Positions 1 through 64,000 of a DNA stretch of 64,000 nt are shown here, one piece after another. The stretch covers positions 32,001 through 96,000 of IMG/VR virus record IMGVR_UViG_3300025127_006147; one strand, 5' to 3'. A program made the position numbers and the translations under genes. The notes beneath the pieces were generated by a model. It saw only the letters and a program-made list of their open reading frames with translations, searched no databases and was not told the DNA's origin. The stretch's first letter is position 1. Each line of letters begins with the position of its first letter. This DNA is from a virus.

Positions 1-363
1 AAAGATGGAACTAAAGAAACTATATTAAGATGTTACAGAATTCCTGAAAAAGACATAGAAGAAAAACCTGAGATGTGTGGAGACTACAACGTACCAAGAT
101 ATATGAACACTTTTAATAAGAGGGTTGAACCTTTATTGGTGGTTTTTAAACAAGAGGTGAGGGATAGTTTAATTGTGAATAAACCAGAAGATAGGCAATT
201 TTTCACGACTAAACAATGTGAGTTAATAAATGGTTTAGCTAGAAAAGAAGGAGACCAAGATGATTTAAATGAAGTTTTATCATTGTCTGATGAAGAAGAT
301 GTCTTCTGGGATAAAATGGGTCAGGACCCAGAAAAATTTCTAGAACCTCTAGGAATTTTTTAA
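1..363 (+). CDS. 5'-truncated CDS, probable C-terminus of phage family-B DNA polymerase
   Basis: Frame open from base 1 (KDGTKETILRCYRIPEKDIEEKPEMCGDYNVPRYMNTFNKRVEPLL...). The 'YN..RY...FNKRVEPLL' segment resembles PolB C-terminal tails as I recall them; no catalytic motif lies in the window. Confidence 0.5.
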   Translation, partial: KDGTKETILRCYRIPEKDIEEKPEMCGDYNVPRYMNTFNKRVEPLLVVFKQEVRDSLIVNKPEDRQFFTTKQCELINGLARKEGDQDDLNEVLSLSDEEDVFWDKMGQDPEKFLEPLGIF

Positions 364-1221
364 ACCATCAGAAGAAAGTATAAACCAGTTAGTGTTGTCC
401 GATAATACCTCAATACTACTTTGTGGTCCCATATTAATTTCTTCCCACTCACCGTCTATTTTACCAGATTTTGTTTTTACTGTAATATTAGCCATAGATT
501 TAATATAAAAACGGTTAAGGTTAGTATCATTAAGTGTGATGGTTAAATCTTCTGTAGCTATAATATATCTTGTATTAAGAGTAGTGTAGTTTGAATTTAT
601 ACTTACGGGGATATTCTCTATATTTTCAACTGTCTTCTCAACCACAGGGATTTTACCCTGTTTTAATACAGCAATTAATGCTATAGTAAGTAGTTTATAG
701 TTTATACCATCAGGTTCACCGTTTTCATCATAAATTACAAAATCTTTAAGACCTACGGAATCTACTTCCTCAGCAATTAATCCTACTGAAGATTTTCCAT
801 TATTTTTCCATTTAAATTTTACTGGTGTTAATTCTAAAATAGAATTCAATTCAGTAAGATTTATTGGTTTTACATCTTTTTTATATTTTAAAGATGAAGC
901 TACTCTAAAAACTTCGTTAGTGGACACATCTATTTCTAAGTCTGTCCCAGTACCTGTTGGGATTAGGTCTGAATTAATCTGTATAGCTGACTTACCAAAA
1001 GTTAAATCTGGGTCTAACCCCATAGAAAAAACCGCTGTATTAGCTGATGTAGATGTAAAATTAAAATTATAAGTAGACGAATCACCAGATTTACTAATTA
1101 AAACATTTTGTTGTAATCTACTACTACCAGACATTTCTGCAGTTGTATCACAATTTTGATAAACTTGTCTAGAAAAATCTATTTTAGTTCTTAGTCCGAA
1201 TCCTGGATAACTATATCCCAT
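349..1221 (-). CDS. Small fibre-like protein with internal peptidase S74 (intramolecular chaperone) domain and extra C-terminal domain
   Basis: ASSLKYKKDV...LTPVKFKWK...VGLIAEEV...DGINYKLLT matches the S74 chaperone pattern; about 100 aa follow it. Confidence 0.75.
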   Translation of the reverse strand: MGYSYPGFGLRTKIDFSRQVYQNCDTTAEMSGSSRLQQNVLISKSGDSSTYNFNFTSTSANTAVFSMGLDPDLTFGKSAIQINSDLIPTGTGTDLEIDVSTNEVFRVASSLKYKKDVKPINLTELNSILELTPVKFKWKNNGKSSVGLIAEEVDSVGLKDFVIYDENGEPDGINYKLLTIALIAVLKQGKIPVVEKTVENIENIPVSINSNYTTLNTRYIIATEDLTITLNDTNLNRFYIKSMANITVKTKSGKIDGEWEEINMGPQSSIEVLSDNTNWFILSSDGLKNS

Positions 1222-1222
1222 A

Positions 1223-2344
1223 TTATATTACATTATAAGGGTCCTGGAATGGTCTGTATCCCAAGGCTTTATTAAGATTTTCAGCTACTAGAGCTTTTCT
1301 TTCCATTAATTTATCTTCTCTTAATCTTTCTAATCGTCCCATTAACTCCTCTGATAATTTTGTTTTTTCATCTTGTGATTCACTAAACAACGACGAATAA
1401 TCCATAGTCAATTCACTATCAGGAACTTTTAAAGCTCCACTAAATTTACCTCTTACTCTACCTAAAGTTTCTTTTGCGAGAGCGGTAAAATATCTCCTAA
1501 CCCAAGCTCTAGCTGGAGAATTTAAGTCAATCCATTCTATATCACTAATAGGTGCGTCGGAAGGAACTCTAATAATGTCTTTATTTTGAGCTAAACAATC
1601 ATTCACATTATCATCATTAACATCATAATACCAATACCAAACACGAGCTCCATTTATTTCAGAGTTTCCAAAATCAAATTTACCACCAGGTACATTGTAC
1701 AAGTGAAGATATCTAGTACCTTCTGGTCCAGCTGTAACTCTATATGTTAAGTCAGAACCTATAAGTCTATTTTTAATATTCCTATCTTGCATTCTTAAAA
1801 GAATATCATAAGCCGGCATCATGTAATATGAACCAACAATACCCATTTGTGCAAAACCACCAGCTCCACCCATACCAATTCCACCAAAACCACCAAACCC
1901 ACCTAAGAATGGGTCCACCAACATTTCATTTAATTCTGGTCTATTAAACCAAAGAATTTCGTTTATTTCCCTTCCTGCTGGAATTTGATATATTTGTTGG
2001 TTAGTTACTAATTCAACGTAGTCTTTTTTAAGAATCCACGGACCCATTGTTTGTAAACCAACAATTTTAGAATAAGCATAAGTAAACGAACTTTCCCAAT
2101 CCAAACTACGGGTAGTATATGCTCTAGCTAAATCAGCCTCGTCTACATTAATACCGTCTAATGATGCCCATTGGTTTTCAATTAACCAGTCGTTAACATA
2201 CATAGCATAGTCTTGTATCGCTATTTCTAATAACGAATCCAACATATCATCCTCTAATTCTACACCGACAATCGGTGCACCTAGTTGATGCCTAAGTTGG
2301 GTATATAGTCTCTGTTTGTCTATTACTGAAATATTAGTTGGCAT
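1223..2344 (-). CDS. Neck/head-completion protein (T4 gp13-like)
   Basis: N-terminal RHQLGAPIVGVELEDDMLD and C-terminal KETLGRVRGKF...MDYSSL typical of gp13-like adaptors; adjacent to gp14/gp15-like genes. Confidence 0.75.
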   Translation of the reverse strand: MPTNISVIDKQRLYTQLRHQLGAPIVGVELEDDMLDSLLEIAIQDYAMYVNDWLIENQWASLDGINVDEADLARAYTTRSLDWESSFTYAYSKIVGLQTMGPWILKKDYVELVTNQQIYQIPAGREINEILWFNRPELNEMLVDPFLGGFGGFGGIGMGGAGGFAQMGIVGSYYMMPAYDILLRMQDRNIKNRLIGSDLTYRVTAGPEGTRYLHLYNVPGGKFDFGNSEINGARVWYWYYDVNDDNVNDCLAQNKDIIRVPSDAPISDIEWIDLNSPARAWVRRYFTALAKETLGRVRGKFSGALKVPDSELTMDYSSLFSESQDEKTKLSEELMGRLERLREDKLMERKALVAENLNKALGYRPFQDPYNVI

Positions 2345-2356
2345 AATGTTTTTCTA

Positions 2357-2364
2357 TATAAATA
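2357..2364 (-). promoter_or_regulatory. Candidate late promoter TATTTATA
   Basis: Plus strand tataaata = TATTTATA on the coding strand, 12 nt upstream of the neck gene start. Confidence 0.5.
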
Positions 2365-2382
2365 TTACAAGTTATGTTACTT

Positions 2383-4143
2383 TCAATTATTATGTAACTC
2401 ATTAAATAATTCTGTCATAATATCTGTGTCAGGATGAGAAGAAATATCACCCATAACTGTATCGATAACGTTTTTTTTCTTTTGTAATATATTATATATA
2501 ATTCTTTCTATAGTGTTATCGAACGTTGGGTAAAAACATGAGACGTTTTTTTTCTGACCAATCCTAAAAGCTCTATCTTCAGCTTGTGAATGGTCTGAAG
2601 GAACAAAACTAAGGTCATTCATTATCACTGCCTCCGCTGAAGTTAATGTTATACCCACACCTCCCGCTTTTAAGTTCGATATGAATATTTTCACATCAGG
2701 ATTATTTTGGAATTCGTCTACAGATTTTTGTCTATCTTCTTTAGACATTTGGCCATTTAATATTACAGAGTTATTTGGGTAATGGGAATGTAACTCCATT
2801 AAAGGGGAGGTAAAGTTAGTGAAAACAATTACTTTTTTATCTTGTTCTAAAATATCATTTATTATTTGTCTAGTGTGTACAATCTTACTTGAAGCTATAA
2901 TTTGTCTAACCTTAGTTAGTTTAGCTAAGTGTATGGTTATACTTTCGTTTTGATTTTCATCAGACCAAGACAAATATTCTCCCATTTCTTTTTCATATTC
3001 TGAAGAACTTAATTCTAGATAAACTGGTGTAATAATTTTATCTGGTAAATCCAGTACATCTTCTTTTAATCTTCTAGTAATTTTGTCTTGGGTCCTGTCC
3101 CTTAATTCTTCTAAATTAGAAGCTCCACTAACATTCCATATTTTCCTACCGTTTGGTCCTCTGAATTGTCTACCTTCACAATATCTACTAACATAGGTTA
3201 TCCAGTTGTTAGCCACCCTACTTTTTACCAATTTTAATAAATTATAATAATTTATTGGTCTAGATGTCATTGGTGTTCCAGTTAGTAACCACACCTTACC
3301 TAATTTATTAACTATTTCATTAATAATTTTTGTTCTTTGTGCTTTGGGATTAGAAATGTAGTGAGCTTCGTCTATTATTATTCTTTCAATACCAGAATCT
3401 AATAAGGTTCTAATTGAATCATTTTTAAGTGAATGAAAATTTTTTAAAATATCGTAATTTACTATAATAAATTTACCTTCTTTCCATTTTTTACCTTCAA
3501 CAATAACAACCTCTTCATCTGTATAATTTTCTATTTCTCTTTTCCAGTTAATTTTTAGTGATGCTGGACAAACTATTAATGTACGTTTATTGTTTTCTAT
3601 TATACTAGCGAGAACAGCCGAAGTAGTTTTACCCAAACCCATATCATCAGCTAAAATATACATATCGTTTTTTAATAATGATTCTATAGCTGGGATTTGA
3701 TGTTCCATAGGTGGCCTATGTGAAAAGGGAGTATAATCTATTTTAATTTTTTTATTGGTGGATGGAACTACTTGAGACTTGGGTATCCAAAATGCATAAA
3801 GATTTTCCGAATCTATTACCTTACCCCAAATATGATATGATTTGTCACCCTCTACTAGTATTTTCTCAACCCATATCTCTGTTGGTGCTTTTGGTAGTAA
3901 TTTTTTTTCTTGTAGTTGTTCTGAAAGGTAAGGGTCTATTTTTACTTTTTTTCTAGCTACCTTAGGTATAATATTGTGATTATTTAATACATAGTCCGCC
4001 TGATTTCTAGTTAGATTAAAGTACTTACTTTTAATTTTTTCTTTTAAATCTAATATGAAATTATTAGCTCCACTATATGTGGAGAGTATGTTACGAGCTT
4101 CAACTTCCGGTATTTTTATTTCCACAATATGATAATTATCCAA
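2383..4143 (-). CDS. SNF2-family (SMARCAL1/HARP-like) helicase
   Basis: Walker A ADDMGLGKT, IVCPASLKINW, DEAH box, LLTGTP, motif V AGGVGITL, QAEDRAFRIGQ. TTG start. Confidence 0.9.
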   Translation of the reverse strand: MDNYHIVEIKIPEVEARNILSTYSGANNFILDLKEKIKSKYFNLTRNQADYVLNNHNIIPKVARKKVKIDPYLSEQLQEKKLLPKAPTEIWVEKILVEGDKSYHIWGKVIDSENLYAFWIPKSQVVPSTNKKIKIDYTPFSHRPPMEHQIPAIESLLKNDMYILADDMGLGKTTSAVLASIIENNKRTLIVCPASLKINWKREIENYTDEEVVIVEGKKWKEGKFIIVNYDILKNFHSLKNDSIRTLLDSGIERIIIDEAHYISNPKAQRTKIINEIVNKLGKVWLLTGTPMTSRPINYYNLLKLVKSRVANNWITYVSRYCEGRQFRGPNGRKIWNVSGASNLEELRDRTQDKITRRLKEDVLDLPDKIITPVYLELSSSEYEKEMGEYLSWSDENQNESITIHLAKLTKVRQIIASSKIVHTRQIINDILEQDKKVIVFTNFTSPLMELHSHYPNNSVILNGQMSKEDRQKSVDEFQNNPDVKIFISNLKAGGVGITLTSAEAVIMNDLSFVPSDHSQAEDRAFRIGQKKNVSCFYPTFDNTIERIIYNILQKKKNVIDTVMGDISSHPDTDIMTELFNELHNN

Positions 4144-4166
4144 CCTAAATATAAGTAAAAACTAGA

Positions 4167-4174
4167 TATTTATA
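4167..4174 (+). promoter_or_regulatory. Candidate late promoter TATTTATA
   Basis: 17 nt upstream of ATG 4192. Confidence 0.5.
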
Positions 4175-4191
4175 AATAAAAAACGTTAACA

Positions 4192-4707
4192 ATGAGTGAA
4201 AAAAGAGTGCCCATAACGAGAGTAAATAAGTTTTTCGGTGATGAAGACTTCCGACTCCAGGAGTCCATGGGTATGGAATACCTACACGGCAATTTAAATT
4301 TTACTCTGGTTTTATATAGTGTAGATAGGGGTAAAAGTGTTACTGATGATGTTTACGGTGAAGCTGCTGAAGAAGAAATAAGATTTTTTCCTCCTGTAGA
4401 ATTTAAAGCCTTGGTTAACATTTCGGGCCCTACTAACGATAGTTATGCGGGTGGTCTAATGAGATATTTAGAAAGTGGTAATCTTACTATTAGTGTCTAC
4501 AAAAAAGAGCTTGAACAGTTAGGTATAGACATAAAATATGGTGACTACATAGGTTATCCAGAAACTGAAGATTTTACAAGGTACTTTACTGTATCTAATG
4601 ATGGTAGAGTAGCTGGAGATAATGCACACACTATCCTAGGTTATAAATCTTTTTATAGAACCATAACATGTGTACCAACAAGTGAAAATGAATTTAAAGG
4701 AATTTAA
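4192..4707 (+). CDS. Head closure/neck protein (T4 gp14-like)
   Basis: DDVYGE...FFPPVEFKAL, KYGDYIGY, YFTVSNDG; lies between neck and tail terminator genes. Confidence 0.65.
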   Translation: MSEKRVPITRVNKFFGDEDFRLQESMGMEYLHGNLNFTLVLYSVDRGKSVTDDVYGEAAEEEIRFFPPVEFKALVNISGPTNDSYAGGLMRYLESGNLTISVYKKELEQLGIDIKYGDYIGYPETEDFTRYFTVSNDGRVAGDNAHTILGYKSFYRTITCVPTSENEFKGI

Positions 4708-4709
4708 TT

Positions 4710-5810
4710 ATGGGTAAAATAAATAAAAAAATTAAAAAGACACTTAACATGTATCCAGTGGTTAGAAATCAACCACAATATCCATCGGGTTATGATGGAT
4801 TATCAACGCCTAAAAGAAGAAAACAATTAGCTGAATTTATTAGTGAAGACGGTACATTTTTACCTAAGAGTGTTCTACACGCTGATTTAGATAAAGGTAT
4901 GTTAGATTTTGTTAAGGATAGACTTCAGATAAGTGTAAATGGTAAAGGAATTTCAATTGTGGACCAAATACTTACGATACAAAGGTGGGCAGAATTTTCA
5001 AATACTTGGTCATTTAGTGATAAGGATTTAAATCCTGAAATTCCGTTTTTGGTAACTGTAAGAAATCCAGCGGTACAGTACGGTTCCAACCCTTCTTTAA
5101 TTTATACTATACCAGATAGAAGAACTTTTCACTATGCTAAAGTTCCTACCTGGGATGGTCAAAGAAAAGGAATGGATTTATATAAAATACCACAACCAGT
5201 TCCTGTAGACATAACCTATAACCTTAAAATAGTATGTAATAGAATGAGGGAGTTAAATCAATTTAATAAAGTTATGATGCAAACTTTCACATCTAGACAA
5301 GCATATACGTTTGTAAAAGGACATTACATACCTATTATTTTAGAAACACTTAGTGATGAGAGTCAAATTTCAGATAATGATAAAAGAAAGTTCTACACAC
5401 AAGACTATCAATTACAACTTCAAGGATTTTTAATAGATGAAGAAGAATTTGAGGTAACTCCAGCAATTACAAGAAAATTATTAGTTTTTGAAACAGATTT
5501 AAAAACTAAAAAACGTGACGCAGGCCCAACTAAAGAAAACCCACTTAGTATTTTTACTGAAACTTTTACTATTGACGCTGGTGTAACCACACTTACCATA
5601 CCTTTTGAATTTGACGCTAATGTTCAGGTTACTGAAACTACCAATAATAATAACTATACTGTAGGTATTGTGATTGACGGAGTTACTGAATTAGTTAGTG
5701 ACGAATTTACAACATACTATGTGTCTAGAGGTCAGAGTTTAAGATTTAATTTAACTCCATTAGATGCGTCAGAACCCCAAACAATTACTTTACAAACAAA
5801 ATTTATTTAA
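4710..5810 (+). CDS. Tail terminator / sheath stabiliser (T4 gp15-like)
   Basis: PQPVPVDITYNLKIVCNRMRELNQF and QLQGFLIDEEEFEV pattern; directly upstream of the sheath gene. Confidence 0.65.
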   Translation: MGKINKKIKKTLNMYPVVRNQPQYPSGYDGLSTPKRRKQLAEFISEDGTFLPKSVLHADLDKGMLDFVKDRLQISVNGKGISIVDQILTIQRWAEFSNTWSFSDKDLNPEIPFLVTVRNPAVQYGSNPSLIYTIPDRRTFHYAKVPTWDGQRKGMDLYKIPQPVPVDITYNLKIVCNRMRELNQFNKVMMQTFTSRQAYTFVKGHYIPIILETLSDESQISDNDKRKFYTQDYQLQLQGFLIDEEEFEVTPAITRKLLVFETDLKTKKRDAGPTKENPLSIFTETFTIDAGVTTLTIPFEFDANVQVTETTNNNNYTVGIVIDGVTELVSDEFTTYYVSRGQSLRFNLTPLDASEPQTITLQTKFI

Positions 5811-5968
5811 AGGTCTCCGTAAATGTCTTTTTTTGGTGAACATTTTTCTTTTATCAACTTCTCGACAAACTGAAACATTTTTAAACCGTTTTTACTACAA
5901 TAGTCTTTTAATAGTTTGTGAACCCCACTATCTATTTTAATGTTTTTTATGTTTTTAGGGTAAGGCAT
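5807..5968 (-). CDS. 53-aa basic protein, ribbon-helix-helix-like DNA-binding candidate (not in ORF track)
   Basis: Manual translation MPYPKNIKNIKIDSGVHKLLKDYCSKNGLKMFQFVEKLIKEKCSPKKDIYGDL*; beta-strand followed by two helices. Alternative ATG at 5974. Confidence 0.6.
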   Translation of the reverse strand: MPYPKNIKNIKIDSGVHKLLKDYCSKNGLKMFQFVEKLIKEKCSPKKDIYGDL

Positions 5969-6055
5969 AACCATAAGTATGAAAAAAGTATGTTTTTTTT
6001 CTTACAAGAACTTGCAATAGTCAAAAATGTGGTAATCTTTTGGGATTAGAGATAA

Positions 6056-6063
6056 TATTTATT
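6056..6063 (+). promoter_or_regulatory. Candidate late promoter TATTTATT
   Basis: 39 nt upstream of the sheath ATG. Confidence 0.5.
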
Positions 6064-6102
6064 AATAAAATAAAACCAAAAATATAAAAAAAATTAATTA
6101 AC

Positions 6103-9100
6103 ATGGCAACAGACGGAAAAGTTTTTGTATCCCCAGGGGTATACACGTCAGAGAAAGATTTAAGTTTCGTAGCACAAAGTGTGGGAGTAACAACACTTGG
6201 TTTAGCTGGTGAAACTCTTCAGGGTCCTGCTTTTGAACCTATTTTCATAAGTTCATATGGAGAATTCCAAACCTATTTCGGTTCATTAAACCCAGAAAAG
6301 TTTACGGAAACACAAATCCCTAAATACGAATTATCATATATAGCAAAAGCATATTTACAACAATCTAATCAGTTATTTGTGACTAGAGTATTAGGTTATT
6401 CTGGATATGACGCTGGACCTTCTTGGTCAATAACAACAATAGGTAACCCTGATTGTGAAACTATTAGAACTCAGTGTGCTGACACTACAAGTACAGTATA
6501 TAGTGCTTCTACATGTAACACTGGAACGGCTTTTGAGTCAACTAGTGGTTCTACTGCTGTGGTAAATAGTGGTTCTGTTGGGTTATACTTTACTGGAGGG
6601 ACTGACGTTTGGACTGATTCATCCACAACTGTTAAACCTATTGATTCTTTACCTTGGCCTATTTCTGAAAAAATAAATGAAACTTTAACAAAAACAGATG
6701 GTAGTAGTACAACTATTTCTGCCGAGTTAGATAGTATGTTATCTACATATTACTCTAGTTTATCACACATAGCAGTATGTGCAACTGGAGGTACCCCATG
6801 TTTCTTACCTATGACAGGAGGAACTAGTGTAGAAAAAGCTTTTGGTTGTAACTATGATGGAGATACGGTTTCAGGAAATACATTATATGAAGGAACATAT
6901 TTAGAAAATGCAGGAACACCAGCATCTTCAGGATACACTTACCAGTCTAAATTTAGTGGTATAACAGAAACACAAGTTTTAGGTTCTTCTTGTAACCCTA
7001 AACCTTCAGTATTCTGTAATGACATTAACGACCCTTGGTTATACGGATTCTTTGACCTAGTTCCTGGAACAGACCAGTATACTGGTTTCTCAATGAGTAT
7101 CGGTATCAATACTAATGATGTTTTAGATATTAGTACATCCGCTCAAACAACATTATATTCTGGAGATTCTGCTTTAAGATTCTCTTACACATTATATACA
7201 GGAGAAACTTTCTGTAACTACAACGATTTAGTAGTCGCAACTTTCCGTTCAAGAGGTGTAAGTACACAAAATTCAGGTGGACCTGTTTATCAAGTAACTG
7301 GTGGAACAGATGTTACAATGGTTTGTACGGGAGACACTTTCTCCAAAGTAAATACTGACCCATTTGCCACTTTTGGTATGGATGTTACAGATAAAGACGG
7401 TGATTCATTTAGATTTGAAACTTCTATGTCTCCATCATCTAAAGACTTTGTTAAACGAGTATTTGGGGTGGCACCGTTTGATAAACAAATGGAACAAGTT
7501 CCAATCTTTGTAGAGGAAGCTTATCCTAACATGTTAACATACGCTTATAAGAAGGGTTACATTAAAGGATTAAACTGTAGTCTACTAGATTTACCTTCAT
7601 TTAGAGATTCTAATAATACTGGAACTATTGGTTTCTACCAAGAACAATGGCAAACCCCAGTAACACCTTATGTTGTTTCTGAACTAAGAGGTACCAAAGT
7701 ATATAAATTATTTAGATTTATATCTATATGTGATGGTAACGCAGCTAACACACAAGTTAAAATATCTATTGTTAACATTTCATTTGAAAGAAATGAATTC
7801 GATGTGTTAGTTAGAAGTTTCTATGACACAGACGCTTCACCAGTTGTATTGGAAAGATATACAAGATGTAGTATGAATCCTAATTTGAACTCTTTTGTTG
7901 GGGTTAAAATTGGTACCGCTAATGGTGAATATGAATTGAAGAGTAGATACATTATGGTAGACTTAGACCCAGAACAAGAGACTGACACTAACCGTCATGA
8001 TGCTGTTCCTTGTGGATTCGAAGGTTATGTGACTAGAAATTACTTAGGAGAACAAAGTCCTACATTATACTATAAAACAAAATATAATAAACCAGGTGAT
8101 ATAATCTGGAACCCACCTTTCGCTGTAAGTTCAACTGTGGATAACTCAGTGATAAGTGCGGGAGATAAAATTAGAAGAGTTTATTTAGGTATTTCTGATA
8201 CTGCAGCTTCAGCTTATGACGATGACTTCTTCCAATATAAAGGAAAACAAGCACCTACAGATAAATGTAATGATTTAGATGGTACAGACTGGAATTGTTT
8301 AACTCAAGGATTCCATATGGATAGTGGAGCGACTTGTGTAAATACTTTAGGTGAGTTATGTGTAACTACACTTTGTAAAAATTGTGGTACTGGAACAACA
8401 ACTGAAGACCAGTTCGCTGTTGGTGTAGCACCGTTTAGAAGTGAACCAACTAATTCACAGGACCCATACTACACATTACAGTCTAGAAAATTCACATTAG
8501 CACCGTATGGTGGTTTTGATGGATGGGACATTTATAGAAAATCAAGAAGTAACGGAGATAGTTATGTTAGAGGTAAATCAGGGTTCTTAAACGGAGCTTG
8601 TACTTCAACTACATTCCCTAACGCGTCTGGTGATGGTTCATTTAAACTATTATCAAGCACTCCTTGGGGTGAATCAGGATTCTTCGCAACAACTGACTAT
8701 TACGCTTATTTCTTCGGTATTAGAACATTTAGAAACCCAGAAGCGGTTAACATTAACGTATTAGCAACACCAGGTATTGACTATGTAAACAATAGTAACC
8801 TTGTAGAGGAAACAATTGACATGGTAGAAACTGAAAGAGCTGATTCACTGTATGTTACTACAACACCTGACTACAACTTGTTTGTACCAGGAGCTACGGT
8901 AGCGGCAAACATAATCCAACCTACTGAAGCGGTAGATAACTTAGATTTAACAGCAATCGATTCTAACTACACCGCTACTTACTACCCATGGGTACAGTAC
9001 AACGACCAAGAGAACAATACAAGAGTATGGTTACCACCTACTTATGATGTAATGAGAAACATTGCTTTAACAGATAATATCTCATTCCCTTGGTTCGCGT

Positions 9101-9582
9101 CCGCTGGTTACACTAGAGGTATTGTAAACGCGGTTAAAGCTAGAAAGAAACTTACTCTTGATGAAAGAGATACGTTATACGCTGGTAGAATTAACCCAAT
9201 CGCAACTTACTCAGATGTTGGTACTATTATCTGGGGTAACAAGACACTACAAAGTAGACAATCTGCATTAGACAGAATCAACGTTAGAAGATTGTTACTA
9301 CAGGCTAGAAAATTAATTTCGGCAGTAGCAGTTAAATTGTTATTCGAACAAAATGACGAACAAGTAAGAAACGAATTCTTAGACTTAGTTAACCCAATCT
9401 TAGACTCTATTAGAAGAGAGAGAGGTTTAACAGACTTTAGAGTTGTTCTTTCTGACGACCCACAATTGATTGACCAAAATACATTAGAAGGTAAGATTTA
9501 CATAAAACCAACTAGGTCTCTAGAATTTATCGATATCGAATTCTTAATTACACCTACTGGAGCATCATTTGAAAATGTATAA
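6103..9582 (+). CDS. Contractile tail sheath protein (gp18-like), enlarged
   Basis: VFVSPGVYTSEKDLS N-terminus; C-terminal PWFASAGYTRG, INPIAT, TIIWGNKTLQ, ALDRINVRRLL, LLFEQND, YIKPTRSLEFIDIEF. Confidence 0.95.
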   Translation: MATDGKVFVSPGVYTSEKDLSFVAQSVGVTTLGLAGETLQGPAFEPIFISSYGEFQTYFGSLNPEKFTETQIPKYELSYIAKAYLQQSNQLFVTRVLGYSGYDAGPSWSITTIGNPDCETIRTQCADTTSTVYSASTCNTGTAFESTSGSTAVVNSGSVGLYFTGGTDVWTDSSTTVKPIDSLPWPISEKINETLTKTDGSSTTISAELDSMLSTYYSSLSHIAVCATGGTPCFLPMTGGTSVEKAFGCNYDGDTVSGNTLYEGTYLENAGTPASSGYTYQSKFSGITETQVLGSSCNPKPSVFCNDINDPWLYGFFDLVPGTDQYTGFSMSIGINTNDVLDISTSAQTTLYSGDSALRFSYTLYTGETFCNYNDLVVATFRSRGVSTQNSGGPVYQVTGGTDVTMVCTGDTFSKVNTDPFATFGMDVTDKDGDSFRFETSMSPSSKDFVKRVFGVAPFDKQMEQVPIFVEEAYPNMLTYAYKKGYIKGLNCSLLDLPSFRDSNNTGTIGFYQEQWQTPVTPYVVSELRGTKVYKLFRFISICDGNAANTQVKISIVNISFERNEFDVLVRSFYDTDASPVVLERYTRCSMNPNLNSFVGVKIGTANGEYELKSRYIMVDLDPEQETDTNRHDAVPCGFEGYVTRNYLGEQSPTLYYKTKYNKPGDIIWNPPFAVSSTVDNSVISAGDKIRRVYLGISDTAASAYDDDFFQYKGKQAPTDKCNDLDGTDWNCLTQGFHMDSGATCVNTLGELCVTTLCKNCGTGTTTEDQFAVGVAPFRSEPTNSQDPYYTLQSRKFTLAPYGGFDGWDIYRKSRSNGDSYVRGKSGFLNGACTSTTFPNASGDGSFKLLSSTPWGESGFFATTDYYAYFFGIRTFRNPEAVNINVLATPGIDYVNNSNLVEETIDMVETERADSLYVTTTPDYNLFVPGATVAANIIQPTEAVDNLDLTAIDSNYTATYYPWVQYNDQENNTRVWLPPTYDVMRNIALTDNISFPWFASAGYTRGIVNAVKARKKLTLDERDTLYAGRINPIATYSDVGTIIWGNKTLQSRQSALDRINVRRLLLQARKLISAVAVKLLFEQNDEQVRNEFLDLVNPILDSIRRERGLTDFRVVLSDDPQLIDQNTLEGKIYIKPTRSLEFIDIEFLITPTGASFENV

Positions 9583-9608
9583 TAAGAAAAGATAAAAAAA
9601 GGTAAAAA

Positions 9609-11558
9609 ATGAAACTTAATTATAAAAAACAAAAATTAGTAGAAAGTTTAGGTTTTAACGTAAATTTCAAAAACCATTATGGTAATAAACCACAAAACGT
9701 TAAAGTAACACCAGACCAGTTCAAAAGATTAATGGAGTCTTACTTAGTATATGAGGAAGAAATACACAAGGAAGAGGAGGATTTAGAGTTAGCAGAATTC
9801 TCTGATTCATTCCAAGACGAACTTGACCAAGACATATTAGATGAAATGGATATGGAAAAAGAAACCAAAGAAGGGTATGGTAAAAAACATATGGACGAAA
9901 TGAACTTTGGTGATGACGGTGGTTTGAATTTACCTTCAGATGTAGATATGGATACTGAAAACGACAATAACCCGATTGATTTAGATGAATATGGTTATCA
10001 GTCTATTGACCATTCTGATAGAGACGAGTTCGATGGTAGAAAATCTAGAGTTGTTGGGGTATATTCAGACATTAACAAACAACGTTATGGGATGAATGAA
10101 GATTCTGAAGGAGAGGAAACATATCACTACGATGAAGATTTACACCATGACAGAGATGAATTACATCATTTAGAACGTGAAAGAAGTCACGCTCATGGTG
10201 GACATAAGTCCGACCTAGACCAACATATCGCAGCTCTAATTGATTCAATGAAGTATGACGATAAAAGAGGTGTGGGTAAAGATGATATGTACAGAAGAGA
10301 ACCAGGAACACACTTTTACCATGAAGGAAACGGTTTAGCGGAATCTGTTGACAAAACTTTTAAAATGATTAGAGAATCTATTAGAAGAGAAAGACCAAAA
10401 GGTTTAAGAATGAGTAACTATAGTAGAAAAACTTTAAATGAACAATTTGTTGGTTATACTGAAATGGGTGAACAATTCTATGGTGGTAGAGGTAACTACA
10501 ATAATCCTGGAGTAAATGCCGCTAAGGGTATTGAAGAGTTAGTTAAGAACATTAAAAAAGCTTATAACTTTATTAAAGATTCAAGAACTAGAAAACAAAT
10601 TGAAAACACCTTAGTTAAGTTACAAAACTTTATGGCTATCACAGCTGACGCAGTTATGGCAGGTAAACAACAAAGAGCACCTAGAAGAAATGACCAATTA
10701 ACTAGACCATTACCTTATCCTGAATTAGACGAACCAGAAGATTTAGAGGATATTGATGATGAGTTAGATTTAGATTCACTTAATGAGTCCCAAAAACGTA
10801 GTTTGGTTAGAGAAGCTAAAAGAGAGTTGAGAAGAAGAGCTTTAGTTGAAGAATTTTATTTACTTAACGAACAGGACGGAAAAGATAAAATTAAACAGTT
10901 AAAAGACGCTTTAAAAAGAGAAAGACAAGCTAAAAGAGATTTAAACAAACTAGGAAGAAAAGAACAAAGAGAAGAAAGAAAAAAAGCTAGAGAACAAAGA
11001 AAAGAACTCAAAAAATTCGAACAACTATGTTCTAAATTTCCAGACGCTCCAGAATGTTCTGATAAAGATGAATTCGTAAAAGATGTTGAACAAGAAATTA
11101 CAAAGGTAGAAGTTGCAACAAAAGATGCGGAAAAAGATTTCCAAAAACCCCCATCTGGGATACCAGATAAAAAACCTGGTGATTCGGTTAGTGGAAAAGA
11201 AACATCAAAGTTATGTCAACTAAAAGGAGACAAAACCTATGAGTATAAAGTAGAAAATGATGAGTGGTACAGTAGAAAAAGAGGTACAACTAAATGGAAC
11301 TCATTAGCTGGAGATAAATTTACTTTAGCAAGAGCAAGGTTAGATAAAGGTTGCCCAACGTTTAGAAAAACTAAAGAAGAAATGCCAGATGACGCGGTTA
11401 GTTCACAGGAAGATAAAGTGAGTTCAGCTACACAAACAAATGACCCAGATTCTTGGAAATCAAATATTCCAGGAAATGACCCAAAAAAGGACGCTGAAGC
11501 AAGACAAAGAGCCAGAGAATTTGCAGCTATGGGGTACCAAGGTTATTCAGGTAATTAA
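9609..11558 (+). CDS. Acidic 649-aa protein with many (L/I)xE sites; candidate internal head protein
   Basis: Low-complexity D/E-rich sequence with repeated LVES, LMES, LAES, IRES, LNEQ, LNES motifs; directly follows the sheath gene. Confidence 0.5.
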   Translation: MKLNYKKQKLVESLGFNVNFKNHYGNKPQNVKVTPDQFKRLMESYLVYEEEIHKEEEDLELAEFSDSFQDELDQDILDEMDMEKETKEGYGKKHMDEMNFGDDGGLNLPSDVDMDTENDNNPIDLDEYGYQSIDHSDRDEFDGRKSRVVGVYSDINKQRYGMNEDSEGEETYHYDEDLHHDRDELHHLERERSHAHGGHKSDLDQHIAALIDSMKYDDKRGVGKDDMYRREPGTHFYHEGNGLAESVDKTFKMIRESIRRERPKGLRMSNYSRKTLNEQFVGYTEMGEQFYGGRGNYNNPGVNAAKGIEELVKNIKKAYNFIKDSRTRKQIENTLVKLQNFMAITADAVMAGKQQRAPRRNDQLTRPLPYPELDEPEDLEDIDDELDLDSLNESQKRSLVREAKRELRRRALVEEFYLLNEQDGKDKIKQLKDALKRERQAKRDLNKLGRKEQREERKKAREQRKELKKFEQLCSKFPDAPECSDKDEFVKDVEQEITKVEVATKDAEKDFQKPPSGIPDKKPGDSVSGKETSKLCQLKGDKTYEYKVENDEWYSRKRGTTKWNSLAGDKFTLARARLDKGCPTFRKTKEEMPDDAVSSQEDKVSSATQTNDPDSWKSNIPGNDPKKDAEARQRAREFAAMGYQGYSGN

Positions 11559-11582
11559 TAACTTATAACATTTTTATTATTT

Positions 11583-11610
11583 AAAAAGGGTCCTAATGGA
11601 CCCTTTTTTT
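11583..11610. terminator. Bidirectional intrinsic terminator
   Basis: AAAAAGGGTCC-TAAT-GGACCCTTTTTTT between convergent genes. Confidence 0.9.
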
Positions 11611-11842
11611 ATTCATCTATTTTTCCTCCGTTTCCAAGGATTAGTAAAAATATCATAGGAAACATTAATGGTGCTTTTAAGATGTGGGTAAATATATAGA
11701 AGTTGAACCATCCGTTTGAAGGTTCCCCTGAGTTTTCCTGTTCAAGTTCCAAATAATTTTTTTCAATCTGTTTTTTATTTATTTCGATAAAGAAAATCAT
11801 AGTAATGATTGAAATCGTAAGGTATGTGATAATGTATGTCAT
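11609..11842 (-). CDS. 77-aa small membrane protein
   Basis: Two hydrophobic stretches (YIITYLTISIITMIFFI; LMFPMIFLLILG); has its own promoter. Confidence 0.6.
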   Translation of the reverse strand: MTYIITYLTISIITMIFFIEINKKQIEKNYLELEQENSGEPSNGWFNFYIFTHILKAPLMFPMIFLLILGNGGKIDE

Positions 11843-11868
11843 TGGTTCGTATTTTAATAATTATGATA

Positions 11869-11900
11869 CAAAGATAATAAATTCGGTGGGACTACACAAA
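11869..11900 (-). promoter_or_regulatory. Bacteroidota sigma70-type promoter
   Basis: Minus strand TTTG-N20-TATCTTTG, matching the -33 TTTG / -7 TAnnTTTG consensus. Confidence 0.7.
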
Positions 11901-11926
11901 TATATACGTAATTAGTTTACGTGATG

Positions 11927-12709
11927 TTACGAAAAACTAAAACGTCTTTTACTGTAAATTCTCCAAGCTTCGTTGTTGTCATATTTCTCATTAATTTTAC
12001 TAACAACTTCTGTAGGTAATTCCTCTTCAATTAAACTTTTTTTGGTTATGTCACATTTAATATTTGTGATTTGACTGTTCAATGAAGACATTTTAGACCT
12101 TAATTCATCAATTTGTTTTGCCAACTCTTCTTTTTCTTTTTGAGCTTTTGTCAACTCTTCACTACCATTAAACTCCTTTTTCCAAGCGTCTTCATAAGTG
12201 TCATCAGTAAATAACTCAACGTGATTTCTAGTATACCTTTCATTGATGTTGGATACTTGACCTTCAAGGTAATCGTTAATGGTATCCAACAATTTATTTG
12301 TAAAAATTTCAGTTATCCTAGGAATGTCCTGAATAAAAGTATCATAGATACCATCGTACTTTTCAATTTTCTTTTTTCTTGTACGAATTCCAGTAAATTT
12401 AAATTCTACTCTATGTGTTTCGTGCATGTTATAACATTCTGACTCTTCTCTCAGAATTTGAGAAAGTTTGACAGCTTTTAATAATTGTGGGTTGATAGAC
12501 TTAAGTGTCTCTACAATTTCTGGTTTAAGAACAACATAAACACTCATCCAAAGAGAACGGTCAAAGGAATATTTAGCGTCAACAGCTCTGTCTGCGTCTT
12601 TTTTTGAGTTGGAGGTTTTGACTATTACATCATCTTTTGTGATTCCTTCTACAATTGTTAAATATTCTTTGTCGTTACTAAATAAGCTTTCTGTTTTTTC
12701 TATCTTCAT
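11927..12709 (-). CDS. Hypothetical protein with C-terminal coiled coil (probable early gene)
   Basis: 260-aa ORF; heptad segment LTKAQKEKEELAKQIDELRSKMSSLNSQITNIK; host-type promoter upstream. Confidence 0.7.
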   Translation of the reverse strand: MKIEKTESLFSNDKEYLTIVEGITKDDVIVKTSNSKKDADRAVDAKYSFDRSLWMSVYVVLKPEIVETLKSINPQLLKAVKLSQILREESECYNMHETHRVEFKFTGIRTRKKKIEKYDGIYDTFIQDIPRITEIFTNKLLDTINDYLEGQVSNINERYTRNHVELFTDDTYEDAWKKEFNGSEELTKAQKEKEELAKQIDELRSKMSSLNSQITNIKCDITKKSLIEEELPTEVVSKINEKYDNNEAWRIYSKRRFSFS

Positions 12710-12736
12710 GTTTTTCTTTTATCGTTTTGTTATATA

Positions 12737-12768
12737 CAAATATAAGAGCTTTATTTTAAAATACCAAA
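12737..12768 (-). promoter_or_regulatory. Bacteroidota sigma70-type promoter
   Basis: Minus strand TTTG-N20-TATATTTG. Confidence 0.7.
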
Positions 12769-12788
12769 TTAAATTTATCTTTTTTTTG

Positions 12789-12819
12789 TTTGTTTACTAA
12801 ATATTTTTTCTTATATTTG
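12789..12819 (+). promoter_or_regulatory. Bacteroidota sigma70-type promoter
   Basis: TTTG(12789)-N19-TATATTTG(12812), 23 nt upstream of the HAD ATG. Confidence 0.7.
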
Positions 12820-12842
12820 TATCGAACTTTAAAACATAATAA

Positions 12843-13283
12843 ATGAAATTAGCACTTTTTGACTTTGATAATACATTATTTAAAACCCCTTATGACGAAA
12901 GTCCAAGTTATATGGATAAACCAGAAAGTTTATCAATACGTAAATGGAAATTCGAACCAATACTTGAGACTATAAAAAAGTTTAAAGAATGTAAAAAAGA
13001 AAAAAATACGAAAGTTATTTTACTTACAAATAGAATTGACAATGTTTACTCAGAATTAAAGACTTTATTAGAGGAATACGGTTTGGTATTTGACGACTAC
13101 AAAATGATTATTGGTGTGGATGGTGATAGGTCTAAAGGTAAACGAGTAAAGGACTTGATATTAAATAATAACGTGGGTTCTGTTGAGTATTGGGAAGATA
13201 AAGATAAACATATAGAAGATGTCAAAAACACCATGGACTTTTTTCCAGAGATAGAATTAAAAATAAATAAAGTAGTTATTTAA
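12843..13283 (+). CDS. HAD-superfamily phosphatase (Swiss-army-knife RNA-repair-like)
   Basis: Motif I LFDFDNTLFKTP, motif II LLTNR, motif IV YWEDKDKH. Confidence 0.8.
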   Translation: MKLALFDFDNTLFKTPYDESPSYMDKPESLSIRKWKFEPILETIKKFKECKKEKNTKVILLTNRIDNVYSELKTLLEEYGLVFDDYKMIIGVDGDRSKGKRVKDLILNNNVGSVEYWEDKDKHIEDVKNTMDFFPEIELKINKVVI

Positions 13284-13929
13284 TTCTATTAATACTACCA
13301 GTAGCCCTTTCTCCTTTAGGTAAATCTCTAGTATTATCTACAATCCAATAATTATCTACCATAGGAATTAAATCTTTAACAACTCTTCTAACTTTATCGT
13401 GATAATCAATAACCATGTCTCTAGGTAAACTTCGGTCTCTTTCTTGATTTCTCTCCAAAGCTTTATCCAATTCTGTAACAACATGAACTATAGTTACAGC
13501 ATAACCATTGTCTTTAGCTAAATTAATTACATCATTCATAACTTGTCTTTGACCACCACCCGCATCATATACAATATTAGGTGTGTGATTTCTCTCCACC
13601 TCTAAAAAGTTCTTTAAAAATCTAATAGTTAAATTTCTAGGGTCTGATGTGGTATATGACATATCTAATATCTTTTTATAACCCTCGTCAGTAGAAATAT
13701 TTTCTTTCCAAGAATCACCCCAGATTTTTTTAGCTAACGCTACTCTATAGTTGTCTACATTAAATTGTTTGTAATCAGGTAAGTCTATAAAGTTTTGTGT
13801 AACGAAACTTTTTCCCGCACCTGGGCCACCAGCAATAATTACAAAATTACCCTGAGGTCTATCAAATCCAACTACCCTGGACTCAACAAACATTAATCTT
13901 TTGATTTTCTCAATTTCTTTTAGTAGCAT
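13276..13929 (-). CDS. P-loop kinase, zeta-toxin/AAA_33-like
   Basis: Walker A AGGPGAGKS, NVD, GYAVTIVHV and lid ALERNQERDR. Confidence 0.8.
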   Translation of the reverse strand: MLLKEIEKIKRLMFVESRVVGFDRPQGNFVIIAGGPGAGKSFVTQNFIDLPDYKQFNVDNYRVALAKKIWGDSWKENISTDEGYKKILDMSYTTSDPRNLTIRFLKNFLEVERNHTPNIVYDAGGGQRQVMNDVINLAKDNGYAVTIVHVVTELDKALERNQERDRSLPRDMVIDYHDKVRRVVKDLIPMVDNYWIVDNTRDLPKGERATGSINRIK

Positions 13930-13936
13930 ATCTTTA

Positions 13937-13952
13937 TATAAATATATTTATT
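13937..13952. promoter_or_regulatory. Back-to-back divergent TATTTAT(A/T) motifs
   Basis: tataaata (13937-13944; TATTTATA on minus, facing the kinase) then TATTTATT (13945-13952, facing deoC) in a 44-bp intergenic gap. Confidence 0.6.
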
Positions 13953-13973
13953 AATGATAATAATACAATAATC

Positions 13974-14780
13974 ATGAACACAAAATTACTTATCGAAAGA
14001 ATGATGAGATTAATGGAAATAGAAGACATTAAGTCTGATATTTCAAATTATCTCGATTCAACGTATTTAAAAACATCAGAACAAGCTGGTATCTCAGACG
14101 AAGAAACTAAAAACAACGTTATGTCATTATTAGATGACGCTTTAAACCATAATATGAAATTAGTTATGGTAAGACCAGAACAGGTAGAATTAGCCAGAGA
14201 AGTAATAGACCAAAGAAACGGTAATACTTTAGTTGGTACAGTAATTGATTTCCCGTTTGGAAATGGTAGTACTTCAGATAAAGTTAATGAAGCTAAAAGA
14301 GCCATTAATATGGGTGTAGATGAAATTGATTATGTAACGGACTATAAATCTTTTAAGGCAGGAAATATAGAAAAATTTATTAGAGACATTGTAGATGGAA
14401 CCAGGGTTGGTATGGATGCTGGTAAAGTTGTTAAGTGGATTATAGAAAGTGAAGCTCTTACAAACCAAGAAATACAAGACATAACTCAGCTTATCAGAGA
14501 TGTGGTAGTTAATGAGTTTGGTGAGATACCAGCATCATCTGTTTTTGTTAAAACATCTACGGGATTTTTTAACGGTGAAAAACCAAATCCTGAAAAAACT
14601 AAAGAAGAAGACGTAATAATTATGTCTCAAAATGCTGGACCACTGAGGGTTAAAGCTTCTGGTGGTATTTATACTATAGACGATTTAAATAAAATGGTTA
14701 AAGCTGGAGCTAGTAGAATCGGAACTTCAGCTGCCAAAGAAATAATACGTGGTGATAAAGACGTTATAAAAGATTATTAA
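13974..14780 (+). CDS. deoC: Deoxyribose-phosphate aldolase
   Basis: VIDFPFG, DEIDYV, KWIIES, Schiff-base Lys in FVKTSTGF, second Lys in VKASGGI, RIGTS. Confidence 0.93.
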   Translation: MNTKLLIERMMRLMEIEDIKSDISNYLDSTYLKTSEQAGISDEETKNNVMSLLDDALNHNMKLVMVRPEQVELAREVIDQRNGNTLVGTVIDFPFGNGSTSDKVNEAKRAINMGVDEIDYVTDYKSFKAGNIEKFIRDIVDGTRVGMDAGKVVKWIIESEALTNQEIQDITQLIRDVVVNEFGEIPASSVFVKTSTGFFNGEKPNPEKTKEEDVIIMSQNAGPLRVKASGGIYTIDDLNKMVKAGASRIGTSAAKEIIRGDKDVIKDY

Positions 14781-14781
14781 A

Positions 14782-15663
14782 ATGAGTAAACGAATTAGAC
14801 AAATAATTAGAGAACAAGCTGGATTAAATTTATCCGTACAGGATGAAATCGGTAATTTGAACCCTAATGAAAGACAACAAATTAAGGGAGCGTTAATAGA
14901 TTTATTAAATAATAATCCAGAACAGGAAATGTCAGAAATAGAGTATGGTGGTATTCCTGAGTTAAAAGCTACTGGTTTAGTAGGTAAAATAGGTAAGTGG
15001 TTTAAAAGATTCTTAACAGATAAAGCTTCAGACTATTTAATCGACGCTAGTGCACAAGAAATGGAGGACACCATAAAATTAATTGACGCGTTAGACCCTA
15101 ATGACTTGACTGGTATATTCACTCCTAGAGCAATGTATTTAGGTGGTGGTATAGATTTTGCTGATGACGCGTTGTCATGGAGAACTCAGGTTGAGAACTT
15201 TTTTGGTCCTGGTCACGTAGTTAAAGGAGATAAATTATTTGAGTTAATTACCACGGGTAACATGAGTTTTAAAGGTCTTGATACTCCAGCAATACTTAAT
15301 CCATTAAGAGCAGAAACAGTAAGAGATGAAGACGATGAATTTCAACAAATGTTTAAACAGTGGAAAGCTGGTGAACTAGACGGACAGACATTCCAAAAAT
15401 TTAGAGAAAAGATTAGAGAACAAATAGTTGTACAAGATTTATATATGTTAAAAGTGTGTGACACTAACCTAATTAATTTTGATGGTACTGCTGGAGCTGG
15501 AACATTCGGAGAAGCTCAGTTTAGTGCTTTGAAAAACTCACAAATCTTTGTTTGGTTAACTAACGGAATGAAAATATCTAACATCTCTCCATGGATGATG
15601 CCCTCAATAACCAAAATTCTTCAAGAAGACGAACTTTGGCCTTTCTTGTCTAACTTCAAATAA
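14782..15663 (+). CDS. Nucleoside 2-deoxyribosyltransferase / DNPH1(RCL)-like nucleotide N-glycosidase with N-terminal extension
   Basis: MYLGGGID...SWR, ILNP, QDLYMLKVCD and GAGTFGEA carry the Tyr/Asp/Glu pattern of the NDT family. Confidence 0.7.
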   Translation: MSKRIRQIIREQAGLNLSVQDEIGNLNPNERQQIKGALIDLLNNNPEQEMSEIEYGGIPELKATGLVGKIGKWFKRFLTDKASDYLIDASAQEMEDTIKLIDALDPNDLTGIFTPRAMYLGGGIDFADDALSWRTQVENFFGPGHVVKGDKLFELITTGNMSFKGLDTPAILNPLRAETVRDEDDEFQQMFKQWKAGELDGQTFQKFREKIREQIVVQDLYMLKVCDTNLINFDGTAGAGTFGEAQFSALKNSQIFVWLTNGMKISNISPWMMPSITKILQEDELWPFLSNFK

Positions 15664-16332
15664 ATGAATCTTGTCAGAAGAATATTAAGAGAATACACTG
15701 AACAACCATTAAATGAACTAGCTAGAACTAATCGTTTAATAGTTCTTGACGTTGACGATACATTACTTAAACCTTCTGGTGTATACATCTATAGAAATTT
15801 ACCTTCAGACCCCCAAGAAATTGCATTAACACCTTACGAATACGGTTTAGAAAACGTAACCCCAGAAACGAAACAATATTACGACTATAGGGACTTTTTA
15901 GACCCAGTAAAAACACAACAATCAATAGAACAAGCTGAACCAATAGTTACTAACTTATCAGTAATGGACGATTATTTAAAATTAGGTCATCAGATAGCTA
16001 TATTAACAGCAAGGTCTAATGAACAGGTTGTTTTTGACGGATTAAAACAATGGTTAATGTATAAAGACAGAAAAGGTAACCTAATACCAATAGGGGACCG
16101 TCTAAATAGAGAAAACGTATTTGCGGTAAACGACACCAACAGAATGAGTACACTAGAGTCGGAGACTGATTATGAAAAAAAGGCGGAGATAATGGAAAAA
16201 TTAGTTAAAGTTTATGACGAAATAGTTTTCATAGATGATGATATGAAAAATATTAAACAAATGAAGATGTTAAAAAGAGATTTACCGGAAGAGCTTGCTA
16301 AGAAATTATTTGTAATGCATGCTAAAGAATAA
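15664..16332 (+). CDS. HAD-superfamily phosphatase / nucleotidase
   Basis: LIVLDVDDTLL, ILTARS, Lys in YEKKAE, IVFIDDDMKNI. Confidence 0.85.
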   Translation: MNLVRRILREYTEQPLNELARTNRLIVLDVDDTLLKPSGVYIYRNLPSDPQEIALTPYEYGLENVTPETKQYYDYRDFLDPVKTQQSIEQAEPIVTNLSVMDDYLKLGHQIAILTARSNEQVVFDGLKQWLMYKDRKGNLIPIGDRLNRENVFAVNDTNRMSTLESETDYEKKAEIMEKLVKVYDEIVFIDDDMKNIKQMKMLKRDLPEELAKKLFVMHAKE

Positions 16333-16437
16333 TTAGTATTATTATATTTATATTATATAATAGCTTGTATGCTATATGGATATAAAATTAGAAAAATAAA
16401 GTAAAGGGTTAAATTGGTCGATTTTTAAAAACCCGTA

Positions 16438-16445
16438 TATTTATT
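16438..16445 (+). promoter_or_regulatory. Candidate late promoter TATTTATT
   Basis: 33 nt upstream of the tail tube ATG. Confidence 0.5.
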
Positions 16446-16478
16446 AAGAAATAAGAACACAAAACAAAAAAAACTAAC

Positions 16479-16967
16479 ATGGCTGACTTATTAATGAAAA
16501 TGCCCATACCGTATGAACCTAAAAAGAAAAATAGGTTTATCTTAAGATTCCCTTCGTCGTTGGGTATTAATGAGTGGTATGTGGAAAGTACTTCTAGACC
16601 TGCTGTTAATATTAACCCAGTAGAAATCCCTTTCTTAAACACATCTACTTATGTAGCTGGTAGATTTACATGGAACACAATCAGTGTGACATTTAGAGAC
16701 CCTATAGGACCATCAGCGTCACAAGCACTTATGGAGTGGGTAAGATTACACGCAGAATCTGTAACAGGTAGAATGGGTTACGCTGCAGGATATAAAAAGG
16801 ACATCGATTTAGAGATGTTAGACCCTACAGGTGTTGTAGTTGAAAAGTGGATAATGCAAGGAACATTCTTAACAGACGTTAACTTCGATAGTTTAGGATA
16901 TAGTGATGATGCAATTGCAACTATTTCAGCAACCTTGAGACCAGATAGATGTATATTAGTATACTAA
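16479..16967 (+). CDS. Tail tube protein (gp19-like)
   Basis: YEPKKKNRFILRF, VAGRFTWNTISVTFRD, YKKDIDLEMLDPTG, FDSLGYSDD. Confidence 0.9.
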   Translation: MADLLMKMPIPYEPKKKNRFILRFPSSLGINEWYVESTSRPAVNINPVEIPFLNTSTYVAGRFTWNTISVTFRDPIGPSASQALMEWVRLHAESVTGRMGYAAGYKKDIDLEMLDPTGVVVEKWIMQGTFLTDVNFDSLGYSDDAIATISATLRPDRCILVY

Positions 16968-16987
16968 TCTACATTACATAAAATTTT

Positions 16988-17016
16988 AAAACCCGTACTT
17001 AGTGTATGGGTTTTTT
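16988..17016. terminator. Intrinsic terminator after tail tube (possibly bidirectional)
   Basis: AAAACCCGTAC-TTAGT-GTATGGGTTTTTT. Confidence 0.75.
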
Positions 17017-17628
17017 ATTTAAAGGAGCTTTGTTTTTTATTTTAGGGTAAGGTTTTTCTTCCCATAAACAATTTAGTGTTTTATCAAAAACCATTAAGTA
17101 CCTGTGTTTACGTTCACGAGGTCGCCATTCACCTTTTTTACCTTTAACTGGACCTCTCTGATGTTTAACAAAAGAACCATCCCCTAACTCAAACCAAAAG
17201 TCTTTTTTAGAGTCAGTTAAACCGTAATATTTAAAATTTGTGGCTTGATATATAAAACCAGTGTGTAGAGAAGAATCTGCATAAGATAGTATGGACCTAA
17301 CCGTTGTTTCTTTTTTTAATTTTTTTATACATCTAGAAACAAACCAAGACAATATGTTCTTTTCTTTAATTTGAGGGTCTAAACATAAACGACCTAATTC
17401 ATATACACCGTTTTGTTCTGTTCTACTTAAACCAAAACAGCCTTTTAATGTTTCGGGTACCGATGGAGAGTGAAACACACAAACACCAACTAAAACAGTA
17501 TCCTTATATAAACCAAAATTAAAACCAGTTCTAAAGCCTTTACTTTTTTTATTTAAATAATGATATTGTGAAAGTATGGACTTACATAAATCTTTACTTA
17601 TTATTTGTATGTTATAGGTTTTATTCAT
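16999..17628 (-). CDS. Mom-like GNAT-fold DNA adenine-modification enzyme
   Basis: QYHYL, GVCVF, YELGRLCL, ILSYADSSLHTGFIYQATNFKYYG, the Mom-family pattern. Confidence 0.75.
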   Translation of the reverse strand: MNKTYNIQIISKDLCKSILSQYHYLNKKSKGFRTGFNFGLYKDTVLVGVCVFHSPSVPETLKGCFGLSRTEQNGVYELGRLCLDPQIKEKNILSWFVSRCIKKLKKETTVRSILSYADSSLHTGFIYQATNFKYYGLTDSKKDFWFELGDGSFVKHQRGPVKGKKGEWRPRERKHRYLMVFDKTLNCLWEEKPYPKIKNKAPLNKKPIH

Positions 17629-17676
17629 TGTAATAATTATAGCAAAAATAAACTAAAAAGTATATAAAATAAATAA

Positions 17677-18435
17677 ATGGACCCAAGAGAATACTCAGAC
17701 CCGTCACAATCAAACATCCCTTATGATGTGGTACCATTACCATCTAAAGGTATGTTTTACAAAAACAAACTGGAGTCTGTAAAGGTAACATATCTCACCG
17801 CAGCAGATGAAAATCTTTTAAGTTCCCCTAATATTGTTGAAAGTGGAAATATAATAGATGAACTACTTAGAAGAAAAATTTTAGGTAGTGAAGTTAACAT
17901 AACCGAAATGTTAGAATGTGATAAACAAGCTGTTCTAATATTTTTACGTAATACTGCTTTTGGACCAGTATATGAATTCACTTTAACTGACCCACAAACC
18001 AAACAAACATTTAATCACTCACACGATTTAAGTAACGTGAGTATGAAGGAGTTTAATTTAGTTGCTGATGAAAAGGGAGAGTTTTCTTACACACTTCCTA
18101 TAACAAAAAAAGTAGTTAAATTTAAATTCTTAAGTTCAACACAAGAAACAGAACTAACCAATATAGACACACAATATCAAGGACGAATTTCACCTAAAGT
18201 AACAAAAAGACTAGAATATCTTATACAAGAGATAGAGGGTGAAAGAGATAAGGGTAATTTAGCACAAATGATTCAATCAATGCCCATAAAAGATTCTCAG
18301 GAGTTTAGAAACTACGTTAGAGATAACGAACCTGGGTTGGATTTAAAAATAACAGTTAGGGCACCGTCAGGAGAAGAGGTTACAACTTCGGTTGTTCTTG
18401 GTGCCCATTTTTTTCGTCCTTTCTTCGGATTATAG
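17677..18435 (+). CDS. Baseplate hub / tail assembly chaperone (gp26-like)
   Basis: VVPLPSKGMFY, VTYLTAADENLL, KVVKFKFL, MPIKDSQEFRNY...EPGLDL; lies between tube and tape measure. Confidence 0.75.
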   Translation: MDPREYSDPSQSNIPYDVVPLPSKGMFYKNKLESVKVTYLTAADENLLSSPNIVESGNIIDELLRRKILGSEVNITEMLECDKQAVLIFLRNTAFGPVYEFTLTDPQTKQTFNHSHDLSNVSMKEFNLVADEKGEFSYTLPITKKVVKFKFLSSTQETELTNIDTQYQGRISPKVTKRLEYLIQEIEGERDKGNLAQMIQSMPIKDSQEFRNYVRDNEPGLDLKITVRAPSGEEVTTSVVLGAHFFRPFFGL

Positions 18436-18610
18436 GCAGGGTGTGCTCGACGAAATCTATTATCTAGTAAAATTCGCAAATTTTAATCATCAAGACTTAA
18501 CAAATATGCCTGTTTATGAACGTAGGTACTATCTTGGCAAACTTATAGAAGAGTTTGATAAGAAAAAAGAAGCTGCGGAAAAACAAAAGAACAAGTCAGG
18601 TGGGTTTTAA
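18392..18610 (+). CDS. Second tail-chaperone ORF (gp51-like / lambda gpT analogue), probably the frameshift extension
   Basis: SSDYRQGVLDEIYYLVKFANF..DLTNMPVYERRYYLGKL; only a TTG start inside the upstream gene; +1 frame. Confidence 0.65.
   Translation: MFLVPIFFVLSSDYRQGVLDEIYYLVKFANFNHQDLTNMPVYERRYYLGKLIEEFDKKKEAAEKQKNKSGGF
18406..18418 (+). promoter_or_regulatory. Candidate +1 (or -2) ribosomal frameshift site CAT_TTT_TTT_CGT_C
   Basis: T7 run followed by CGTC inside the overlap of the chaperone ORF and the +1-frame ORF. Confidence 0.55.
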
Positions 18611-18625
18611 AAATAGATAATTATC

Positions 18626-18633
18626 TATTTATA
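18626..18633 (+). promoter_or_regulatory. Candidate late promoter TATTTATA
   Basis: 12 nt upstream of ATG 18646. Confidence 0.5.
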
Positions 18634-18645
18634 TAAAAAAAGACT

Positions 18646-20715
18646 ATGGCTATGGAATCTTTAAATACACCGTGGAATAAGTTGACACCAACTCAACAAG
18701 CACAATATCCTGGTGGTCAAGCACAGTGGCAAAACTTACAAAGACAATTTAAAAGTAACCAGACCAAACAAACCGAATCTAACGATAATCTAGCGGAAGG
18801 TCAAAACAAACTTACAGGGATACTTACTAAAAACTTAAGTTTATGGACTAATCTAAGTCAATCCATAGTAAACGCGAATGAAGCTCAAACTACCCTTAAT
18901 AGTGTTACCGATATCGCGGTAGCAGCTCTACAAAGAGAACAAAAAATACGTACCGAAATAGTCCAAGAGTTAGGACAAGTTGGAAAACTCCAACTAATGC
19001 AAAACCAAAATATCCAACAAGCTGCGATAGAAGCTGAAAGATATGGTGTGAGTTTAGATGAGACATTGACCACTATGGTTAGTCTTGCTCAGGCTATGGG
19101 TAGAAACATGTTTATATCAGACGAGGATTTAGCTAGAGTAGCCATTTTCCAAAAATCCATGGGTCTTACCAGTACTGAAGCTGCAAATGTAGCTCAATTC
19201 TTTGACCAAATGGGATTATCTGTAGGAGAAGCTATAGACAAAGGTAATGAAATGGCCACAGTCGCAAGACAGATGGGAGTTAATGTTGGTGATTTCATGA
19301 GTACAATTTCAGGTAATATGAAATTGATGAATACCTTTAATTTTGCAGATGGAGTACAAGGATTTGCAAAAATGGCCGCACAAGCACAAAAATTGGGTAT
19401 CAGTATGGAGACCACCGCTGCTTTAGCAGAAAAAGTGATGGACCCAGAGGGAGCTATAGAATTAGCTGCAAATTTACAAGTAATTGGTGGAGCCGCTGGT
19501 GATTTAGCTGACCCATTTAAATTAATGTACATGGCTACAAACGATTTAGCTGGACTACAAGACTCCTTAGTTGAAGCGGGACAAGAACTTGCGATGTTTA
19601 ATGAAGAAACTGGTGAAATTTCTTTCCCACCTACAGCACAAAGACAACTACGTGCTATGGCAGAGGCATTAGGGATGAATAAAGACGAGTTTGCTCAAAT
19701 GATTAAACTACAAACGAAGTTTAAATCTATGCAAAATCAGTTCTCTTTTGAATTAGAAGGTAGAGAGGACATGCAAGAGTTTGTAACTAGTATGGCTAGT
19801 TTAAATCAACAAACTGGAAAATATGAAATTAAAGTTCCTGGTCTAGAGGACGCGGTTGAAATAGAAGACCTAACATCTAGACAATTAGACGCTTTAAAAG
19901 AAGTCCAAGACCAACAAAACATGACCGAAAAAGAGTTAATGGCGGAACAAACAGGACTCTTACAAAATATTGACAATAATACCAACGCTTTAAACAGTGC
20001 TTTATTAGCTGGTGTAGACCAAGGTTTGAATTTGGGTAAGATTGATGTAGATTTAAGTCAAGCGATAAGTAAAGCTTTCAGTTCTGACGAACTAGGTAAA
20101 GTTAGTGAACAATTTGCAGGACTACTATCAAGTGGTGTTGAGAATGTATTTGGTGATGAATTGTCAAATATTACAGAAATGATTGCTGGTGGTGGAAATG
20201 TTATGCAAGCTCTTATGGGCACAGCGATGAGTGGTACAGTGGATTTAATGTCATTAATGACCGAAGCGAGCCAAAAAGACTTTGTTGTACAACAAGGGTA
20301 TTTTAAAATTAGTGAAATGACCGCAGAAGGTGAAAACGCTAATGATTTTGAACTAGGTCCTGGTGAAGCTAAAGCGGTATTAACAGAGAGTGGTTTTGTA
20401 ATACCTTCAGTAAATGACACAGTAAGTGGTGTTGATTTAACAGCTGGTGCTAGAGGAGCAAACTTAGGTTCCTTAGTTAGTAATGCACAAACATTACCGC
20501 AACAAACTATGAAAGTAGAGTTTACGGGACTACCTTCCAGAATACCAATTGAATTAAACGGAACAAATATGGGTGACTTTAATTGGAGAGGATTGATTGG
20601 TAATAATTTATTCATGCAGAACTTAAAATCTATGTTAATTGAAACTAACTTAACTAGTGCTCCTGGTTTAGACAACGAAAGAGAACTTGCAAGGTATACT
20701 GAGTTATCAGCATAA
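18646..20715 (+). CDS. Tape measure protein
   Basis: Ala/Gln/Met-rich helical sequence directly after the chaperone pair. Confidence 0.7.
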   Translation: MAMESLNTPWNKLTPTQQAQYPGGQAQWQNLQRQFKSNQTKQTESNDNLAEGQNKLTGILTKNLSLWTNLSQSIVNANEAQTTLNSVTDIAVAALQREQKIRTEIVQELGQVGKLQLMQNQNIQQAAIEAERYGVSLDETLTTMVSLAQAMGRNMFISDEDLARVAIFQKSMGLTSTEAANVAQFFDQMGLSVGEAIDKGNEMATVARQMGVNVGDFMSTISGNMKLMNTFNFADGVQGFAKMAAQAQKLGISMETTAALAEKVMDPEGAIELAANLQVIGGAAGDLADPFKLMYMATNDLAGLQDSLVEAGQELAMFNEETGEISFPPTAQRQLRAMAEALGMNKDEFAQMIKLQTKFKSMQNQFSFELEGREDMQEFVTSMASLNQQTGKYEIKVPGLEDAVEIEDLTSRQLDALKEVQDQQNMTEKELMAEQTGLLQNIDNNTNALNSALLAGVDQGLNLGKIDVDLSQAISKAFSSDELGKVSEQFAGLLSSGVENVFGDELSNITEMIAGGGNVMQALMGTAMSGTVDLMSLMTEASQKDFVVQQGYFKISEMTAEGENANDFELGPGEAKAVLTESGFVIPSVNDTVSGVDLTAGARGANLGSLVSNAQTLPQQTMKVEFTGLPSRIPIELNGTNMGDFNWRGLIGNNLFMQNLKSMLIETNLTSAPGLDNERELARYTELSA

Positions 20716-20747
20716 CAAAAGAAACTCTTAATATTTCTATTATGGAA

Positions 20748-20755
20748 TATTTATA
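20748..20755 (+). promoter_or_regulatory. Candidate late promoter TATTTATA
   Basis: 16 nt upstream of ATG 20772. Confidence 0.5.
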
Positions 20756-20771
20756 TTAAAAAAGAGACAAT

Positions 20772-23700
20772 ATGCCAGGGTCACCACAAAATAATAATTT
20801 TTCTTCATTAAGTTTTTCAGGAACTAAAGCTCTTAGAGATTTACTTCTAACTAAAAACTTACCTAACCCAGAAGGTTTGGGACCATACGGTAACTTTACA
20901 AATGCAACATATTCTACGGCTTCTTTATCAGTTAAAGATGTTGTAGACCAACCACCAGTAGAAGAAAATTCGGAGATGTTTTTAAATAAACTTTATTTAA
21001 ACAACGCTTACGGCCCAGAAGGAGGTTATTCTGACTTTGTTAAAATTTACACAACTAGTCAAGGAGTAGCTAAGGTTAATGAAGGTGAGTATCCAGATTT
21101 TACAGCACCCGAAACAGGAACTGGTTTATTCGGTGAAAATCCATTTAGGTTAGTGGGTAGATATTACTCACCGATAGACATACTTTTAGGTGTGTCCGCG
21201 GAAGGACTATTATCACAAACATTATTAGAAGATAGCCCACTTCAACAAGCTGGAGCTATTCAGTTAAGAGCAGAATTCCAAGAAAGGATAGCTCAGGAAC
21301 TTTATCAAGAAACTATAGGTAGATTAAGTTTTGTTGACGCTTTACAAGACCCTGTAGACGCATTAGAGATAGTAACTGGTAGACAACCATTAATAGATAG
21401 AAACTACAGTATAACACAACCTAAATCACTTGTAGGACAAGGTTTAGATTTTGTATCAAGACTTACTGGTGTTTATGTGCCTTATTCTTATATTCCTGGA
21501 GACTATTTTGAATTAGAACCACCAAGAGGATTAAGTACCGCTGGTAAAATAATATCAGATGTTACTGGTATTTTAGGTAGTTTAGTGGGAATTCCAAGAA
21601 GAAGACAATCACCATCACAAAGATTTTTAGAATATACTGGTGGTGGAACAAAATCAAAATTATTTAAAGCTATTAGATATAACAAATATGGTCCACAGTA
21701 TGGTGAAGGTGCACAAGCACAAACAGCTATTGGTGCTGGATTTGGTGAAGCTATAGACTTTATTGGTGGTGGAATACTAGGTTTTGGTAATAACCCACCT
21801 AATAGACCACAATATATCGGTGGACCAAGGAATAGAGTAGCTGATATGACTAGTCCTCCAGACAATACATTTGCTGGTAAAAATTATGTTCCTATGTTTG
21901 GACCAGACGCGGTGGCAAAGGAATTCGATTCTAACGAATATGAGTTTGGAATGAAAGGTAGAGCGTATACTAACCAAGGGAATGTTCCTGGTGGTTTTAC
22001 TTGGTTTACTGATAAAACACCTGGTGGTGGTTTCTTAAATAGTGTAGCGTCTTTATTCAATAATAACGCTAATAATAATAGAATAGGACCACAAGAACCA
22101 GGAGCTACACAAGGACCAGAAGCCTCAACAGACGATACTACCCGTTATCAAACACCAAACAACTACGACAGTACTAAATCTACTAACTATAAATTTAGGG
22201 AGGACAGTATAATGGACACCACCCAACAAATCATAGATTCTGTACCTAAAGGAGGTGCTGCATTAAAATCTGTGTCTCATGCCATGAATCAAGTTAGTAA
22301 AGTTTTTAATGATGGGTACAAAGAACTAACCAAAGGTTCTAGGGTTAGAAAATATGTAAATACAGACCCAACATCAGGTCAAGGTGTTGAAGAGGCAAGA
22401 GAATATTGTAGAGTATGGACAAAAGATGTTCCATATTACACATATGATAGATTAGTCAGGTTTAATATGAACCATAGAAAAGAAACTTATTCTGTTTTAG
22501 ATAGTCCATATAATTTAAATATTGCACCCCATAGAACAGATGAAAGTGGAAAAGGTTCTAGTAATATTGTTGATGGTAAAGTTAAAAAATATATGTTTTC
22601 TATAGAAAATTTAGCGTGGAGAACTAGTGGAGAACCAGGGTTTACATATGACGATTTACCTTCATGTGAAAAAGGCCCAAATGGAGGTAGAGTAATGTGG
22701 TTCCCACCATATGATTTAAGTGTTGACGAATCTAGTTCTGCAAATTGGACAGAAAATAATTTCTTAGGTAGACCAGAACCAATTTACACATATAATAACA
22801 CTAATAGAACTGGAAGTTTAAGATTTAGGATAGTGGTAGACCACCCGAGTATTTTAAACTTGTTAGTTAGAAAAGAATTGGAAAAACTAGGTCCAGAAGA
22901 AACGGATGCTATAGTAGACTCTTTCTTTGCTGGGTGTAAAAGATATGATATATTTGATTTAGCTAGAAAATGGAAACAATTTTCAGTTAATGAATTAGCT
23001 TCTTTAAATGAACAACTTAATACACCTGGTCTATCTGATAGAGCAACTAGAGAAATAATAAATGAATCAGCTACAGAAGAACCTGAAAAAATAGTAGAAA
23101 TACCAGAACCTAACTTACCAGATGGGTTAACTTTTTATTTTGATAACGATTATCCTAATCCAAATACTTCTAGAATAACTTCTACTGTTAGTTATGTCGC
23201 GTGTGCTGAAGGAAGTATGTCTAAATTTGGACAGTACTTGGTACCTGGAGGAACATCATTCCAACCTCAAATAGACAGAGCTACCACAAACGATAAAGCA
23301 GGTTTAACTAATTTCTTTGAAGAAAAAGCTTATAGTGAATACCAAGATAAATGGCCTACATTTGCACGTGAATTAAAAAGGGTGTTGGATACAGGGTTAT
23401 GGGAAGTCACACTAAATTTTAAAGGGTCTGCAAGTTCCATAGCCTCTAATTCTTATAATAAAAAACTTTCTAAAAGAAGACTAGACTCTGTTGTACAGAT
23501 GTTTCAAGAATATGAAATAGATGGTAAAAACGCTTTTAATAATTATTTAACTTCAGGTGACTTATCTATACCTACGGGTGAAGCTTTAGGAGAAGAGTTT
23601 TGTAATAATGTTTTATATTCAGCGACAACAGGTACTGGTGAGGCAGGAGAATCTGGAGCTGTTTATTCTGCTCCTGCAGCTAGTTGTAGATACGTTACTA

Positions 23701-25823
23701 TATCTTCAGTTAATTTGGTACCTAAACCACAACCCGAACCTGAACCAGAACCAAAACCACCAGTAGATAGAAAAAGAATTAGACCAATACAACAACAAGA
23801 AGAACTTAATATAGAAAAAGATAAAAATACTAGGAGAGAAATAGCTAATAAAGTTTTAATGAAAATGGTTACCGAATGTGACTATTTTGATATGATTCAA
23901 GAAGAAAACGAATTTATTTACGATTCTTTAAAACAAAAATTTAAATTTTTTCACCCAGCATTTCACGCTATTACACCAGAAGGGTTAAATAGTAGACTTA
24001 CCTTCCTTAATCAATGTGTAAGACCAGGAGCGACAATACCTACAGTTGTAGATAAAAATGGTACATTAAATAGGAGTGTTGATGCTAAAAATACATCTTT
24101 TGGTGCACCCCCTATATGTGTGTTAAGATTTGGAGATTTTTATCACACTAAGATTGCTATAAATCAAGTTTCTTTAACTTATGATGAAAACTTGTTGGAT
24201 TTAAATCCAGAGGGTATAGGTGTACAACCTATGATAGCTACTGTAAGTCTTAACTTTAATTTTATTGGTGGACAAGGATTAAAAGAACCCGTAAATCAAC
24301 TTCAGAACGCGTTATCGTTTAATTTCTTTGGTAATACTGAAATGTATGATGATAGAGCGGTATTAACAGTGACAGACGATGACCCAGATGAACAAGCCTG
24401 GATTGCTGAAAATTCAGACTTAATTAACAATACTGGTTTAGAAAACCCTGAAGGTACAGCTGATGAAACAGACGAACAAGACACATCAGCAAATGATGGA
24501 ATAACTATTGGTGATAGAACTAATTCATACGGTGGAACAACTGGACAAACTGGAACAATTAATTACAAAAATAATTGGAATGATTTAAGTAATGCAGCTT
24601 ACGAATATATTACTAGTACTAACAACGATTTATTTAATTACGTTAAAAATCAAAACTACGCAGGATTAAAAATATTCTTTGATAAAAAACAAATGTTTGA
24701 GGGTGAGTATACTGTTGCTACATCAACAGGTCCAATAGGTACTTCTGGAAATTTAATAGGCACATCAAAAGGTTGGGAAGTAAGACTTAAATCGATTGAG
24801 GATGATTATAAATCTAAAATTGAGGGAGGGACAACCCACATACAGATTTTAGCTACAGACCTAACACCAACCCAAGAAGACGATTTAAAAACATTCTTAT
24901 TAGAACAATTAGATTTAAATATATCAGATTATGAATACCAGTTTACACAGTTGGACCTAGATTTAAAAGCGGCCACACTAAAATATGTAAAAAATATAAA
25001 TGCGTTAAATATTATTAATAGTGGTGGTGACGGTTATGGTGAAAATGGTAAATGGACGGTATTAAAGTTATCGGGAGGTTCCGAAACGTATCCAGTAGCT
25101 AACGGTGTGACAGCACCAACAGATACACTAGAAGAATTAGGCAACGACTACAATTACTTAACCAACCTAATAACGTGTTATAGTCAAATTTATAATGGAG
25201 ACGATAATGGATTATCCGTAGGTAATGTCCTTAATGACGTTATAAGTGCCAAACTTACTGGCCCTAATGAATTACAGATGGGTGTGTTAGGTGGAGTAGG
25301 TAACACATTTAGTTCTCCATCTGCATCAAATTTAACCCCGTTTATTATGGAGTATTACTTATTTGGTATGGACTTAATGGACCAATCTACAATAGACTCT
25401 TTAGTTACTACTAATATTCAACCACTAAAAGATAATAATAGAAATTATACTGGACCAGCACTTTTTATAGATAATATGGTTAATGTACTTTATCCACCAC
25501 CATTTACAGTTCCTAACTGGGTAAGTACTTTTAGAAATGAAGTATCTCAGTACATCGCACTTAATGAAGATTTTTATATGAGAAAATTATTAGACATTAA
25601 AGAAGAATTTGTAGATAAAATGACACCACAAGGCAAGAGTACATTATCACAAGGACTAACCAACTTAATATACCCAACAAACTTAACTGACTTGAAAGAT
25701 GATAAAAAACGTGAAATGACATATGAACAGATTACTGACCAAAGTATAGAGGCCGAATTAAGAAAGTACGCGAGTAAAACAAATCAAGGTCCAGACAGTA
25801 GTTTTAATTTAAAATTTAATTAA
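20772..25823 (+). CDS. Large baseplate hub / tube-initiator protein with internal OmpA-like domain
   Basis: WFPPYDLSVDESSSANW...GRPEPIYTYNNTNR and PPICVLRFGDFYHTKI (tube-initiator-like folds); FYFDND...GSASS...YNKKLSKRRLDSV (OmpA-like); PEPEPEPKP linker. Confidence 0.6.
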   Translation: MPGSPQNNNFSSLSFSGTKALRDLLLTKNLPNPEGLGPYGNFTNATYSTASLSVKDVVDQPPVEENSEMFLNKLYLNNAYGPEGGYSDFVKIYTTSQGVAKVNEGEYPDFTAPETGTGLFGENPFRLVGRYYSPIDILLGVSAEGLLSQTLLEDSPLQQAGAIQLRAEFQERIAQELYQETIGRLSFVDALQDPVDALEIVTGRQPLIDRNYSITQPKSLVGQGLDFVSRLTGVYVPYSYIPGDYFELEPPRGLSTAGKIISDVTGILGSLVGIPRRRQSPSQRFLEYTGGGTKSKLFKAIRYNKYGPQYGEGAQAQTAIGAGFGEAIDFIGGGILGFGNNPPNRPQYIGGPRNRVADMTSPPDNTFAGKNYVPMFGPDAVAKEFDSNEYEFGMKGRAYTNQGNVPGGFTWFTDKTPGGGFLNSVASLFNNNANNNRIGPQEPGATQGPEASTDDTTRYQTPNNYDSTKSTNYKFREDSIMDTTQQIIDSVPKGGAALKSVSHAMNQVSKVFNDGYKELTKGSRVRKYVNTDPTSGQGVEEAREYCRVWTKDVPYYTYDRLVRFNMNHRKETYSVLDSPYNLNIAPHRTDESGKGSSNIVDGKVKKYMFSIENLAWRTSGEPGFTYDDLPSCEKGPNGGRVMWFPPYDLSVDESSSANWTENNFLGRPEPIYTYNNTNRTGSLRFRIVVDHPSILNLLVRKELEKLGPEETDAIVDSFFAGCKRYDIFDLARKWKQFSVNELASLNEQLNTPGLSDRATREIINESATEEPEKIVEIPEPNLPDGLTFYFDNDYPNPNTSRITSTVSYVACAEGSMSKFGQYLVPGGTSFQPQIDRATTNDKAGLTNFFEEKAYSEYQDKWPTFARELKRVLDTGLWEVTLNFKGSASSIASNSYNKKLSKRRLDSVVQMFQEYEIDGKNAFNNYLTSGDLSIPTGEALGEEFCNNVLYSATTGTGEAGESGAVYSAPAASCRYVTISSVNLVPKPQPEPEPEPKPPVDRKRIRPIQQQEELNIEKDKNTRREIANKVLMKMVTECDYFDMIQEENEFIYDSLKQKFKFFHPAFHAITPEGLNSRLTFLNQCVRPGATIPTVVDKNGTLNRSVDAKNTSFGAPPICVLRFGDFYHTKIAINQVSLTYDENLLDLNPEGIGVQPMIATVSLNFNFIGGQGLKEPVNQLQNALSFNFFGNTEMYDDRAVLTVTDDDPDEQAWIAENSDLINNTGLENPEGTADETDEQDTSANDGITIGDRTNSYGGTTGQTGTINYKNNWNDLSNAAYEYITSTNNDLFNYVKNQNYAGLKIFFDKKQMFEGEYTVATSTGPIGTSGNLIGTSKGWEVRLKSIEDDYKSKIEGGTTHIQILATDLTPTQEDDLKTFLLEQLDLNISDYEYQFTQLDLDLKAATLKYVKNINALNIINSGGDGYGENGKWTVLKLSGGSETYPVANGVTAPTDTLEELGNDYNYLTNLITCYSQIYNGDDNGLSVGNVLNDVISAKLTGPNELQMGVLGGVGNTFSSPSASNLTPFIMEYYLFGMDLMDQSTIDSLVTTNIQPLKDNNRNYTGPALFIDNMVNVLYPPPFTVPNWVSTFRNEVSQYIALNEDFYMRKLLDIKEEFVDKMTPQGKSTLSQGLTNLIYPTNLTDLKDDKKREMTYEQITDQSIEAELRKYASKTNQGPDSSFNLKFN

Positions 25824-25825
25824 TT

Positions 25826-26326
25826 ATGGCTAGATATTATAATAGATATAGTGATTTTAATATAAATGGAGAAAACCTTACTGTGCCATTTCTTAAACTA
25901 CCATCACTACCAACAGATAAAAAAACAATTTATAAAGTTAACAGTTCCAGATTAGATAAAATTAGTCAACAATATTATGATAGCCCTTACTTTGGTTGGT
26001 TAATTTTACAAGCTAATCCACAGGTTGGTGGGTTAGAATGGAATATTAAAGACGGACAAGTATTGATTGTTCCGTATCCTTTAGTAGCTTCTTTGCAAAA
26101 TTATAAACAAGCGGTAGACGACTATTTTTTCTTCTACGGTAAAAATTTACCTATGAATACATATACTGTTCCTAATATAACTTCAACACCAATAACCTAT
26201 GTAGCACCTGTATCTAATGGTACAAGTACAACACAGGGTAGTAACAACACAACTGGAACTCAAGGAACCATAAACACCACACCTAACACGTCTAATGGTG
26301 GTGGTTCATATTCGTCTTCTTATTAA
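25826..26326 (+). CDS. LysM-like baseplate wedge protein (gp53-like)
   Basis: SRLDKISQQYYDSPYFGWLILQANP; T/N/G/S low-complexity tail. Confidence 0.7.
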   Translation: MARYYNRYSDFNINGENLTVPFLKLPSLPTDKKTIYKVNSSRLDKISQQYYDSPYFGWLILQANPQVGGLEWNIKDGQVLIVPYPLVASLQNYKQAVDDYFFFYGKNLPMNTYTVPNITSTPITYVAPVSNGTSTTQGSNNTTGTQGTINTTPNTSNGGGSYSSSY

Positions 26327-26340
26327 CTGTATGATTAATT

Positions 26341-29300
26341 ATGGCAAATGAAATTTCTAATGGTGATAATGTCTTAGTAGAGTTTTCCGAAAACAATATA
26401 TTACTAGTAGACCCTAATAGAGTATTTGAGGGTGGAAGAGTAAAAGACCGTTTAGTTGACTCTGAAAATTTGGTTATATACGCTAGTTTAAAAGCTAGGG
26501 TAGTACCTCGTAGTAAATTAATTAGTGGTGCGGGAGTTGACAACCAGACACCAGAAGCGTTCGTAGATGTTTTTGAAGGAGAAATAAATTTTCTAAAACC
26601 CCAAGGAAAAGACTATTATACAAGTGATTGGACTGACACACAAACAGGCAAAGGATTTGGAAGTGAAGCAGGTTCTTTTAATCAAAGGGTACAAACTAGT
26701 ACTATTGGAGCTAACGGACAATTACTATTCAAAGAACAAATTAGAAATAAAATAGATTCCGAAGGTTTTGGTATTAATAACATTTCAGTAACACTTAACA
26801 GAGCGTTTACACCAATAGTTAATATTACTTTTACTGACGTTAGGGGTCAAACATTATTTGAACAAGGCCCTAATTCACCATATGCTGCTTTTTTCCAATT
26901 ACCATATCCTTTATTTAAATTAAAATTAAAAGGTTATTATGGTAAAGCGGTGGAGTATCAGTTAATGTTGGAAAAATTTAACGCGTCTTTTGATTCTAGT
27001 ACTGGAAATTATAATGTAACTTGTAATTTTAAAGGTAGGGTTACCGCTTTATTAGCTGATATTACCTTACAAGAAATGCGTATAGCACCTTATATGTTTG
27101 CTAGGTCATATGAGATAGAAACTGGAGAAGATGAAAAATCTTCTTTTATAAGTAGCAGAGGTAGACAAACCTTAAGTCAAGTTTATGCAGCTTATAAATC
27201 AAAAGGTCTAATTGGAGAAAGTTTACCTGATTTAACTATAGATGACTTAATTGAAAGAATAAAACAATTAGAAACTGATATAGAAAAAAAATTAAAAAGT
27301 TATAATTTAGACGCTTTAGATGACATTGAGACTTATGACAAGTATTCTACTTCCTATAGAAATAAAATACTTGCTTCTGGAGGTTGGAGAGCAACCTATA
27401 TAGATAATGATATAAATTCTGTAAGTGGCCCACAAGTAGATATATCTACAGATGTGGTTTATTATCAGTTTAAAAAAACATATAGAGATAATCCCGTAAA
27501 ACAAAAAGACGCTTTTGAAAATTTAAAGAAAAGGATAAAAGAAGGTAATGAAGCTTTACTTAGAAATAAAACATTTGGTAAAGGGGGAAAACAGGCGATT
27601 CCTGTAGATATAAAATTAGAAGATTTTGAAAGTTCACCCCCTACAGGGTTTGAAGACAGTACTAGTAATTGGTTTAGGTTTGATGTTTTTGAAGAAAAAA
27701 TTGGTAAAATAATTACAGTATTTAACACAAAAAGAACTGAGATTGAAACCACACTAACATCTGCTGTTAATGAAGTTGTGATAGAATCGTTAGGGTTTAA
27801 CCCAACAGTTAGAAATATATTTGCGATTATGATAGCTCATGCAGATACATTCTTAAGATTGATGGACGAAACCCACACCCAAGCTTTCGAAGTTAGAGAT
27901 GAACTAGATAGATTGAATGCGGTTAAAGGACCAGGAAATCCTAGTAGTGCTGATGAAGATGTTATAGTTTATCCTTGGCCACATTATTATATTGAAGAAA
28001 CAACAGAAAACGGACCACAATATGTAAGTACTTATCCTGGTTCACCCAAAGTTTTAGGACAAACCAAAGCTTATAACGCCACACTATGGCCTGAAGTTAA
28101 CTTTGTCGAAGAATTTTTTAAAGCACAAGTAATTAGTAATTCGGACACTAAACCCGAATTTTCTGTAAATACTGTGGGTGGTAATTGGGTACCCATATCT
28201 TCTTTTGAGTTGGGAGAAGAACAAGTTTATATAAACAAAGCTACAGTCCCATTCAACTACGAAATCTGGGACCGTTCAGTAGCTTTTTCATGTTTTTATG
28301 GTTTAGCTACTAGATTAAAAGATAATGTTGCTAAAAATACCTATTATGAATTATCTAAAATAGAAGCAGCAAATATAAAAGAATATCTTACAGGCCTGTT
28401 GGACCTTAACGAATTATTAAAAAATCAAAATTTTGATTATAATACTTACATAGATTACTTACAACAAATTTCACCACTAAATAACTACCAACTCTTATTA
28501 AGAGACCAGTTTAGTACACCCTACATTAGAGAAAAAGTTAATAACTCCACTTTTACTATTAGACCATTTAATTCTTTTAAAAGTTTAACATATCAACTAA
28601 ATGATGGTGAAATAGAAAGTTCATTAGAGTCTTTAAATACTGTATTAGCTTCTGGAAACATAAGAGAAAATAATATTTTAGAAACTTTTCCTTTTTCTCA
28701 TTTTGTTTCTAATGCACCAAACACTTCCTGGACAGTAAATAATTTAGCTGGTGGAGTACAAATATCTAGTTATGAAAATTTAAACAGTATATCACAGAGT
28801 ATAAGTTATCAATCAGACCAAAAAGTTTTTGCATCAATTATACCTAATAACACTACCTCATCTGTTATAGAAAATATTCAATTTTATACTGATGGGGATT
28901 GGGCAGCAAAAACAGCTATAACAGATTTAGCCACAAAAATAGATACAAGATTTATAAACAATCAAAATACTAAAAATTCTTGGCAAGTATTTTTCGATAA
29001 TGTACAATTCCAAGAAAACTCATCTTATGTTTCTAACCAAAATTTGGTAACTACAGAAGGTAGTTTGAATTATGGGGATGATTATGGTGGAGATATATCC
29101 TCTAAACAAATAACTTCATTATTAAATACACCATACTTTATTAATAGTTTAGTGGAAGGTGTAAATAATGAAATTAATAATACTAGTAATCCCTATAAAT
29201 CAGCAGCCTACTTATTTTTAAATTCATTACCTTTACCCACACTAAGAGAAAAAACATTATTATCTAATCAGTCTACATATAACTTATATGGTGATTATAT

Positions 29301-32300
29301 CGGTAAAACTCTGAACCAAGTTTCAGCAGTGCATCCTTTACCCAGTGCGTGGATTTTAAAGTATGGTGCTATTTGGCATAGATATAAAGAATTTACAAAT
29401 AACGGTTCTGACTTTCTTTCCTCTATTTGGGACAATTTTGATGCCAACACTTATTTTAATAATAGTAATGGTTTGGGTTATACCTATGATTTAAATGTCG
29501 GGCCCAATAATACATTAACAAGTTTTGGAGGACAATGGTCCCCCACCCCAACATCCGACCAGTTAAATCTTGGATTTTATCCTGAGTTAAACAACTATAT
29601 TTATTATTTTGTAACTGGTGAACTTTTATATGATGGGTTAAATATAAGTGGTTTCCCAATAACGGACAATCAAGTTAATCAGTTAATTTTACAGGAAGCG
29701 TTATTTCTTAAAAACGCGGAAGAATTAACAATAACTTCTATACCTACTGACCCAGTACAAACCAAAGCTAGTTTGTGGTTCAATTATTATGATTTAACCA
29801 GAGAGGGTTATCTTAGTGGATATACTACTGCACAGTACTTACTTTTCCCATGTGAAGGGGGTATGAAAAAATCACAACTAGAATTTGAAGTTAATACACC
29901 ATATAATTTAATTAATAATAGTAATGTAACTAATGGTGCCGCAAGACTAGTTTGGTCTTTATCGAATTACGGTTATTTTGAACACAATCAAAATACTTTC
30001 CCACAACCAGACCAATACCTTAAAGTGATTGATAGTACACAAGAAGAACAACTGTCTTTTAATATTAGTAATAATGAAAACTATTCTTCCATTGAAGAAT
30101 TATTTGATATTTTTACACCCCAGATACTCGATACATTTGAGGAGTATTTTCTAAATTTTACAGAAGCTTTTAATCCAGACCCACCAGTATATTACGATAG
30201 TGAAGACATTAGAAGTTTGAATTTCCAAAAAACCATTAGAGAATTTTTGAAAATAGACCAAGACAAAGTTAACGATTCTCAAAGTAATACACAACTAAGT
30301 TATAATTTAGGTCAAACACAGTTAAATAAAATTAACTCTACTTTAAGAGAATTTTTGTCACACCAAACAGCTTTTAATTTCTACAACCCAAAAGATATAG
30401 ATATCTTAGTATTTAAAAGTATGGCTCCCCAATCAGGAGCTACACCTTACATAACTTTTGGTCAATATAAAGGTAATTTACCCCCAGACATTTCTTTAAA
30501 TGATTCCACAACCCTATATGTAAACGAGTGGAAAGAATTAAGACAACAAGTAGGTTTTTATAGTGACTCTTTATCTTCCGCTTATACATTAAATTTAATT
30601 TATAACGATAGTGGAAACTATGTAACAGAATTTTTCCGTGAGTTTAATATCGACTTTAATGTCCCCAACATTAAAAACCTGAGAAAAATTATTAGAATGT
30701 ATGTAACTGCTAGAATTGAAGCGGGAGCGACACAAAATATAGACAATATAGAATTTTTACAAAGAATTAAAACGGAATCTATTGAAGCGTGGGAATTTGC
30801 ACAATTTGATTTTATAAATCAATTGTTTATACAACTAAAAAAAGTGTTACCACAAACAGCGGAAACAGAAATCGAAGAATTTACAAACAATTCTACTTTT
30901 GAAACTGATGAAGCTAAATTAGAACAATATCAGGTATTTAAGACTCTAAACGATAAGTGGGTAAGTGGGGAAGAATTCAGTAATAAGTATTTGTTTGAGG
31001 ATTTCTTATTTTATGATGTAGCTAACAGAGATGTGGGTGATAAAGCTATAATTACTACTGATGCTATTGCCAATTTTGATAGTATTAATAACGCTAATAA
31101 AAGTTTATTAACCATTATAGGAGCTATTTTACAAGGTAACTTCTTTAACTTTATGGGTATGCCTAGTTATATTAATTTTTACGGTATGACATCACAAGGT
31201 AACACACCCATCCCTAAATTAAGTACTCAAGAAGAAGCAGACGCTATTTTTGGTACACATTTAGAGGTAGATACTCTAGACTCAGGACCTAAATTTTTAT
31301 GTCAATACGTAGGACCACCGTCAACACAATTGGGTGGTGAATTAGCTAAACAAAGTAAATATGAAAATGATTCCTTCCTTTTAGGTAGGACAGCTCAAAA
31401 TCCATTACTTTCAACCGACTATGACCCACAAAAAAATAATAAGGTAGTTGCTTTTGCGGTAGATTTTGGAATACAGAGTCAAGGGGTATTTAAAGGAATT
31501 AGTTTAGACCAGAGTGAATTTAAAAACACTTCTGAATCTTTTGCTGTTACAGAATCCATGGCACAATCAGCGAATGATAAAAGTATTTTAACACAAGGAT
31601 TAAGTTTATTTAATATCTATAAAACTAGGTCGTATACATGTAAAATAGAAGCTATGGGTAATGTGTGTATACAACCAACAATGTACTTTTCACTCAGACA
31701 CATTCCAATGTTTAGTGGACCTTACTTAATATTAGACGTTGAACATACAATACAACCTAATACTATGACTACTAGTTTTACTGGAGTTAGAGTACCATTC
31801 CATAAAATGCCTGAAATAAGTCAACTAGTAGCTAAAGTTAATCAAACGTTTTTAAACAAACTAAGAAAAAAAGTAAAAGAAGAAAAAGCAATTCAAAGAC
31901 AAGGAGGATTTGAACCAGAGAGCACTACAGAAAGTAATTCAGTTAGAGAAGGTAATTATAATTTTAGGGGTAGAGATGATGGTAAGTTAGATTATATAAT
32001 TATTCATGTTACTGCTGGACTGAAATATGGTAGTAACCCTGTAGAAAAGATTAATAAACAACATTTAAATAGGGGGTTTGCTGGAATTGGTTACCATTAC
32101 TTAATAGGTAGGGGGGCTGAAGGAGATGACAATAGTCCACAAGGAACATTATATGGTGCTAGACCCCAAAATAAAGTAGGTGCACATACTAGAGGACATA
32201 ATAGCAGGTCTGTAAGTGTTAGTATGATAGCTAATTGTGCTAAAATGGGTGTGTATGATAAATCTGAAGGAGGAGACCATCCTACCTCAACCCAAAAAGA

Positions 32301-32739
32301 AACACTAGAGTGGACATTATTGTGGTTATTATTTGACACTCAACTATTTAGGATGACCGATAATAAAAGTGTAACTATTAAAACTAGAGAAGAAGATGTT
32401 AAGGTTACAAATCCTACGGTATTAGATAATACGGGAGGAGTACAATCAGCTTTATGGAAAAGTGTATTGAAAGGCCACAATCAATTTGCTAATAAAAGGT
32501 GTCCGTGTTTTAGAGTAGAAAGAACCCTAAGTGATACGGGCCCTGGTAGTTTAATGAGTAAATTGAGAATTAAATTAAAAAATGCTCTAGAAAGTGGAGA
32601 ATTTAGTCCAGGTCCAGACTTTGGACAAGCGTCTATGGTCAGGTACTTCTCTAAAAGAGCTAAAGGTAAAGGTTGGGTACCGAGCCCTTGGTCTACCTCA
32701 ACAGGTCAATTCGGAGGTAGAGATTTGGCAAGCAATTAA
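26341..32739 (+). CDS. 2132-aa baseplate hub protein with C-terminal N-acetylmuramoyl-L-alanine amidase
   Basis: N-terminal hub-like FTDVRGQTLFEQG, SYTCKIEAMGNVCIQPTMYF; C-terminal T7-lysozyme-type motifs IIIHVTA, GIGYHYLI, GAHTRGHN, KGHNQF, KRCPCF. Confidence 0.7.
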   Translation: MANEISNGDNVLVEFSENNILLVDPNRVFEGGRVKDRLVDSENLVIYASLKARVVPRSKLISGAGVDNQTPEAFVDVFEGEINFLKPQGKDYYTSDWTDTQTGKGFGSEAGSFNQRVQTSTIGANGQLLFKEQIRNKIDSEGFGINNISVTLNRAFTPIVNITFTDVRGQTLFEQGPNSPYAAFFQLPYPLFKLKLKGYYGKAVEYQLMLEKFNASFDSSTGNYNVTCNFKGRVTALLADITLQEMRIAPYMFARSYEIETGEDEKSSFISSRGRQTLSQVYAAYKSKGLIGESLPDLTIDDLIERIKQLETDIEKKLKSYNLDALDDIETYDKYSTSYRNKILASGGWRATYIDNDINSVSGPQVDISTDVVYYQFKKTYRDNPVKQKDAFENLKKRIKEGNEALLRNKTFGKGGKQAIPVDIKLEDFESSPPTGFEDSTSNWFRFDVFEEKIGKIITVFNTKRTEIETTLTSAVNEVVIESLGFNPTVRNIFAIMIAHADTFLRLMDETHTQAFEVRDELDRLNAVKGPGNPSSADEDVIVYPWPHYYIEETTENGPQYVSTYPGSPKVLGQTKAYNATLWPEVNFVEEFFKAQVISNSDTKPEFSVNTVGGNWVPISSFELGEEQVYINKATVPFNYEIWDRSVAFSCFYGLATRLKDNVAKNTYYELSKIEAANIKEYLTGLLDLNELLKNQNFDYNTYIDYLQQISPLNNYQLLLRDQFSTPYIREKVNNSTFTIRPFNSFKSLTYQLNDGEIESSLESLNTVLASGNIRENNILETFPFSHFVSNAPNTSWTVNNLAGGVQISSYENLNSISQSISYQSDQKVFASIIPNNTTSSVIENIQFYTDGDWAAKTAITDLATKIDTRFINNQNTKNSWQVFFDNVQFQENSSYVSNQNLVTTEGSLNYGDDYGGDISSKQITSLLNTPYFINSLVEGVNNEINNTSNPYKSAAYLFLNSLPLPTLREKTLLSNQSTYNLYGDYIGKTLNQVSAVHPLPSAWILKYGAIWHRYKEFTNNGSDFLSSIWDNFDANTYFNNSNGLGYTYDLNVGPNNTLTSFGGQWSPTPTSDQLNLGFYPELNNYIYYFVTGELLYDGLNISGFPITDNQVNQLILQEALFLKNAEELTITSIPTDPVQTKASLWFNYYDLTREGYLSGYTTAQYLLFPCEGGMKKSQLEFEVNTPYNLINNSNVTNGAARLVWSLSNYGYFEHNQNTFPQPDQYLKVIDSTQEEQLSFNISNNENYSSIEELFDIFTPQILDTFEEYFLNFTEAFNPDPPVYYDSEDIRSLNFQKTIREFLKIDQDKVNDSQSNTQLSYNLGQTQLNKINSTLREFLSHQTAFNFYNPKDIDILVFKSMAPQSGATPYITFGQYKGNLPPDISLNDSTTLYVNEWKELRQQVGFYSDSLSSAYTLNLIYNDSGNYVTEFFREFNIDFNVPNIKNLRKIIRMYVTARIEAGATQNIDNIEFLQRIKTESIEAWEFAQFDFINQLFIQLKKVLPQTAETEIEEFTNNSTFETDEAKLEQYQVFKTLNDKWVSGEEFSNKYLFEDFLFYDVANRDVGDKAIITTDAIANFDSINNANKSLLTIIGAILQGNFFNFMGMPSYINFYGMTSQGNTPIPKLSTQEEADAIFGTHLEVDTLDSGPKFLCQYVGPPSTQLGGELAKQSKYENDSFLLGRTAQNPLLSTDYDPQKNNKVVAFAVDFGIQSQGVFKGISLDQSEFKNTSESFAVTESMAQSANDKSILTQGLSLFNIYKTRSYTCKIEAMGNVCIQPTMYFSLRHIPMFSGPYLILDVEHTIQPNTMTTSFTGVRVPFHKMPEISQLVAKVNQTFLNKLRKKVKEEKAIQRQGGFEPESTTESNSVREGNYNFRGRDDGKLDYIIIHVTAGLKYGSNPVEKINKQHLNRGFAGIGYHYLIGRGAEGDDNSPQGTLYGARPQNKVGAHTRGHNSRSVSVSMIANCAKMGVYDKSEGGDHPTSTQKETLEWTLLWLLFDTQLFRMTDNKSVTIKTREEDVKVTNPTVLDNTGGVQSALWKSVLKGHNQFANKRCPCFRVERTLSDTGPGSLMSKLRIKLKNALESGEFSPGPDFGQASMVRYFSKRAKGKGWVPSPWSTSTGQFGGRDLASN

Positions 32740-32762
32740 CAAGAGATTTACTAATCTCGTAA

Positions 32763-32770
32763 TATTTATA
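32763..32770 (+). promoter_or_regulatory. Candidate late promoter TATTTATA
   Basis: 17 nt upstream of ATG 32788. Confidence 0.5.
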
Positions 32771-32787
32771 GATAAAATAACTTTATT

Positions 32788-32994
32788 ATGAGAAATATAG
32801 AAAAAAATTTAGACAACTTTTTAGGTAACAAAAATGTTAGAACTAAAAACATCAAAGTTGAAGAAGAAGGCTTTGAAGAAGTTTGTGACACAGAAACTGG
32901 AGAGTGTAAAACAATTAAATCAAAAGACGGTTTGATTGAAAGAGTAAATAAAAAAATGATTACTGAAGACGGTAGGAATTTATTAATGGGATAA
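32788..32994 (+). CDS. Hypothetical 68-aa protein
   Basis: Clean ORF with upstream motif; CDTETGEC and ITEDGRNLL. Confidence 0.65.
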   Translation: MRNIEKNLDNFLGNKNVRTKNIKVEEEGFEEVCDTETGECKTIKSKDGLIERVNKKMITEDGRNLLMG

Positions 32995-33008
32995 AAAAAA
33001 CTAATAAA

Positions 33009-33716
33009 ATGAGTCGTAAAAAAAATATAGAAAGTATTTTATCCGAAGAACTACAAAGATTTAATCAAATAGGTGGATATGTTGAAAATCTTCACGAACA
33101 ATTTTTAGGTTTTGCAGGTGGTAGAACTGAATTGGGTGAACAAGAGGAAGAAGAAACAGATACACCAGAAGAAGGTGGGGACGATTTAGATTTGGGTGAT
33201 ACGGATGACACTACTGAAGAAACAGGTGATGACTTAGGTGGAGATGACTTAGGTGGTGATGATTTGGGTGGTGATGATTTGGGTGATGATACTAGTGATA
33301 ACACTGAAGAAATAGATGTGACAGATATCGTTACAATGACAAAAGAAACTGGTGAAAAAACTGAAGAATTAGAAGGAACCATCGGTAAACAAAAAGACAG
33401 TATTGACTCATTAATTTCTAAATTAGATGACTTAGAAAGTAAGTTGAATAGTATGGATAACATGATGTCTAGCATTAATCAGTTAGAAGATAAAATTGAA
33501 GAATATAGACCACAAACACCACAGGAAAAATTAGAATTACGTTATTTAGATAGTGGACCATTTAACCAGTCACCTAAAAAATATTGGGAAGAAAAAAAGG
33601 GTGATTTAAAGAAACAAAAAGATAAACATGAATATGTTTTAACTTCTGATGAAGTGGACGATGTTAATGATTCAGATATTAAAAATAGTTGGGTTTACAG
33701 TCCAGAAGAAGAATAA
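33009..33716 (+). CDS. Acidic coiled-coil protein (scaffold/internal-protein-like)
   Basis: ILSEELQRF leader, DDLGG repeats, coiled coil LISKLDDLESKLNSMDNMMSSINQLEDKIE. Confidence 0.6.
   Translation: MSRKKNIESILSEELQRFNQIGGYVENLHEQFLGFAGGRTELGEQEEEETDTPEEGGDDLDLGDTDDTTEETGDDLGGDDLGGDDLGGDDLGDDTSDNTEEIDVTDIVTMTKETGEKTEELEGTIGKQKDSIDSLISKLDDLESKLNSMDNMMSSINQLEDKIEEYRPQTPQEKLELRYLDSGPFNQSPKKYWEEKKGDLKKQKDKHEYVLTSDEVDDVNDSDIKNSWVYSPEEE
33228..33290 (+). repeat. 15-bp tandem repeat encoding (DDLGG)n
   Basis: gatgacttaggtgga gatgacttaggtggt gatgatttgggtggt gatgatttgggtgat. Confidence 0.85.
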
Positions 33717-33745
33717 AATTAACAAAACATAAATAAATAAATTTT

Positions 33746-33773
33746 GGGGAACGTCATTGACTTCCCCTTTTTT
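33746..33773 (+). terminator. Intrinsic terminator
   Basis: GGGGAA-c-GTCA-t-TGAC-TTCCCC followed by T6. Confidence 0.8.
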
Positions 33774-33785
33774 ATGTGTTATATT
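33757..33785 (+). promoter_or_regulatory. Candidate sigma70-like promoter for the replication operon, overlapping the terminator
   Basis: TTGACT-N17-TATATT, 42 nt upstream of the SSB ATG. Confidence 0.45.
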
Positions 33786-33827
33786 TTCCCATATAAACAT
33801 TTTAATTAATTAAAAAATAAATAACAA

Positions 33828-34706
33828 ATGAGTAGTTTAGACGCAGTTTTAAAACAGTATGAACAAGGACAAGTTCAAAACAACAGTCCAAAAAATAATA
33901 TTAGTAGAGAAGACAGACTTAAAAAGTACTTCGCTACTTATTTACCTAAGGGAGAAACTGAAGGTGAAGCTAACATTAGAATTTTACCTACTAGTGATGG
34001 TAGTTCTCCTTTTAAAGAAGTTTTCTTTCATGAAGTACAAGTTGATGGTAAGTGGGTTAAATTAATGGACCCAGGTAAAAATGGTGATGGTTCACCTACT
34101 GGTGAAAGAAGTCCTTTGAATGAAGTTGAGGAGGCACTGAAACTAACTGGTAATCAAAAAGATAAAGAAATAGCTAGACAATATCGTTCTAAGAAATTTT
34201 ACATAGTTAAAGTAATTGACCGTGACGCGGAAGATGATGGTGTTAAATTCTGGAGATTTAAATGGAATTATAAAGGTGACGGAGTAATGGATAAAATTAT
34301 CCCTATCTTTCAAAAAAGAGGAGACGTTACTGACAGTAAAGAAGGTAGAGATTTAACATTAATGTTAAAATCAGTACCACTTCCTAATGGTAAAGGAAAT
34401 TACACCGTTGTCTCTATGGTATTAGCTGAAGACCCTTCACCACTATCAACAGACGAGGCGAAAGTAAAAGAATGGGTTGGTAATACTGAAACGTATAAGG
34501 ATGTTTACTCACAAAAACCAGTAGAATATTTAGAGGCTGTTGCGAGAGGAGAAACTCCAGTATGGGACACAGACCTTAAAAAGTATGTATACGGTGACTC
34601 TCAAGAAACTATAAACATGGGAGGAATAACCCCACCACAACCAACAAATAATGCTCCAGTAGACCCACAAGCTGGTCAAGAGAGTGATTCAGATTTACCA
34701 TTTTAA
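33828..34706 (+). CDS. Single-stranded DNA-binding protein (gp32-like)
   Basis: IRILP, FFHEVQ, YIVKVIDRD..GVKFWRF, GRDLTL, acidic C-terminal SDSDLPF. Confidence 0.8.
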   Translation: MSSLDAVLKQYEQGQVQNNSPKNNISREDRLKKYFATYLPKGETEGEANIRILPTSDGSSPFKEVFFHEVQVDGKWVKLMDPGKNGDGSPTGERSPLNEVEEALKLTGNQKDKEIARQYRSKKFYIVKVIDRDAEDDGVKFWRFKWNYKGDGVMDKIIPIFQKRGDVTDSKEGRDLTLMLKSVPLPNGKGNYTVVSMVLAEDPSPLSTDEAKVKEWVGNTETYKDVYSQKPVEYLEAVARGETPVWDTDLKKYVYGDSQETINMGGITPPQPTNNAPVDPQAGQESDSDLPF

Positions 34707-34718
34707 TAAAATAAAATA

Positions 34719-35714
34719 ATGGCAATAAAGAAAAAAAGTTTTAAAGATATAAAAAGTAAGTTCTCTAAAAAAGCTTCCTTCAAACCAGATAGATTTTTTG
34801 ATTTGGGGGAAGCGTTCTTAGACGCTACAGGATTACCAGGACCAGCCATGGGACATATTAACATGCTTTTGGGACATAGTGATACTGGTAAAACTACAGC
34901 TTTAGTTAAAACAGCTGTAGATGCACAGAAAAAAGGTATTTTACCTGTGTTTATTATTACAGAACAAAAGTGGGATTTTGACCACGCTAAACTTATGGGT
35001 TTAGAATGTGAAAAAGATAAAGACGGTGATTGGGACGGGTTTTTCTTATTCAATAATGGATTTGAGTATATAGAACAAATTACTGACTATATTAATGAAT
35101 TGTTAGACGCTCAAGAAAAAGGTGAATTAGAATATGATTTAGCACTTTTATGGGATTCTGTTGGTTCTGTTCCTTGTAAAATGACGTTTGATGGGAAAGG
35201 AGGTAAACAACATAACGCTAGTGTATTATCAGATAAGATAGGTATGGGAATTAATCAGAGAATTACTGGTTCTAGGAATACTAACTCTAAATATTTAAAC
35301 ACACTAGTTACAGTTAACCAACCTTGGGTTGAATTACCTGACAATCCTTTTTCGCAACCAAAAATTAAAGCTAAAGGAGGAGAATCGTTATGGTTAAATT
35401 CTACAATAGTGTTTTTATTTGGTAATCAGAAGAATGCTGGAACTTCTAAAATAACAGCAACAAAAGATAAAAGAAAAGTTAAATTTGCGACTCGTACTAA
35501 AATTTCAATTATGAAAAACCATGTTAATGGTTTAGGTTATGAGGACGGAAAAATATTAGTAACACCTCATGGTTTCCTTAAAGGAAAGGACGCTGGAGAA
35601 GAAAAAAAATCAATAGAAGGTTATAAGTCCGAAAATTCTGAATATTGGAAAGACATTATAGGTTCTGATGGTGATTATAACTTAGCAGTTGAAGAAACTG
35701 GTGAAATATTTTAA
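34719..35714 (+). CDS. uvsX: RecA-like recombinase
   Basis: Walker A LGHSDTGKTT, Walker B LWDSVGS, VNQPW, KAKGGE, KNHVNG. Confidence 0.88.
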   Translation: MAIKKKSFKDIKSKFSKKASFKPDRFFDLGEAFLDATGLPGPAMGHINMLLGHSDTGKTTALVKTAVDAQKKGILPVFIITEQKWDFDHAKLMGLECEKDKDGDWDGFFLFNNGFEYIEQITDYINELLDAQEKGELEYDLALLWDSVGSVPCKMTFDGKGGKQHNASVLSDKIGMGINQRITGSRNTNSKYLNTLVTVNQPWVELPDNPFSQPKIKAKGGESLWLNSTIVFLFGNQKNAGTSKITATKDKRKVKFATRTKISIMKNHVNGLGYEDGKILVTPHGFLKGKDAGEEKKSIEGYKSENSEYWKDIIGSDGDYNLAVEETGEIF

Positions 35715-35726
35715 ATTAAAAAAAAA

Positions 35727-36161
35727 ATGGCAAAAGTAGAAAAAGGTAGTAAAATTAAAGTACATTATACAGGTACTAAAAACGATGGTAGTAAATTTGA
35801 TAGTTCTTATGATAGAGGACAAGTATTAGAATTTGAAGTTGGTTCTGGACAAATGATAAAAGGATTTGATGAAGGTGTCGTTGGAATGGAAGTGGGTGAA
35901 ACTAAAGACCTACATTTAAAACCCGAAGAAGCTTACGGTTTAAGAAAAGAGGAAGCTAAAACAGAAGTACCTAAAGAGGCACTTCCACCAGATTTCAACC
36001 CACAAGTAGGGGAAACCGTACAAGGTCAAACAATAGATGGAAGACCAATTTTAGCAAAAGTTAAAGAATTACAAGAAAATAAAGTAATTTTAGACTTGAA
36101 CCATCCTTTAGCGGGTGAAGAACTTAACTTTAAGGTTGAGTTAATGGAAATAGAAAAATAG
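35727..36161 (+). CDS. FKBP-type peptidyl-prolyl isomerase (SlyD/SlpA-like, no His-rich tail)
   Basis: VHYTG, FDSSYDRG, GQMIKGFDEG, PEEAYG, insert-in-flap region, DLNHPLAGEELNF. Confidence 0.92.
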   Translation: MAKVEKGSKIKVHYTGTKNDGSKFDSSYDRGQVLEFEVGSGQMIKGFDEGVVGMEVGETKDLHLKPEEAYGLRKEEAKTEVPKEALPPDFNPQVGETVQGQTIDGRPILAKVKELQENKVILDLNHPLAGEELNFKVELMEIEK

Positions 36162-36185
36162 TGTTTAACTTTATAATAAAACAAC

Positions 36186-37202
36186 ATGTTAAAGACATTA
36201 GTTGTCGATGGCAATAGTATATTACAGACAGGATTTCATGGTGTAAAAGATTTTTACCATAACGGTAATCATTTTGGGGCTATATTTTATTTTCTAAATA
36301 CATTAAAAAGAAATTTAGAAAAAAAATCATATGATAAGGTAGTCGTATTTTGGGATGGTAAAAAAAATTACAAATATCGTAGAGAGTTATATTCTCCATA
36401 TAAAGTAAATCGGAAAAAAAGATTAGATAAGGATAAAATTGACGACATGTTTCGTCAAAAAAATCGTATATCACAATACCTAGAAGAGTTTTTTGTAAGA
36501 CAGGGCGGGTACAATAGTTGTGAGGCAGATGACTGTATCTCATATTATTGTAGAATATCACCTAATGAGAATAAAACTATACTCACCAACGATAAAGACC
36601 TACTACAACTAGTAAATCAACAAGTAAGTGTTTTCCTAACTAGAACTGAAACCCTTGTAACACATAAGGATAAAATTAAAGTAGGTAAGTTACCTATGTC
36701 TGTTCCCGCATGTAATATTCCAATAGTTAAAATTTTATTGGGTGATAGAAGTGACAATATCAAAGGAATTATGTATTTTGGAGAAAAGTCTTTGATTAAA
36801 CACTTCCCAGAGATTGAAAAAGATGATATTTCTATAGAAGAAATATTAAATAAAGCTCGGAATAAATTAAATGAGGGTAGTAAGGATAGGGGATTAAAAA
36901 ATTTATCAGAAGGTATTTCAGCTGATGGAAGAAAAGGTAAAGAATTTTTTGAAGTTAATGAAAAAATAATTAATCTAGAAAATACATTCTTAACTGAAGA
37001 AGCTAAAAATGAAATAAATGACCTGGTAAATGAATCTCTTGACCCAGAAGGAAGAGAAAATGAAAATGTAGTACAAATGATGAAAGACGATGGGTTATTT
37101 TCTGTACTACCTAAAAAAGATGACAGTTGGACATCGTTTATACACCCATTAATTCAACTAAGAAAAAAAGAAATTAAATATTTTAAAATACAAAACAATT
37201 AA
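36186..37202 (+). CDS. 5'-3' exonuclease / flap endonuclease (T4 RNase H-like)
   Basis: LVVDGNS, VFWDG, YKVNR, EADD, TNDKDLLQL, LGDRSDNIKG (H3TH). Confidence 0.9.
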   Translation: MLKTLVVDGNSILQTGFHGVKDFYHNGNHFGAIFYFLNTLKRNLEKKSYDKVVVFWDGKKNYKYRRELYSPYKVNRKKRLDKDKIDDMFRQKNRISQYLEEFFVRQGGYNSCEADDCISYYCRISPNENKTILTNDKDLLQLVNQQVSVFLTRTETLVTHKDKIKVGKLPMSVPACNIPIVKILLGDRSDNIKGIMYFGEKSLIKHFPEIEKDDISIEEILNKARNKLNEGSKDRGLKNLSEGISADGRKGKEFFEVNEKIINLENTFLTEEAKNEINDLVNESLDPEGRENENVVQMMKDDGLFSVLPKKDDSWTSFIHPLIQLRKKEIKYFKIQNN

Positions 37203-37204
37203 AA

Positions 37205-37654
37205 ATGGAAGACAAAAAAATAACAAAGTTTGAATTTTTACTAACATTAGAAGACCACATTATCTGTCAAAGATTTTTTAACGTAAAAGGATACAAACCT
37301 AGAAATACAAAATCTCTAGATTTGTATGAATCGGTAAAATACATTCAAGAAGAGATAAATGACTCATTAAAAATGAAAGCTACCGATTATTTAAGCTCCC
37401 TCTACAACAGTTATACACATACTGTCAATTTGTCAGAACAAGACCGTGAAGAGCCGCCTCATGAATATTTCAATATCTACATAAAATTGAATAATGAGAT
37501 AGTTACACACCGAATTTTTCCAGCTTGGATATATCCAGGTAAAATAAGATATACGGTGGATATTAGACCTTTTATTGGTAAGTTTTTGAGAGAACTCAGT
37601 GACGTATTGTCAGCTGAAAAAGTTGAGCGAAAGTATCTCGAAACGGTACTTTAA
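37205..37654 (+). CDS. Hypothetical protein in replication operon
   Basis: 149-aa ORF tightly packed between exonuclease and helicase; YPGKIRYTVDIRP. Confidence 0.65.
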   Translation: MEDKKITKFEFLLTLEDHIICQRFFNVKGYKPRNTKSLDLYESVKYIQEEINDSLKMKATDYLSSLYNSYTHTVNLSEQDREEPPHEYFNIYIKLNNEIVTHRIFPAWIYPGKIRYTVDIRPFIGKFLRELSDVLSAEKVERKYLETVL

Positions 37655-37657
37655 AAG

Positions 37658-37665
37658 TATTTATT
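37658..37665 (+). promoter_or_regulatory. TATTTATT motif upstream of helicase
   Basis: 25 nt upstream of ATG 37691. Confidence 0.4.
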
Positions 37666-37690
37666 AATTACCCTAAAAGATTTAAGATAG

Positions 37691-39067
37691 ATGAAAGAAA
37701 GTAAAAGTTTTGGTTACCTAGGTCACACGTTTCAAGTCAAACTTATTAACCAAATAATAACCGACAAAAAATTTGCAAATAACATCATTGAGGTGATTGA
37801 CCCTAAGTACTTCGATAACCAGTATTTTAAGTTAATCAGTCAAATGAGTAAGGAGTATTTTGAAAAATATAATACACCCCCTACGTTTGATGTTTTAGAC
37901 CAAATGACTCGACTAGAAGTATCGTCAGAGATGGCTAGAACTAATATATTTGATATGTTGGTGGAGATACGAGAGTGTGAGGTGGAGGACCATCTATGGA
38001 TACAGGAAAAAGCTTTGAAATTTTGTAAACAACAAGAGTTAAAAAAAGCTATTGTAAAAGTTAACAAAATAATCGAGAAGGGTGATTTCGAATCATATGA
38101 TAAGTGTGAAGAATACATTAGAGTAGCTACACAAATAGGTGAAGTCACGGACGGAGCTATGGATGTCTTCCAAGATTTAGATGAAGCTTTAATAGACGAT
38201 TTTAGAGACCCTATACCTTTAGGTATAAATGGTATAGATAATATTTTAGATGGTGGGTTAGCTAAAGGAGAAATTGGAGTATTTCTTGCACCTACAGGTG
38301 TTGGTAAAACTACAGTACTAACAAAAGTAGCTAATACAGCTTATAACATGGGTTTTAGTGTGTTACAAATATTTTTTGAAGACAATCCTAAAGTAATACA
38401 AAGAAAACACATAACCTGTTGGTCTGGTATTCCAGCTCAAGAACAGTCATCTAGACGTGAAGAAGTTTTAGAAAAAATTGCCCCTTACAAACAAGGAAGA
38501 GGTAAATTAATTATAGAAAAATTACCTTCAGATAGAATAACTATAAGTTCTATAAAAAATAGAATAAGAAAATTAGTAGCTGAAGGTAATAAATTTGACA
38601 TGATTGTTTTGGATTACATTGATTGTGTACTCCCAGATAAACATTTTAATGAAGTTTGGCAAGGTGAAGGTCTTGTTATGAGACAATTTGAAAGTATGTG
38701 TAATGAGTTAGATGTAGCAGGTTGGACCGCAGCACAAGGAAATAGGACTTCTATAAGTTCAGAAGTAGTAACTACTGATATGATGGGAGGTTCTATTAAA
38801 AAGGCACAAGTGGGTCACGTAATTATAACCCTAGCTAAAACTCTACAACAAAAAGAAATGGGTCTCGCAACAATTGCAATTACCAAGTCTAGAGTGGGAC
38901 AAGACGGAATAGTTTTTGAAAACTGTAAATTTGATAACGCTACGTTACAAATTGATACTGAACAATCCCAAACCCTATTGGGTCTAGAACAAGAAAGAGA
39001 AAGAAGAACTGCTGATAGGGTAAGAGCAGCTCTAGATAGAAGAAACCAACAAATAAATCAACAATAA
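37691..39067 (+). CDS. dnaB: Replicative DnaB-like helicase (gp41-like)
   Basis: Walker A LAPTGVGKT, IVLDYID, WTAAQGNR, KSRVG. Confidence 0.9.
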   Translation: MKESKSFGYLGHTFQVKLINQIITDKKFANNIIEVIDPKYFDNQYFKLISQMSKEYFEKYNTPPTFDVLDQMTRLEVSSEMARTNIFDMLVEIRECEVEDHLWIQEKALKFCKQQELKKAIVKVNKIIEKGDFESYDKCEEYIRVATQIGEVTDGAMDVFQDLDEALIDDFRDPIPLGINGIDNILDGGLAKGEIGVFLAPTGVGKTTVLTKVANTAYNMGFSVLQIFFEDNPKVIQRKHITCWSGIPAQEQSSRREEVLEKIAPYKQGRGKLIIEKLPSDRITISSIKNRIRKLVAEGNKFDMIVLDYIDCVLPDKHFNEVWQGEGLVMRQFESMCNELDVAGWTAAQGNRTSISSEVVTTDMMGGSIKKAQVGHVIITLAKTLQQKEMGLATIAITKSRVGQDGIVFENCKFDNATLQIDTEQSQTLLGLEQERERRTADRVRAALDRRNQQINQQ

Positions 39068-39077
39068 AAGATATAAC

Positions 39078-40088
39078 ATGAGTAATAATAAAAATTTATT
39101 TACAGAGAGAGTAGCATATAAACCTTTTGAATATCCAGAATATTATACAGAAGGTTGGTTAAAACAAGCACAGGCATTTTGGTTACATACTGAAATTTCA
39201 ATGCAGGGTGATGTTAAAGATTGGAAAGAAAATCTTAATGAATCAGAGAAAAATTTAGTAGGTAATATCTTACTAGGTTTTGCTCAAACAGAATGTGCTG
39301 TTTCAGACTATTGGACAAATATGGTGACGGATTGGTTCCCAAAACATGAAATTAGACAAATGGCGATGATGTTTGGAAGTCAAGAAACAATCCATGCTGT
39401 TGCATACTCTTATCTTAATGAGACACTAGGTCTAGAAGACTTTGAAGCTTTTTTACATGAAGAGGCGACCGCAGATAAATTCGACTTGTTAATGAATACA
39501 AGTGCTAACTATACACATAAAGATTTATCTAATAACGCAAAGGCTAGAAAAGAAGTGGGTAGAAGTTTAGCTATATTTTCTGCTTTTGCGGAAGGGGTAA
39601 GTTTATACAGTTCGTTTGCGGTACTTTACAGTTTCCAACTCAGAAATTTACTTAAAGGTATTGGACAACAAATGAAATGGTCAGTTAGAGACGAATCATT
39701 ACATAGTAGAATGGGATGTCAATTATTTAATCACATGTGTGAAGAATACCCTGAATTAAGAGAGGAAAGTAAAGAAGACATTTATGCTGCAGCTAAATTG
39801 ATTGTGGAACTAGAAGAAAAATTTATTGATAAAATGTTCGAAATGGGTGATTTAGAAAATTTAAAATCTGATGACCTAAAAGAATTTATCAAACAAAGAA
39901 CAAATGACAAATTAAAGGAATTGGGTTACGAAGAAATATTTGTCGTTAATCAGGAAAAATCCAGTAAGTTAGACTGGTTCTATCACCTCACAGGTGGAGT
40001 GACCCATACAGACTTTTTTGCAATCAGACCTACTGATTACAGTAAAGCTGGAGAAGATGATGATTGGGACGAAGATTCCCTTTTTTAA
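39078..40088 (+). CDS. nrdB: Class I ribonucleotide reductase beta subunit
   Basis: FWLHTE, FAQTE, QETIHAVAY, AEGVSLYSSF, RDESLH. Confidence 0.93.
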   Translation: MSNNKNLFTERVAYKPFEYPEYYTEGWLKQAQAFWLHTEISMQGDVKDWKENLNESEKNLVGNILLGFAQTECAVSDYWTNMVTDWFPKHEIRQMAMMFGSQETIHAVAYSYLNETLGLEDFEAFLHEEATADKFDLLMNTSANYTHKDLSNNAKARKEVGRSLAIFSAFAEGVSLYSSFAVLYSFQLRNLLKGIGQQMKWSVRDESLHSRMGCQLFNHMCEEYPELREESKEDIYAAAKLIVELEEKFIDKMFEMGDLENLKSDDLKEFIKQRTNDKLKELGYEEIFVVNQEKSSKLDWFYHLTGGVTHTDFFAIRPTDYSKAGEDDDWDEDSLF

Positions 40089-40110
40089 ATAATAAAATTT
40101 AATAGGAAAT

Positions 40111-41883
40111 ATGAAAAATTACGCAGAACATTTGGGCTGGGAGGTAGACGTGGACTTCCCAAGTTGGGCAAACACACACGTTTATATACAAACTATTTCT
40201 AATGGTTATTTATTACCAGGAGAGAAACCAAAAGACGCATACTGGAGGGTATGTACTACTGTAGCAAAAAGATTAGGTAAACCACAGTTAGCTACTAAAT
40301 TTTTTGATTATATATGGAAAGGATGGTTATGTTTAGCCAGTCCAGTATTAAGTAATACTGGTACTGAAAGAGGATTACCTATTAGTTGTTTCGGTATTGA
40401 TGTAGCTGATTCAATACAGGACATTGGGGCAAAAAATTTGGAAATGATGTTACTAGCTAAACACGGTGGTGGTGTAGGAATTGGTATAAATCAAATTAGA
40501 CCAGCGGGTTCAACAATTACTGATAACGGTACTAGTGATGGTGTTGTACCATTTTGTAAAATTTACGATTCCACGATTTTAGCAACTAATCAAGGTGCAG
40601 TCAGAAGAGGTGCTGCATCAGTTAATCTTAACATTGAACATAATGATTTTATGGATTGGTTAGAAATTAGAGAACCTAAAGGTGATGTTAATAGACAATC
40701 ACTTAATCTACACCAATGTGCCGTTGTTGGAGATAAATTCATGAGAAAATTAGAAGCTGGTGACAAAGAATCTAGAAAAAAATGGGCATCTTTACTTAAA
40801 AAACGTAGACAAACTGGAGAACCATATATTATGTATAGGGGTAATGTTAATAAAACTAATCCAGAATCTTACAAGAAAAATGGTCTAAAAGTTTATATGA
40901 CAAATATTTGTTCTGAAATTGTTTTACACACTGATGAAAATCACTCATTTGTTTGTTGTTTAAGTTCCCTTAATCTTGCAAGATATGATGAATGGAAAGA
41001 TACTGATTTAATTTATACCGCTACGTGGTTCTTAGACGGTGTTCTTGAAGAATTTTTACAGAAAGCAAAATATAGAAAAGGGTTTGAAAATGCTGTAAGA
41101 AGTGCTGAAAAAGGAAGAGCTTTAGGTTTGGGTGTTTTAGGATGGCATACTTTCTTACAACAAAGAGGAATACCTTTTGAAGGACTTCCAGCACAATTCG
41201 AAACACGTAGAATTTTTGGTCAAATTAAAACTGAATCAGAACAAGCTTCTAGAGATTTAGCTACCGAATATGGTGAACCATTATGGTGTGTTGGTAGTGG
41301 ATTTAGAAATAGTCACTTAAGAGCTGTAGCTCCTACAGTATCGAATAGTAAGTTAGCAGGTGGAGTAAGTTCAGGAATAGAACCCTTACCAGCAAATGTA
41401 TATACAGACCAAAGTGCTAAAGGAACTTTTATTAGAAAAAATAAAGAGTTAGAAAAGGTATTTAGAAAAATAGGTATTAACAACAAAGATACTTGGGATA
41501 AAATATTGGCAGATGGTGGTAGTGTACAAGACATTAAAGAACTAGATAATTGGGGATATGTAAATGGTAAGGTTACACATGTTGAAGAAAAAGAAAATTC
41601 ACATACAGATTTTGTGCCAGTGAAAGAAGTCTTTAAAACCTTTAAGGAAGTGAACCAACTAGAATTGGTTAGACAAGCTGGAATTAGACAACAGTATATA
41701 GACCAAGCTGTATCCCTAAACCTAGCTTTTCCTAAAGAAGCTACACCAAAGTGGTTAAACCAAGTTCACTTAGAAGCGTGGAAAATGGGTGTTAAAACAT
41801 TATATTATGTTAGAACTGAAAGTGTCCTTAGAGGTGATATAGCAGCAAGAGCTATGGAAGAGTGTGTTAGTTGTGAAGGTTAG
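40111..41883 (+). CDS. nrdA: Class I ribonucleotide reductase alpha subunit (no ATP cone)
   Basis: LASPVLSN, ISCF, GGGVG, TNICSEI, APTVSNS, TLYYVR, C-terminal CVSCEG. Confidence 0.95.
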   Translation: MKNYAEHLGWEVDVDFPSWANTHVYIQTISNGYLLPGEKPKDAYWRVCTTVAKRLGKPQLATKFFDYIWKGWLCLASPVLSNTGTERGLPISCFGIDVADSIQDIGAKNLEMMLLAKHGGGVGIGINQIRPAGSTITDNGTSDGVVPFCKIYDSTILATNQGAVRRGAASVNLNIEHNDFMDWLEIREPKGDVNRQSLNLHQCAVVGDKFMRKLEAGDKESRKKWASLLKKRRQTGEPYIMYRGNVNKTNPESYKKNGLKVYMTNICSEIVLHTDENHSFVCCLSSLNLARYDEWKDTDLIYTATWFLDGVLEEFLQKAKYRKGFENAVRSAEKGRALGLGVLGWHTFLQQRGIPFEGLPAQFETRRIFGQIKTESEQASRDLATEYGEPLWCVGSGFRNSHLRAVAPTVSNSKLAGGVSSGIEPLPANVYTDQSAKGTFIRKNKELEKVFRKIGINNKDTWDKILADGGSVQDIKELDNWGYVNGKVTHVEEKENSHTDFVPVKEVFKTFKEVNQLELVRQAGIRQQYIDQAVSLNLAFPKEATPKWLNQVHLEAWKMGVKTLYYVRTESVLRGDIAARAMEECVSCEG

Positions 41884-41894
41884 TATTTATTAGT

Positions 41895-42095
41895 ATGTGT
41901 TTAAAATTTGAAAAAGAAGATTTTTATTTAGACGACAACAATAAAATGGTGTTAACAGAAAAATACCATATAAAAAAAGGTTCTTGTTGTGGTGGTAAAT
42001 GTAAACATTGTCCATATTGCCCACCATATCAAAAATCTAACAAAGAATTAAGAGAAGATGTTCACACTGGACCTACACGGTTACAAAATTCATGA
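41895..42095 (+). CDS. Small Cys-rich protein (DUF5522-like)
   Basis: DFY..N.KMVLTEKYHIKKGSCCGGKCKHCPY; TATTTATT at 41884-41891. Confidence 0.7.
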   Translation: MCLKFEKEDFYLDDNNKMVLTEKYHIKKGSCCGGKCKHCPYCPPYQKSNKELREDVHTGPTRLQNS

Positions 42096-42276
42096 AACTC
42101 ATGATGTTGTAGATAGTTTTTTATATGACCATAAATTATATAATACTAAAAGAATAGAAATAATAACTGGAGACAGTAAAGTAATTAAAACCGTAGTCAC
42201 TGAAATTGCAGAGACTTACGGTTTTGAATGCAAACCCCACATCTACAATAAAGAAGTACTTACTCTTTCAGTTTAG
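42058..42276 (+). CDS. Stand-alone Smr-domain protein
   Basis: TLDLHGY, IEIITG Smr pattern; 72 aa. Confidence 0.65.
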   Translation: MFTLDLHGYKIHETHDVVDSFLYDHKLYNTKRIEIITGDSKVIKTVVTEIAETYGFECKPHIYNKEVLTLSV

Positions 42277-42291
42277 ATTTATAAAACTGAA

Positions 42292-42299
42292 TATTTATA
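42292..42299 (+). promoter_or_regulatory. Candidate late promoter TATTTATA
   Basis: 10 nt upstream of ATG 42310. Confidence 0.5.
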
Positions 42300-42309
42300 A
42301 ATAAAACTC

Positions 42310-42768
42310 ATGGCAGAAAGAGAAACATTTGGTATTGATTTTCCTTTTCAGGATAGTGTTTATGGAGATTATCTAAAAATGACAGAAACTCCAGAAGATG
42401 AAATTAAAGCTAATTTAATTCATTTGTTACTAACTAGAAAAGGCAGTCGATATTTTTTGCCTGACTTTGGTACTTCTTTATACGAGTATATTTTTGAACC
42501 CTTAGACTCACCAACGTTTGCCTCAATAGAGGCAGAGATTAGAGAACAGGTTATAAAATACATACCTAATCTTAAAATTACCAATATAGACGTGACTAGT
42601 GCTTTGGACGCTGAAGAACTTCCAGGAACTGTAGTAGCGGATAATGACCCTCGTGTTTATAGGGTAGCAGGTCAAGGGACTAAAGAACATACAGCAAAAG
42701 TAAGGATAGATTTTACCATAACTAGTGATGCTTTTGATACACGAGATTTTGTAATAATTAATATATAA
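42310..42768 (+). CDS. Baseplate wedge protein gp25-like
   Basis: IKANLIHLLLTRKGSRYFLPDFGTSLYEYIFEP. Confidence 0.9.
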   Translation: MAERETFGIDFPFQDSVYGDYLKMTETPEDEIKANLIHLLLTRKGSRYFLPDFGTSLYEYIFEPLDSPTFASIEAEIREQVIKYIPNLKITNIDVTSALDAEELPGTVVADNDPRVYRVAGQGTKEHTAKVRIDFTITSDAFDTRDFVIINI

Positions 42769-42769
42769 A

Positions 42770-44623
42770 ATGGCAAATAATAAAATATCTTACTCAGAAA
42801 GAGATTTTGTTGGTTTAAGGGGAGAGTTATTAAACTATGTTCAAGACCAATATCCAGACTTAATTCAAAACGCGAACGACGCTTCTTTATTTTCAGTTTT
42901 TTTAGATTTAAACGCGGCGGTCGCTGATAACTTACATTATCACATTGACCGTAGTTTACAAGAAACTGTTTTACAATACGCTAATCAAAGGTCTTCTTTA
43001 TTTAATATTGCTAGGACTTATGGATTGAAAATTCCTGGAACTAGACCTTCAGTATCAGTTTGTGATTTTAGTATTACTGTTCCTGTTTTACAGACTTCTG
43101 GGGGAGGAGATAAAGAAGATTTTAGGTATTTGGGCACATTAAGACGAGGTTCTCAAATAAAAGGAGCCGGACAAGTGTTTGAAAATATTCACGATATAGA
43201 TTTTTCAGTACCATTTGACTCTACTGGATTTCCAAACAGAACTAAAACTCCTAATTTTAATAATAATGGAAACATTGTAAGTTATACAATTACAAAAAGA
43301 GAGGTGGTAATAAATGGTATAACCAAAGTATTCAAGAGAGTTATAACTAGTACTGATGTGTTACCGTTTTTAAAAATATATTTACCAGAAAAAAATGTTT
43401 TAGGGGTGACAGGATTAATACAAAAAGATGGTACAAATATACAAGCGGTACCTAAAGCTACCGAGTTTTTAACTTCTCAAAATAAATGGTATGAAGTAGA
43501 TGCGTTAGCACAAGACAAAGTATTCATTGTCGATTCTAGTAAACCTTCTGATTTACCTGGTGTTAAAGTTGGTAAATGGGAAACCGCAAATCAAAGGTTT
43601 ATAACTGAGTATACACCAGAAGGTTTTTTCTATCTAACATTAGGTGGTGGTACTAGTAGTTCACAAAACTCGTTAGATGATTTTACAACACAAGGGTTTA
43701 CGATGGACTTAAGTAGATATATGAACAATTTTTCTTTAGGAAGTTCACCTAGAGCTAATACTACTTTATTTATTCAGTACAGAGTGGGTGGTGGACAATC
43801 TACTAATATAGGTCCTAACACCTTAAATAGTTTTGGTACCATAGACTTTGTTTTAAATGGACCAAACGTCAACATAAATAGGTCAGTTAATGAATCTTTA
43901 AGTGTTAATAATGTTACCGCTGCTATTGGAGGTTCTAATCAACCTACAGTAGAGGAAATTAGAAATTATATTGGTTTTAATTTTTCATCACAAAAAAGAG
44001 CTGTGACATTATCAGACTACAAAGTTTTAATTGAAACAATGCCTTCAGTTTTTGGTGCACCAGCAAAATGTGGGGTTATGGAAGTTGAAAATAAAATTAT
44101 GGTTAAGTTACTTTCATATAATACTGATGGTTCACTTACCTCTAATGTTAGTACTACTTTAATGGATAACATTAGTGAGTATTTGTCTGATTTTAGAATG
44201 TTAAATGATTATTTGACTATTGAACCCGCAGAAGTTATAGACTTGTCTTTAGAAATAGACTTATTGATTGACCCGTCATTTAATAGTGGAGCAATAATTA
44301 CAAATGTAATTAATACTACTAATGATTTCTTTGCTCCTAGAAATAGAGAAATGGGTACTGATATTTTTGTTGGTGAACTTATAAAAAATCTTGCAGCACA
44401 AGATGGGGTTAAAAACTTAATCGATTTAAGAATTTTTAATAAAGTAGGTGGAGAATATTCCAGTAATGAGGTTTCACAAAGATACTTGGATGATGAAACC
44501 AGACAGATAGAATTAATAGATGGTGTAATTTTTGCTCAACCAACCCAGTCATTCCAAGTTAAATATCCTACTAAAGATGTAATAGTTAGAGTAAAGTCTA
44601 CAAATCAAACAACTGTCTCTTAA
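42770..44623 (+). CDS. Baseplate wedge protein gp6 / baseplate J-like
   Basis: YSERDFVGLRGEL, IARTYGLK, YRVGGGQSTN, AIGGSNQPTVEEIR, QKRAVTLSDY. Confidence 0.88.
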   Translation: MANNKISYSERDFVGLRGELLNYVQDQYPDLIQNANDASLFSVFLDLNAAVADNLHYHIDRSLQETVLQYANQRSSLFNIARTYGLKIPGTRPSVSVCDFSITVPVLQTSGGGDKEDFRYLGTLRRGSQIKGAGQVFENIHDIDFSVPFDSTGFPNRTKTPNFNNNGNIVSYTITKREVVINGITKVFKRVITSTDVLPFLKIYLPEKNVLGVTGLIQKDGTNIQAVPKATEFLTSQNKWYEVDALAQDKVFIVDSSKPSDLPGVKVGKWETANQRFITEYTPEGFFYLTLGGGTSSSQNSLDDFTTQGFTMDLSRYMNNFSLGSSPRANTTLFIQYRVGGGQSTNIGPNTLNSFGTIDFVLNGPNVNINRSVNESLSVNNVTAAIGGSNQPTVEEIRNYIGFNFSSQKRAVTLSDYKVLIETMPSVFGAPAKCGVMEVENKIMVKLLSYNTDGSLTSNVSTTLMDNISEYLSDFRMLNDYLTIEPAEVIDLSLEIDLLIDPSFNSGAIITNVINTTNDFFAPRNREMGTDIFVGELIKNLAAQDGVKNLIDLRIFNKVGGEYSSNEVSQRYLDDETRQIELIDGVIFAQPTQSFQVKYPTKDVIVRVKSTNQTTVS

Positions 44624-44673
44624 TTAGTTTACATATTTCACTATCCTATTAAATTTGATTTTAAGGAAATAAC

Positions 44674-44681
44674 TATTTATT
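44674..44681 (+). promoter_or_regulatory. Candidate late promoter TATTTATT
   Basis: 16 nt upstream of ATG 44698. Confidence 0.5.
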
Positions 44682-44697
44682 TTATAAAGAATCAAGT

Positions 44698-47600
44698 ATG
44701 CCTAAATCATATAGGATTAAAGCCCAACCTAACGAAGACAAAAATATATTTGTCAATTTAGAACAAGACTTTGACCAACTAGAAATATTAAGTTTAAAGA
44801 TAGTTAAGTCAGATGTCTATTCTAGAACCTGTGCAGACTACGGTGTAATAGTAGGTCGTGCACAAGCAAATGGTGGTTTCGGTATTCCTAACGCAAAAGT
44901 TTCTGTATTTATACCCATTACAGATGAAGACGCGGAAGACGAAGTAATATCTCAATTATACCCTTTTAGGCAAGTTACAGATAAAAATGAGGAAGGTTAT
45001 AGGTACAACTTACTCCCTAAAGAATCTGAAAGTTGTAATCATAATGCAACGGGTAATTTTTTCACAGCAAAAGAAGTTATAAATAATCCAGTAGTATTAG
45101 AAGTATTTGAAAAGTACTATAAGTTTACCACTAAAACCAACGAGAGTGGTGATTACATGTTGTGGGGAGTTCCTTTAGGTAACCAAACTATACATACTAG
45201 TATTGATGTTAGTGATATTGGTTGTTATTCGATGAGACCGTATCAATTTATTAGACAAGGGATAAGTCCATCAAAATTTGAAAGTTCACTAGAATTTAAA
45301 ACTTCAGAAAATTTAGACACTTTACCACAGATAGTATTACAAAATAAGGCAATACAAGTAGTTCCTTTTTGGGGTGATGAAGATTTATGTGGTGTAGGTA
45401 TAACTAGAGTAGATTTTGATTTGAGAGATTCTGGTGTAGAGATAGAACCTAGTGCTACTTTTATGGGTTCTATTATAACAGATGACGATAATAATTATGT
45501 TTCAGTAGGGGGTGTACCTGCTAAAGAACAAGGACAGTTATGTAATTTAACTACAGGTACAGGTACTATTGAAGCTGTTAGACATACAATATTAAAAGAA
45601 GAAGACGGATGTACCCCAAAACTAGAGAAATTTAATCTAGATAATGGAGGTAAATTAATTGACGGTAATGGAACTTGGGTAACTCAATTACCTATGAATT
45701 TGGATTATGTGGTGACTAATGAGTATGGCCAAAAAGTTATATCAGATGACCCTAAAGTAGGAATCGCTACCAAAGCAAAATACAGATTTAGAATTTCATT
45801 TGATGGTACAGGGGGTGAGGTAAGAAGTGGAAGATACTTGGTGCCTAATTTAAGAGAATATAGTGACGGTACTAATGCACCCAGAAATTATAGTTTTTCA
45901 GATAGTTTATTTGATTATCCTGAAGTTACTGTTCCCGCGGACATATACGGTTCTCCAGCTAATCAGTGTACGGATTATTTTTATGAGTTTTTACCCAATA
46001 GAGTTTATAGTGTAGCTAATTTTATAGATAATTATAGAAAAAATATTAATCCTGGTGGAAATAGAAGTGCCAATAGTAGGTGGAGATTTTTAGGAATTAA
46101 ATCTATAAATCCACCCGCTGAAACTAGATGTACTGATATTACTAAAGAATTTCCAGTGAATGATGCTTTTAGAGGTGGTACCACTAGATTTTCTACCGCA
46201 CAAATAACAAGACTACTACAAGTAATAACATTAACAATTGCAGCATCTCTCATAAGTTACCAATTAATAGCTCTAATAGCTCAATTTGGTCAAATGGCGT
46301 TAAGGTCAGTTACTGCGGTTAGTTTAGTAACTGTGGGTGGAGTAGCTTCTGCCTCCGTTATAGACCTTCCTGTGGGTGTTTCCATCTTAGCTAATTTTAC
46401 GGGAGATATGATAGCGGGATTTATCACAATACCTATTTTGGGTGTATTTTTATATATTCCCATGGCATGGAGTATGGTTAAAAATTTCTATGTAGTAAGA
46501 AAATTGTATAACTACCCTAACTGTGAACCATGTGCTTGTGGGTCATCATTCAAATTTGATGTATACATACTTATTAGTTTATTTATAAACGAAGAAGATA
46601 AAGTTTTACAGGAGACTATAGCTGATGACCCAGGAAGTATAAACGACTGTAATAATGAAAGATACATGTTAGGTTTTCCTAATGACAATGCATTTTATTG
46701 GACAGGAAAACAAAATAATTTTCCTAGGGGATGTTATGTTTTACAGTTTAGAGATGCGGTATTTATCGCATTTACCACCTCGATAGGTGTTTTAACAGCT
46801 GCTTCTTACGCACCATTTAATATTGGTGCGATAGGTGTGTACGTAGCAATAGGGGTAACCCTTATAAGTACATTTGTAAGTTGTTTGGATAGTGTTTATA
46901 GAATGTATCGTAGTTTAAATCAATGGAGAGTACTTGCTAATATCTACACAGCTTTATGTGAGGGGGTGTTTAATATGAAATTTAGTAATAACTGGATTAA
47001 TGGGACACTATATTTCCCTAAATTCATGGTTAAAAAAGAAAAAATAAATCAGACTGATGGAAGTGTTGGGACAGGTGATTTGGATTATGATGGTAAACTA
47101 GTAGAAGCAAAAACTGAAAATGATAACACTTATTTTTACTATAGAAGTTGTCCTTTTGGTGTTACAGGTTTTGAAACTCAGAACCTCACAAAAGACCAAG
47201 GTACGGGGTCAGCCGCTGCTCATAGAGGAATAAATTTCCCAACTACTATAGTAGATTTGGGACCTTTAGATAGTTGCATAACAGAATTATGTAGAGAATC
47301 TGATACCCCAGATGGGGAATGTATCTATGTTGATAAATTAAAACCTAGTAGTTTCCAACCCAGCAGTGAGTTGTTAGGAATGTTAGTAGAAAGAAAAATT
47401 GCTGCTATAGGAACCTACAATCAATTCGTATGGTCTGGAGTAAATAAATGGTTTGGTGCAGACGGTAAACCAGGTGCCACTTACGATAGAAATACTGGGA
47501 ATGTAAGAACAGGTAGTGATGGAGATAATACTAACCCAGGACCATATAGAAATAGGGTAATAGATGGAGATATAGCACAATTATTGGCAACTAACAATCA

Positions 47601-48183
47601 AATGGGTATTTCAGTATTTTCTACAGATTTAGCCGATAGTTATTATGGTCAAGGTACTGTATGGTTTGGACAGTATGGGGGAGGTTCTGGGTTTCCGTAT
47701 AATCCAGGTTCACAAACAGGTTACTTAGGGGCCACATTTACAAATTTCCAATTAATACCAAGAGACCCCGATTTAATAAATTGTATACAAGGAGGTAATT
47801 TTGGTATTAAAAACACACAAGTGGTCCCATATTATACTTGGAATTCCGCATCTAGTTATGGTACCTTTAATAACGATTACGATTTTTGGCCAAACTCGGT
47901 AGGAATAAAAGGATACCAACAAGGATTAGCAAATCCAGAACCTTCATCTACTAGTTCTGTAAGTTGGAGTAATCCAGCATATTATGCCGGAGATAGTTCT
48001 TCACCCCTACCAGCTTTAGGTTATTTCAGTACTATACCGACAACCCAACCCACTTCACCAGGTGGAAGTTTTAGGTTAGGTACAGGACTTTATTTTTATT
48101 TTGGTTTAAGACAAGGAGCTTCAGCGTATGAAAGATTCATAAACGAATATTTACCACCAAAAGACGATGGAAACCAATTATAA
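44698..48183 (+). CDS. 1161-aa baseplate/tail-associated protein with central hydrophobic segments
   Basis: N-terminal beta-sandwich-like GFGIPNAKVSVF...TNESGDYMLWGVP; hydrophobic runs in the middle. Confidence 0.6.
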   Translation: MPKSYRIKAQPNEDKNIFVNLEQDFDQLEILSLKIVKSDVYSRTCADYGVIVGRAQANGGFGIPNAKVSVFIPITDEDAEDEVISQLYPFRQVTDKNEEGYRYNLLPKESESCNHNATGNFFTAKEVINNPVVLEVFEKYYKFTTKTNESGDYMLWGVPLGNQTIHTSIDVSDIGCYSMRPYQFIRQGISPSKFESSLEFKTSENLDTLPQIVLQNKAIQVVPFWGDEDLCGVGITRVDFDLRDSGVEIEPSATFMGSIITDDDNNYVSVGGVPAKEQGQLCNLTTGTGTIEAVRHTILKEEDGCTPKLEKFNLDNGGKLIDGNGTWVTQLPMNLDYVVTNEYGQKVISDDPKVGIATKAKYRFRISFDGTGGEVRSGRYLVPNLREYSDGTNAPRNYSFSDSLFDYPEVTVPADIYGSPANQCTDYFYEFLPNRVYSVANFIDNYRKNINPGGNRSANSRWRFLGIKSINPPAETRCTDITKEFPVNDAFRGGTTRFSTAQITRLLQVITLTIAASLISYQLIALIAQFGQMALRSVTAVSLVTVGGVASASVIDLPVGVSILANFTGDMIAGFITIPILGVFLYIPMAWSMVKNFYVVRKLYNYPNCEPCACGSSFKFDVYILISLFINEEDKVLQETIADDPGSINDCNNERYMLGFPNDNAFYWTGKQNNFPRGCYVLQFRDAVFIAFTTSIGVLTAASYAPFNIGAIGVYVAIGVTLISTFVSCLDSVYRMYRSLNQWRVLANIYTALCEGVFNMKFSNNWINGTLYFPKFMVKKEKINQTDGSVGTGDLDYDGKLVEAKTENDNTYFYYRSCPFGVTGFETQNLTKDQGTGSAAAHRGINFPTTIVDLGPLDSCITELCRESDTPDGECIYVDKLKPSSFQPSSELLGMLVERKIAAIGTYNQFVWSGVNKWFGADGKPGATYDRNTGNVRTGSDGDNTNPGPYRNRVIDGDIAQLLATNNQMGISVFSTDLADSYYGQGTVWFGQYGGGSGFPYNPGSQTGYLGATFTNFQLIPRDPDLINCIQGGNFGIKNTQVVPYYTWNSASSYGTFNNDYDFWPNSVGIKGYQQGLANPEPSSTSSVSWSNPAYYAGDSSSPLPALGYFSTIPTTQPTSPGGSFRLGTGLYFYFGLRQGASAYERFINEYLPPKDDGNQL

Positions 48184-49885
48184 ATTAATACCCATAGATA
48201 AACAATATAAGGGTGCTCCATTAGTTGATACTACCCTAGATATTAATTTAGAAAATACTAATAGACATTTAATTGAGGGAGATATAACAGTTCCTTTAAA
48301 TTTAGCTGAGAGATTTAATGATGAAAGACAAAATTTTTCACTATATAGAATTTATGGTAAATTACAACCATTTATTGAAAATGCTTATTCAGGTAGAGCA
48401 GACCAGACAGTTTCTAATTTAATTTATAATATGTACTTAACTAGTTCTTATTTGAGTGCAAATACTACTAATACTACAGTTAATTTTAAAGGTTATCCAG
48501 ATTTTTCCGAATTTGATTTTATTAGAAATGATGTAGATGAATCAGTTAATGATGAAACAAACTGGAATTTATATATAACCGTACCTACAACTTGTAATGA
48601 ATTACAAGAAATGTCGTTTACCGCAGAAGAGGGTGGGTTAAGTATGTCTTTTTCAGCATATGAAGGAATACCTTATAGTATTAAAAATAAAAAAGTAGGT
48701 GGTAAAAATCTTTTAGAATTTACTTGTCCAGTACCGCATGGTCTACAAAAAGATAATTATGTAGTTTTAGATATAAAAGAACCATTTTATTCTTTTAGTA
48801 ATGGTATAACAACTTACCCAGTTTATAGTTTAGGTAATGGTAAAAGAAAAAGTGAAAAAAATGTGTTTAACCTTTATATCCCGCAAGTAGACATTGGAAG
48901 TAACCCTATTAATGACGGGACTTTAGGTGTATTTAAAAGACAGTTAAATAAAAATGATAATAAAAGTATTTCTAATTACTATGTTATAGTACATGAAATA
49001 GTAACTAATGTAGAAGACTATCAGATAACTCAATGTGGGTTTGCTGAAGGAGTGTTTAAAAGAACTGAAAAATTTCAGTCAAAACAAAATTCACCGAATA
49101 ATGAAGATAGAATTGCTGTTAAACAAGCCTATCCAACTTATGTTTATACATTTACTAAAGATATAAATGTTAAAAAATATTTAGATAATTTAAAAAGACC
49201 TTTAACTACTTTATACGTTACCACATTATTAAGAAATAATTTAGGTTACTTTGACTATCCACCAAAATATGGATGGAATTGGAATTTCCCATATTCGTTT
49301 ACTGATACCGCTACAAACGCTCAAATAGTAAAAGGTAATCCTAGTGACCTACAACCTGTTACAGGCTTGATATATACGTACCCTGGTGGGGTGCCTGGAC
49401 CTTTAAAATCTGGTCTACCCTTAGTTCCTGGAGACAAACTAAGAGGAGCTTTTACTGAGTATAACACATATGAATTAAAAGAAAGGACCATATCGGATAT
49501 AAAACATAATTTTAATTTTAATGCTCAAGTTTTTAATGGTTCAGAAGGATATACATACAAACCCCACTATCCAGTACCAATTAGAGTATATTCAGACTAT
49601 ATAGAAAGTGGGGACCCAAATAAGATAGCTAACATACCAAATTATGCGACTTATTTTGAAATAGAGAAAACTTGGAAATGGAGAGACATATATGAAATAG
49701 GTTTTGTAGAAGGTAATAATGGTGTCGATTACCCTTTCTTAAACGCGGCTCACTATCCTAGAAAAGATATTAATTTCTTTACTTCTAGAACTGTTAGAAG
49801 TACAGCCTTTAGTAGCACTGATTCTGTATCATTTAGTGGTGCAAATAATACATTAGAAAATTTTGTGATTGATGGCTGTGAATAA
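48167..49885 (+). CDS. Baseplate-cluster structural protein (572 aa)
   Basis: Overlaps the upstream gene; lies in the structural run; no catalytic motif recognised. Confidence 0.6.
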   Translation: METNYKLIPIDKQYKGAPLVDTTLDINLENTNRHLIEGDITVPLNLAERFNDERQNFSLYRIYGKLQPFIENAYSGRADQTVSNLIYNMYLTSSYLSANTTNTTVNFKGYPDFSEFDFIRNDVDESVNDETNWNLYITVPTTCNELQEMSFTAEEGGLSMSFSAYEGIPYSIKNKKVGGKNLLEFTCPVPHGLQKDNYVVLDIKEPFYSFSNGITTYPVYSLGNGKRKSEKNVFNLYIPQVDIGSNPINDGTLGVFKRQLNKNDNKSISNYYVIVHEIVTNVEDYQITQCGFAEGVFKRTEKFQSKQNSPNNEDRIAVKQAYPTYVYTFTKDINVKKYLDNLKRPLTTLYVTTLLRNNLGYFDYPPKYGWNWNFPYSFTDTATNAQIVKGNPSDLQPVTGLIYTYPGGVPGPLKSGLPLVPGDKLRGAFTEYNTYELKERTISDIKHNFNFNAQVFNGSEGYTYKPHYPVPIRVYSDYIESGDPNKIANIPNYATYFEIEKTWKWRDIYEIGFVEGNNGVDYPFLNAAHYPRKDINFFTSRTVRSTAFSSTDSVSFSGANNTLENFVIDGCE

Positions 49886-50885
49886 AATAAAAATAAGAGT
49901 AAATCAAGTTAAAGACGGTATATATGACCGCCAAATGGTTTTTCCTTTAGGTCAAACTTATGATGAAGTAGGTAGAGAAGATTTAATTCAAACCTATGAA
50001 GATGAAACTATCGATAAATTAGTTGGAATTAAAAAAGATTATGAAGTAGCTAGGTATACTCACGCACCACTATTAAACGGAGACCCAAGCCCCAACCTCT
50101 TTTATAATTTTAATTTTGGTACTATGGTAAACTCTAACCCTAATACTTTTCTTACATTATTTCCTAATGAACCCCAGGTTAATGGGAGTTGGGGTAGTAA
50201 TCCACCATGCCCTCCTAGTTTACAAGATTACTATCCAGACAATAGTACCAATAGCATATACCAACCTTATGACCCAAATATTATAACAGATTGGTATGGA
50301 TATGATTTTCAAAATTTTATACCTGAAGAAACTTATAAAAATAATAAATCTTTTACTAAAAGTTTTTTTAAATTAGATTTATATAATAGTAGGGACAGAA
50401 AACAACAAAAACTTTTTATAAGTATAATAATAAGTCCTATAAATGGTATAAAAATATTAAGACCAACACTAAGTGTACAATGTCCAGCTGAAATACCCGA
50501 TGGTAGATATAATTGTAGACCAGAGGGTGAACAATTTTGTCCTACCCCTAATTTTAATTTAGACCCAGTAAACAATAATGAGGGTTATTTTATATACTGG
50601 TTAAAAGAAAAAACATTTTTAGATTTGGATGTGTTTTATATGAGTTGTAAATTTTATAATGCTAAAACTGGTGTGGTAACTCAAATGATTAATACCCCAC
50701 AACAAGACATAAACACCATCACAAACCAACCCTTTAGTATATCAAAAGAAAATTATTACTATTACAGAGTTGTACTAAATCAAGACAGATTTACATATAC
50801 AATATTTAGAACTTCGGATGGAGTACGTGTTGGTGAAGACGCAACCAACCCAATAAAATTTTACCAATACTTTAATTCACCTTAA
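49869..50885 (+). CDS. Baseplate-cluster structural protein (338 aa)
   Basis: SFFKLDLY, GYFIYWLK, FYMSCKFYNAKTG; structural context. Confidence 0.6.
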   Translation: MMAVNKIKIRVNQVKDGIYDRQMVFPLGQTYDEVGREDLIQTYEDETIDKLVGIKKDYEVARYTHAPLLNGDPSPNLFYNFNFGTMVNSNPNTFLTLFPNEPQVNGSWGSNPPCPPSLQDYYPDNSTNSIYQPYDPNIITDWYGYDFQNFIPEETYKNNKSFTKSFFKLDLYNSRDRKQQKLFISIIISPINGIKILRPTLSVQCPAEIPDGRYNCRPEGEQFCPTPNFNLDPVNNNEGYFIYWLKEKTFLDLDVFYMSCKFYNAKTGVVTQMINTPQQDINTITNQPFSISKENYYYYRVVLNQDRFTYTIFRTSDGVRVGEDATNPIKFYQYFNSP

Positions 50886-50886
50886 A

Positions 50887-52494
50887 ATGGAAGAATATAA
50901 ATTTAAAATAAAAAGAAGATTTTATCCAGGTGAAACCGAATCACTTCCACCTAATTTACCAAAGGGTTATGTGAGTGAAACTTCATTGGGTGTACCAGAG
51001 GGGCAAAACTGTTTAAACTGTTACTTTTATAATAATGGTTATTGTGAGTATTGGAACGCTGAAATTAGAGATAATTATTGGTGTAAGAAATGGGCTGACC
51101 CACAAAGTATGGTACAAGACTTACCAGAACCACCACCTTGTATTACAGGGGTAACTGTACCTATAGTAATAACTGAAGATTTTAACGATATAGGTGTATA
51201 TACACCTTGGGACGGTTTAGTTTTACAAAGAGATGTAATTAATAATTTTATATACACTGGTAGTGGTCTTTCAGTTACAGTACAAAATACTTCAGATGTT
51301 GACTTTAAAAGGTTTTTAACTTTTGGGAATTATAGTGTTATTTGGGGAGACGGTTCGAGTGACATTTTATCACTAGGACAACCAATAGGGAATCATATTT
51401 ATTCTTCGGGTGGAGAATATAAAATAACATTAGAACAAATTAATCCTTGGGGAACTACAAGGATAAGTAAAATTATAAATTTACCATATGATGGTAATGT
51501 AACAATTAATAATCCTTATGGTACAGTAGAAATCCATCCACCTAATTTTGGTGACCCGATAGGTTGTGATACGGTCTTACAAGATTACATTTTTAGTGGA
51601 GATAGTAATCCAGACGTATATGACTTTTTTAGTTTTAATTATATTACTGTTCCATTTGAAGTGACAGGTTATACTACTACTAGTAATTTAAATTTATTTA
51701 TAGAATACGGTAACCAAGGGTTACCAAATACTGGTACATCTATAACACTTACATCAGATTTAACTGGGGAAATTTTAGAGGTAACCCCACAATATACCGC
51801 TTATACCATAAATGATATAATATATACCGATTTTAGTGGGGGCACAACTTTCTTTAATGCGCTGAGTACTGGTATAAATCCAAATAATGTAGAATGGGAA
51901 TGTTGTGATGAAACACTAAGTGACCCATGTCAATGTCCAGAAAAAGGTAATACTATACCTAAAGGACCCTACGATTCTAATACAATTTATATGGTAGGTT
52001 CTACAGTAGAATATGATGGGTGTTGTTGGTATTGTAATCCTGAATCTTTCTCGGTTTATGAATGTGACGCTCCCCCAACTTACGGAGATAAAATATGGGA
52101 ACCTTGTTTACCTTGTGTGGAAACAGCACTAAACCCAACAGGAAATCAAAGAAGAACTCTAGAAATAGAAGAGTATAACCCATCATCTACATATAAAGAA
52201 GGGGATAAAGTTTCTTTTTATGGAAATGTATATAGATTTGAAGGAACTAGAATTGTTATACCTGAAAGTGGTACGACACGTAATATTAATGGCACCTCAG
52301 GATGGATTGAACTTACTTATGTGACTACTTATTTAGATGATAATAATATACCAATAACGGAAACTGTTCCTTATCAAGATGAAAATGAAAGATTGTGGAT
52401 TGGGGGTTATACCACAAATCCAGAATTTAACGTACTTGATTGGGAAAATAAATCAAATCAATCATTACTGAAATATTCAGTATGGAGTTTATAA
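50887..52494 (+). CDS. Structural protein with N-terminal HiPIP-like 4-Cys module, PKD domain and two CBM5/12-like modules
   Basis: GQNCLNC...YCEYW...YWCKKW; IWGDGS...HIYSSGGEYKITL; YDSNTIYMVGSTVEYDG; YNPSSTYKEGDKVSFYGNVY. Confidence 0.6.
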   Translation: MEEYKFKIKRRFYPGETESLPPNLPKGYVSETSLGVPEGQNCLNCYFYNNGYCEYWNAEIRDNYWCKKWADPQSMVQDLPEPPPCITGVTVPIVITEDFNDIGVYTPWDGLVLQRDVINNFIYTGSGLSVTVQNTSDVDFKRFLTFGNYSVIWGDGSSDILSLGQPIGNHIYSSGGEYKITLEQINPWGTTRISKIINLPYDGNVTINNPYGTVEIHPPNFGDPIGCDTVLQDYIFSGDSNPDVYDFFSFNYITVPFEVTGYTTTSNLNLFIEYGNQGLPNTGTSITLTSDLTGEILEVTPQYTAYTINDIIYTDFSGGTTFFNALSTGINPNNVEWECCDETLSDPCQCPEKGNTIPKGPYDSNTIYMVGSTVEYDGCCWYCNPESFSVYECDAPPTYGDKIWEPCLPCVETALNPTGNQRRTLEIEEYNPSSTYKEGDKVSFYGNVYRFEGTRIVIPESGTTRNINGTSGWIELTYVTTYLDDNNIPITETVPYQDENERLWIGGYTTNPEFNVLDWENKSNQSLLKYSVWSL

Positions 52495-52509
52495 AAAATA
52501 TTATAAAAA

Positions 52510-55245
52510 ATGGGAAGATGGCAAAACTGGGGAGGAGGTGGAGGAAGTAATCCATGTGGAGCTTACTATCCACAGGGTGGACCACTAGACAGTTTTTTGG
52601 AATCAGCTAGTGGATGTAAACCAGCTTGGTATTTAACACAATCTAACGCATTTAATCCATCAAATGTTCAATGGAATGGTAACAGAACAACCAGAGGAAA
52701 AGGTTTATGTTGTGATGTATTTAAAAGGGTTAGTGAAAACGCTTATGCGTGGGATTTTGACACTGACTATGTAATGTTTGACACAGTTGCTGCGACAGGA
52801 CAAAAATGCCCAGGGTGTTTTTATCAAGCATATGTACCCCATAAGAGTAGTTCTGAAAATACAGGTAATAACGCAAATGTAAATCATACTAGACCATGTG
52901 AAGGAAGGGGTGGTTTTGATGGAGATAAATTAACCAAATACGTTGCTAGATGGTCTGCATGTAAAGCACTTATAGAGGTGGGAATGCCAGGTAATTGTAC
53001 TATGCACAATTCATTTGGTTTAATAATGGCAGACACAGTAAATGTTACTCATGCAGGTTCCCCTAATGGTAGTTGTCTTAGTAATTGTATGCAATTAAAC
53101 GTTGACTATTTTGAAGAAAGAGTAGCTGGTGAATTTTTATCTTACGCTCAATATCCACCCAATAACTATGATGAAAAAACTGCTTATGATTGTGAAACAA
53201 AAGTACAAGACTTTGATGGAAACAGTGGGCCAACTGGTTCTAAACTAATTTGGACAGGATTTGCACCTCTTCAGTGGCAACCACAAAACACAGACCCATT
53301 TGTCCCCAATGAATCATACGGTACATACCTTCCGGCTACATTTAATAATGAATGGGGTGGATTTGTAAATAATAGTCCAGTACCTGGAGAAAATACCACT
53401 ATAACTATTGAATGGGACCCAACACAAGGGAATAACCCTACACCAGAAACTTATTCATTTAAACCCACTTTAAATGGTTCACAATATGTGGGGTATTTAC
53501 CTTTAAATGCAGGTAACAACAACTCCTGGGGGTTACTTCACCCTAACACAGGAGTACTAGGAAGTACTCTTCCTCAGGGAGATAGTGCTTTATGGGCAAG
53601 AAAAAGTGAGTGGAGAATAATGCCAGCTGGCGACCCAGCCACACCTACCACTTCATCAGATGACGCTTTTGCTTGTTGTACTTATGTGAGTTTTGGTTGT
53701 ACCGACCCCTCTTTTGGTAACTATGACCCTCAAGCTTTCCTAGACTGTAACGGTTATCCTAAAAGTAATGTTTTCCAATTAGACCCAAACGGCAACCCAT
53801 TACCCTGTGAAAATATAAATGGTGTAGTCCAACCTTGTTGGGACCCCCTAGAAGGTATGCAATGTAATAATTGTATTAATCCTGGTACTGGACAATATGA
53901 TTTAACTTGGTCAGCGTGTACTCAACAATTATATGACGCTTGTGGTGGAGATGGTTTCCTCACGCCCTCCGCTTGGAATGCTATGATACAAGAAAAGCCT
54001 AGTTCTTGGTTATATGGTGGTGCTAAACAACAAGTAGGTAATGGTGGGGGAGGTGGTTTAGCTAGATTCTGGGACAAAGATGCTAGGGAAGTTTCGGGAG
54101 GAGCATATGGTAGACCATTATGTCAATGTAATAATTCTGGTTGTATGTTACCAGGAGCATCTAACTATTCACCTTTAAATAATACAGATTGTAGTAATAA
54201 TATACCTCCTGGTGTTGGACCAAACTATGACCAATATGGTGATGTAACTTGTTGTACATTCACTAAATTTGGTTGCCCTGATAATACTTATGTCGTGCCT
54301 CCACAAAATAATTACTTTTGTAGTGTTGACTTAGATGCGGATGGTGCCCCAGACAATTTCCAATTTTGTATGGAACCAAATGGGACTCCTTGTTGGGACC
54401 CAGTAAACCAACAGTTAAACCCTAACTGTCTTAATGGTGCTGTTCCTGGAGCTAATACAATTCCACTATCTAATACCGCTGGTAATTTACCTACAGTTAA
54501 TTTGACAAATGATGGGAGTTGTGAATTAATATTAATACCTGGGTGTAAAGATGATGGTGGAAACTTAGCGGGGGGTTCTTTCGCGACACCTTTTTATCCT
54601 GGTTATTCAGCGATAAATTTTGACCCTAACGTTACAGTACACGTTCAAACTAGTTGTGAATATGTGTTTGGTTGTCCAGACCCCTTAGCACAAAATGTTA
54701 TAGATGGGTTACCAGTTTGTCAAACCGATGTTTTAACAGGAACAATATCTCAAGCGGCAAACTATTATGGGGTAACTAATGCAGACATAAGTAACAATTT
54801 AATACCAAATATAGAATGTTGTGATTATGAAATCCCTGGAACAGGTCCTGGTTGTACGGACCCTAACGCTTTAAATTACAACCCATTAGCGGATACAGAT
54901 GATGGAAGTTGTATATACAACATAGAAGGTTGCACTGACCCAGCAGCTTTAAATTTTAATCCAAGTGCAACACTAGACGATTCTTCTTGTTTATATCCAG
55001 GTGACTACCCTGTAGAGGGAAGTAACTTTCTAGATGGGAGTGAAATGGAAATATGTAGAGAACCTTTAACAAAAGAAGAGGTATTAATGAATGTTTGCCA
55101 ACCAACAGAAATACAATCAGAAGTATTTATTGAAAGAGGTAAACAATCTGTGTTTGAACCAAACCAAAGATTGGATGAGGTAAAAACAATAGGAGGTTTA
55201 AAAATATATGGGTATGGATTTTACAACATAAAAGAACAAATATAA
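52510..55245 (+). CDS. 911-aa Cys/Gly/Asn-rich repeat structural protein
   Basis: About seven GC(T/P/M/K)(D/L)P-type repeats, e.g. GCTDPNALNYNPLADTDDGSC; C-terminal EIQSEVFIERGKQSVFE. Confidence 0.7.
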   Translation: MGRWQNWGGGGGSNPCGAYYPQGGPLDSFLESASGCKPAWYLTQSNAFNPSNVQWNGNRTTRGKGLCCDVFKRVSENAYAWDFDTDYVMFDTVAATGQKCPGCFYQAYVPHKSSSENTGNNANVNHTRPCEGRGGFDGDKLTKYVARWSACKALIEVGMPGNCTMHNSFGLIMADTVNVTHAGSPNGSCLSNCMQLNVDYFEERVAGEFLSYAQYPPNNYDEKTAYDCETKVQDFDGNSGPTGSKLIWTGFAPLQWQPQNTDPFVPNESYGTYLPATFNNEWGGFVNNSPVPGENTTITIEWDPTQGNNPTPETYSFKPTLNGSQYVGYLPLNAGNNNSWGLLHPNTGVLGSTLPQGDSALWARKSEWRIMPAGDPATPTTSSDDAFACCTYVSFGCTDPSFGNYDPQAFLDCNGYPKSNVFQLDPNGNPLPCENINGVVQPCWDPLEGMQCNNCINPGTGQYDLTWSACTQQLYDACGGDGFLTPSAWNAMIQEKPSSWLYGGAKQQVGNGGGGGLARFWDKDAREVSGGAYGRPLCQCNNSGCMLPGASNYSPLNNTDCSNNIPPGVGPNYDQYGDVTCCTFTKFGCPDNTYVVPPQNNYFCSVDLDADGAPDNFQFCMEPNGTPCWDPVNQQLNPNCLNGAVPGANTIPLSNTAGNLPTVNLTNDGSCELILIPGCKDDGGNLAGGSFATPFYPGYSAINFDPNVTVHVQTSCEYVFGCPDPLAQNVIDGLPVCQTDVLTGTISQAANYYGVTNADISNNLIPNIECCDYEIPGTGPGCTDPNALNYNPLADTDDGSCIYNIEGCTDPAALNFNPSATLDDSSCLYPGDYPVEGSNFLDGSEMEICREPLTKEEVLMNVCQPTEIQSEVFIERGKQSVFEPNQRLDEVKTIGGLKIYGYGFYNIKEQI
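53695..54985 (+). repeat. Dispersed GCTDPxAxNYxPxAxxDDGSC protein repeats
   Basis: GCTDPSFGNYDP, GCMLPGASNYSP, GCPDN, GCKDD, GCPDPLAQN, GCTDPNALNYNP, GCTDPAALNFNP. Confidence 0.75.
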
Positions 55246-55251
55246 TAAAAG

Positions 55252-56163
55252 ATGGCATTAGGAACATACGGAATAAAAAGATTATCAGATGTATCTCCAG
55301 AAAATGTGGAGATAATTTCATTATATACACCTAGTAGGGAATCGGCAGCTGAGACTATTATAAAAAAGTTAAATGCACAAAGTATATTAACACCTTACTA
55401 CCATAATACAGAAACTGGAGGAACACCAGATATAGAACTTTTAGGTGGGGTGTATAACTTAAAATTACCTTATAATGAGTTTAAAGATAAAGGTATATAT
55501 AACTTAATTATTAGACCATTAGAAATTAGAACTTCAATCACAGATTGTGGGGTTTTATCATCTTTACCAACAGTAAAAGGTTTAGTTTTTGACTTAAATA
55601 ATGTTCCTACAGAGTCAAGAAATAAATTTGTTAATAATGGTTTAGTAGGATATAGAGTAGAATATTTAAATAGTGATGGTACTAAAATACCTAATTTTTA
55701 TAGGATAGTTACCTCTTCATTTTTCTGTGAACCGATAACACAAAACTTAACAAATAGTAATCAAAAAGCAATTAGATATCGTTATATAAATGGTGGGAGT
55801 AATTTACTTTTCTGTACATTAACACCTACTTCAGCACCATCCAATAAACCAACAGCTTTACCATATATTGGACAACCAGCACAAAATGTTATAATAACAA
55901 ACACACATTTTAATCCTGTACACATTGAAATAGAAATGGTTGATTACGATGTTGATAGTTTAGGTATAGCACTGTACGGTAATCAAACTAAATCACTTAG
56001 TGATGGTGTATACACACTATACGATAGTAACAATAATATTTATAAACAATACAACTTATACGAAACTAGAGACCAGTTTGGACAACCACTATATGAGGTT
56101 AGACAAGATAGAGGGAATAACATAGACTTTACGAAAGCATTTAACAATATCGCACAACAGTAA
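55252..56163 (+). CDS. Baseplate-cluster structural protein (303 aa)
   Basis: MALGTYG, LGGVYNLKLP, GYRVEY, YKQYNLYE; its stop overlaps the next ATG (TAATG). Confidence 0.65.
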   Translation: MALGTYGIKRLSDVSPENVEIISLYTPSRESAAETIIKKLNAQSILTPYYHNTETGGTPDIELLGGVYNLKLPYNEFKDKGIYNLIIRPLEIRTSITDCGVLSSLPTVKGLVFDLNNVPTESRNKFVNNGLVGYRVEYLNSDGTKIPNFYRIVTSSFFCEPITQNLTNSNQKAIRYRYINGGSNLLFCTLTPTSAPSNKPTALPYIGQPAQNVIITNTHFNPVHIEIEMVDYDVDSLGIALYGNQTKSLSDGVYTLYDSNNNIYKQYNLYETRDQFGQPLYEVRQDRGNNIDFTKAFNNIAQQ

Positions 56164-59100
56164 TGGCTGGAATTTATAACAATAATAATAGTCCTATACC
56201 TGGTAATGGAGCTGACTTTTTTGGAGACAAATTAGTAGGTAACCAATTCGTAGACGGGTCTTCACAATTTACATTAGGTAATTTTGAAATTAAAAGTAAT
56301 GTAAATCAAAAAGATTCTAGAAGTTTTAGTTTAGGTAACTTTTCAGAACCCATATCCCTAGAAACACTTAACATTAAAAGTTCTGAAGAGGCAAAAATTT
56401 TAGCTTCGAATCGATTAGAAGTTTTTATTAATTATAGTAGAAGTAAAATCACTAATTTTACTTTATACGGTTCTTTAAGAGAACGATTAAAAGTAGCCGT
56501 TAATAATGTTATAAAACAATTTCCAGCAGCTCTTGTTTTTAAGAAAATAAGAGATTGGTCTGACTATAATAGTGGTAATACTGCTACAAATATTAGTTTT
56601 AACGCTAGTACGAATAAAACAAATATAAGTTTACACTTATATAATGTTTTTAACCCATTTAGTATTGAATATACTCAGGTAGGTAATCTTTATACTGATG
56701 AAAACATTTCCTCTTTAAGAAATTTAAGTATAGAATATAAAAAATATTCTTTATATTATAAGAATGTAGAATATCCCCTTACATTTTTAACACCAACTAC
56801 AGGTAATACTAGTATCGGAAATTTAAATATTGTGGTTGAGGGAAATCCTTTTAGTGGGGCCTCAGTGACTACAGATTCTTTTTATGTTAAACCAAACACT
56901 CTAACAACTGAAGAAGTGTTTGATAAAATGGAAGACGTGGAGAAGTATCTGGTAGAAAGAACCACCAATCCTTTATATACTGCCACATTTGACCAACCTA
57001 GAGAAACAAGTACTGGTAAAATTGTTAAATCTAGTGTGTCTGTAACTTGGCCATCTACTGATAATTGGAACTTAATAATAAACGGTGGTTTATTTGAGTC
57101 TTACCTAGCTAAATTATATGATATCGCTGACACCTACGACTCCTATAAAACAAATTTAGTTTCCAGATTTTTAACTACTGCTGCATTAAAAGAGTTTGAC
57201 ACTTATGATGAAAAAGTAGATAAAATATTAAAAATATATGGTAGAAGTTTTGATGAGATTAAAAAATATATAGATGGGTTAGCTTATATGGCAAATACCA
57301 CTTATGATGGGATAAACAATATACCTAACGAATTATTAAAGAATTTTGCACAAACTTTAGGGTGGGGCACTCCTTCCGCTATAAAAAGTGAAGGTTTCTT
57401 GGATACTATATTTAAAAGGAGTACTGCTGTTGAGTATGGGGGACTTGCACAAAATCAAACACCTACTGAACTTAACTATGAATTATATAGAAGATTATTA
57501 GCTAATACCGCTTACCTATTTAAATCTAAAGGTACAAGAAGAGGTATTGAGTTTATGTTAAGATTTGTGGGTGCACCAGAAGCACTTATAGAATTTAATG
57601 AACATGTTTATGTTGCTGGTCAACCACTAAACATGAGAGAATTTAGAAATTACGAATTAAAAATATCAGGAGGGACTTACACAGAAGAAGTTCCAGTTTT
57701 AAATACTTATTTTTCAGCTGCCACAAATAATACATTCCCAGCGGTCGTAATCACAGGATACACATTTGGTTACGAAACTATAACTAAGTCAACAAATATA
57801 ATACCTGAAGTATTACCCGTAGATAAAGACGGTTACCCGACAGTCCCAAGATATGGGGCAGATTCTTATTTCCAATCAGGAGCTGGTTGGTTTGAAGAAA
57901 CTACCGAACATCAAGGTAAAAAAGTTATAGATTATGAGAATTCTGTTTTTACTGGTAATACTCCTTTTGTTCGTACAAAACTAAATCAATTTTCTTACGG
58001 AGAACCATACTTGGAATTATATAGAAAATTCCCTGATTCTAAATTAGGATTCCCAATAGTAAGAACCGTAGATAATAAAAAATCTTGGGTAAGAAAAAAC
58101 TCATATCAACAAAGATATTTAAATTTACCAGATAGAGGTACAAATTACCAAACACAAAACGATAAATTAGTAATCAACGTTAAAAACGTTGATATATTTC
58201 TTAATATAGGGCAAGGTCTCGAATGGGATGTGTGGAATTTTTCTAAAAAGTATAGTTGTCCTTTTGGTCCTAACGCTTTAGGTTCTCCATACCCAGGAGT
58301 TGGTGGACCTGATTGGACTGAAATAATTGCAGATGCATCTAAACTTTCTTTCTTCGAATTTGCTCAAAAATTCTGGACTGTTTTAATTAACGTTAAAAAT
58401 AGACAAACTATAGACGATGGACATGCTGGAGGTTACCCAACACTTTTAAGTATATATTTAGATTATTTAAAAAGTGACCAAACCTGTGGTATACCTAGTA
58501 ACAAGTATACGTATGAAAAAATGATTGCCTATGTAGAAAACATGGGAGATTATTGGGTAAGATTATTGGAACAATTAGTTCCTTCTACAACAATTTGGCA
58601 GGGAGGTATTAAATATGAAAACTCCATATTCCATCGATACAAATACGCTTATAAACACGAACCTCTTTGTGATGATTTAGAATGTTTTGGGTCTTTTGTA
58701 CATTGTTGTTATCCTATCGCTAATGATATTTTAGTGGACGCTACCTTAGAATGTGGGGGACTCGCTTTTTCAGGTGCTACTTGGCAAAATAAAATTACTT
58801 TAGGTGGGACGGTATATACTGGTAACACTTATTATAGTAGTACAACTATTACTGATATACCTAGTACTGATATATGGTTAGATGATATGGTTGAAATACT
58901 TAGTGGTATTACCACAAATGTAACGGACCCTAATCACACCCTTTCGTATTATTTAATTAATGATAACAATACACCTACAGGTCTTCAGATAGACCAACCT
59001 AACTGTATTGTTATTCAGGGACCTTGTGGAACTGGACAAGAAGTATGTGATTGTCCTCCAGGGTACGAATATGACGCGGTAAGTGAATTATGTTTGGCAT

Positions 59101-62100
59101 ATACAGCAAGCACCACAACTACTGGTACCACTATTAATAAAGCAGCTGGAAATACTGGTTATAATCAATTTGGAGCACGGTTTTGTGTACCAGGTAGTTA
59201 CACCACTTGTGGAAGTGGAGCACCAGCCTCTAATTTTAAGGTAATTGGAGGTGCTAGTAATCCTTTTTGGGATGCTAATTCAACTAATACACAAGGTAGA
59301 TTAAATAATGTGGGGGTAAATAATGCTGATATGTTAACGAGTGACCATTTCTTTGGTTTCTCTAGATGTATAGATGTACCAGAGAAAGGAGAATATTTAT
59401 TTGCTCTCGCAGGAGATGATGAAATACGTGCAAACCTTAATGGTGTTCAGATAGTTAACAATCCGTGGAACGGAACAATGAATGCTAACAATTTTAGATA
59501 TTGGTGGGTATGGCCTGTTACTTTAAATGCGGGTCAGAATACTCTAACATTGGAAGGAGCTAACGGATTTTCGGGTGGACCTGCTTCATTTGGTTGTGAA
59601 ATTGTTGGACCTTTTGCTGAGGGTACTTTTACTGTAAATACAGATTTTGATATATTCTCCGCTCAAACTGGTATAGATACTTACACCGCTAATACTATTT
59701 TTTCTAGTCTAAACGAAGTAGGAAATACATTTAATACTCAAACTAATGTCTGTCCTTCTGGGTACACATATGATGTGTGTACTGATTCGTGTGTAAAAAC
59801 TACTGAACCTGGATGTATTACATACCCCGATGGTGAAGATGTATGGAATTTTAATAGTGGCTCTGACCCACATTGTTTTAAATCTGAAATTTGTCTTACC
59901 CTACAAACCACGCAAGTAAATCCAGTTCCTAATGGTACGGATATCTGGGCATTTTATGATACTACTTCCACTGGTGCCGATATGGCAAATGCAGCAAAAA
60001 CTTCACTAGATAGTTGGGTGTCTAGTTTAGGTAGTTCTTTTACTGGTAACACTTACCATATCCCCGTGGGTGGTGAAAGATGGTTAAGTTGGGCATCGTC
60101 ACCTATAAGTGGAGGAACTCTACCTATAACCAATACTTACGGAGCTGGTTTTAATGTTTTACCGTCAGGGATGGTAGGAAATACCGTTCCAGTTGGAGTT
60201 AGTCCAAATGTCCTCTCAATATATTTTATTGATGAAAGTAGACCCGTCTATCACGATTATCCTTCACTAAATTCATGTAATTACTATGCACCGTCAGGTA
60301 ATATTGCTACAGATTGGTTAAATCAACCAACAGTGACTTATAGTGGTGACTTTAATACTTTTATGTCAGCATTTAATGCTTACGACGACTTTAAAGGATT
60401 TATATATCCAGTAGTTAAAGACGCTAATGCAAGTAGATTACCTTTCCCATTACATGTTTATGGAGCTTTAGAAACTTCTATTGTCGCTATCAGTGATTTA
60501 ATTGAGAACCCTACAGTTACTGCGGCGGGAGGTACTTTGTCCGCAATTACTATAACCAATCCATACACTGGTTTAACAGGAACTAATAATAATACTGCTT
60601 ATACGGGACCAGGATTGAAAAACTTTGGTTTTGGTGCAAACTATACTTTAGGTACTGATAGTTGTAATGGTTTAATTTGCTCGGACCCAGGATTCCAATC
60701 ATCATGTTTAACTAGTGACGCTAGTAGATTCTTTGACGGAACCTTCCAACAGGACCTATTTGCCTTCTTACAAGGAAGTAGTGATGTCACATTAATAGAT
60801 TGTGAAATTTGTATACCTGTGTGTTATGGAGAGGGAACAGAAACCCAAGAATGGAGTAAAAGTAAACTTTATAATTATGGTGATATAGTATTATGGCAAG
60901 GACAATTATGGGTGTGGTTAGGGTTTGACAACACCTATACTAATAGACCAGACGTTTCAAAAGCTTGGTCTTTACGTGGAGCAGCAGATTGTATTCCATT
61001 TTTAGGGGGTAATGATTTTAGACCACATGATGACTGTGATGATTTTACTGTTATACCTGAAAACCCAGAAGTAACTGGTACAACAATTACCACTAATCCT
61101 GAAATATTTAAAGAATCTATATTTAATGTTGGTGGACAAGATTGTTTTGATTCCACATATAATCCTTGTGAAGAATTAACAGACCCTTGTGGGTGTTCTG
61201 CAACATTTGGACAGTTTGATGAAACTACTGTATTATTCGCAGTGGGAGATGTGGTATGTTGTCCAGGTGACCCAGATACACCACCGACTAAATGGATTAG
61301 AGTTATAGGAAGTAGTAACTGTGATAGTTTACAGTTATTTATACCAGCTCTCTGTGGGCCCACACCACCACAAAGTAAATGTTGGAGATTATGTGAACCA
61401 GAAACAGAAGGAGAAGGTGCAACTTCTGGTGGTTTTTGGGGTAAAGAAACTGTTAGAAGAAGAAGACCTTCATTAATATCAAATTCACCTACTGACCCTT
61501 GTGACCCAAGTTATGAAAATCCTACTGACCCTTGTGATTGTCAAGGTATTGGATTTAGAAATGTAGATTTAGATTTTTATTTATTGAATAGTATTGTTGG
61601 TGTTCCAGATTCTATAATGGAATTTTTTATGGAGGAAGACGCTATTGACCCAACTAACTGGACACAACCAATCAATAGTATTACCACTGACCCAAAAGTA
61701 TACAAAGCACAAATAAATGCGTGTTGTCTAGGAGATAAATTTACCCATTATTTTAGGGTGTATCATAGAACTGGTAATATACCTACAGACCCTTCACAGA
61801 TAACTTACGGTGAGTATGAAATTGATTTTGACATGAATCAGAATTGTAATATAGAATTTTACCATGTTGAAGCTGGTGATACAGTTAAAATGTTCATGCA
61901 CATCCCATCAGACACACTTACGAACAACGCTACTATTAGTATAATTGATAATCCATTACTTGGTATTCCATACCTAACCCAAAATTTAGGCGCGAGTAAC
62001 TACTTCAATAACACTAATGGTAATGGATTACAAAGTTTAACATTCCAAATAGGAAAAATAGACACCACTTCGAATATACACCAATTTTTCAAAGTAGATG

Positions 62101-64000
62101 ATAGTAACTATTTGACAGATAATGGGACAAACTCAACTAATGAAGAAACTAATGATATTTTTGATAGATATTGGGCTCTAGACCCATTTTTAGGTGGACA
62201 ACCATTATATGGTGCTTTAACTCCAATCGAATTATTAAATATAAGTGGAAACCATGGTGACAGTCCAGGATTTTTAGGTATTGGAAGTTACAGATTTAAC
62301 TGGGAAATGGAATTATCTTGTGAAGGTCAACAAACTTTAGAACTTTCATTTACACTTAACTCATTTAGTCCTTTACCTAGTGGTGGAGCTGGAAGTATAA
62401 ATAAAGAACCAGGTGCGGTTATAGGAACACCACTTCAACCAGGTGTTGGAGGAAGTGTAGGTAAAGCACCAAGTATCGGAGGAAGTAGTCAATTAATAGG
62501 AGCAGCTACAACTCAACCCGTAGTTATTAGTAAACCATCTATTCAAGTACCATTTACTAAAAATGTATGTGGAACTGACATGTCTTCACCTATTATAAAT
62601 CAAAATGAAAGTGCAAATGGTAAGGTAGAATCTATATCCCGTATTCAAACCAGTGGAAATTTAACTGATATTCCAGTAGCTAAATCATTAACTGATGTTA
62701 ATAGTGATATAAATATAAAAAACTATACAATTACTAATAGTGAAATGTACATTGTAAGTAATTTTAATCCTTTAAAAAATAATAGAGTTGTTGAATATAA
62801 CTCCCCTGTATTAAGTAGAAATTTAAAAAATGGGTTAACATATGGAACTTTCACAGAAAATGGTAGAGAAAGAGCTAAACTATCTTGGTTAGATAATTTT
62901 ACTAAAAACGGTAAAACCAAAATAAATATTGAATTTGTTAGTGACGAAAATAAAAAACGTTTCGAACAAGATTTAAAACTTAAAAATGTTGGACAAGGAG
63001 TGGAGTTTTTACCAGGTAGAAATAAAAGTAATACCACTATCACTGAAACAGTAGGTAAAACCCAATTTATAGATTTAAGAGATTGGGCAACAAGAAGTTT
63101 AGGGGATGTAAAAGACTTTTCAAATTCTAGTATAGTATACGGTAACGATGGATTATTAAAAAGATTTGAAATAGGACCTACCTTTACAACAGAAATAGCT
63201 AACTCACAATATAAAATAGGTACCGCACCAATAGGTGACCCACATACGGAGTTTATAATTTCCACTATGGGGTCACTAGAAGATTACTTATCTTATCAAA
63301 CTGGTACCACATCTAGTGCTCTTACCATTACATTGACTGGGGTAAGTACTTTATATTCTGGTTATACTAATTTAAGTGGGTACACAGATAATGAAGGGTT
63401 AAACCTTAGTCCAGATTTTGTTTTCGATTTATCTTTAAATGAAAATAACATATCCTACACTACTGGTGTACCATTTTCTGACCCTACATTCTCCGAAAGA
63501 AGAGAAGTGTCGGGAGTAATATCTAGAGACTTTAAATTACTTGGTGATGAAAGACGATTACGACCAGTAATCCCTATGAAAACTTTAAGTGAAGATAATC
63601 AATTATTCTTCCTACCACGAGAAGAAGTGTCTACATCTGGAGATTATTTCTATTATAAGGTACCTAAAACCCAAAACTATCGATTACAATATAAAAGTTG
63701 TATTTATTTTGATTATTTTGATGAAGGGTGGTGTACATATTTAGATACATTTAGAAGACAAACTAATAATCTTTTCCCTGTAAATGATTATGATTTTATA
63801 CAATTAATAAACTCTAGTATAGTGTATGTTGGTGGAGAATTAAGTGCACCATACCAATACAACGAAGGAAATATAATTAATGACGCTTATAGTAGATTGG
63901 GTGTAACAGGTACTAGTATGTCACCTATTTTTGGATATAATGCTGGGAATGGTATTAAAGATTTTAAGGTTAATGTTTACATAGAAAGACTATTATCTGG
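56163..64000 (+). CDS. 3'-truncated giant baseplate wedge (gp7-like) / adhesin-fibre protein, >2600 aa (not in ORF track)
   Basis: ATG at 56163 (MAGIYNNNNSPIPGNGADFFG...). Spot translation stays in frame at 57483 (YRRLLANTAYLFKSKGTRRGIEF, wedge YxxKGT motif), 59046, 59340, 59940, 60849 and the window end (DFKVNVYIERLLS). The ORF track reports no stop-terminated ORF here. Confidence 0.85.
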   Translation, partial: MAGIYNNNNSPIPGNGADFFGDKLVGNQFVDGSSQFTLGNFEIKSNVNQKDSRSFSLGNFSEPISLETLNIKSSEEAKILASNRLEVFINYSRSKITNFTLYGSLRERLKVAVNNVIKQFPAALVFKKIRDWSDYNSGNTATNISFNASTNKTNISLHLYNVFNPFSIEYTQVGNLYTDENISSLRNLSIEYKKYSLYYKNVEYPLTFLTPTTGNTSIGNLNIVVEGNPFSGASVTTDSFYVKPNTLTTEEVFDKMEDVEKYLVERTTNPLYTATFDQPRETSTGKIVKSSVSVTWPSTDNWNLIINGGLFESYLAKLYDIADTYDSYKTNLVSRFLTTAALKEFDTYDEKVDKILKIYGRSFDEIKKYIDGLAYMANTTYDGINNIPNELLKNFAQTLGWGTPSAIKSEGFLDTIFKRSTAVEYGGLAQNQTPTELNYELYRRLLANTAYLFKSKGTRRGIEFMLRFVGAPEALIEFNEHVYVAGQPLNMREFRNYELKISGGTYTEEVPVLNTYFSAATNNTFPAVVITGYTFGYETITKSTNIIPEVLPVDKDGYPTVPRYGADSYFQSGAGWFEETTEHQGKKVIDYENSVFTGNTPFVRTKLNQFSYGEPYLELYRKFPDSKLGFPIVRTVDNKKSWVRKNSYQQRYLNLPDRGTNYQTQNDKLVINVKNVDIFLNIGQGLEWDVWNFSKKYSCPFGPNALGSPYPGVGGPDWTEIIADASKLSFFEFAQKFWTVLINVKNRQTIDDGHAGGYPTLLSIYLDYLKSDQTCGIPSNKYTYEKMIAYVENMGDYWVRLLEQLVPSTTIWQGGIKYENSIFHRYKYAYKHEPLCDDLECFGSFVHCCYPIANDILVDATLECGGLAFSGATWQNKITLGGTVYTGNTYYSSTTITDIPSTDIWLDDMVEILSGITTNVTDPNHTLSYYLINDNNTPTGLQIDQPNCIVIQGPCGTGQEVCDCPPGYEYDAVSELCLAYTASTTTTGTTINKAAGNTGYNQFGARFCVPGSYTTCGSGAPASNFKVIGGASNPFWDANSTNTQGRLNNVGVNNADMLTSDHFFGFSRCIDVPEKGEYLFALAGDDEIRANLNGVQIVNNPWNGTMNANNFRYWWVWPVTLNAGQNTLTLEGANGFSGGPASFGCEIVGPFAEGTFTVNTDFDIFSAQTGIDTYTANTIFSSLNEVGNTFNTQTNVCPSGYTYDVCTDSCVKTTEPGCITYPDGEDVWNFNSGSDPHCFKSEICLTLQTTQVNPVPNGTDIWAFYDTTSTGADMANAAKTSLDSWVSSLGSSFTGNTYHIPVGGERWLSWASSPISGGTLPITNTYGAGFNVLPSGMVGNTVPVGVSPNVLSIYFIDESRPVYHDYPSLNSCNYYAPSGNIATDWLNQPTVTYSGDFNTFMSAFNAYDDFKGFIYPVVKDANASRLPFPLHVYGALETSIVAISDLIENPTVTAAGGTLSAITITNPYTGLTGTNNNTAYTGPGLKNFGFGANYTLGTDSCNGLICSDPGFQSSCLTSDASRFFDGTFQQDLFAFLQGSSDVTLIDCEICIPVCYGEGTETQEWSKSKLYNYGDIVLWQGQLWVWLGFDNTYTNRPDVSKAWSLRGAADCIPFLGGNDFRPHDDCDDFTVIPENPEVTGTTITTNPEIFKESIFNVGGQDCFDSTYNPCEELTDPCGCSATFGQFDETTVLFAVGDVVCCPGDPDTPPTKWIRVIGSSNCDSLQLFIPALCGPTPPQSKCWRLCEPETEGEGATSGGFWGKETVRRRRPSLISNSPTDPCDPSYENPTDPCDCQGIGFRNVDLDFYLLNSIVGVPDSIMEFFMEEDAIDPTNWTQPINSITTDPKVYKAQINACCLGDKFTHYFRVYHRTGNIPTDPSQITYGEYEIDFDMNQNCNIEFYHVEAGDTVKMFMHIPSDTLTNNATISIIDNPLLGIPYLTQNLGASNYFNNTNGNGLQSLTFQIGKIDTTSNIHQFFKVDDSNYLTDNGTNSTNEETNDIFDRYWALDPFLGGQPLYGALTPIELLNISGNHGDSPGFLGIGSYRFNWEMELSCEGQQTLELSFTLNSFSPLPSGGAGSINKEPGAVIGTPLQPGVGGSVGKAPSIGGSSQLIGAATTQPVVISKPSIQVPFTKNVCGTDMSSPIINQNESANGKVESISRIQTSGNLTDIPVAKSLTDVNSDINIKNYTITNSEMYIVSNFNPLKNNRVVEYNSPVLSRNLKNGLTYGTFTENGRERAKLSWLDNFTKNGKTKINIEFVSDENKKRFEQDLKLKNVGQGVEFLPGRNKSNTTITETVGKTQFIDLRDWATRSLGDVKDFSNSSIVYGNDGLLKRFEIGPTFTTEIANSQYKIGTAPIGDPHTEFIISTMGSLEDYLSYQTGTTSSALTITLTGVSTLYSGYTNLSGYTDNEGLNLSPDFVFDLSLNENNISYTTGVPFSDPTFSERREVSGVISRDFKLLGDERRLRPVIPMKTLSEDNQLFFLPREEVSTSGDYFYYKVPKTQNYRLQYKSCIYFDYFDEGWCTYLDTFRRQTNNLFPVNDYDFIQLINSSIVYVGGELSAPYQYNEGNIINDAYSRLGVTGTSMSPIFGYNAGNGIKDFKVNVYIERLLS

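Follow-up and report, generated by a model that had tools for sequence, protein, structure and literature searches.

A deoxyribose-phosphate aldolase paired with a predicted deoxynucleotide N-glycosidase in a leader-bearing gene island of marine jumbo phages

An uncultured marine jumbo phage carries, between its tail sheath and tail tube genes, a deoxyribose-phosphate aldolase gene (deoC) directly adjoining a gene for a protein of the NDT/DNPH1 fold, here called X, and several proteins of this island share a short basic N-terminal leader. The reading we favour, and hold tentatively at a little short of an even call, is that of a late-expressed, probably capsid-loaded island whose core would convert a deoxynucleoside monophosphate (dNMP) to the free base, triose-phosphate and acetaldehyde.

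Results

Layout of the island

The window analysed is a stretch of 64,000 nucleotides (positions 32,001 to 96,000 of IMG/VR record IMGVR_UViG_3300025127_006147). Its relevant features are the following.

6103-9582, plus strand: tail sheath gene, left flank of the island, with Phage_sheath_1 and Phage_sheath_1C matches
9609-11558, plus strand: 649-aa protein with a leader of the island type and without a family match
12843-13283, plus strand: HAD1, a short HAD phosphatase of 146 aa without a leader
13276-13929, minus strand: P-loop kinase of 217 aa with a leader, divergent from DeoC
13935-13944, minus strand: TATTTATWWA copy on the kinase side, a late-promoter-like motif
13945-13954, plus strand: TATTTATWWA copy on the DeoC-X-HAD2 side, a late-promoter-like motif
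13974-14780, plus strand: DeoC, assigned as deoxyribose-phosphate aldolase, 268 aa, with an N-terminal leader of ~17-18 aa ending L-x-E
14782-15663, plus strand: X, 293 aa, predicted 2'-deoxynucleoside-5'-monophosphate N-glycosidase
15664-16332, plus strand: HAD2, a HAD-superfamily phosphatase of 222 aa with a leader
16479-16967, plus strand: tail tube gene, right flank of the island (phrog_4542, E 1e-29)
16988-17014: terminator-like hairpin after the tube gene, the first one past the DeoC operon in a terminator scan

The arrangement described in the initial annotation, that is tightly packed genes divergent from a kinase and placed under a back-to-back motif, was found throughout as claimed: DeoC and X are separated by 1 bp, X and HAD2 by 0 bp with the HAD2 start codon abutting the X stop codon, and the kinase and DeoC genes diverge from a 44-bp spacer. 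The block is likewise confirmed to lie between sheath and tube genes by the Phage_sheath domains to its left and phrog_4542 to its right, an interval that also contains HAD1 and three other genes. HAD1 is convergent with the kinase gene, overlaps its 3' end by 8 bp and is preceded by a different promoter-like sequence of the Bacteroidota type. TATTTATWWA also occurs upstream of the sheath, tube and other structural genes, with 26 matches as compared to 15.8 expected, a count reached in 0 of 100 shuffles. Because the kinase and DeoC genes lie behind this late-type motif just as sheath and tube do, the island would be expressed late. The sequence ATATTTAT, located 11-27 nt upstream of the DeoC start, is kept in all 15 of 15 related loci. 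Near the island lies a Mom-like gene for DNA modification, and the phage encodes its own ribonucleotide reductase.

DeoC is an orthodox aldolase and adjoins an NDT/DNPH1-fold protein

The deoC assignment was upheld, with 138.4 bits against the TIGR00126 equivalog model (cut-off 117.3) and DERA throughout as best PDB sequence matches (E 3e-23). Alignment to DERA 4xbs and comparison of 16 homologues revealed that Lys193, Lys227, Asp119 and the C-terminal Tyr268 are invariant, and that Glu18 of the leader is nearly so. Following E. coli DERA, we take Lys193 to be the Schiff-base lysine and the other residues to be the second lysine, the catalytic aspartate and the C-terminal tyrosine. Judged by its sequence, DeoC is a true deoxyribose-phosphate aldolase with a full small-molecule active site, an enzyme that is essentially missing from bona fide cultured phage genomes.

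Protein X comprises a leader (residues 1-11), a conserved helical N-terminal region (~17-113) and an NDT/DNPH1-fold domain (114-293). Its earlier designation as NDT-like stands on profile and fold evidence but not on a direct Pfam match: searches against Pfam, NCBIfam and PDB sequences returned no direct match, the curated NDT models PF05014 and PF15891 included. Comparison with short viral NDT-like proteins by hhalign gave a probability of 99.6% (E 1e-23), and these short relatives in turn score 30.5 bits with PF15891 (cut-off 30) and 25.8 bits with PF05014 (cut-off 28.8). In an AF2 model (pLDDT 79.5), residues 114-293 match NDT, DNPH1, MilB and YtoQ structures with VIA Z of 10-12.6, the best match reaching 12.6 at an rmsd of 2.9 A over 133 residues. 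The best 50 Foldseek matches in the PDB all belong to the NDT superfamily, with weak E-values of 3e-3 and worse.

Tyr119, Asp219 and Glu244 of X are at least 90% conserved among 49 sequences. In a profile alignment, Asp219 and Glu244 correspond to D62 and E88 of the Chroococcidiopsis NDT 8qc0, the positions that carry mutations in the PDB structures 8pqp and 8pqs; alignment ranges place residue 119 of the model at Tyr7 of NDT and Tyr24 of DNPH1. According to criteria from a study on DmtZ, this Tyr excludes ribo substrates, and lack of an Asp/Asn marks a 5'-phosphate pocket (PMC12884076). X has Gly238 where the Chroococcidiopsis NDT has Asp82 in the alignment; as a Gly at the 5'-OH-binding Asp site of NDTs it is a candidate for providing room for a 5'-phosphate, one of the two pocket residues being mapped. 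Retention of the triad, including the Tyr linked to 2'-deoxy specificity, leads us to predict that X is a dNMP N-glycosidase, with the limit that fold likeness alone neither separates hydrolases from transferases nor gives the base specificity.

The closest known enzymes are DNPH1/Rcl, a 2'-deoxynucleoside 5'-phosphate N-hydrolase, and the CMP N-glycosidases MilB/BcmB, which share the fold with X (Z 10-11 over ~120-130 residues), the Tyr/Asp/Glu triad and apparently the small uncharged residues before the nucleophile, where a 5'-phosphate would sit. Moreover, the expected product of DNPH1 chemistry is the substrate of DeoC. However, X is only 14-17% identical to these enzymes, lacks a direct HMM match to them and differs by an extra conserved N-terminal ~115 residues, a ~30-residue insert and the protease-type leader.

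The NDT, TIR and SLOG folds are related, and a TIR-APAZ chain (8qlo) matches X at Z 10.1, with TIR proteins also present among the viral structural matches. X could thus break a ribose-based immune signal or a NAD-derived molecule in the manner of TIR/SLOG-like folds, which would be counter-defence without a role for deoxynucleotides. We regard this as very improbable: the best matches of X are all NDT, DNPH1 or MilB, and the conserved Tyr119 together with the strict DeoC partner indicate 2'-deoxyribose-5-phosphate.

DeoC and X form a core that is constant in close relatives

DeoC adjoins X in 23 of 23 close-relative loci, which represent two different genomic contexts, and the two genes are also adjacent, in reversed order, in one distant lineage (~27% identical). 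Two more distant X homologues, however, stand apart from DeoC: one on a 20-kb contig without DeoC within 5 kb, the other ~100 kb away from DeoC in the 735-kb phage LR756501. The core chemistry suggested initially stands insofar as an orthodox DERA is tied to an NDT/DNPH1-fold enzyme with an intact triad, dNMPs being the presumed substrate. X would cut the N-glycosidic bond of a 2'-deoxynucleoside 5'-monophosphate to yield base and 2-deoxyribose-5-phosphate, which DeoC would cleave to glyceraldehyde-3-phosphate and acetaldehyde. Since DeoC splits the sugar phosphate, loss of the dNMP would be irreversible.

A phage enzyme of the same family is DmtZ, the NDT-family dAMP hydrolase and deoxyribose-5-phosphate transferase of Z-genome phages (PMC12884076). 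DmtZ acts on dNMPs, as predicted for X, and likewise reshapes the nucleotide pool, but it has a length of ~145-160 aa, its gene is linked with dutZ and purZ0, and the DNA it serves contains 2-aminoadenine, whereas X is linked to DeoC, and PurZ was not found. X might nevertheless be a DmtZ-like transferase that moves the sugar of a canonical dNMP to an unusual base for modified phage DNA, with DeoC clearing sugar phosphate lost to hydrolysis. DmtZ does so for 2-aminoadenine (PMC12884076), the NDT-like proteins of Ghobes and Archimedes are among the structural matches of X, and the Mom-like gene nearby would fit. We consider this improbable: PurZ, ThyA-family proteins and ThyX were not found in the record of the window or in a 93%-complete relative, so that a source of the unusual base is not evident, and a transferase frees no deoxyribose-5-phosphate, which leaves the strict DeoC linkage unexplained.

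The kinase and the HAD phosphatases resemble polynucleotide kinase-phosphatases

The idea of a four-gene cassette acting as one pathway found no support in the form proposed. In the 93%-complete relative, the distance from DeoC-X is ~10 kb for the kinase and HAD1 genes and ~130 kb for HAD2, which has remained next to the tube gene. Relative G001 retains the HAD1-kinase pair, and there neither the kinase nor the HAD genes are linked to DeoC-X. In relatives, the kinase gene and both HAD genes are retained, but their linkage to the pair is not constant.

The kinase had been described as zeta-like, which holds for its Pfam matches (AAA_33, 41.6 bits; Zeta_toxin PF06414, 29.5 bits as compared to a gathering threshold of 22.3) but not for its fold, which is closest to polynucleotide kinases. 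The best six Foldseek matches in the PDB are Clostridium thermocellum polynucleotide kinase (E 3.5e-8, TM 0.70); T4 PNK is also listed (TM 0.69), and PezT and zeta rank beneath the six polynucleotide-kinase chains. The kinase further matches phrog_5268 (E 1e-17). Its P-loop, Asp59 and Arg62 are invariant; the latter two may represent the D-x-x-R acceptor motif expected ~18 residues past the P-loop, as in T4 Pnk. Modelled in this way, the kinase looks more like a polynucleotide kinase than like a nucleotide kinase or zeta toxin. The HAD assignments were borne out, if weakly, by DxDxT motifs (residues 28-32 in HAD2 and 7-11 in HAD1) and by weak but consistent family matches: phrog_415 (E 1.8e-8), HAD-IIIC (22.6 bits, below cut-off) and DUF2608 (26 bits) for HAD2, and phrog_415 (E 3.8e-8) as well as weak PNK3P and HAD_SAK_1 hits for HAD1.

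Similarity to T4 Pnk and C. thermocellum Pnkp thus comprises the top structural matches of the kinase, the PNK-phosphatase families matched by the HADs and the retention of kinase and HAD1 as an overlapping convergent pair. In contrast to Pnkp, kinase and phosphatase are separate genes here, identity is ~18% and an RNA ligase partner was not identified. Like the two halves of a polynucleotide kinase-phosphatase, the kinase and the HADs could convert 3'-phosphorylated nuclease products to 5'-dNMPs for DeoC-X.

The same resemblance invites the view that the island is a kit for polynucleotide repair or end-healing, with DNA or RNA rather than free nucleotides as its substrate, in which the kinase and PNK-like 3'-phosphatases would be joined by X as a glycosylase-like enzyme and by DeoC stripping deoxyribose-phosphate via its Schiff-base lysine, perhaps delivered with the genome to mend extracellular damage. 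The closest structures of the kinase, the family matches of the HADs, a leader-bearing superoxide dismutase within the same island in relatives, and a DNA ligase and a pyrimidine-dimer glycosylase-like gene near the pair in locus L002 all agree with it. Still, we rate it slightly below the already improbable transferase, for DeoC scores as an orthodox DERA with a small-molecule active site that includes the C-terminal Tyr, and the family scores of kinase and HADs are weak and generic. Moreover, we know of no NDT-fold enzyme that acts on polymeric DNA.

A shared leader points to probable loading into the capsid

A basic N-terminal leader ending (I/L)-x-E is common to the kinase, DeoC, X and HAD2 and is absent from HAD1, the tube and the hub. 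Kinase and X homologues have near-identical leaders, and those of the 649-aa protein and of the superoxide dismutase of relatives are of the same type as in DeoC and HAD2, which makes the 649-aa protein, by its sequence, a possible further cargo of the island. The pattern is 3.4-fold enriched at N-termini (p = 4e-4), although the motif is short and matched by 2% of random internal windows. The capsid protein of relatives bears the (I/L)-x-E leader motif at its N-terminus as well. The head module of relatives is T4-like and includes a Peptidase_S77/phrog_207 protease; in G001, G002 and G003 this gp21-family protease scores 88-92 bits and is recovered as phrog_207 at E 1e-44. The record from which the window comes is only 61% complete, and no gp21-type protease turned up in it. 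In G002, a polyprotein of 1787 aa ends with the kinase as its C-terminal module, preceded by the same leader-type junction.

In phage T4, a leader directs proteins into the capsid and is trimmed by gp21 (PMC9958956). If the T4 capsid-targeting sequence and its cleavage by gp21 are taken as the model, the leader-bearing enzymes are probably loaded into the capsid. The late genes for DeoC, X, HAD2 and the kinase, with superoxide dismutase and other proteins in relatives, would provide proteins that enter the prohead, are trimmed and are delivered with the DNA. The likeness to T4 internal proteins and Alt extends to a short (I/L)-x-E leader on unrelated proteins, presumed late expression among structural genes and, in relatives, the gp21-family protease and head genes in a T4-like order. 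However, T4 cargo consists of small basic proteins or an ADP-ribosyltransferase, ejected with the DNA, whereas the cargo here would be a DERA, an NDT-fold enzyme, a kinase, a phosphatase and superoxide dismutase. We found no precedent for packaging of central-metabolism enzymes such as DERA.

Packaging may not occur at all. DeoC and X could form an auxiliary metabolic pair in the cytoplasm that is made late and uses up excess or unwanted dNMPs released from degraded host DNA as a source of carbon and energy, with bases going to salvage and the leader serving otherwise, e.g. as translation start context or in assembly of an enzyme complex. The identities of DeoC and X and their linkage also fit this, the distant DeoC-X pair in locus L043 has no leader, which would mean that the pair works leaderless, a staphylococcal-nuclease-like gene adjoins the pair in L001, L002, L015 and L019, and the phage has its own ribonucleotide reductase. 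This explanation, which we judge unlikely but the most serious of the alternatives, does not account for near-identical leaders with an invariant Glu on unrelated enzymes, nor for the motif on the capsid protein and the kinase behind the same junction in a polyprotein.

Discussion

A protease-type leader shared by these enzymes suggests proteins loaded into the capsid, which changes the time and place at which they would act. Removal of dNMPs by delivered proteins would operate from the first moments of infection, or else late in the cell. Pool sanitisation, recycling and counter-defence, all raised at the outset, each may be its purpose. T5 offers a comparison: its pre-early deoxynucleoside-5'-monophosphatase Dmp removes dNMPs very early and blocks the dITP-based Kongming defence (bioRxiv 2024.12.20.629578). 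Both would be phage devices that clear cellular dNMPs at the start of infection. However, Dmp dephosphorylates dNMPs and is made from first-step-transfer DNA, whereas DeoC-X would break the glycosidic bond and then the sugar itself, with proteins already present in the virion accounting for any early action. Similarity to Dmp was sought in HAD1 and HAD2, and none was found.

A bolder version of the capsid-loading model, which we regard as rather doubtful, is that these marine jumbo phages eject a kit of dNMP N-glycosidase, DERA, PNK-like kinase and phosphatase, and in relatives superoxide dismutase, so that host dNMPs and any immune signal built from dNMPs would be irreversibly lost ahead of any phage gene expression. 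If true, this would be a protein-delivered counterpart to the pre-early Dmp strategy of T5. It raises a concrete question, namely how large phages pre-empt nucleotide-based defences at entry, as a time-zero counter-defence.

Phages reshape nucleotide pools with phosphatases and triphosphatases. In the literature searched, we found no description of a DERA-coupled route that destroys deoxyribose itself, and DeoC-X would thus represent a new route in phage nucleotide metabolism, beside the recently reported NDT-family enzyme DmtZ. If the leaders direct the enzymes into the capsid, the known repertoire of ejected phage proteins, so far inhibitors and polymerases, would come to include enzymes of small-molecule metabolism. 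Phages of this group are common in seawater, with the stretch present in runs from 13 studies.

A compact gene block between the tail sheath and tail tube genes

Gene calling agrees with the initial annotation, which had placed a block of kinase, DeoC, NDT-like and HAD genes with 1-bp and 0-bp gaps between the sheath and tube genes. The 1-bp gap separates DeoC from X, a 293-aa protein encoded directly downstream of it, and the 0-bp gap lies between X and HAD2.

Genes of the block and its flanks (window positions)
6103–9582: tail sheath, one flank of the block
12843–13283: HAD1, second HAD phosphatase gene, overlapping the 3' end of the kinase gene
13276–13929, minus strand: P-loop kinase
13974–14780, plus strand: DeoC
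14782–15663, plus strand: X, 293 aa
15664–16332, plus strand: HAD2, HAD phosphatase
16479–16967: tail tube, other flank of the block

Besides the block, the sheath–tube interval holds HAD1, a 649-aa protein gene and two minus-strand genes. The 44-bp spacer between the kinase and DeoC genes carries TATTTATWWA twice, back to back, and the same motif is found 20–45 nt upstream of sheath, tube and several further structural genes, which bears out the earlier remark that the block lies under back-to-back copies of a structural-gene motif. In all 15 of 15 related loci, ATATTTAT is located 11–27 nt upstream of DeoC, independent of genomic context. A scan for terminator-like hairpins detected none between DeoC, X, HAD2 and tube; the first hairpin lies 3' of the tube gene.

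DeoC and X form the conserved unit

The initial annotation had treated kinase, NDT-like, DeoC and HAD genes as one cassette. A survey of related loci upheld this for DeoC and X, since X directly follows DeoC in 23 of 23 loci, but not for the other members. While approximately 14 loci retain the whole HAD1, kinase, DeoC, X and HAD2 arrangement between sheath and tube, nine others (on contigs of up to ~300 kb) retain the DeoC-X pair alone, elsewhere in the genome. In a related phage record of 297,623 bp (G001, 93% complete) the components are scattered: the kinase and HAD1 genes form a pair ~10 kb from DeoC-X, and HAD2 still adjoins the tube gene, ~130 kb away. The persistent adjacency of DeoC and X, as compared to the scattering of their companions, argues that this pair is the functional unit, and judged by gene order the kinase and the HAD phosphatases are conserved companions rather than obligate neighbours.

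In one more distant lineage (~27% identity to X), the X-like gene directly precedes the DeoC gene, that is, the order is reversed and the two are still adjacent. For another distant homologue of X, no DeoC lies within 5 kb, and in the 735-kb metagenomic phage LR756501 X and DeoC are ~100 kb apart. This phage was the sole match to X in the phage collection, which yielded no cultured phage. Most DeoC matches in records labelled 'phage' seem to be host contigs, and our literature search for DeoC or DERA in phages, including jumbo phages and auxiliary metabolic genes, returned no paper. In four loci a staphylococcal-nuclease-like gene without leader lies within ~1 kb of DeoC-X (L001:9995-10384, L002:6561-6962, L015 and L019); in these genomes DeoC-X is outside the tail region, and no such gene was found in the record containing the window.

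DeoC is an orthodox aldolase and X probably carries an NDT-type domain

All functional statements made here are based on homology, fold, conserved residues and gene context. By these measures DeoC is an orthodox deoxyribose-phosphate aldolase, as annotated: it scores 138 bits against TIGR00126 (cut-off 117), its best PDB sequence matches are DERA without exception, and 16 homologues all retain the Schiff-base and second lysines, the aspartate and the C-terminal tyrosine.

The assignment of X to the NDT family holds by indirect routes, but not by direct matching. Searches against Pfam, NCBIfam and PDB sequences gave no direct or meaningful match, and a feature search returned sub-threshold NDT leads only. 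The X family comprises 54 representatives among 1.8 billion proteins and is strongly conserved (full-length identity of 60–70% among marine contigs of 100–300 kb). The remotest relatives of X, short viral proteins, match NDT Pfam models, and profile–profile comparison aligns residues 118–292 of X with such proteins at E 1e-23. The top structural matches of the AlphaFold model (pLDDT 79.5) belong exclusively to the NDT superfamily, namely NDTs, DNPH1/Rcl, MilB/BcmB and YtoQ; Foldseek probabilities are about 1 with weak E-values, and VIA gives Z 10–12.6 for residues 114–293. Tyr119, Asp219 and Glu244 each reach 90% conservation or more among 49 sequences, and when X is aligned by profile with the Chroococcidiopsis NDT, Asp219 corresponds to D62, Glu244 to E88 and Gly238 to Asp82. 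Taken together, this evidence for an NDT-type domain in X is indirect, yet consistent. In the study of the phage enzyme DmtZ, the tyrosine bars ribo substrates and a 5'-OH site without Asp/Asn denotes a 5'-phosphate pocket (PMC12884076). When these criteria are applied to its residues, X looks like an enzyme acting on 2'-deoxynucleoside-5'-monophosphates.

X additionally possesses a conserved N-terminal region of ~115 residues, for which no relatives were detectable and no credible paralogue was found in the genome. The best within-genome BLAST match, of residues 58–112, is a weak local one to a 617-aa protein (window 42770–44623, plus strand; E 0.004, 34% over 64 residues). Residues 48–90 of X, conserved although modelled with low confidence, are a candidate interface with DeoC. 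About 60 residues in, after a variable acidic segment, residues 53–63 form a short invariant block with an I-P-E end, which may be a second protease site whose cleavage would take off the entire N-terminal 60 residues.

The kinase resembles polynucleotide kinases

The kinase had been called zeta-like. It does pass the Zeta_toxin model, and AAA_33 alike, but its closest fold is that of polynucleotide kinase (PNK): the top six Foldseek matches of its model are the Clostridium thermocellum enzyme (E 3.5e-8), T4 PNK is also among the matches, and PezT/zeta ranks lower. The HAD call held, if weakly: HAD1 and HAD2 both contain DxDxT, with weak matches to PNK-phosphatase-type families. BLASTP detected no similarity of either HAD to T5 Dmp.

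A shared leader suggests capsid loading

The kinase, DeoC, X, HAD2 and the 649-aa protein all start with a basic, hydrophobic stretch ending in (I/L)-x-E, a leader that is lacking from the N-termini of HAD1, tube and baseplate hub. Its glutamate is (near-)invariant within each family and the remaining leader residues vary; in kinase and X homologues of relatives, the first dozen residues are nearly identical. Within this genome, N-termini show a 3.4-fold enrichment of the pattern (p = 4e-4). In relatives, a Fe/Mn superoxide dismutase and two other proteins, inserted between kinase and DeoC, bear the same leader. The dismutase gene (e.g. L003:6076-6729 and L034:6212-6871, both minus strand) occurs in many of the relatives; the window's own record lacks it.

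T4 sends proteins into the prohead core by means of a leader of ~10 residues, which gp21 then cuts off, and some of these proteins are injected along with the DNA (PMC9958956). A prohead protease of the gp21 family is present in three related records, G001 to G003 (88–92 bits; phrog_207, E 1e-44), where it sits in the T4-like order portal, protease, scaffold, capsid protein, and the capsid protein N-terminus of relatives contains the leader motif too. No prohead protease was found in the window's own record, which is 61% complete, and searches there with PF03420 and PF07068 were uninformative. G002 has no free-standing gene for the kinase, which instead forms the last module of a 1787-aa open reading frame, and the junction ahead of this module is the same as that ahead of free kinases. 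Considering the shared leaders, the protease, the capsid motif, this junction and the T4 precedent, we moderately favour capsid loading and proteolytic trimming as the simplest explanation for the leader.

The 1787-aa frame (L033:1840-7203) resembles a polyprotein: it combines a zincin-like HExxH motif with acidic linkers and numerous (I/L)-x-E sites. The parts that make up its N-terminal portion are encoded separately in the genome of the window (about G000 171.5–183.1 kb), and their counterpart in G001 is a frame of 1689+ aa beside HAD1 and kinase.

Proposed route and genomic setting

In the proposed mechanism, X would hydrolyse dNMPs to base and deoxyribose-5-phosphate, and DeoC would split the sugar phosphate, thereby pulling the reaction forward and rendering it irreversible. 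Expression of DeoC-X would start at a late-type promoter; the pair is probably packaged and could thus be active as soon as it is ejected. More speculatively, the PNK-like kinase and the phosphatases could convert 3'-phosphorylated nuclease products to 5'-dNMPs and feed the pair, the staphylococcal-nuclease-like gene lying beside DeoC-X in four loci. The closest functional precedent is T5 Dmp, a pre-early enzyme whose clearance of dNMPs also blocks the dITP-based Kongming defence (bioRxiv 2024.12.20.629578).

Nothing points to a modified-base pathway, as no PurZ, ThyA-family or ThyX gene was found in the four or five related records searched, and the whole G001 record yielded no ThyA-family, ThyX or adenylosuccinate-synthetase-family gene. 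Phage NDT-family enzymes acting on dNMPs are already known from DmtZ (PMC12884076), and T5 Dmp and the T4 internal proteins are likewise known kinds. What is new is that X is strictly coupled to DERA, that it has a large, conserved extension at its N-terminus and that its leader is shared by other enzymes.

The record containing the window spans 194 kb at an estimated completeness of 61%, which puts the whole genome at roughly 300 kb, in the jumbo-phage range; marine metagenomes commonly contain this phage. The DNA relatives of its tube gene are Flavobacterium phages only, and upstream of HAD1 (window 12760–12842) TTTG...TAnnTTTG, of the Bacteroidota-promoter type, takes the place of the late motif. 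Both point to a Bacteroidota host. The phage encodes its own ribonucleotide reductase, the large subunit of which (window 40111–41883, plus strand; PF02867, three segments, 93–105 bits) lies amid genes otherwise read as structural. A Mom-family DNA modification gene (window 16999–17628, minus strand; Pfam Mom 105 bits; phrog_1384) is positioned antisense with tube on one side and baseplate hub on the other, and among the related loci is present only in L021.
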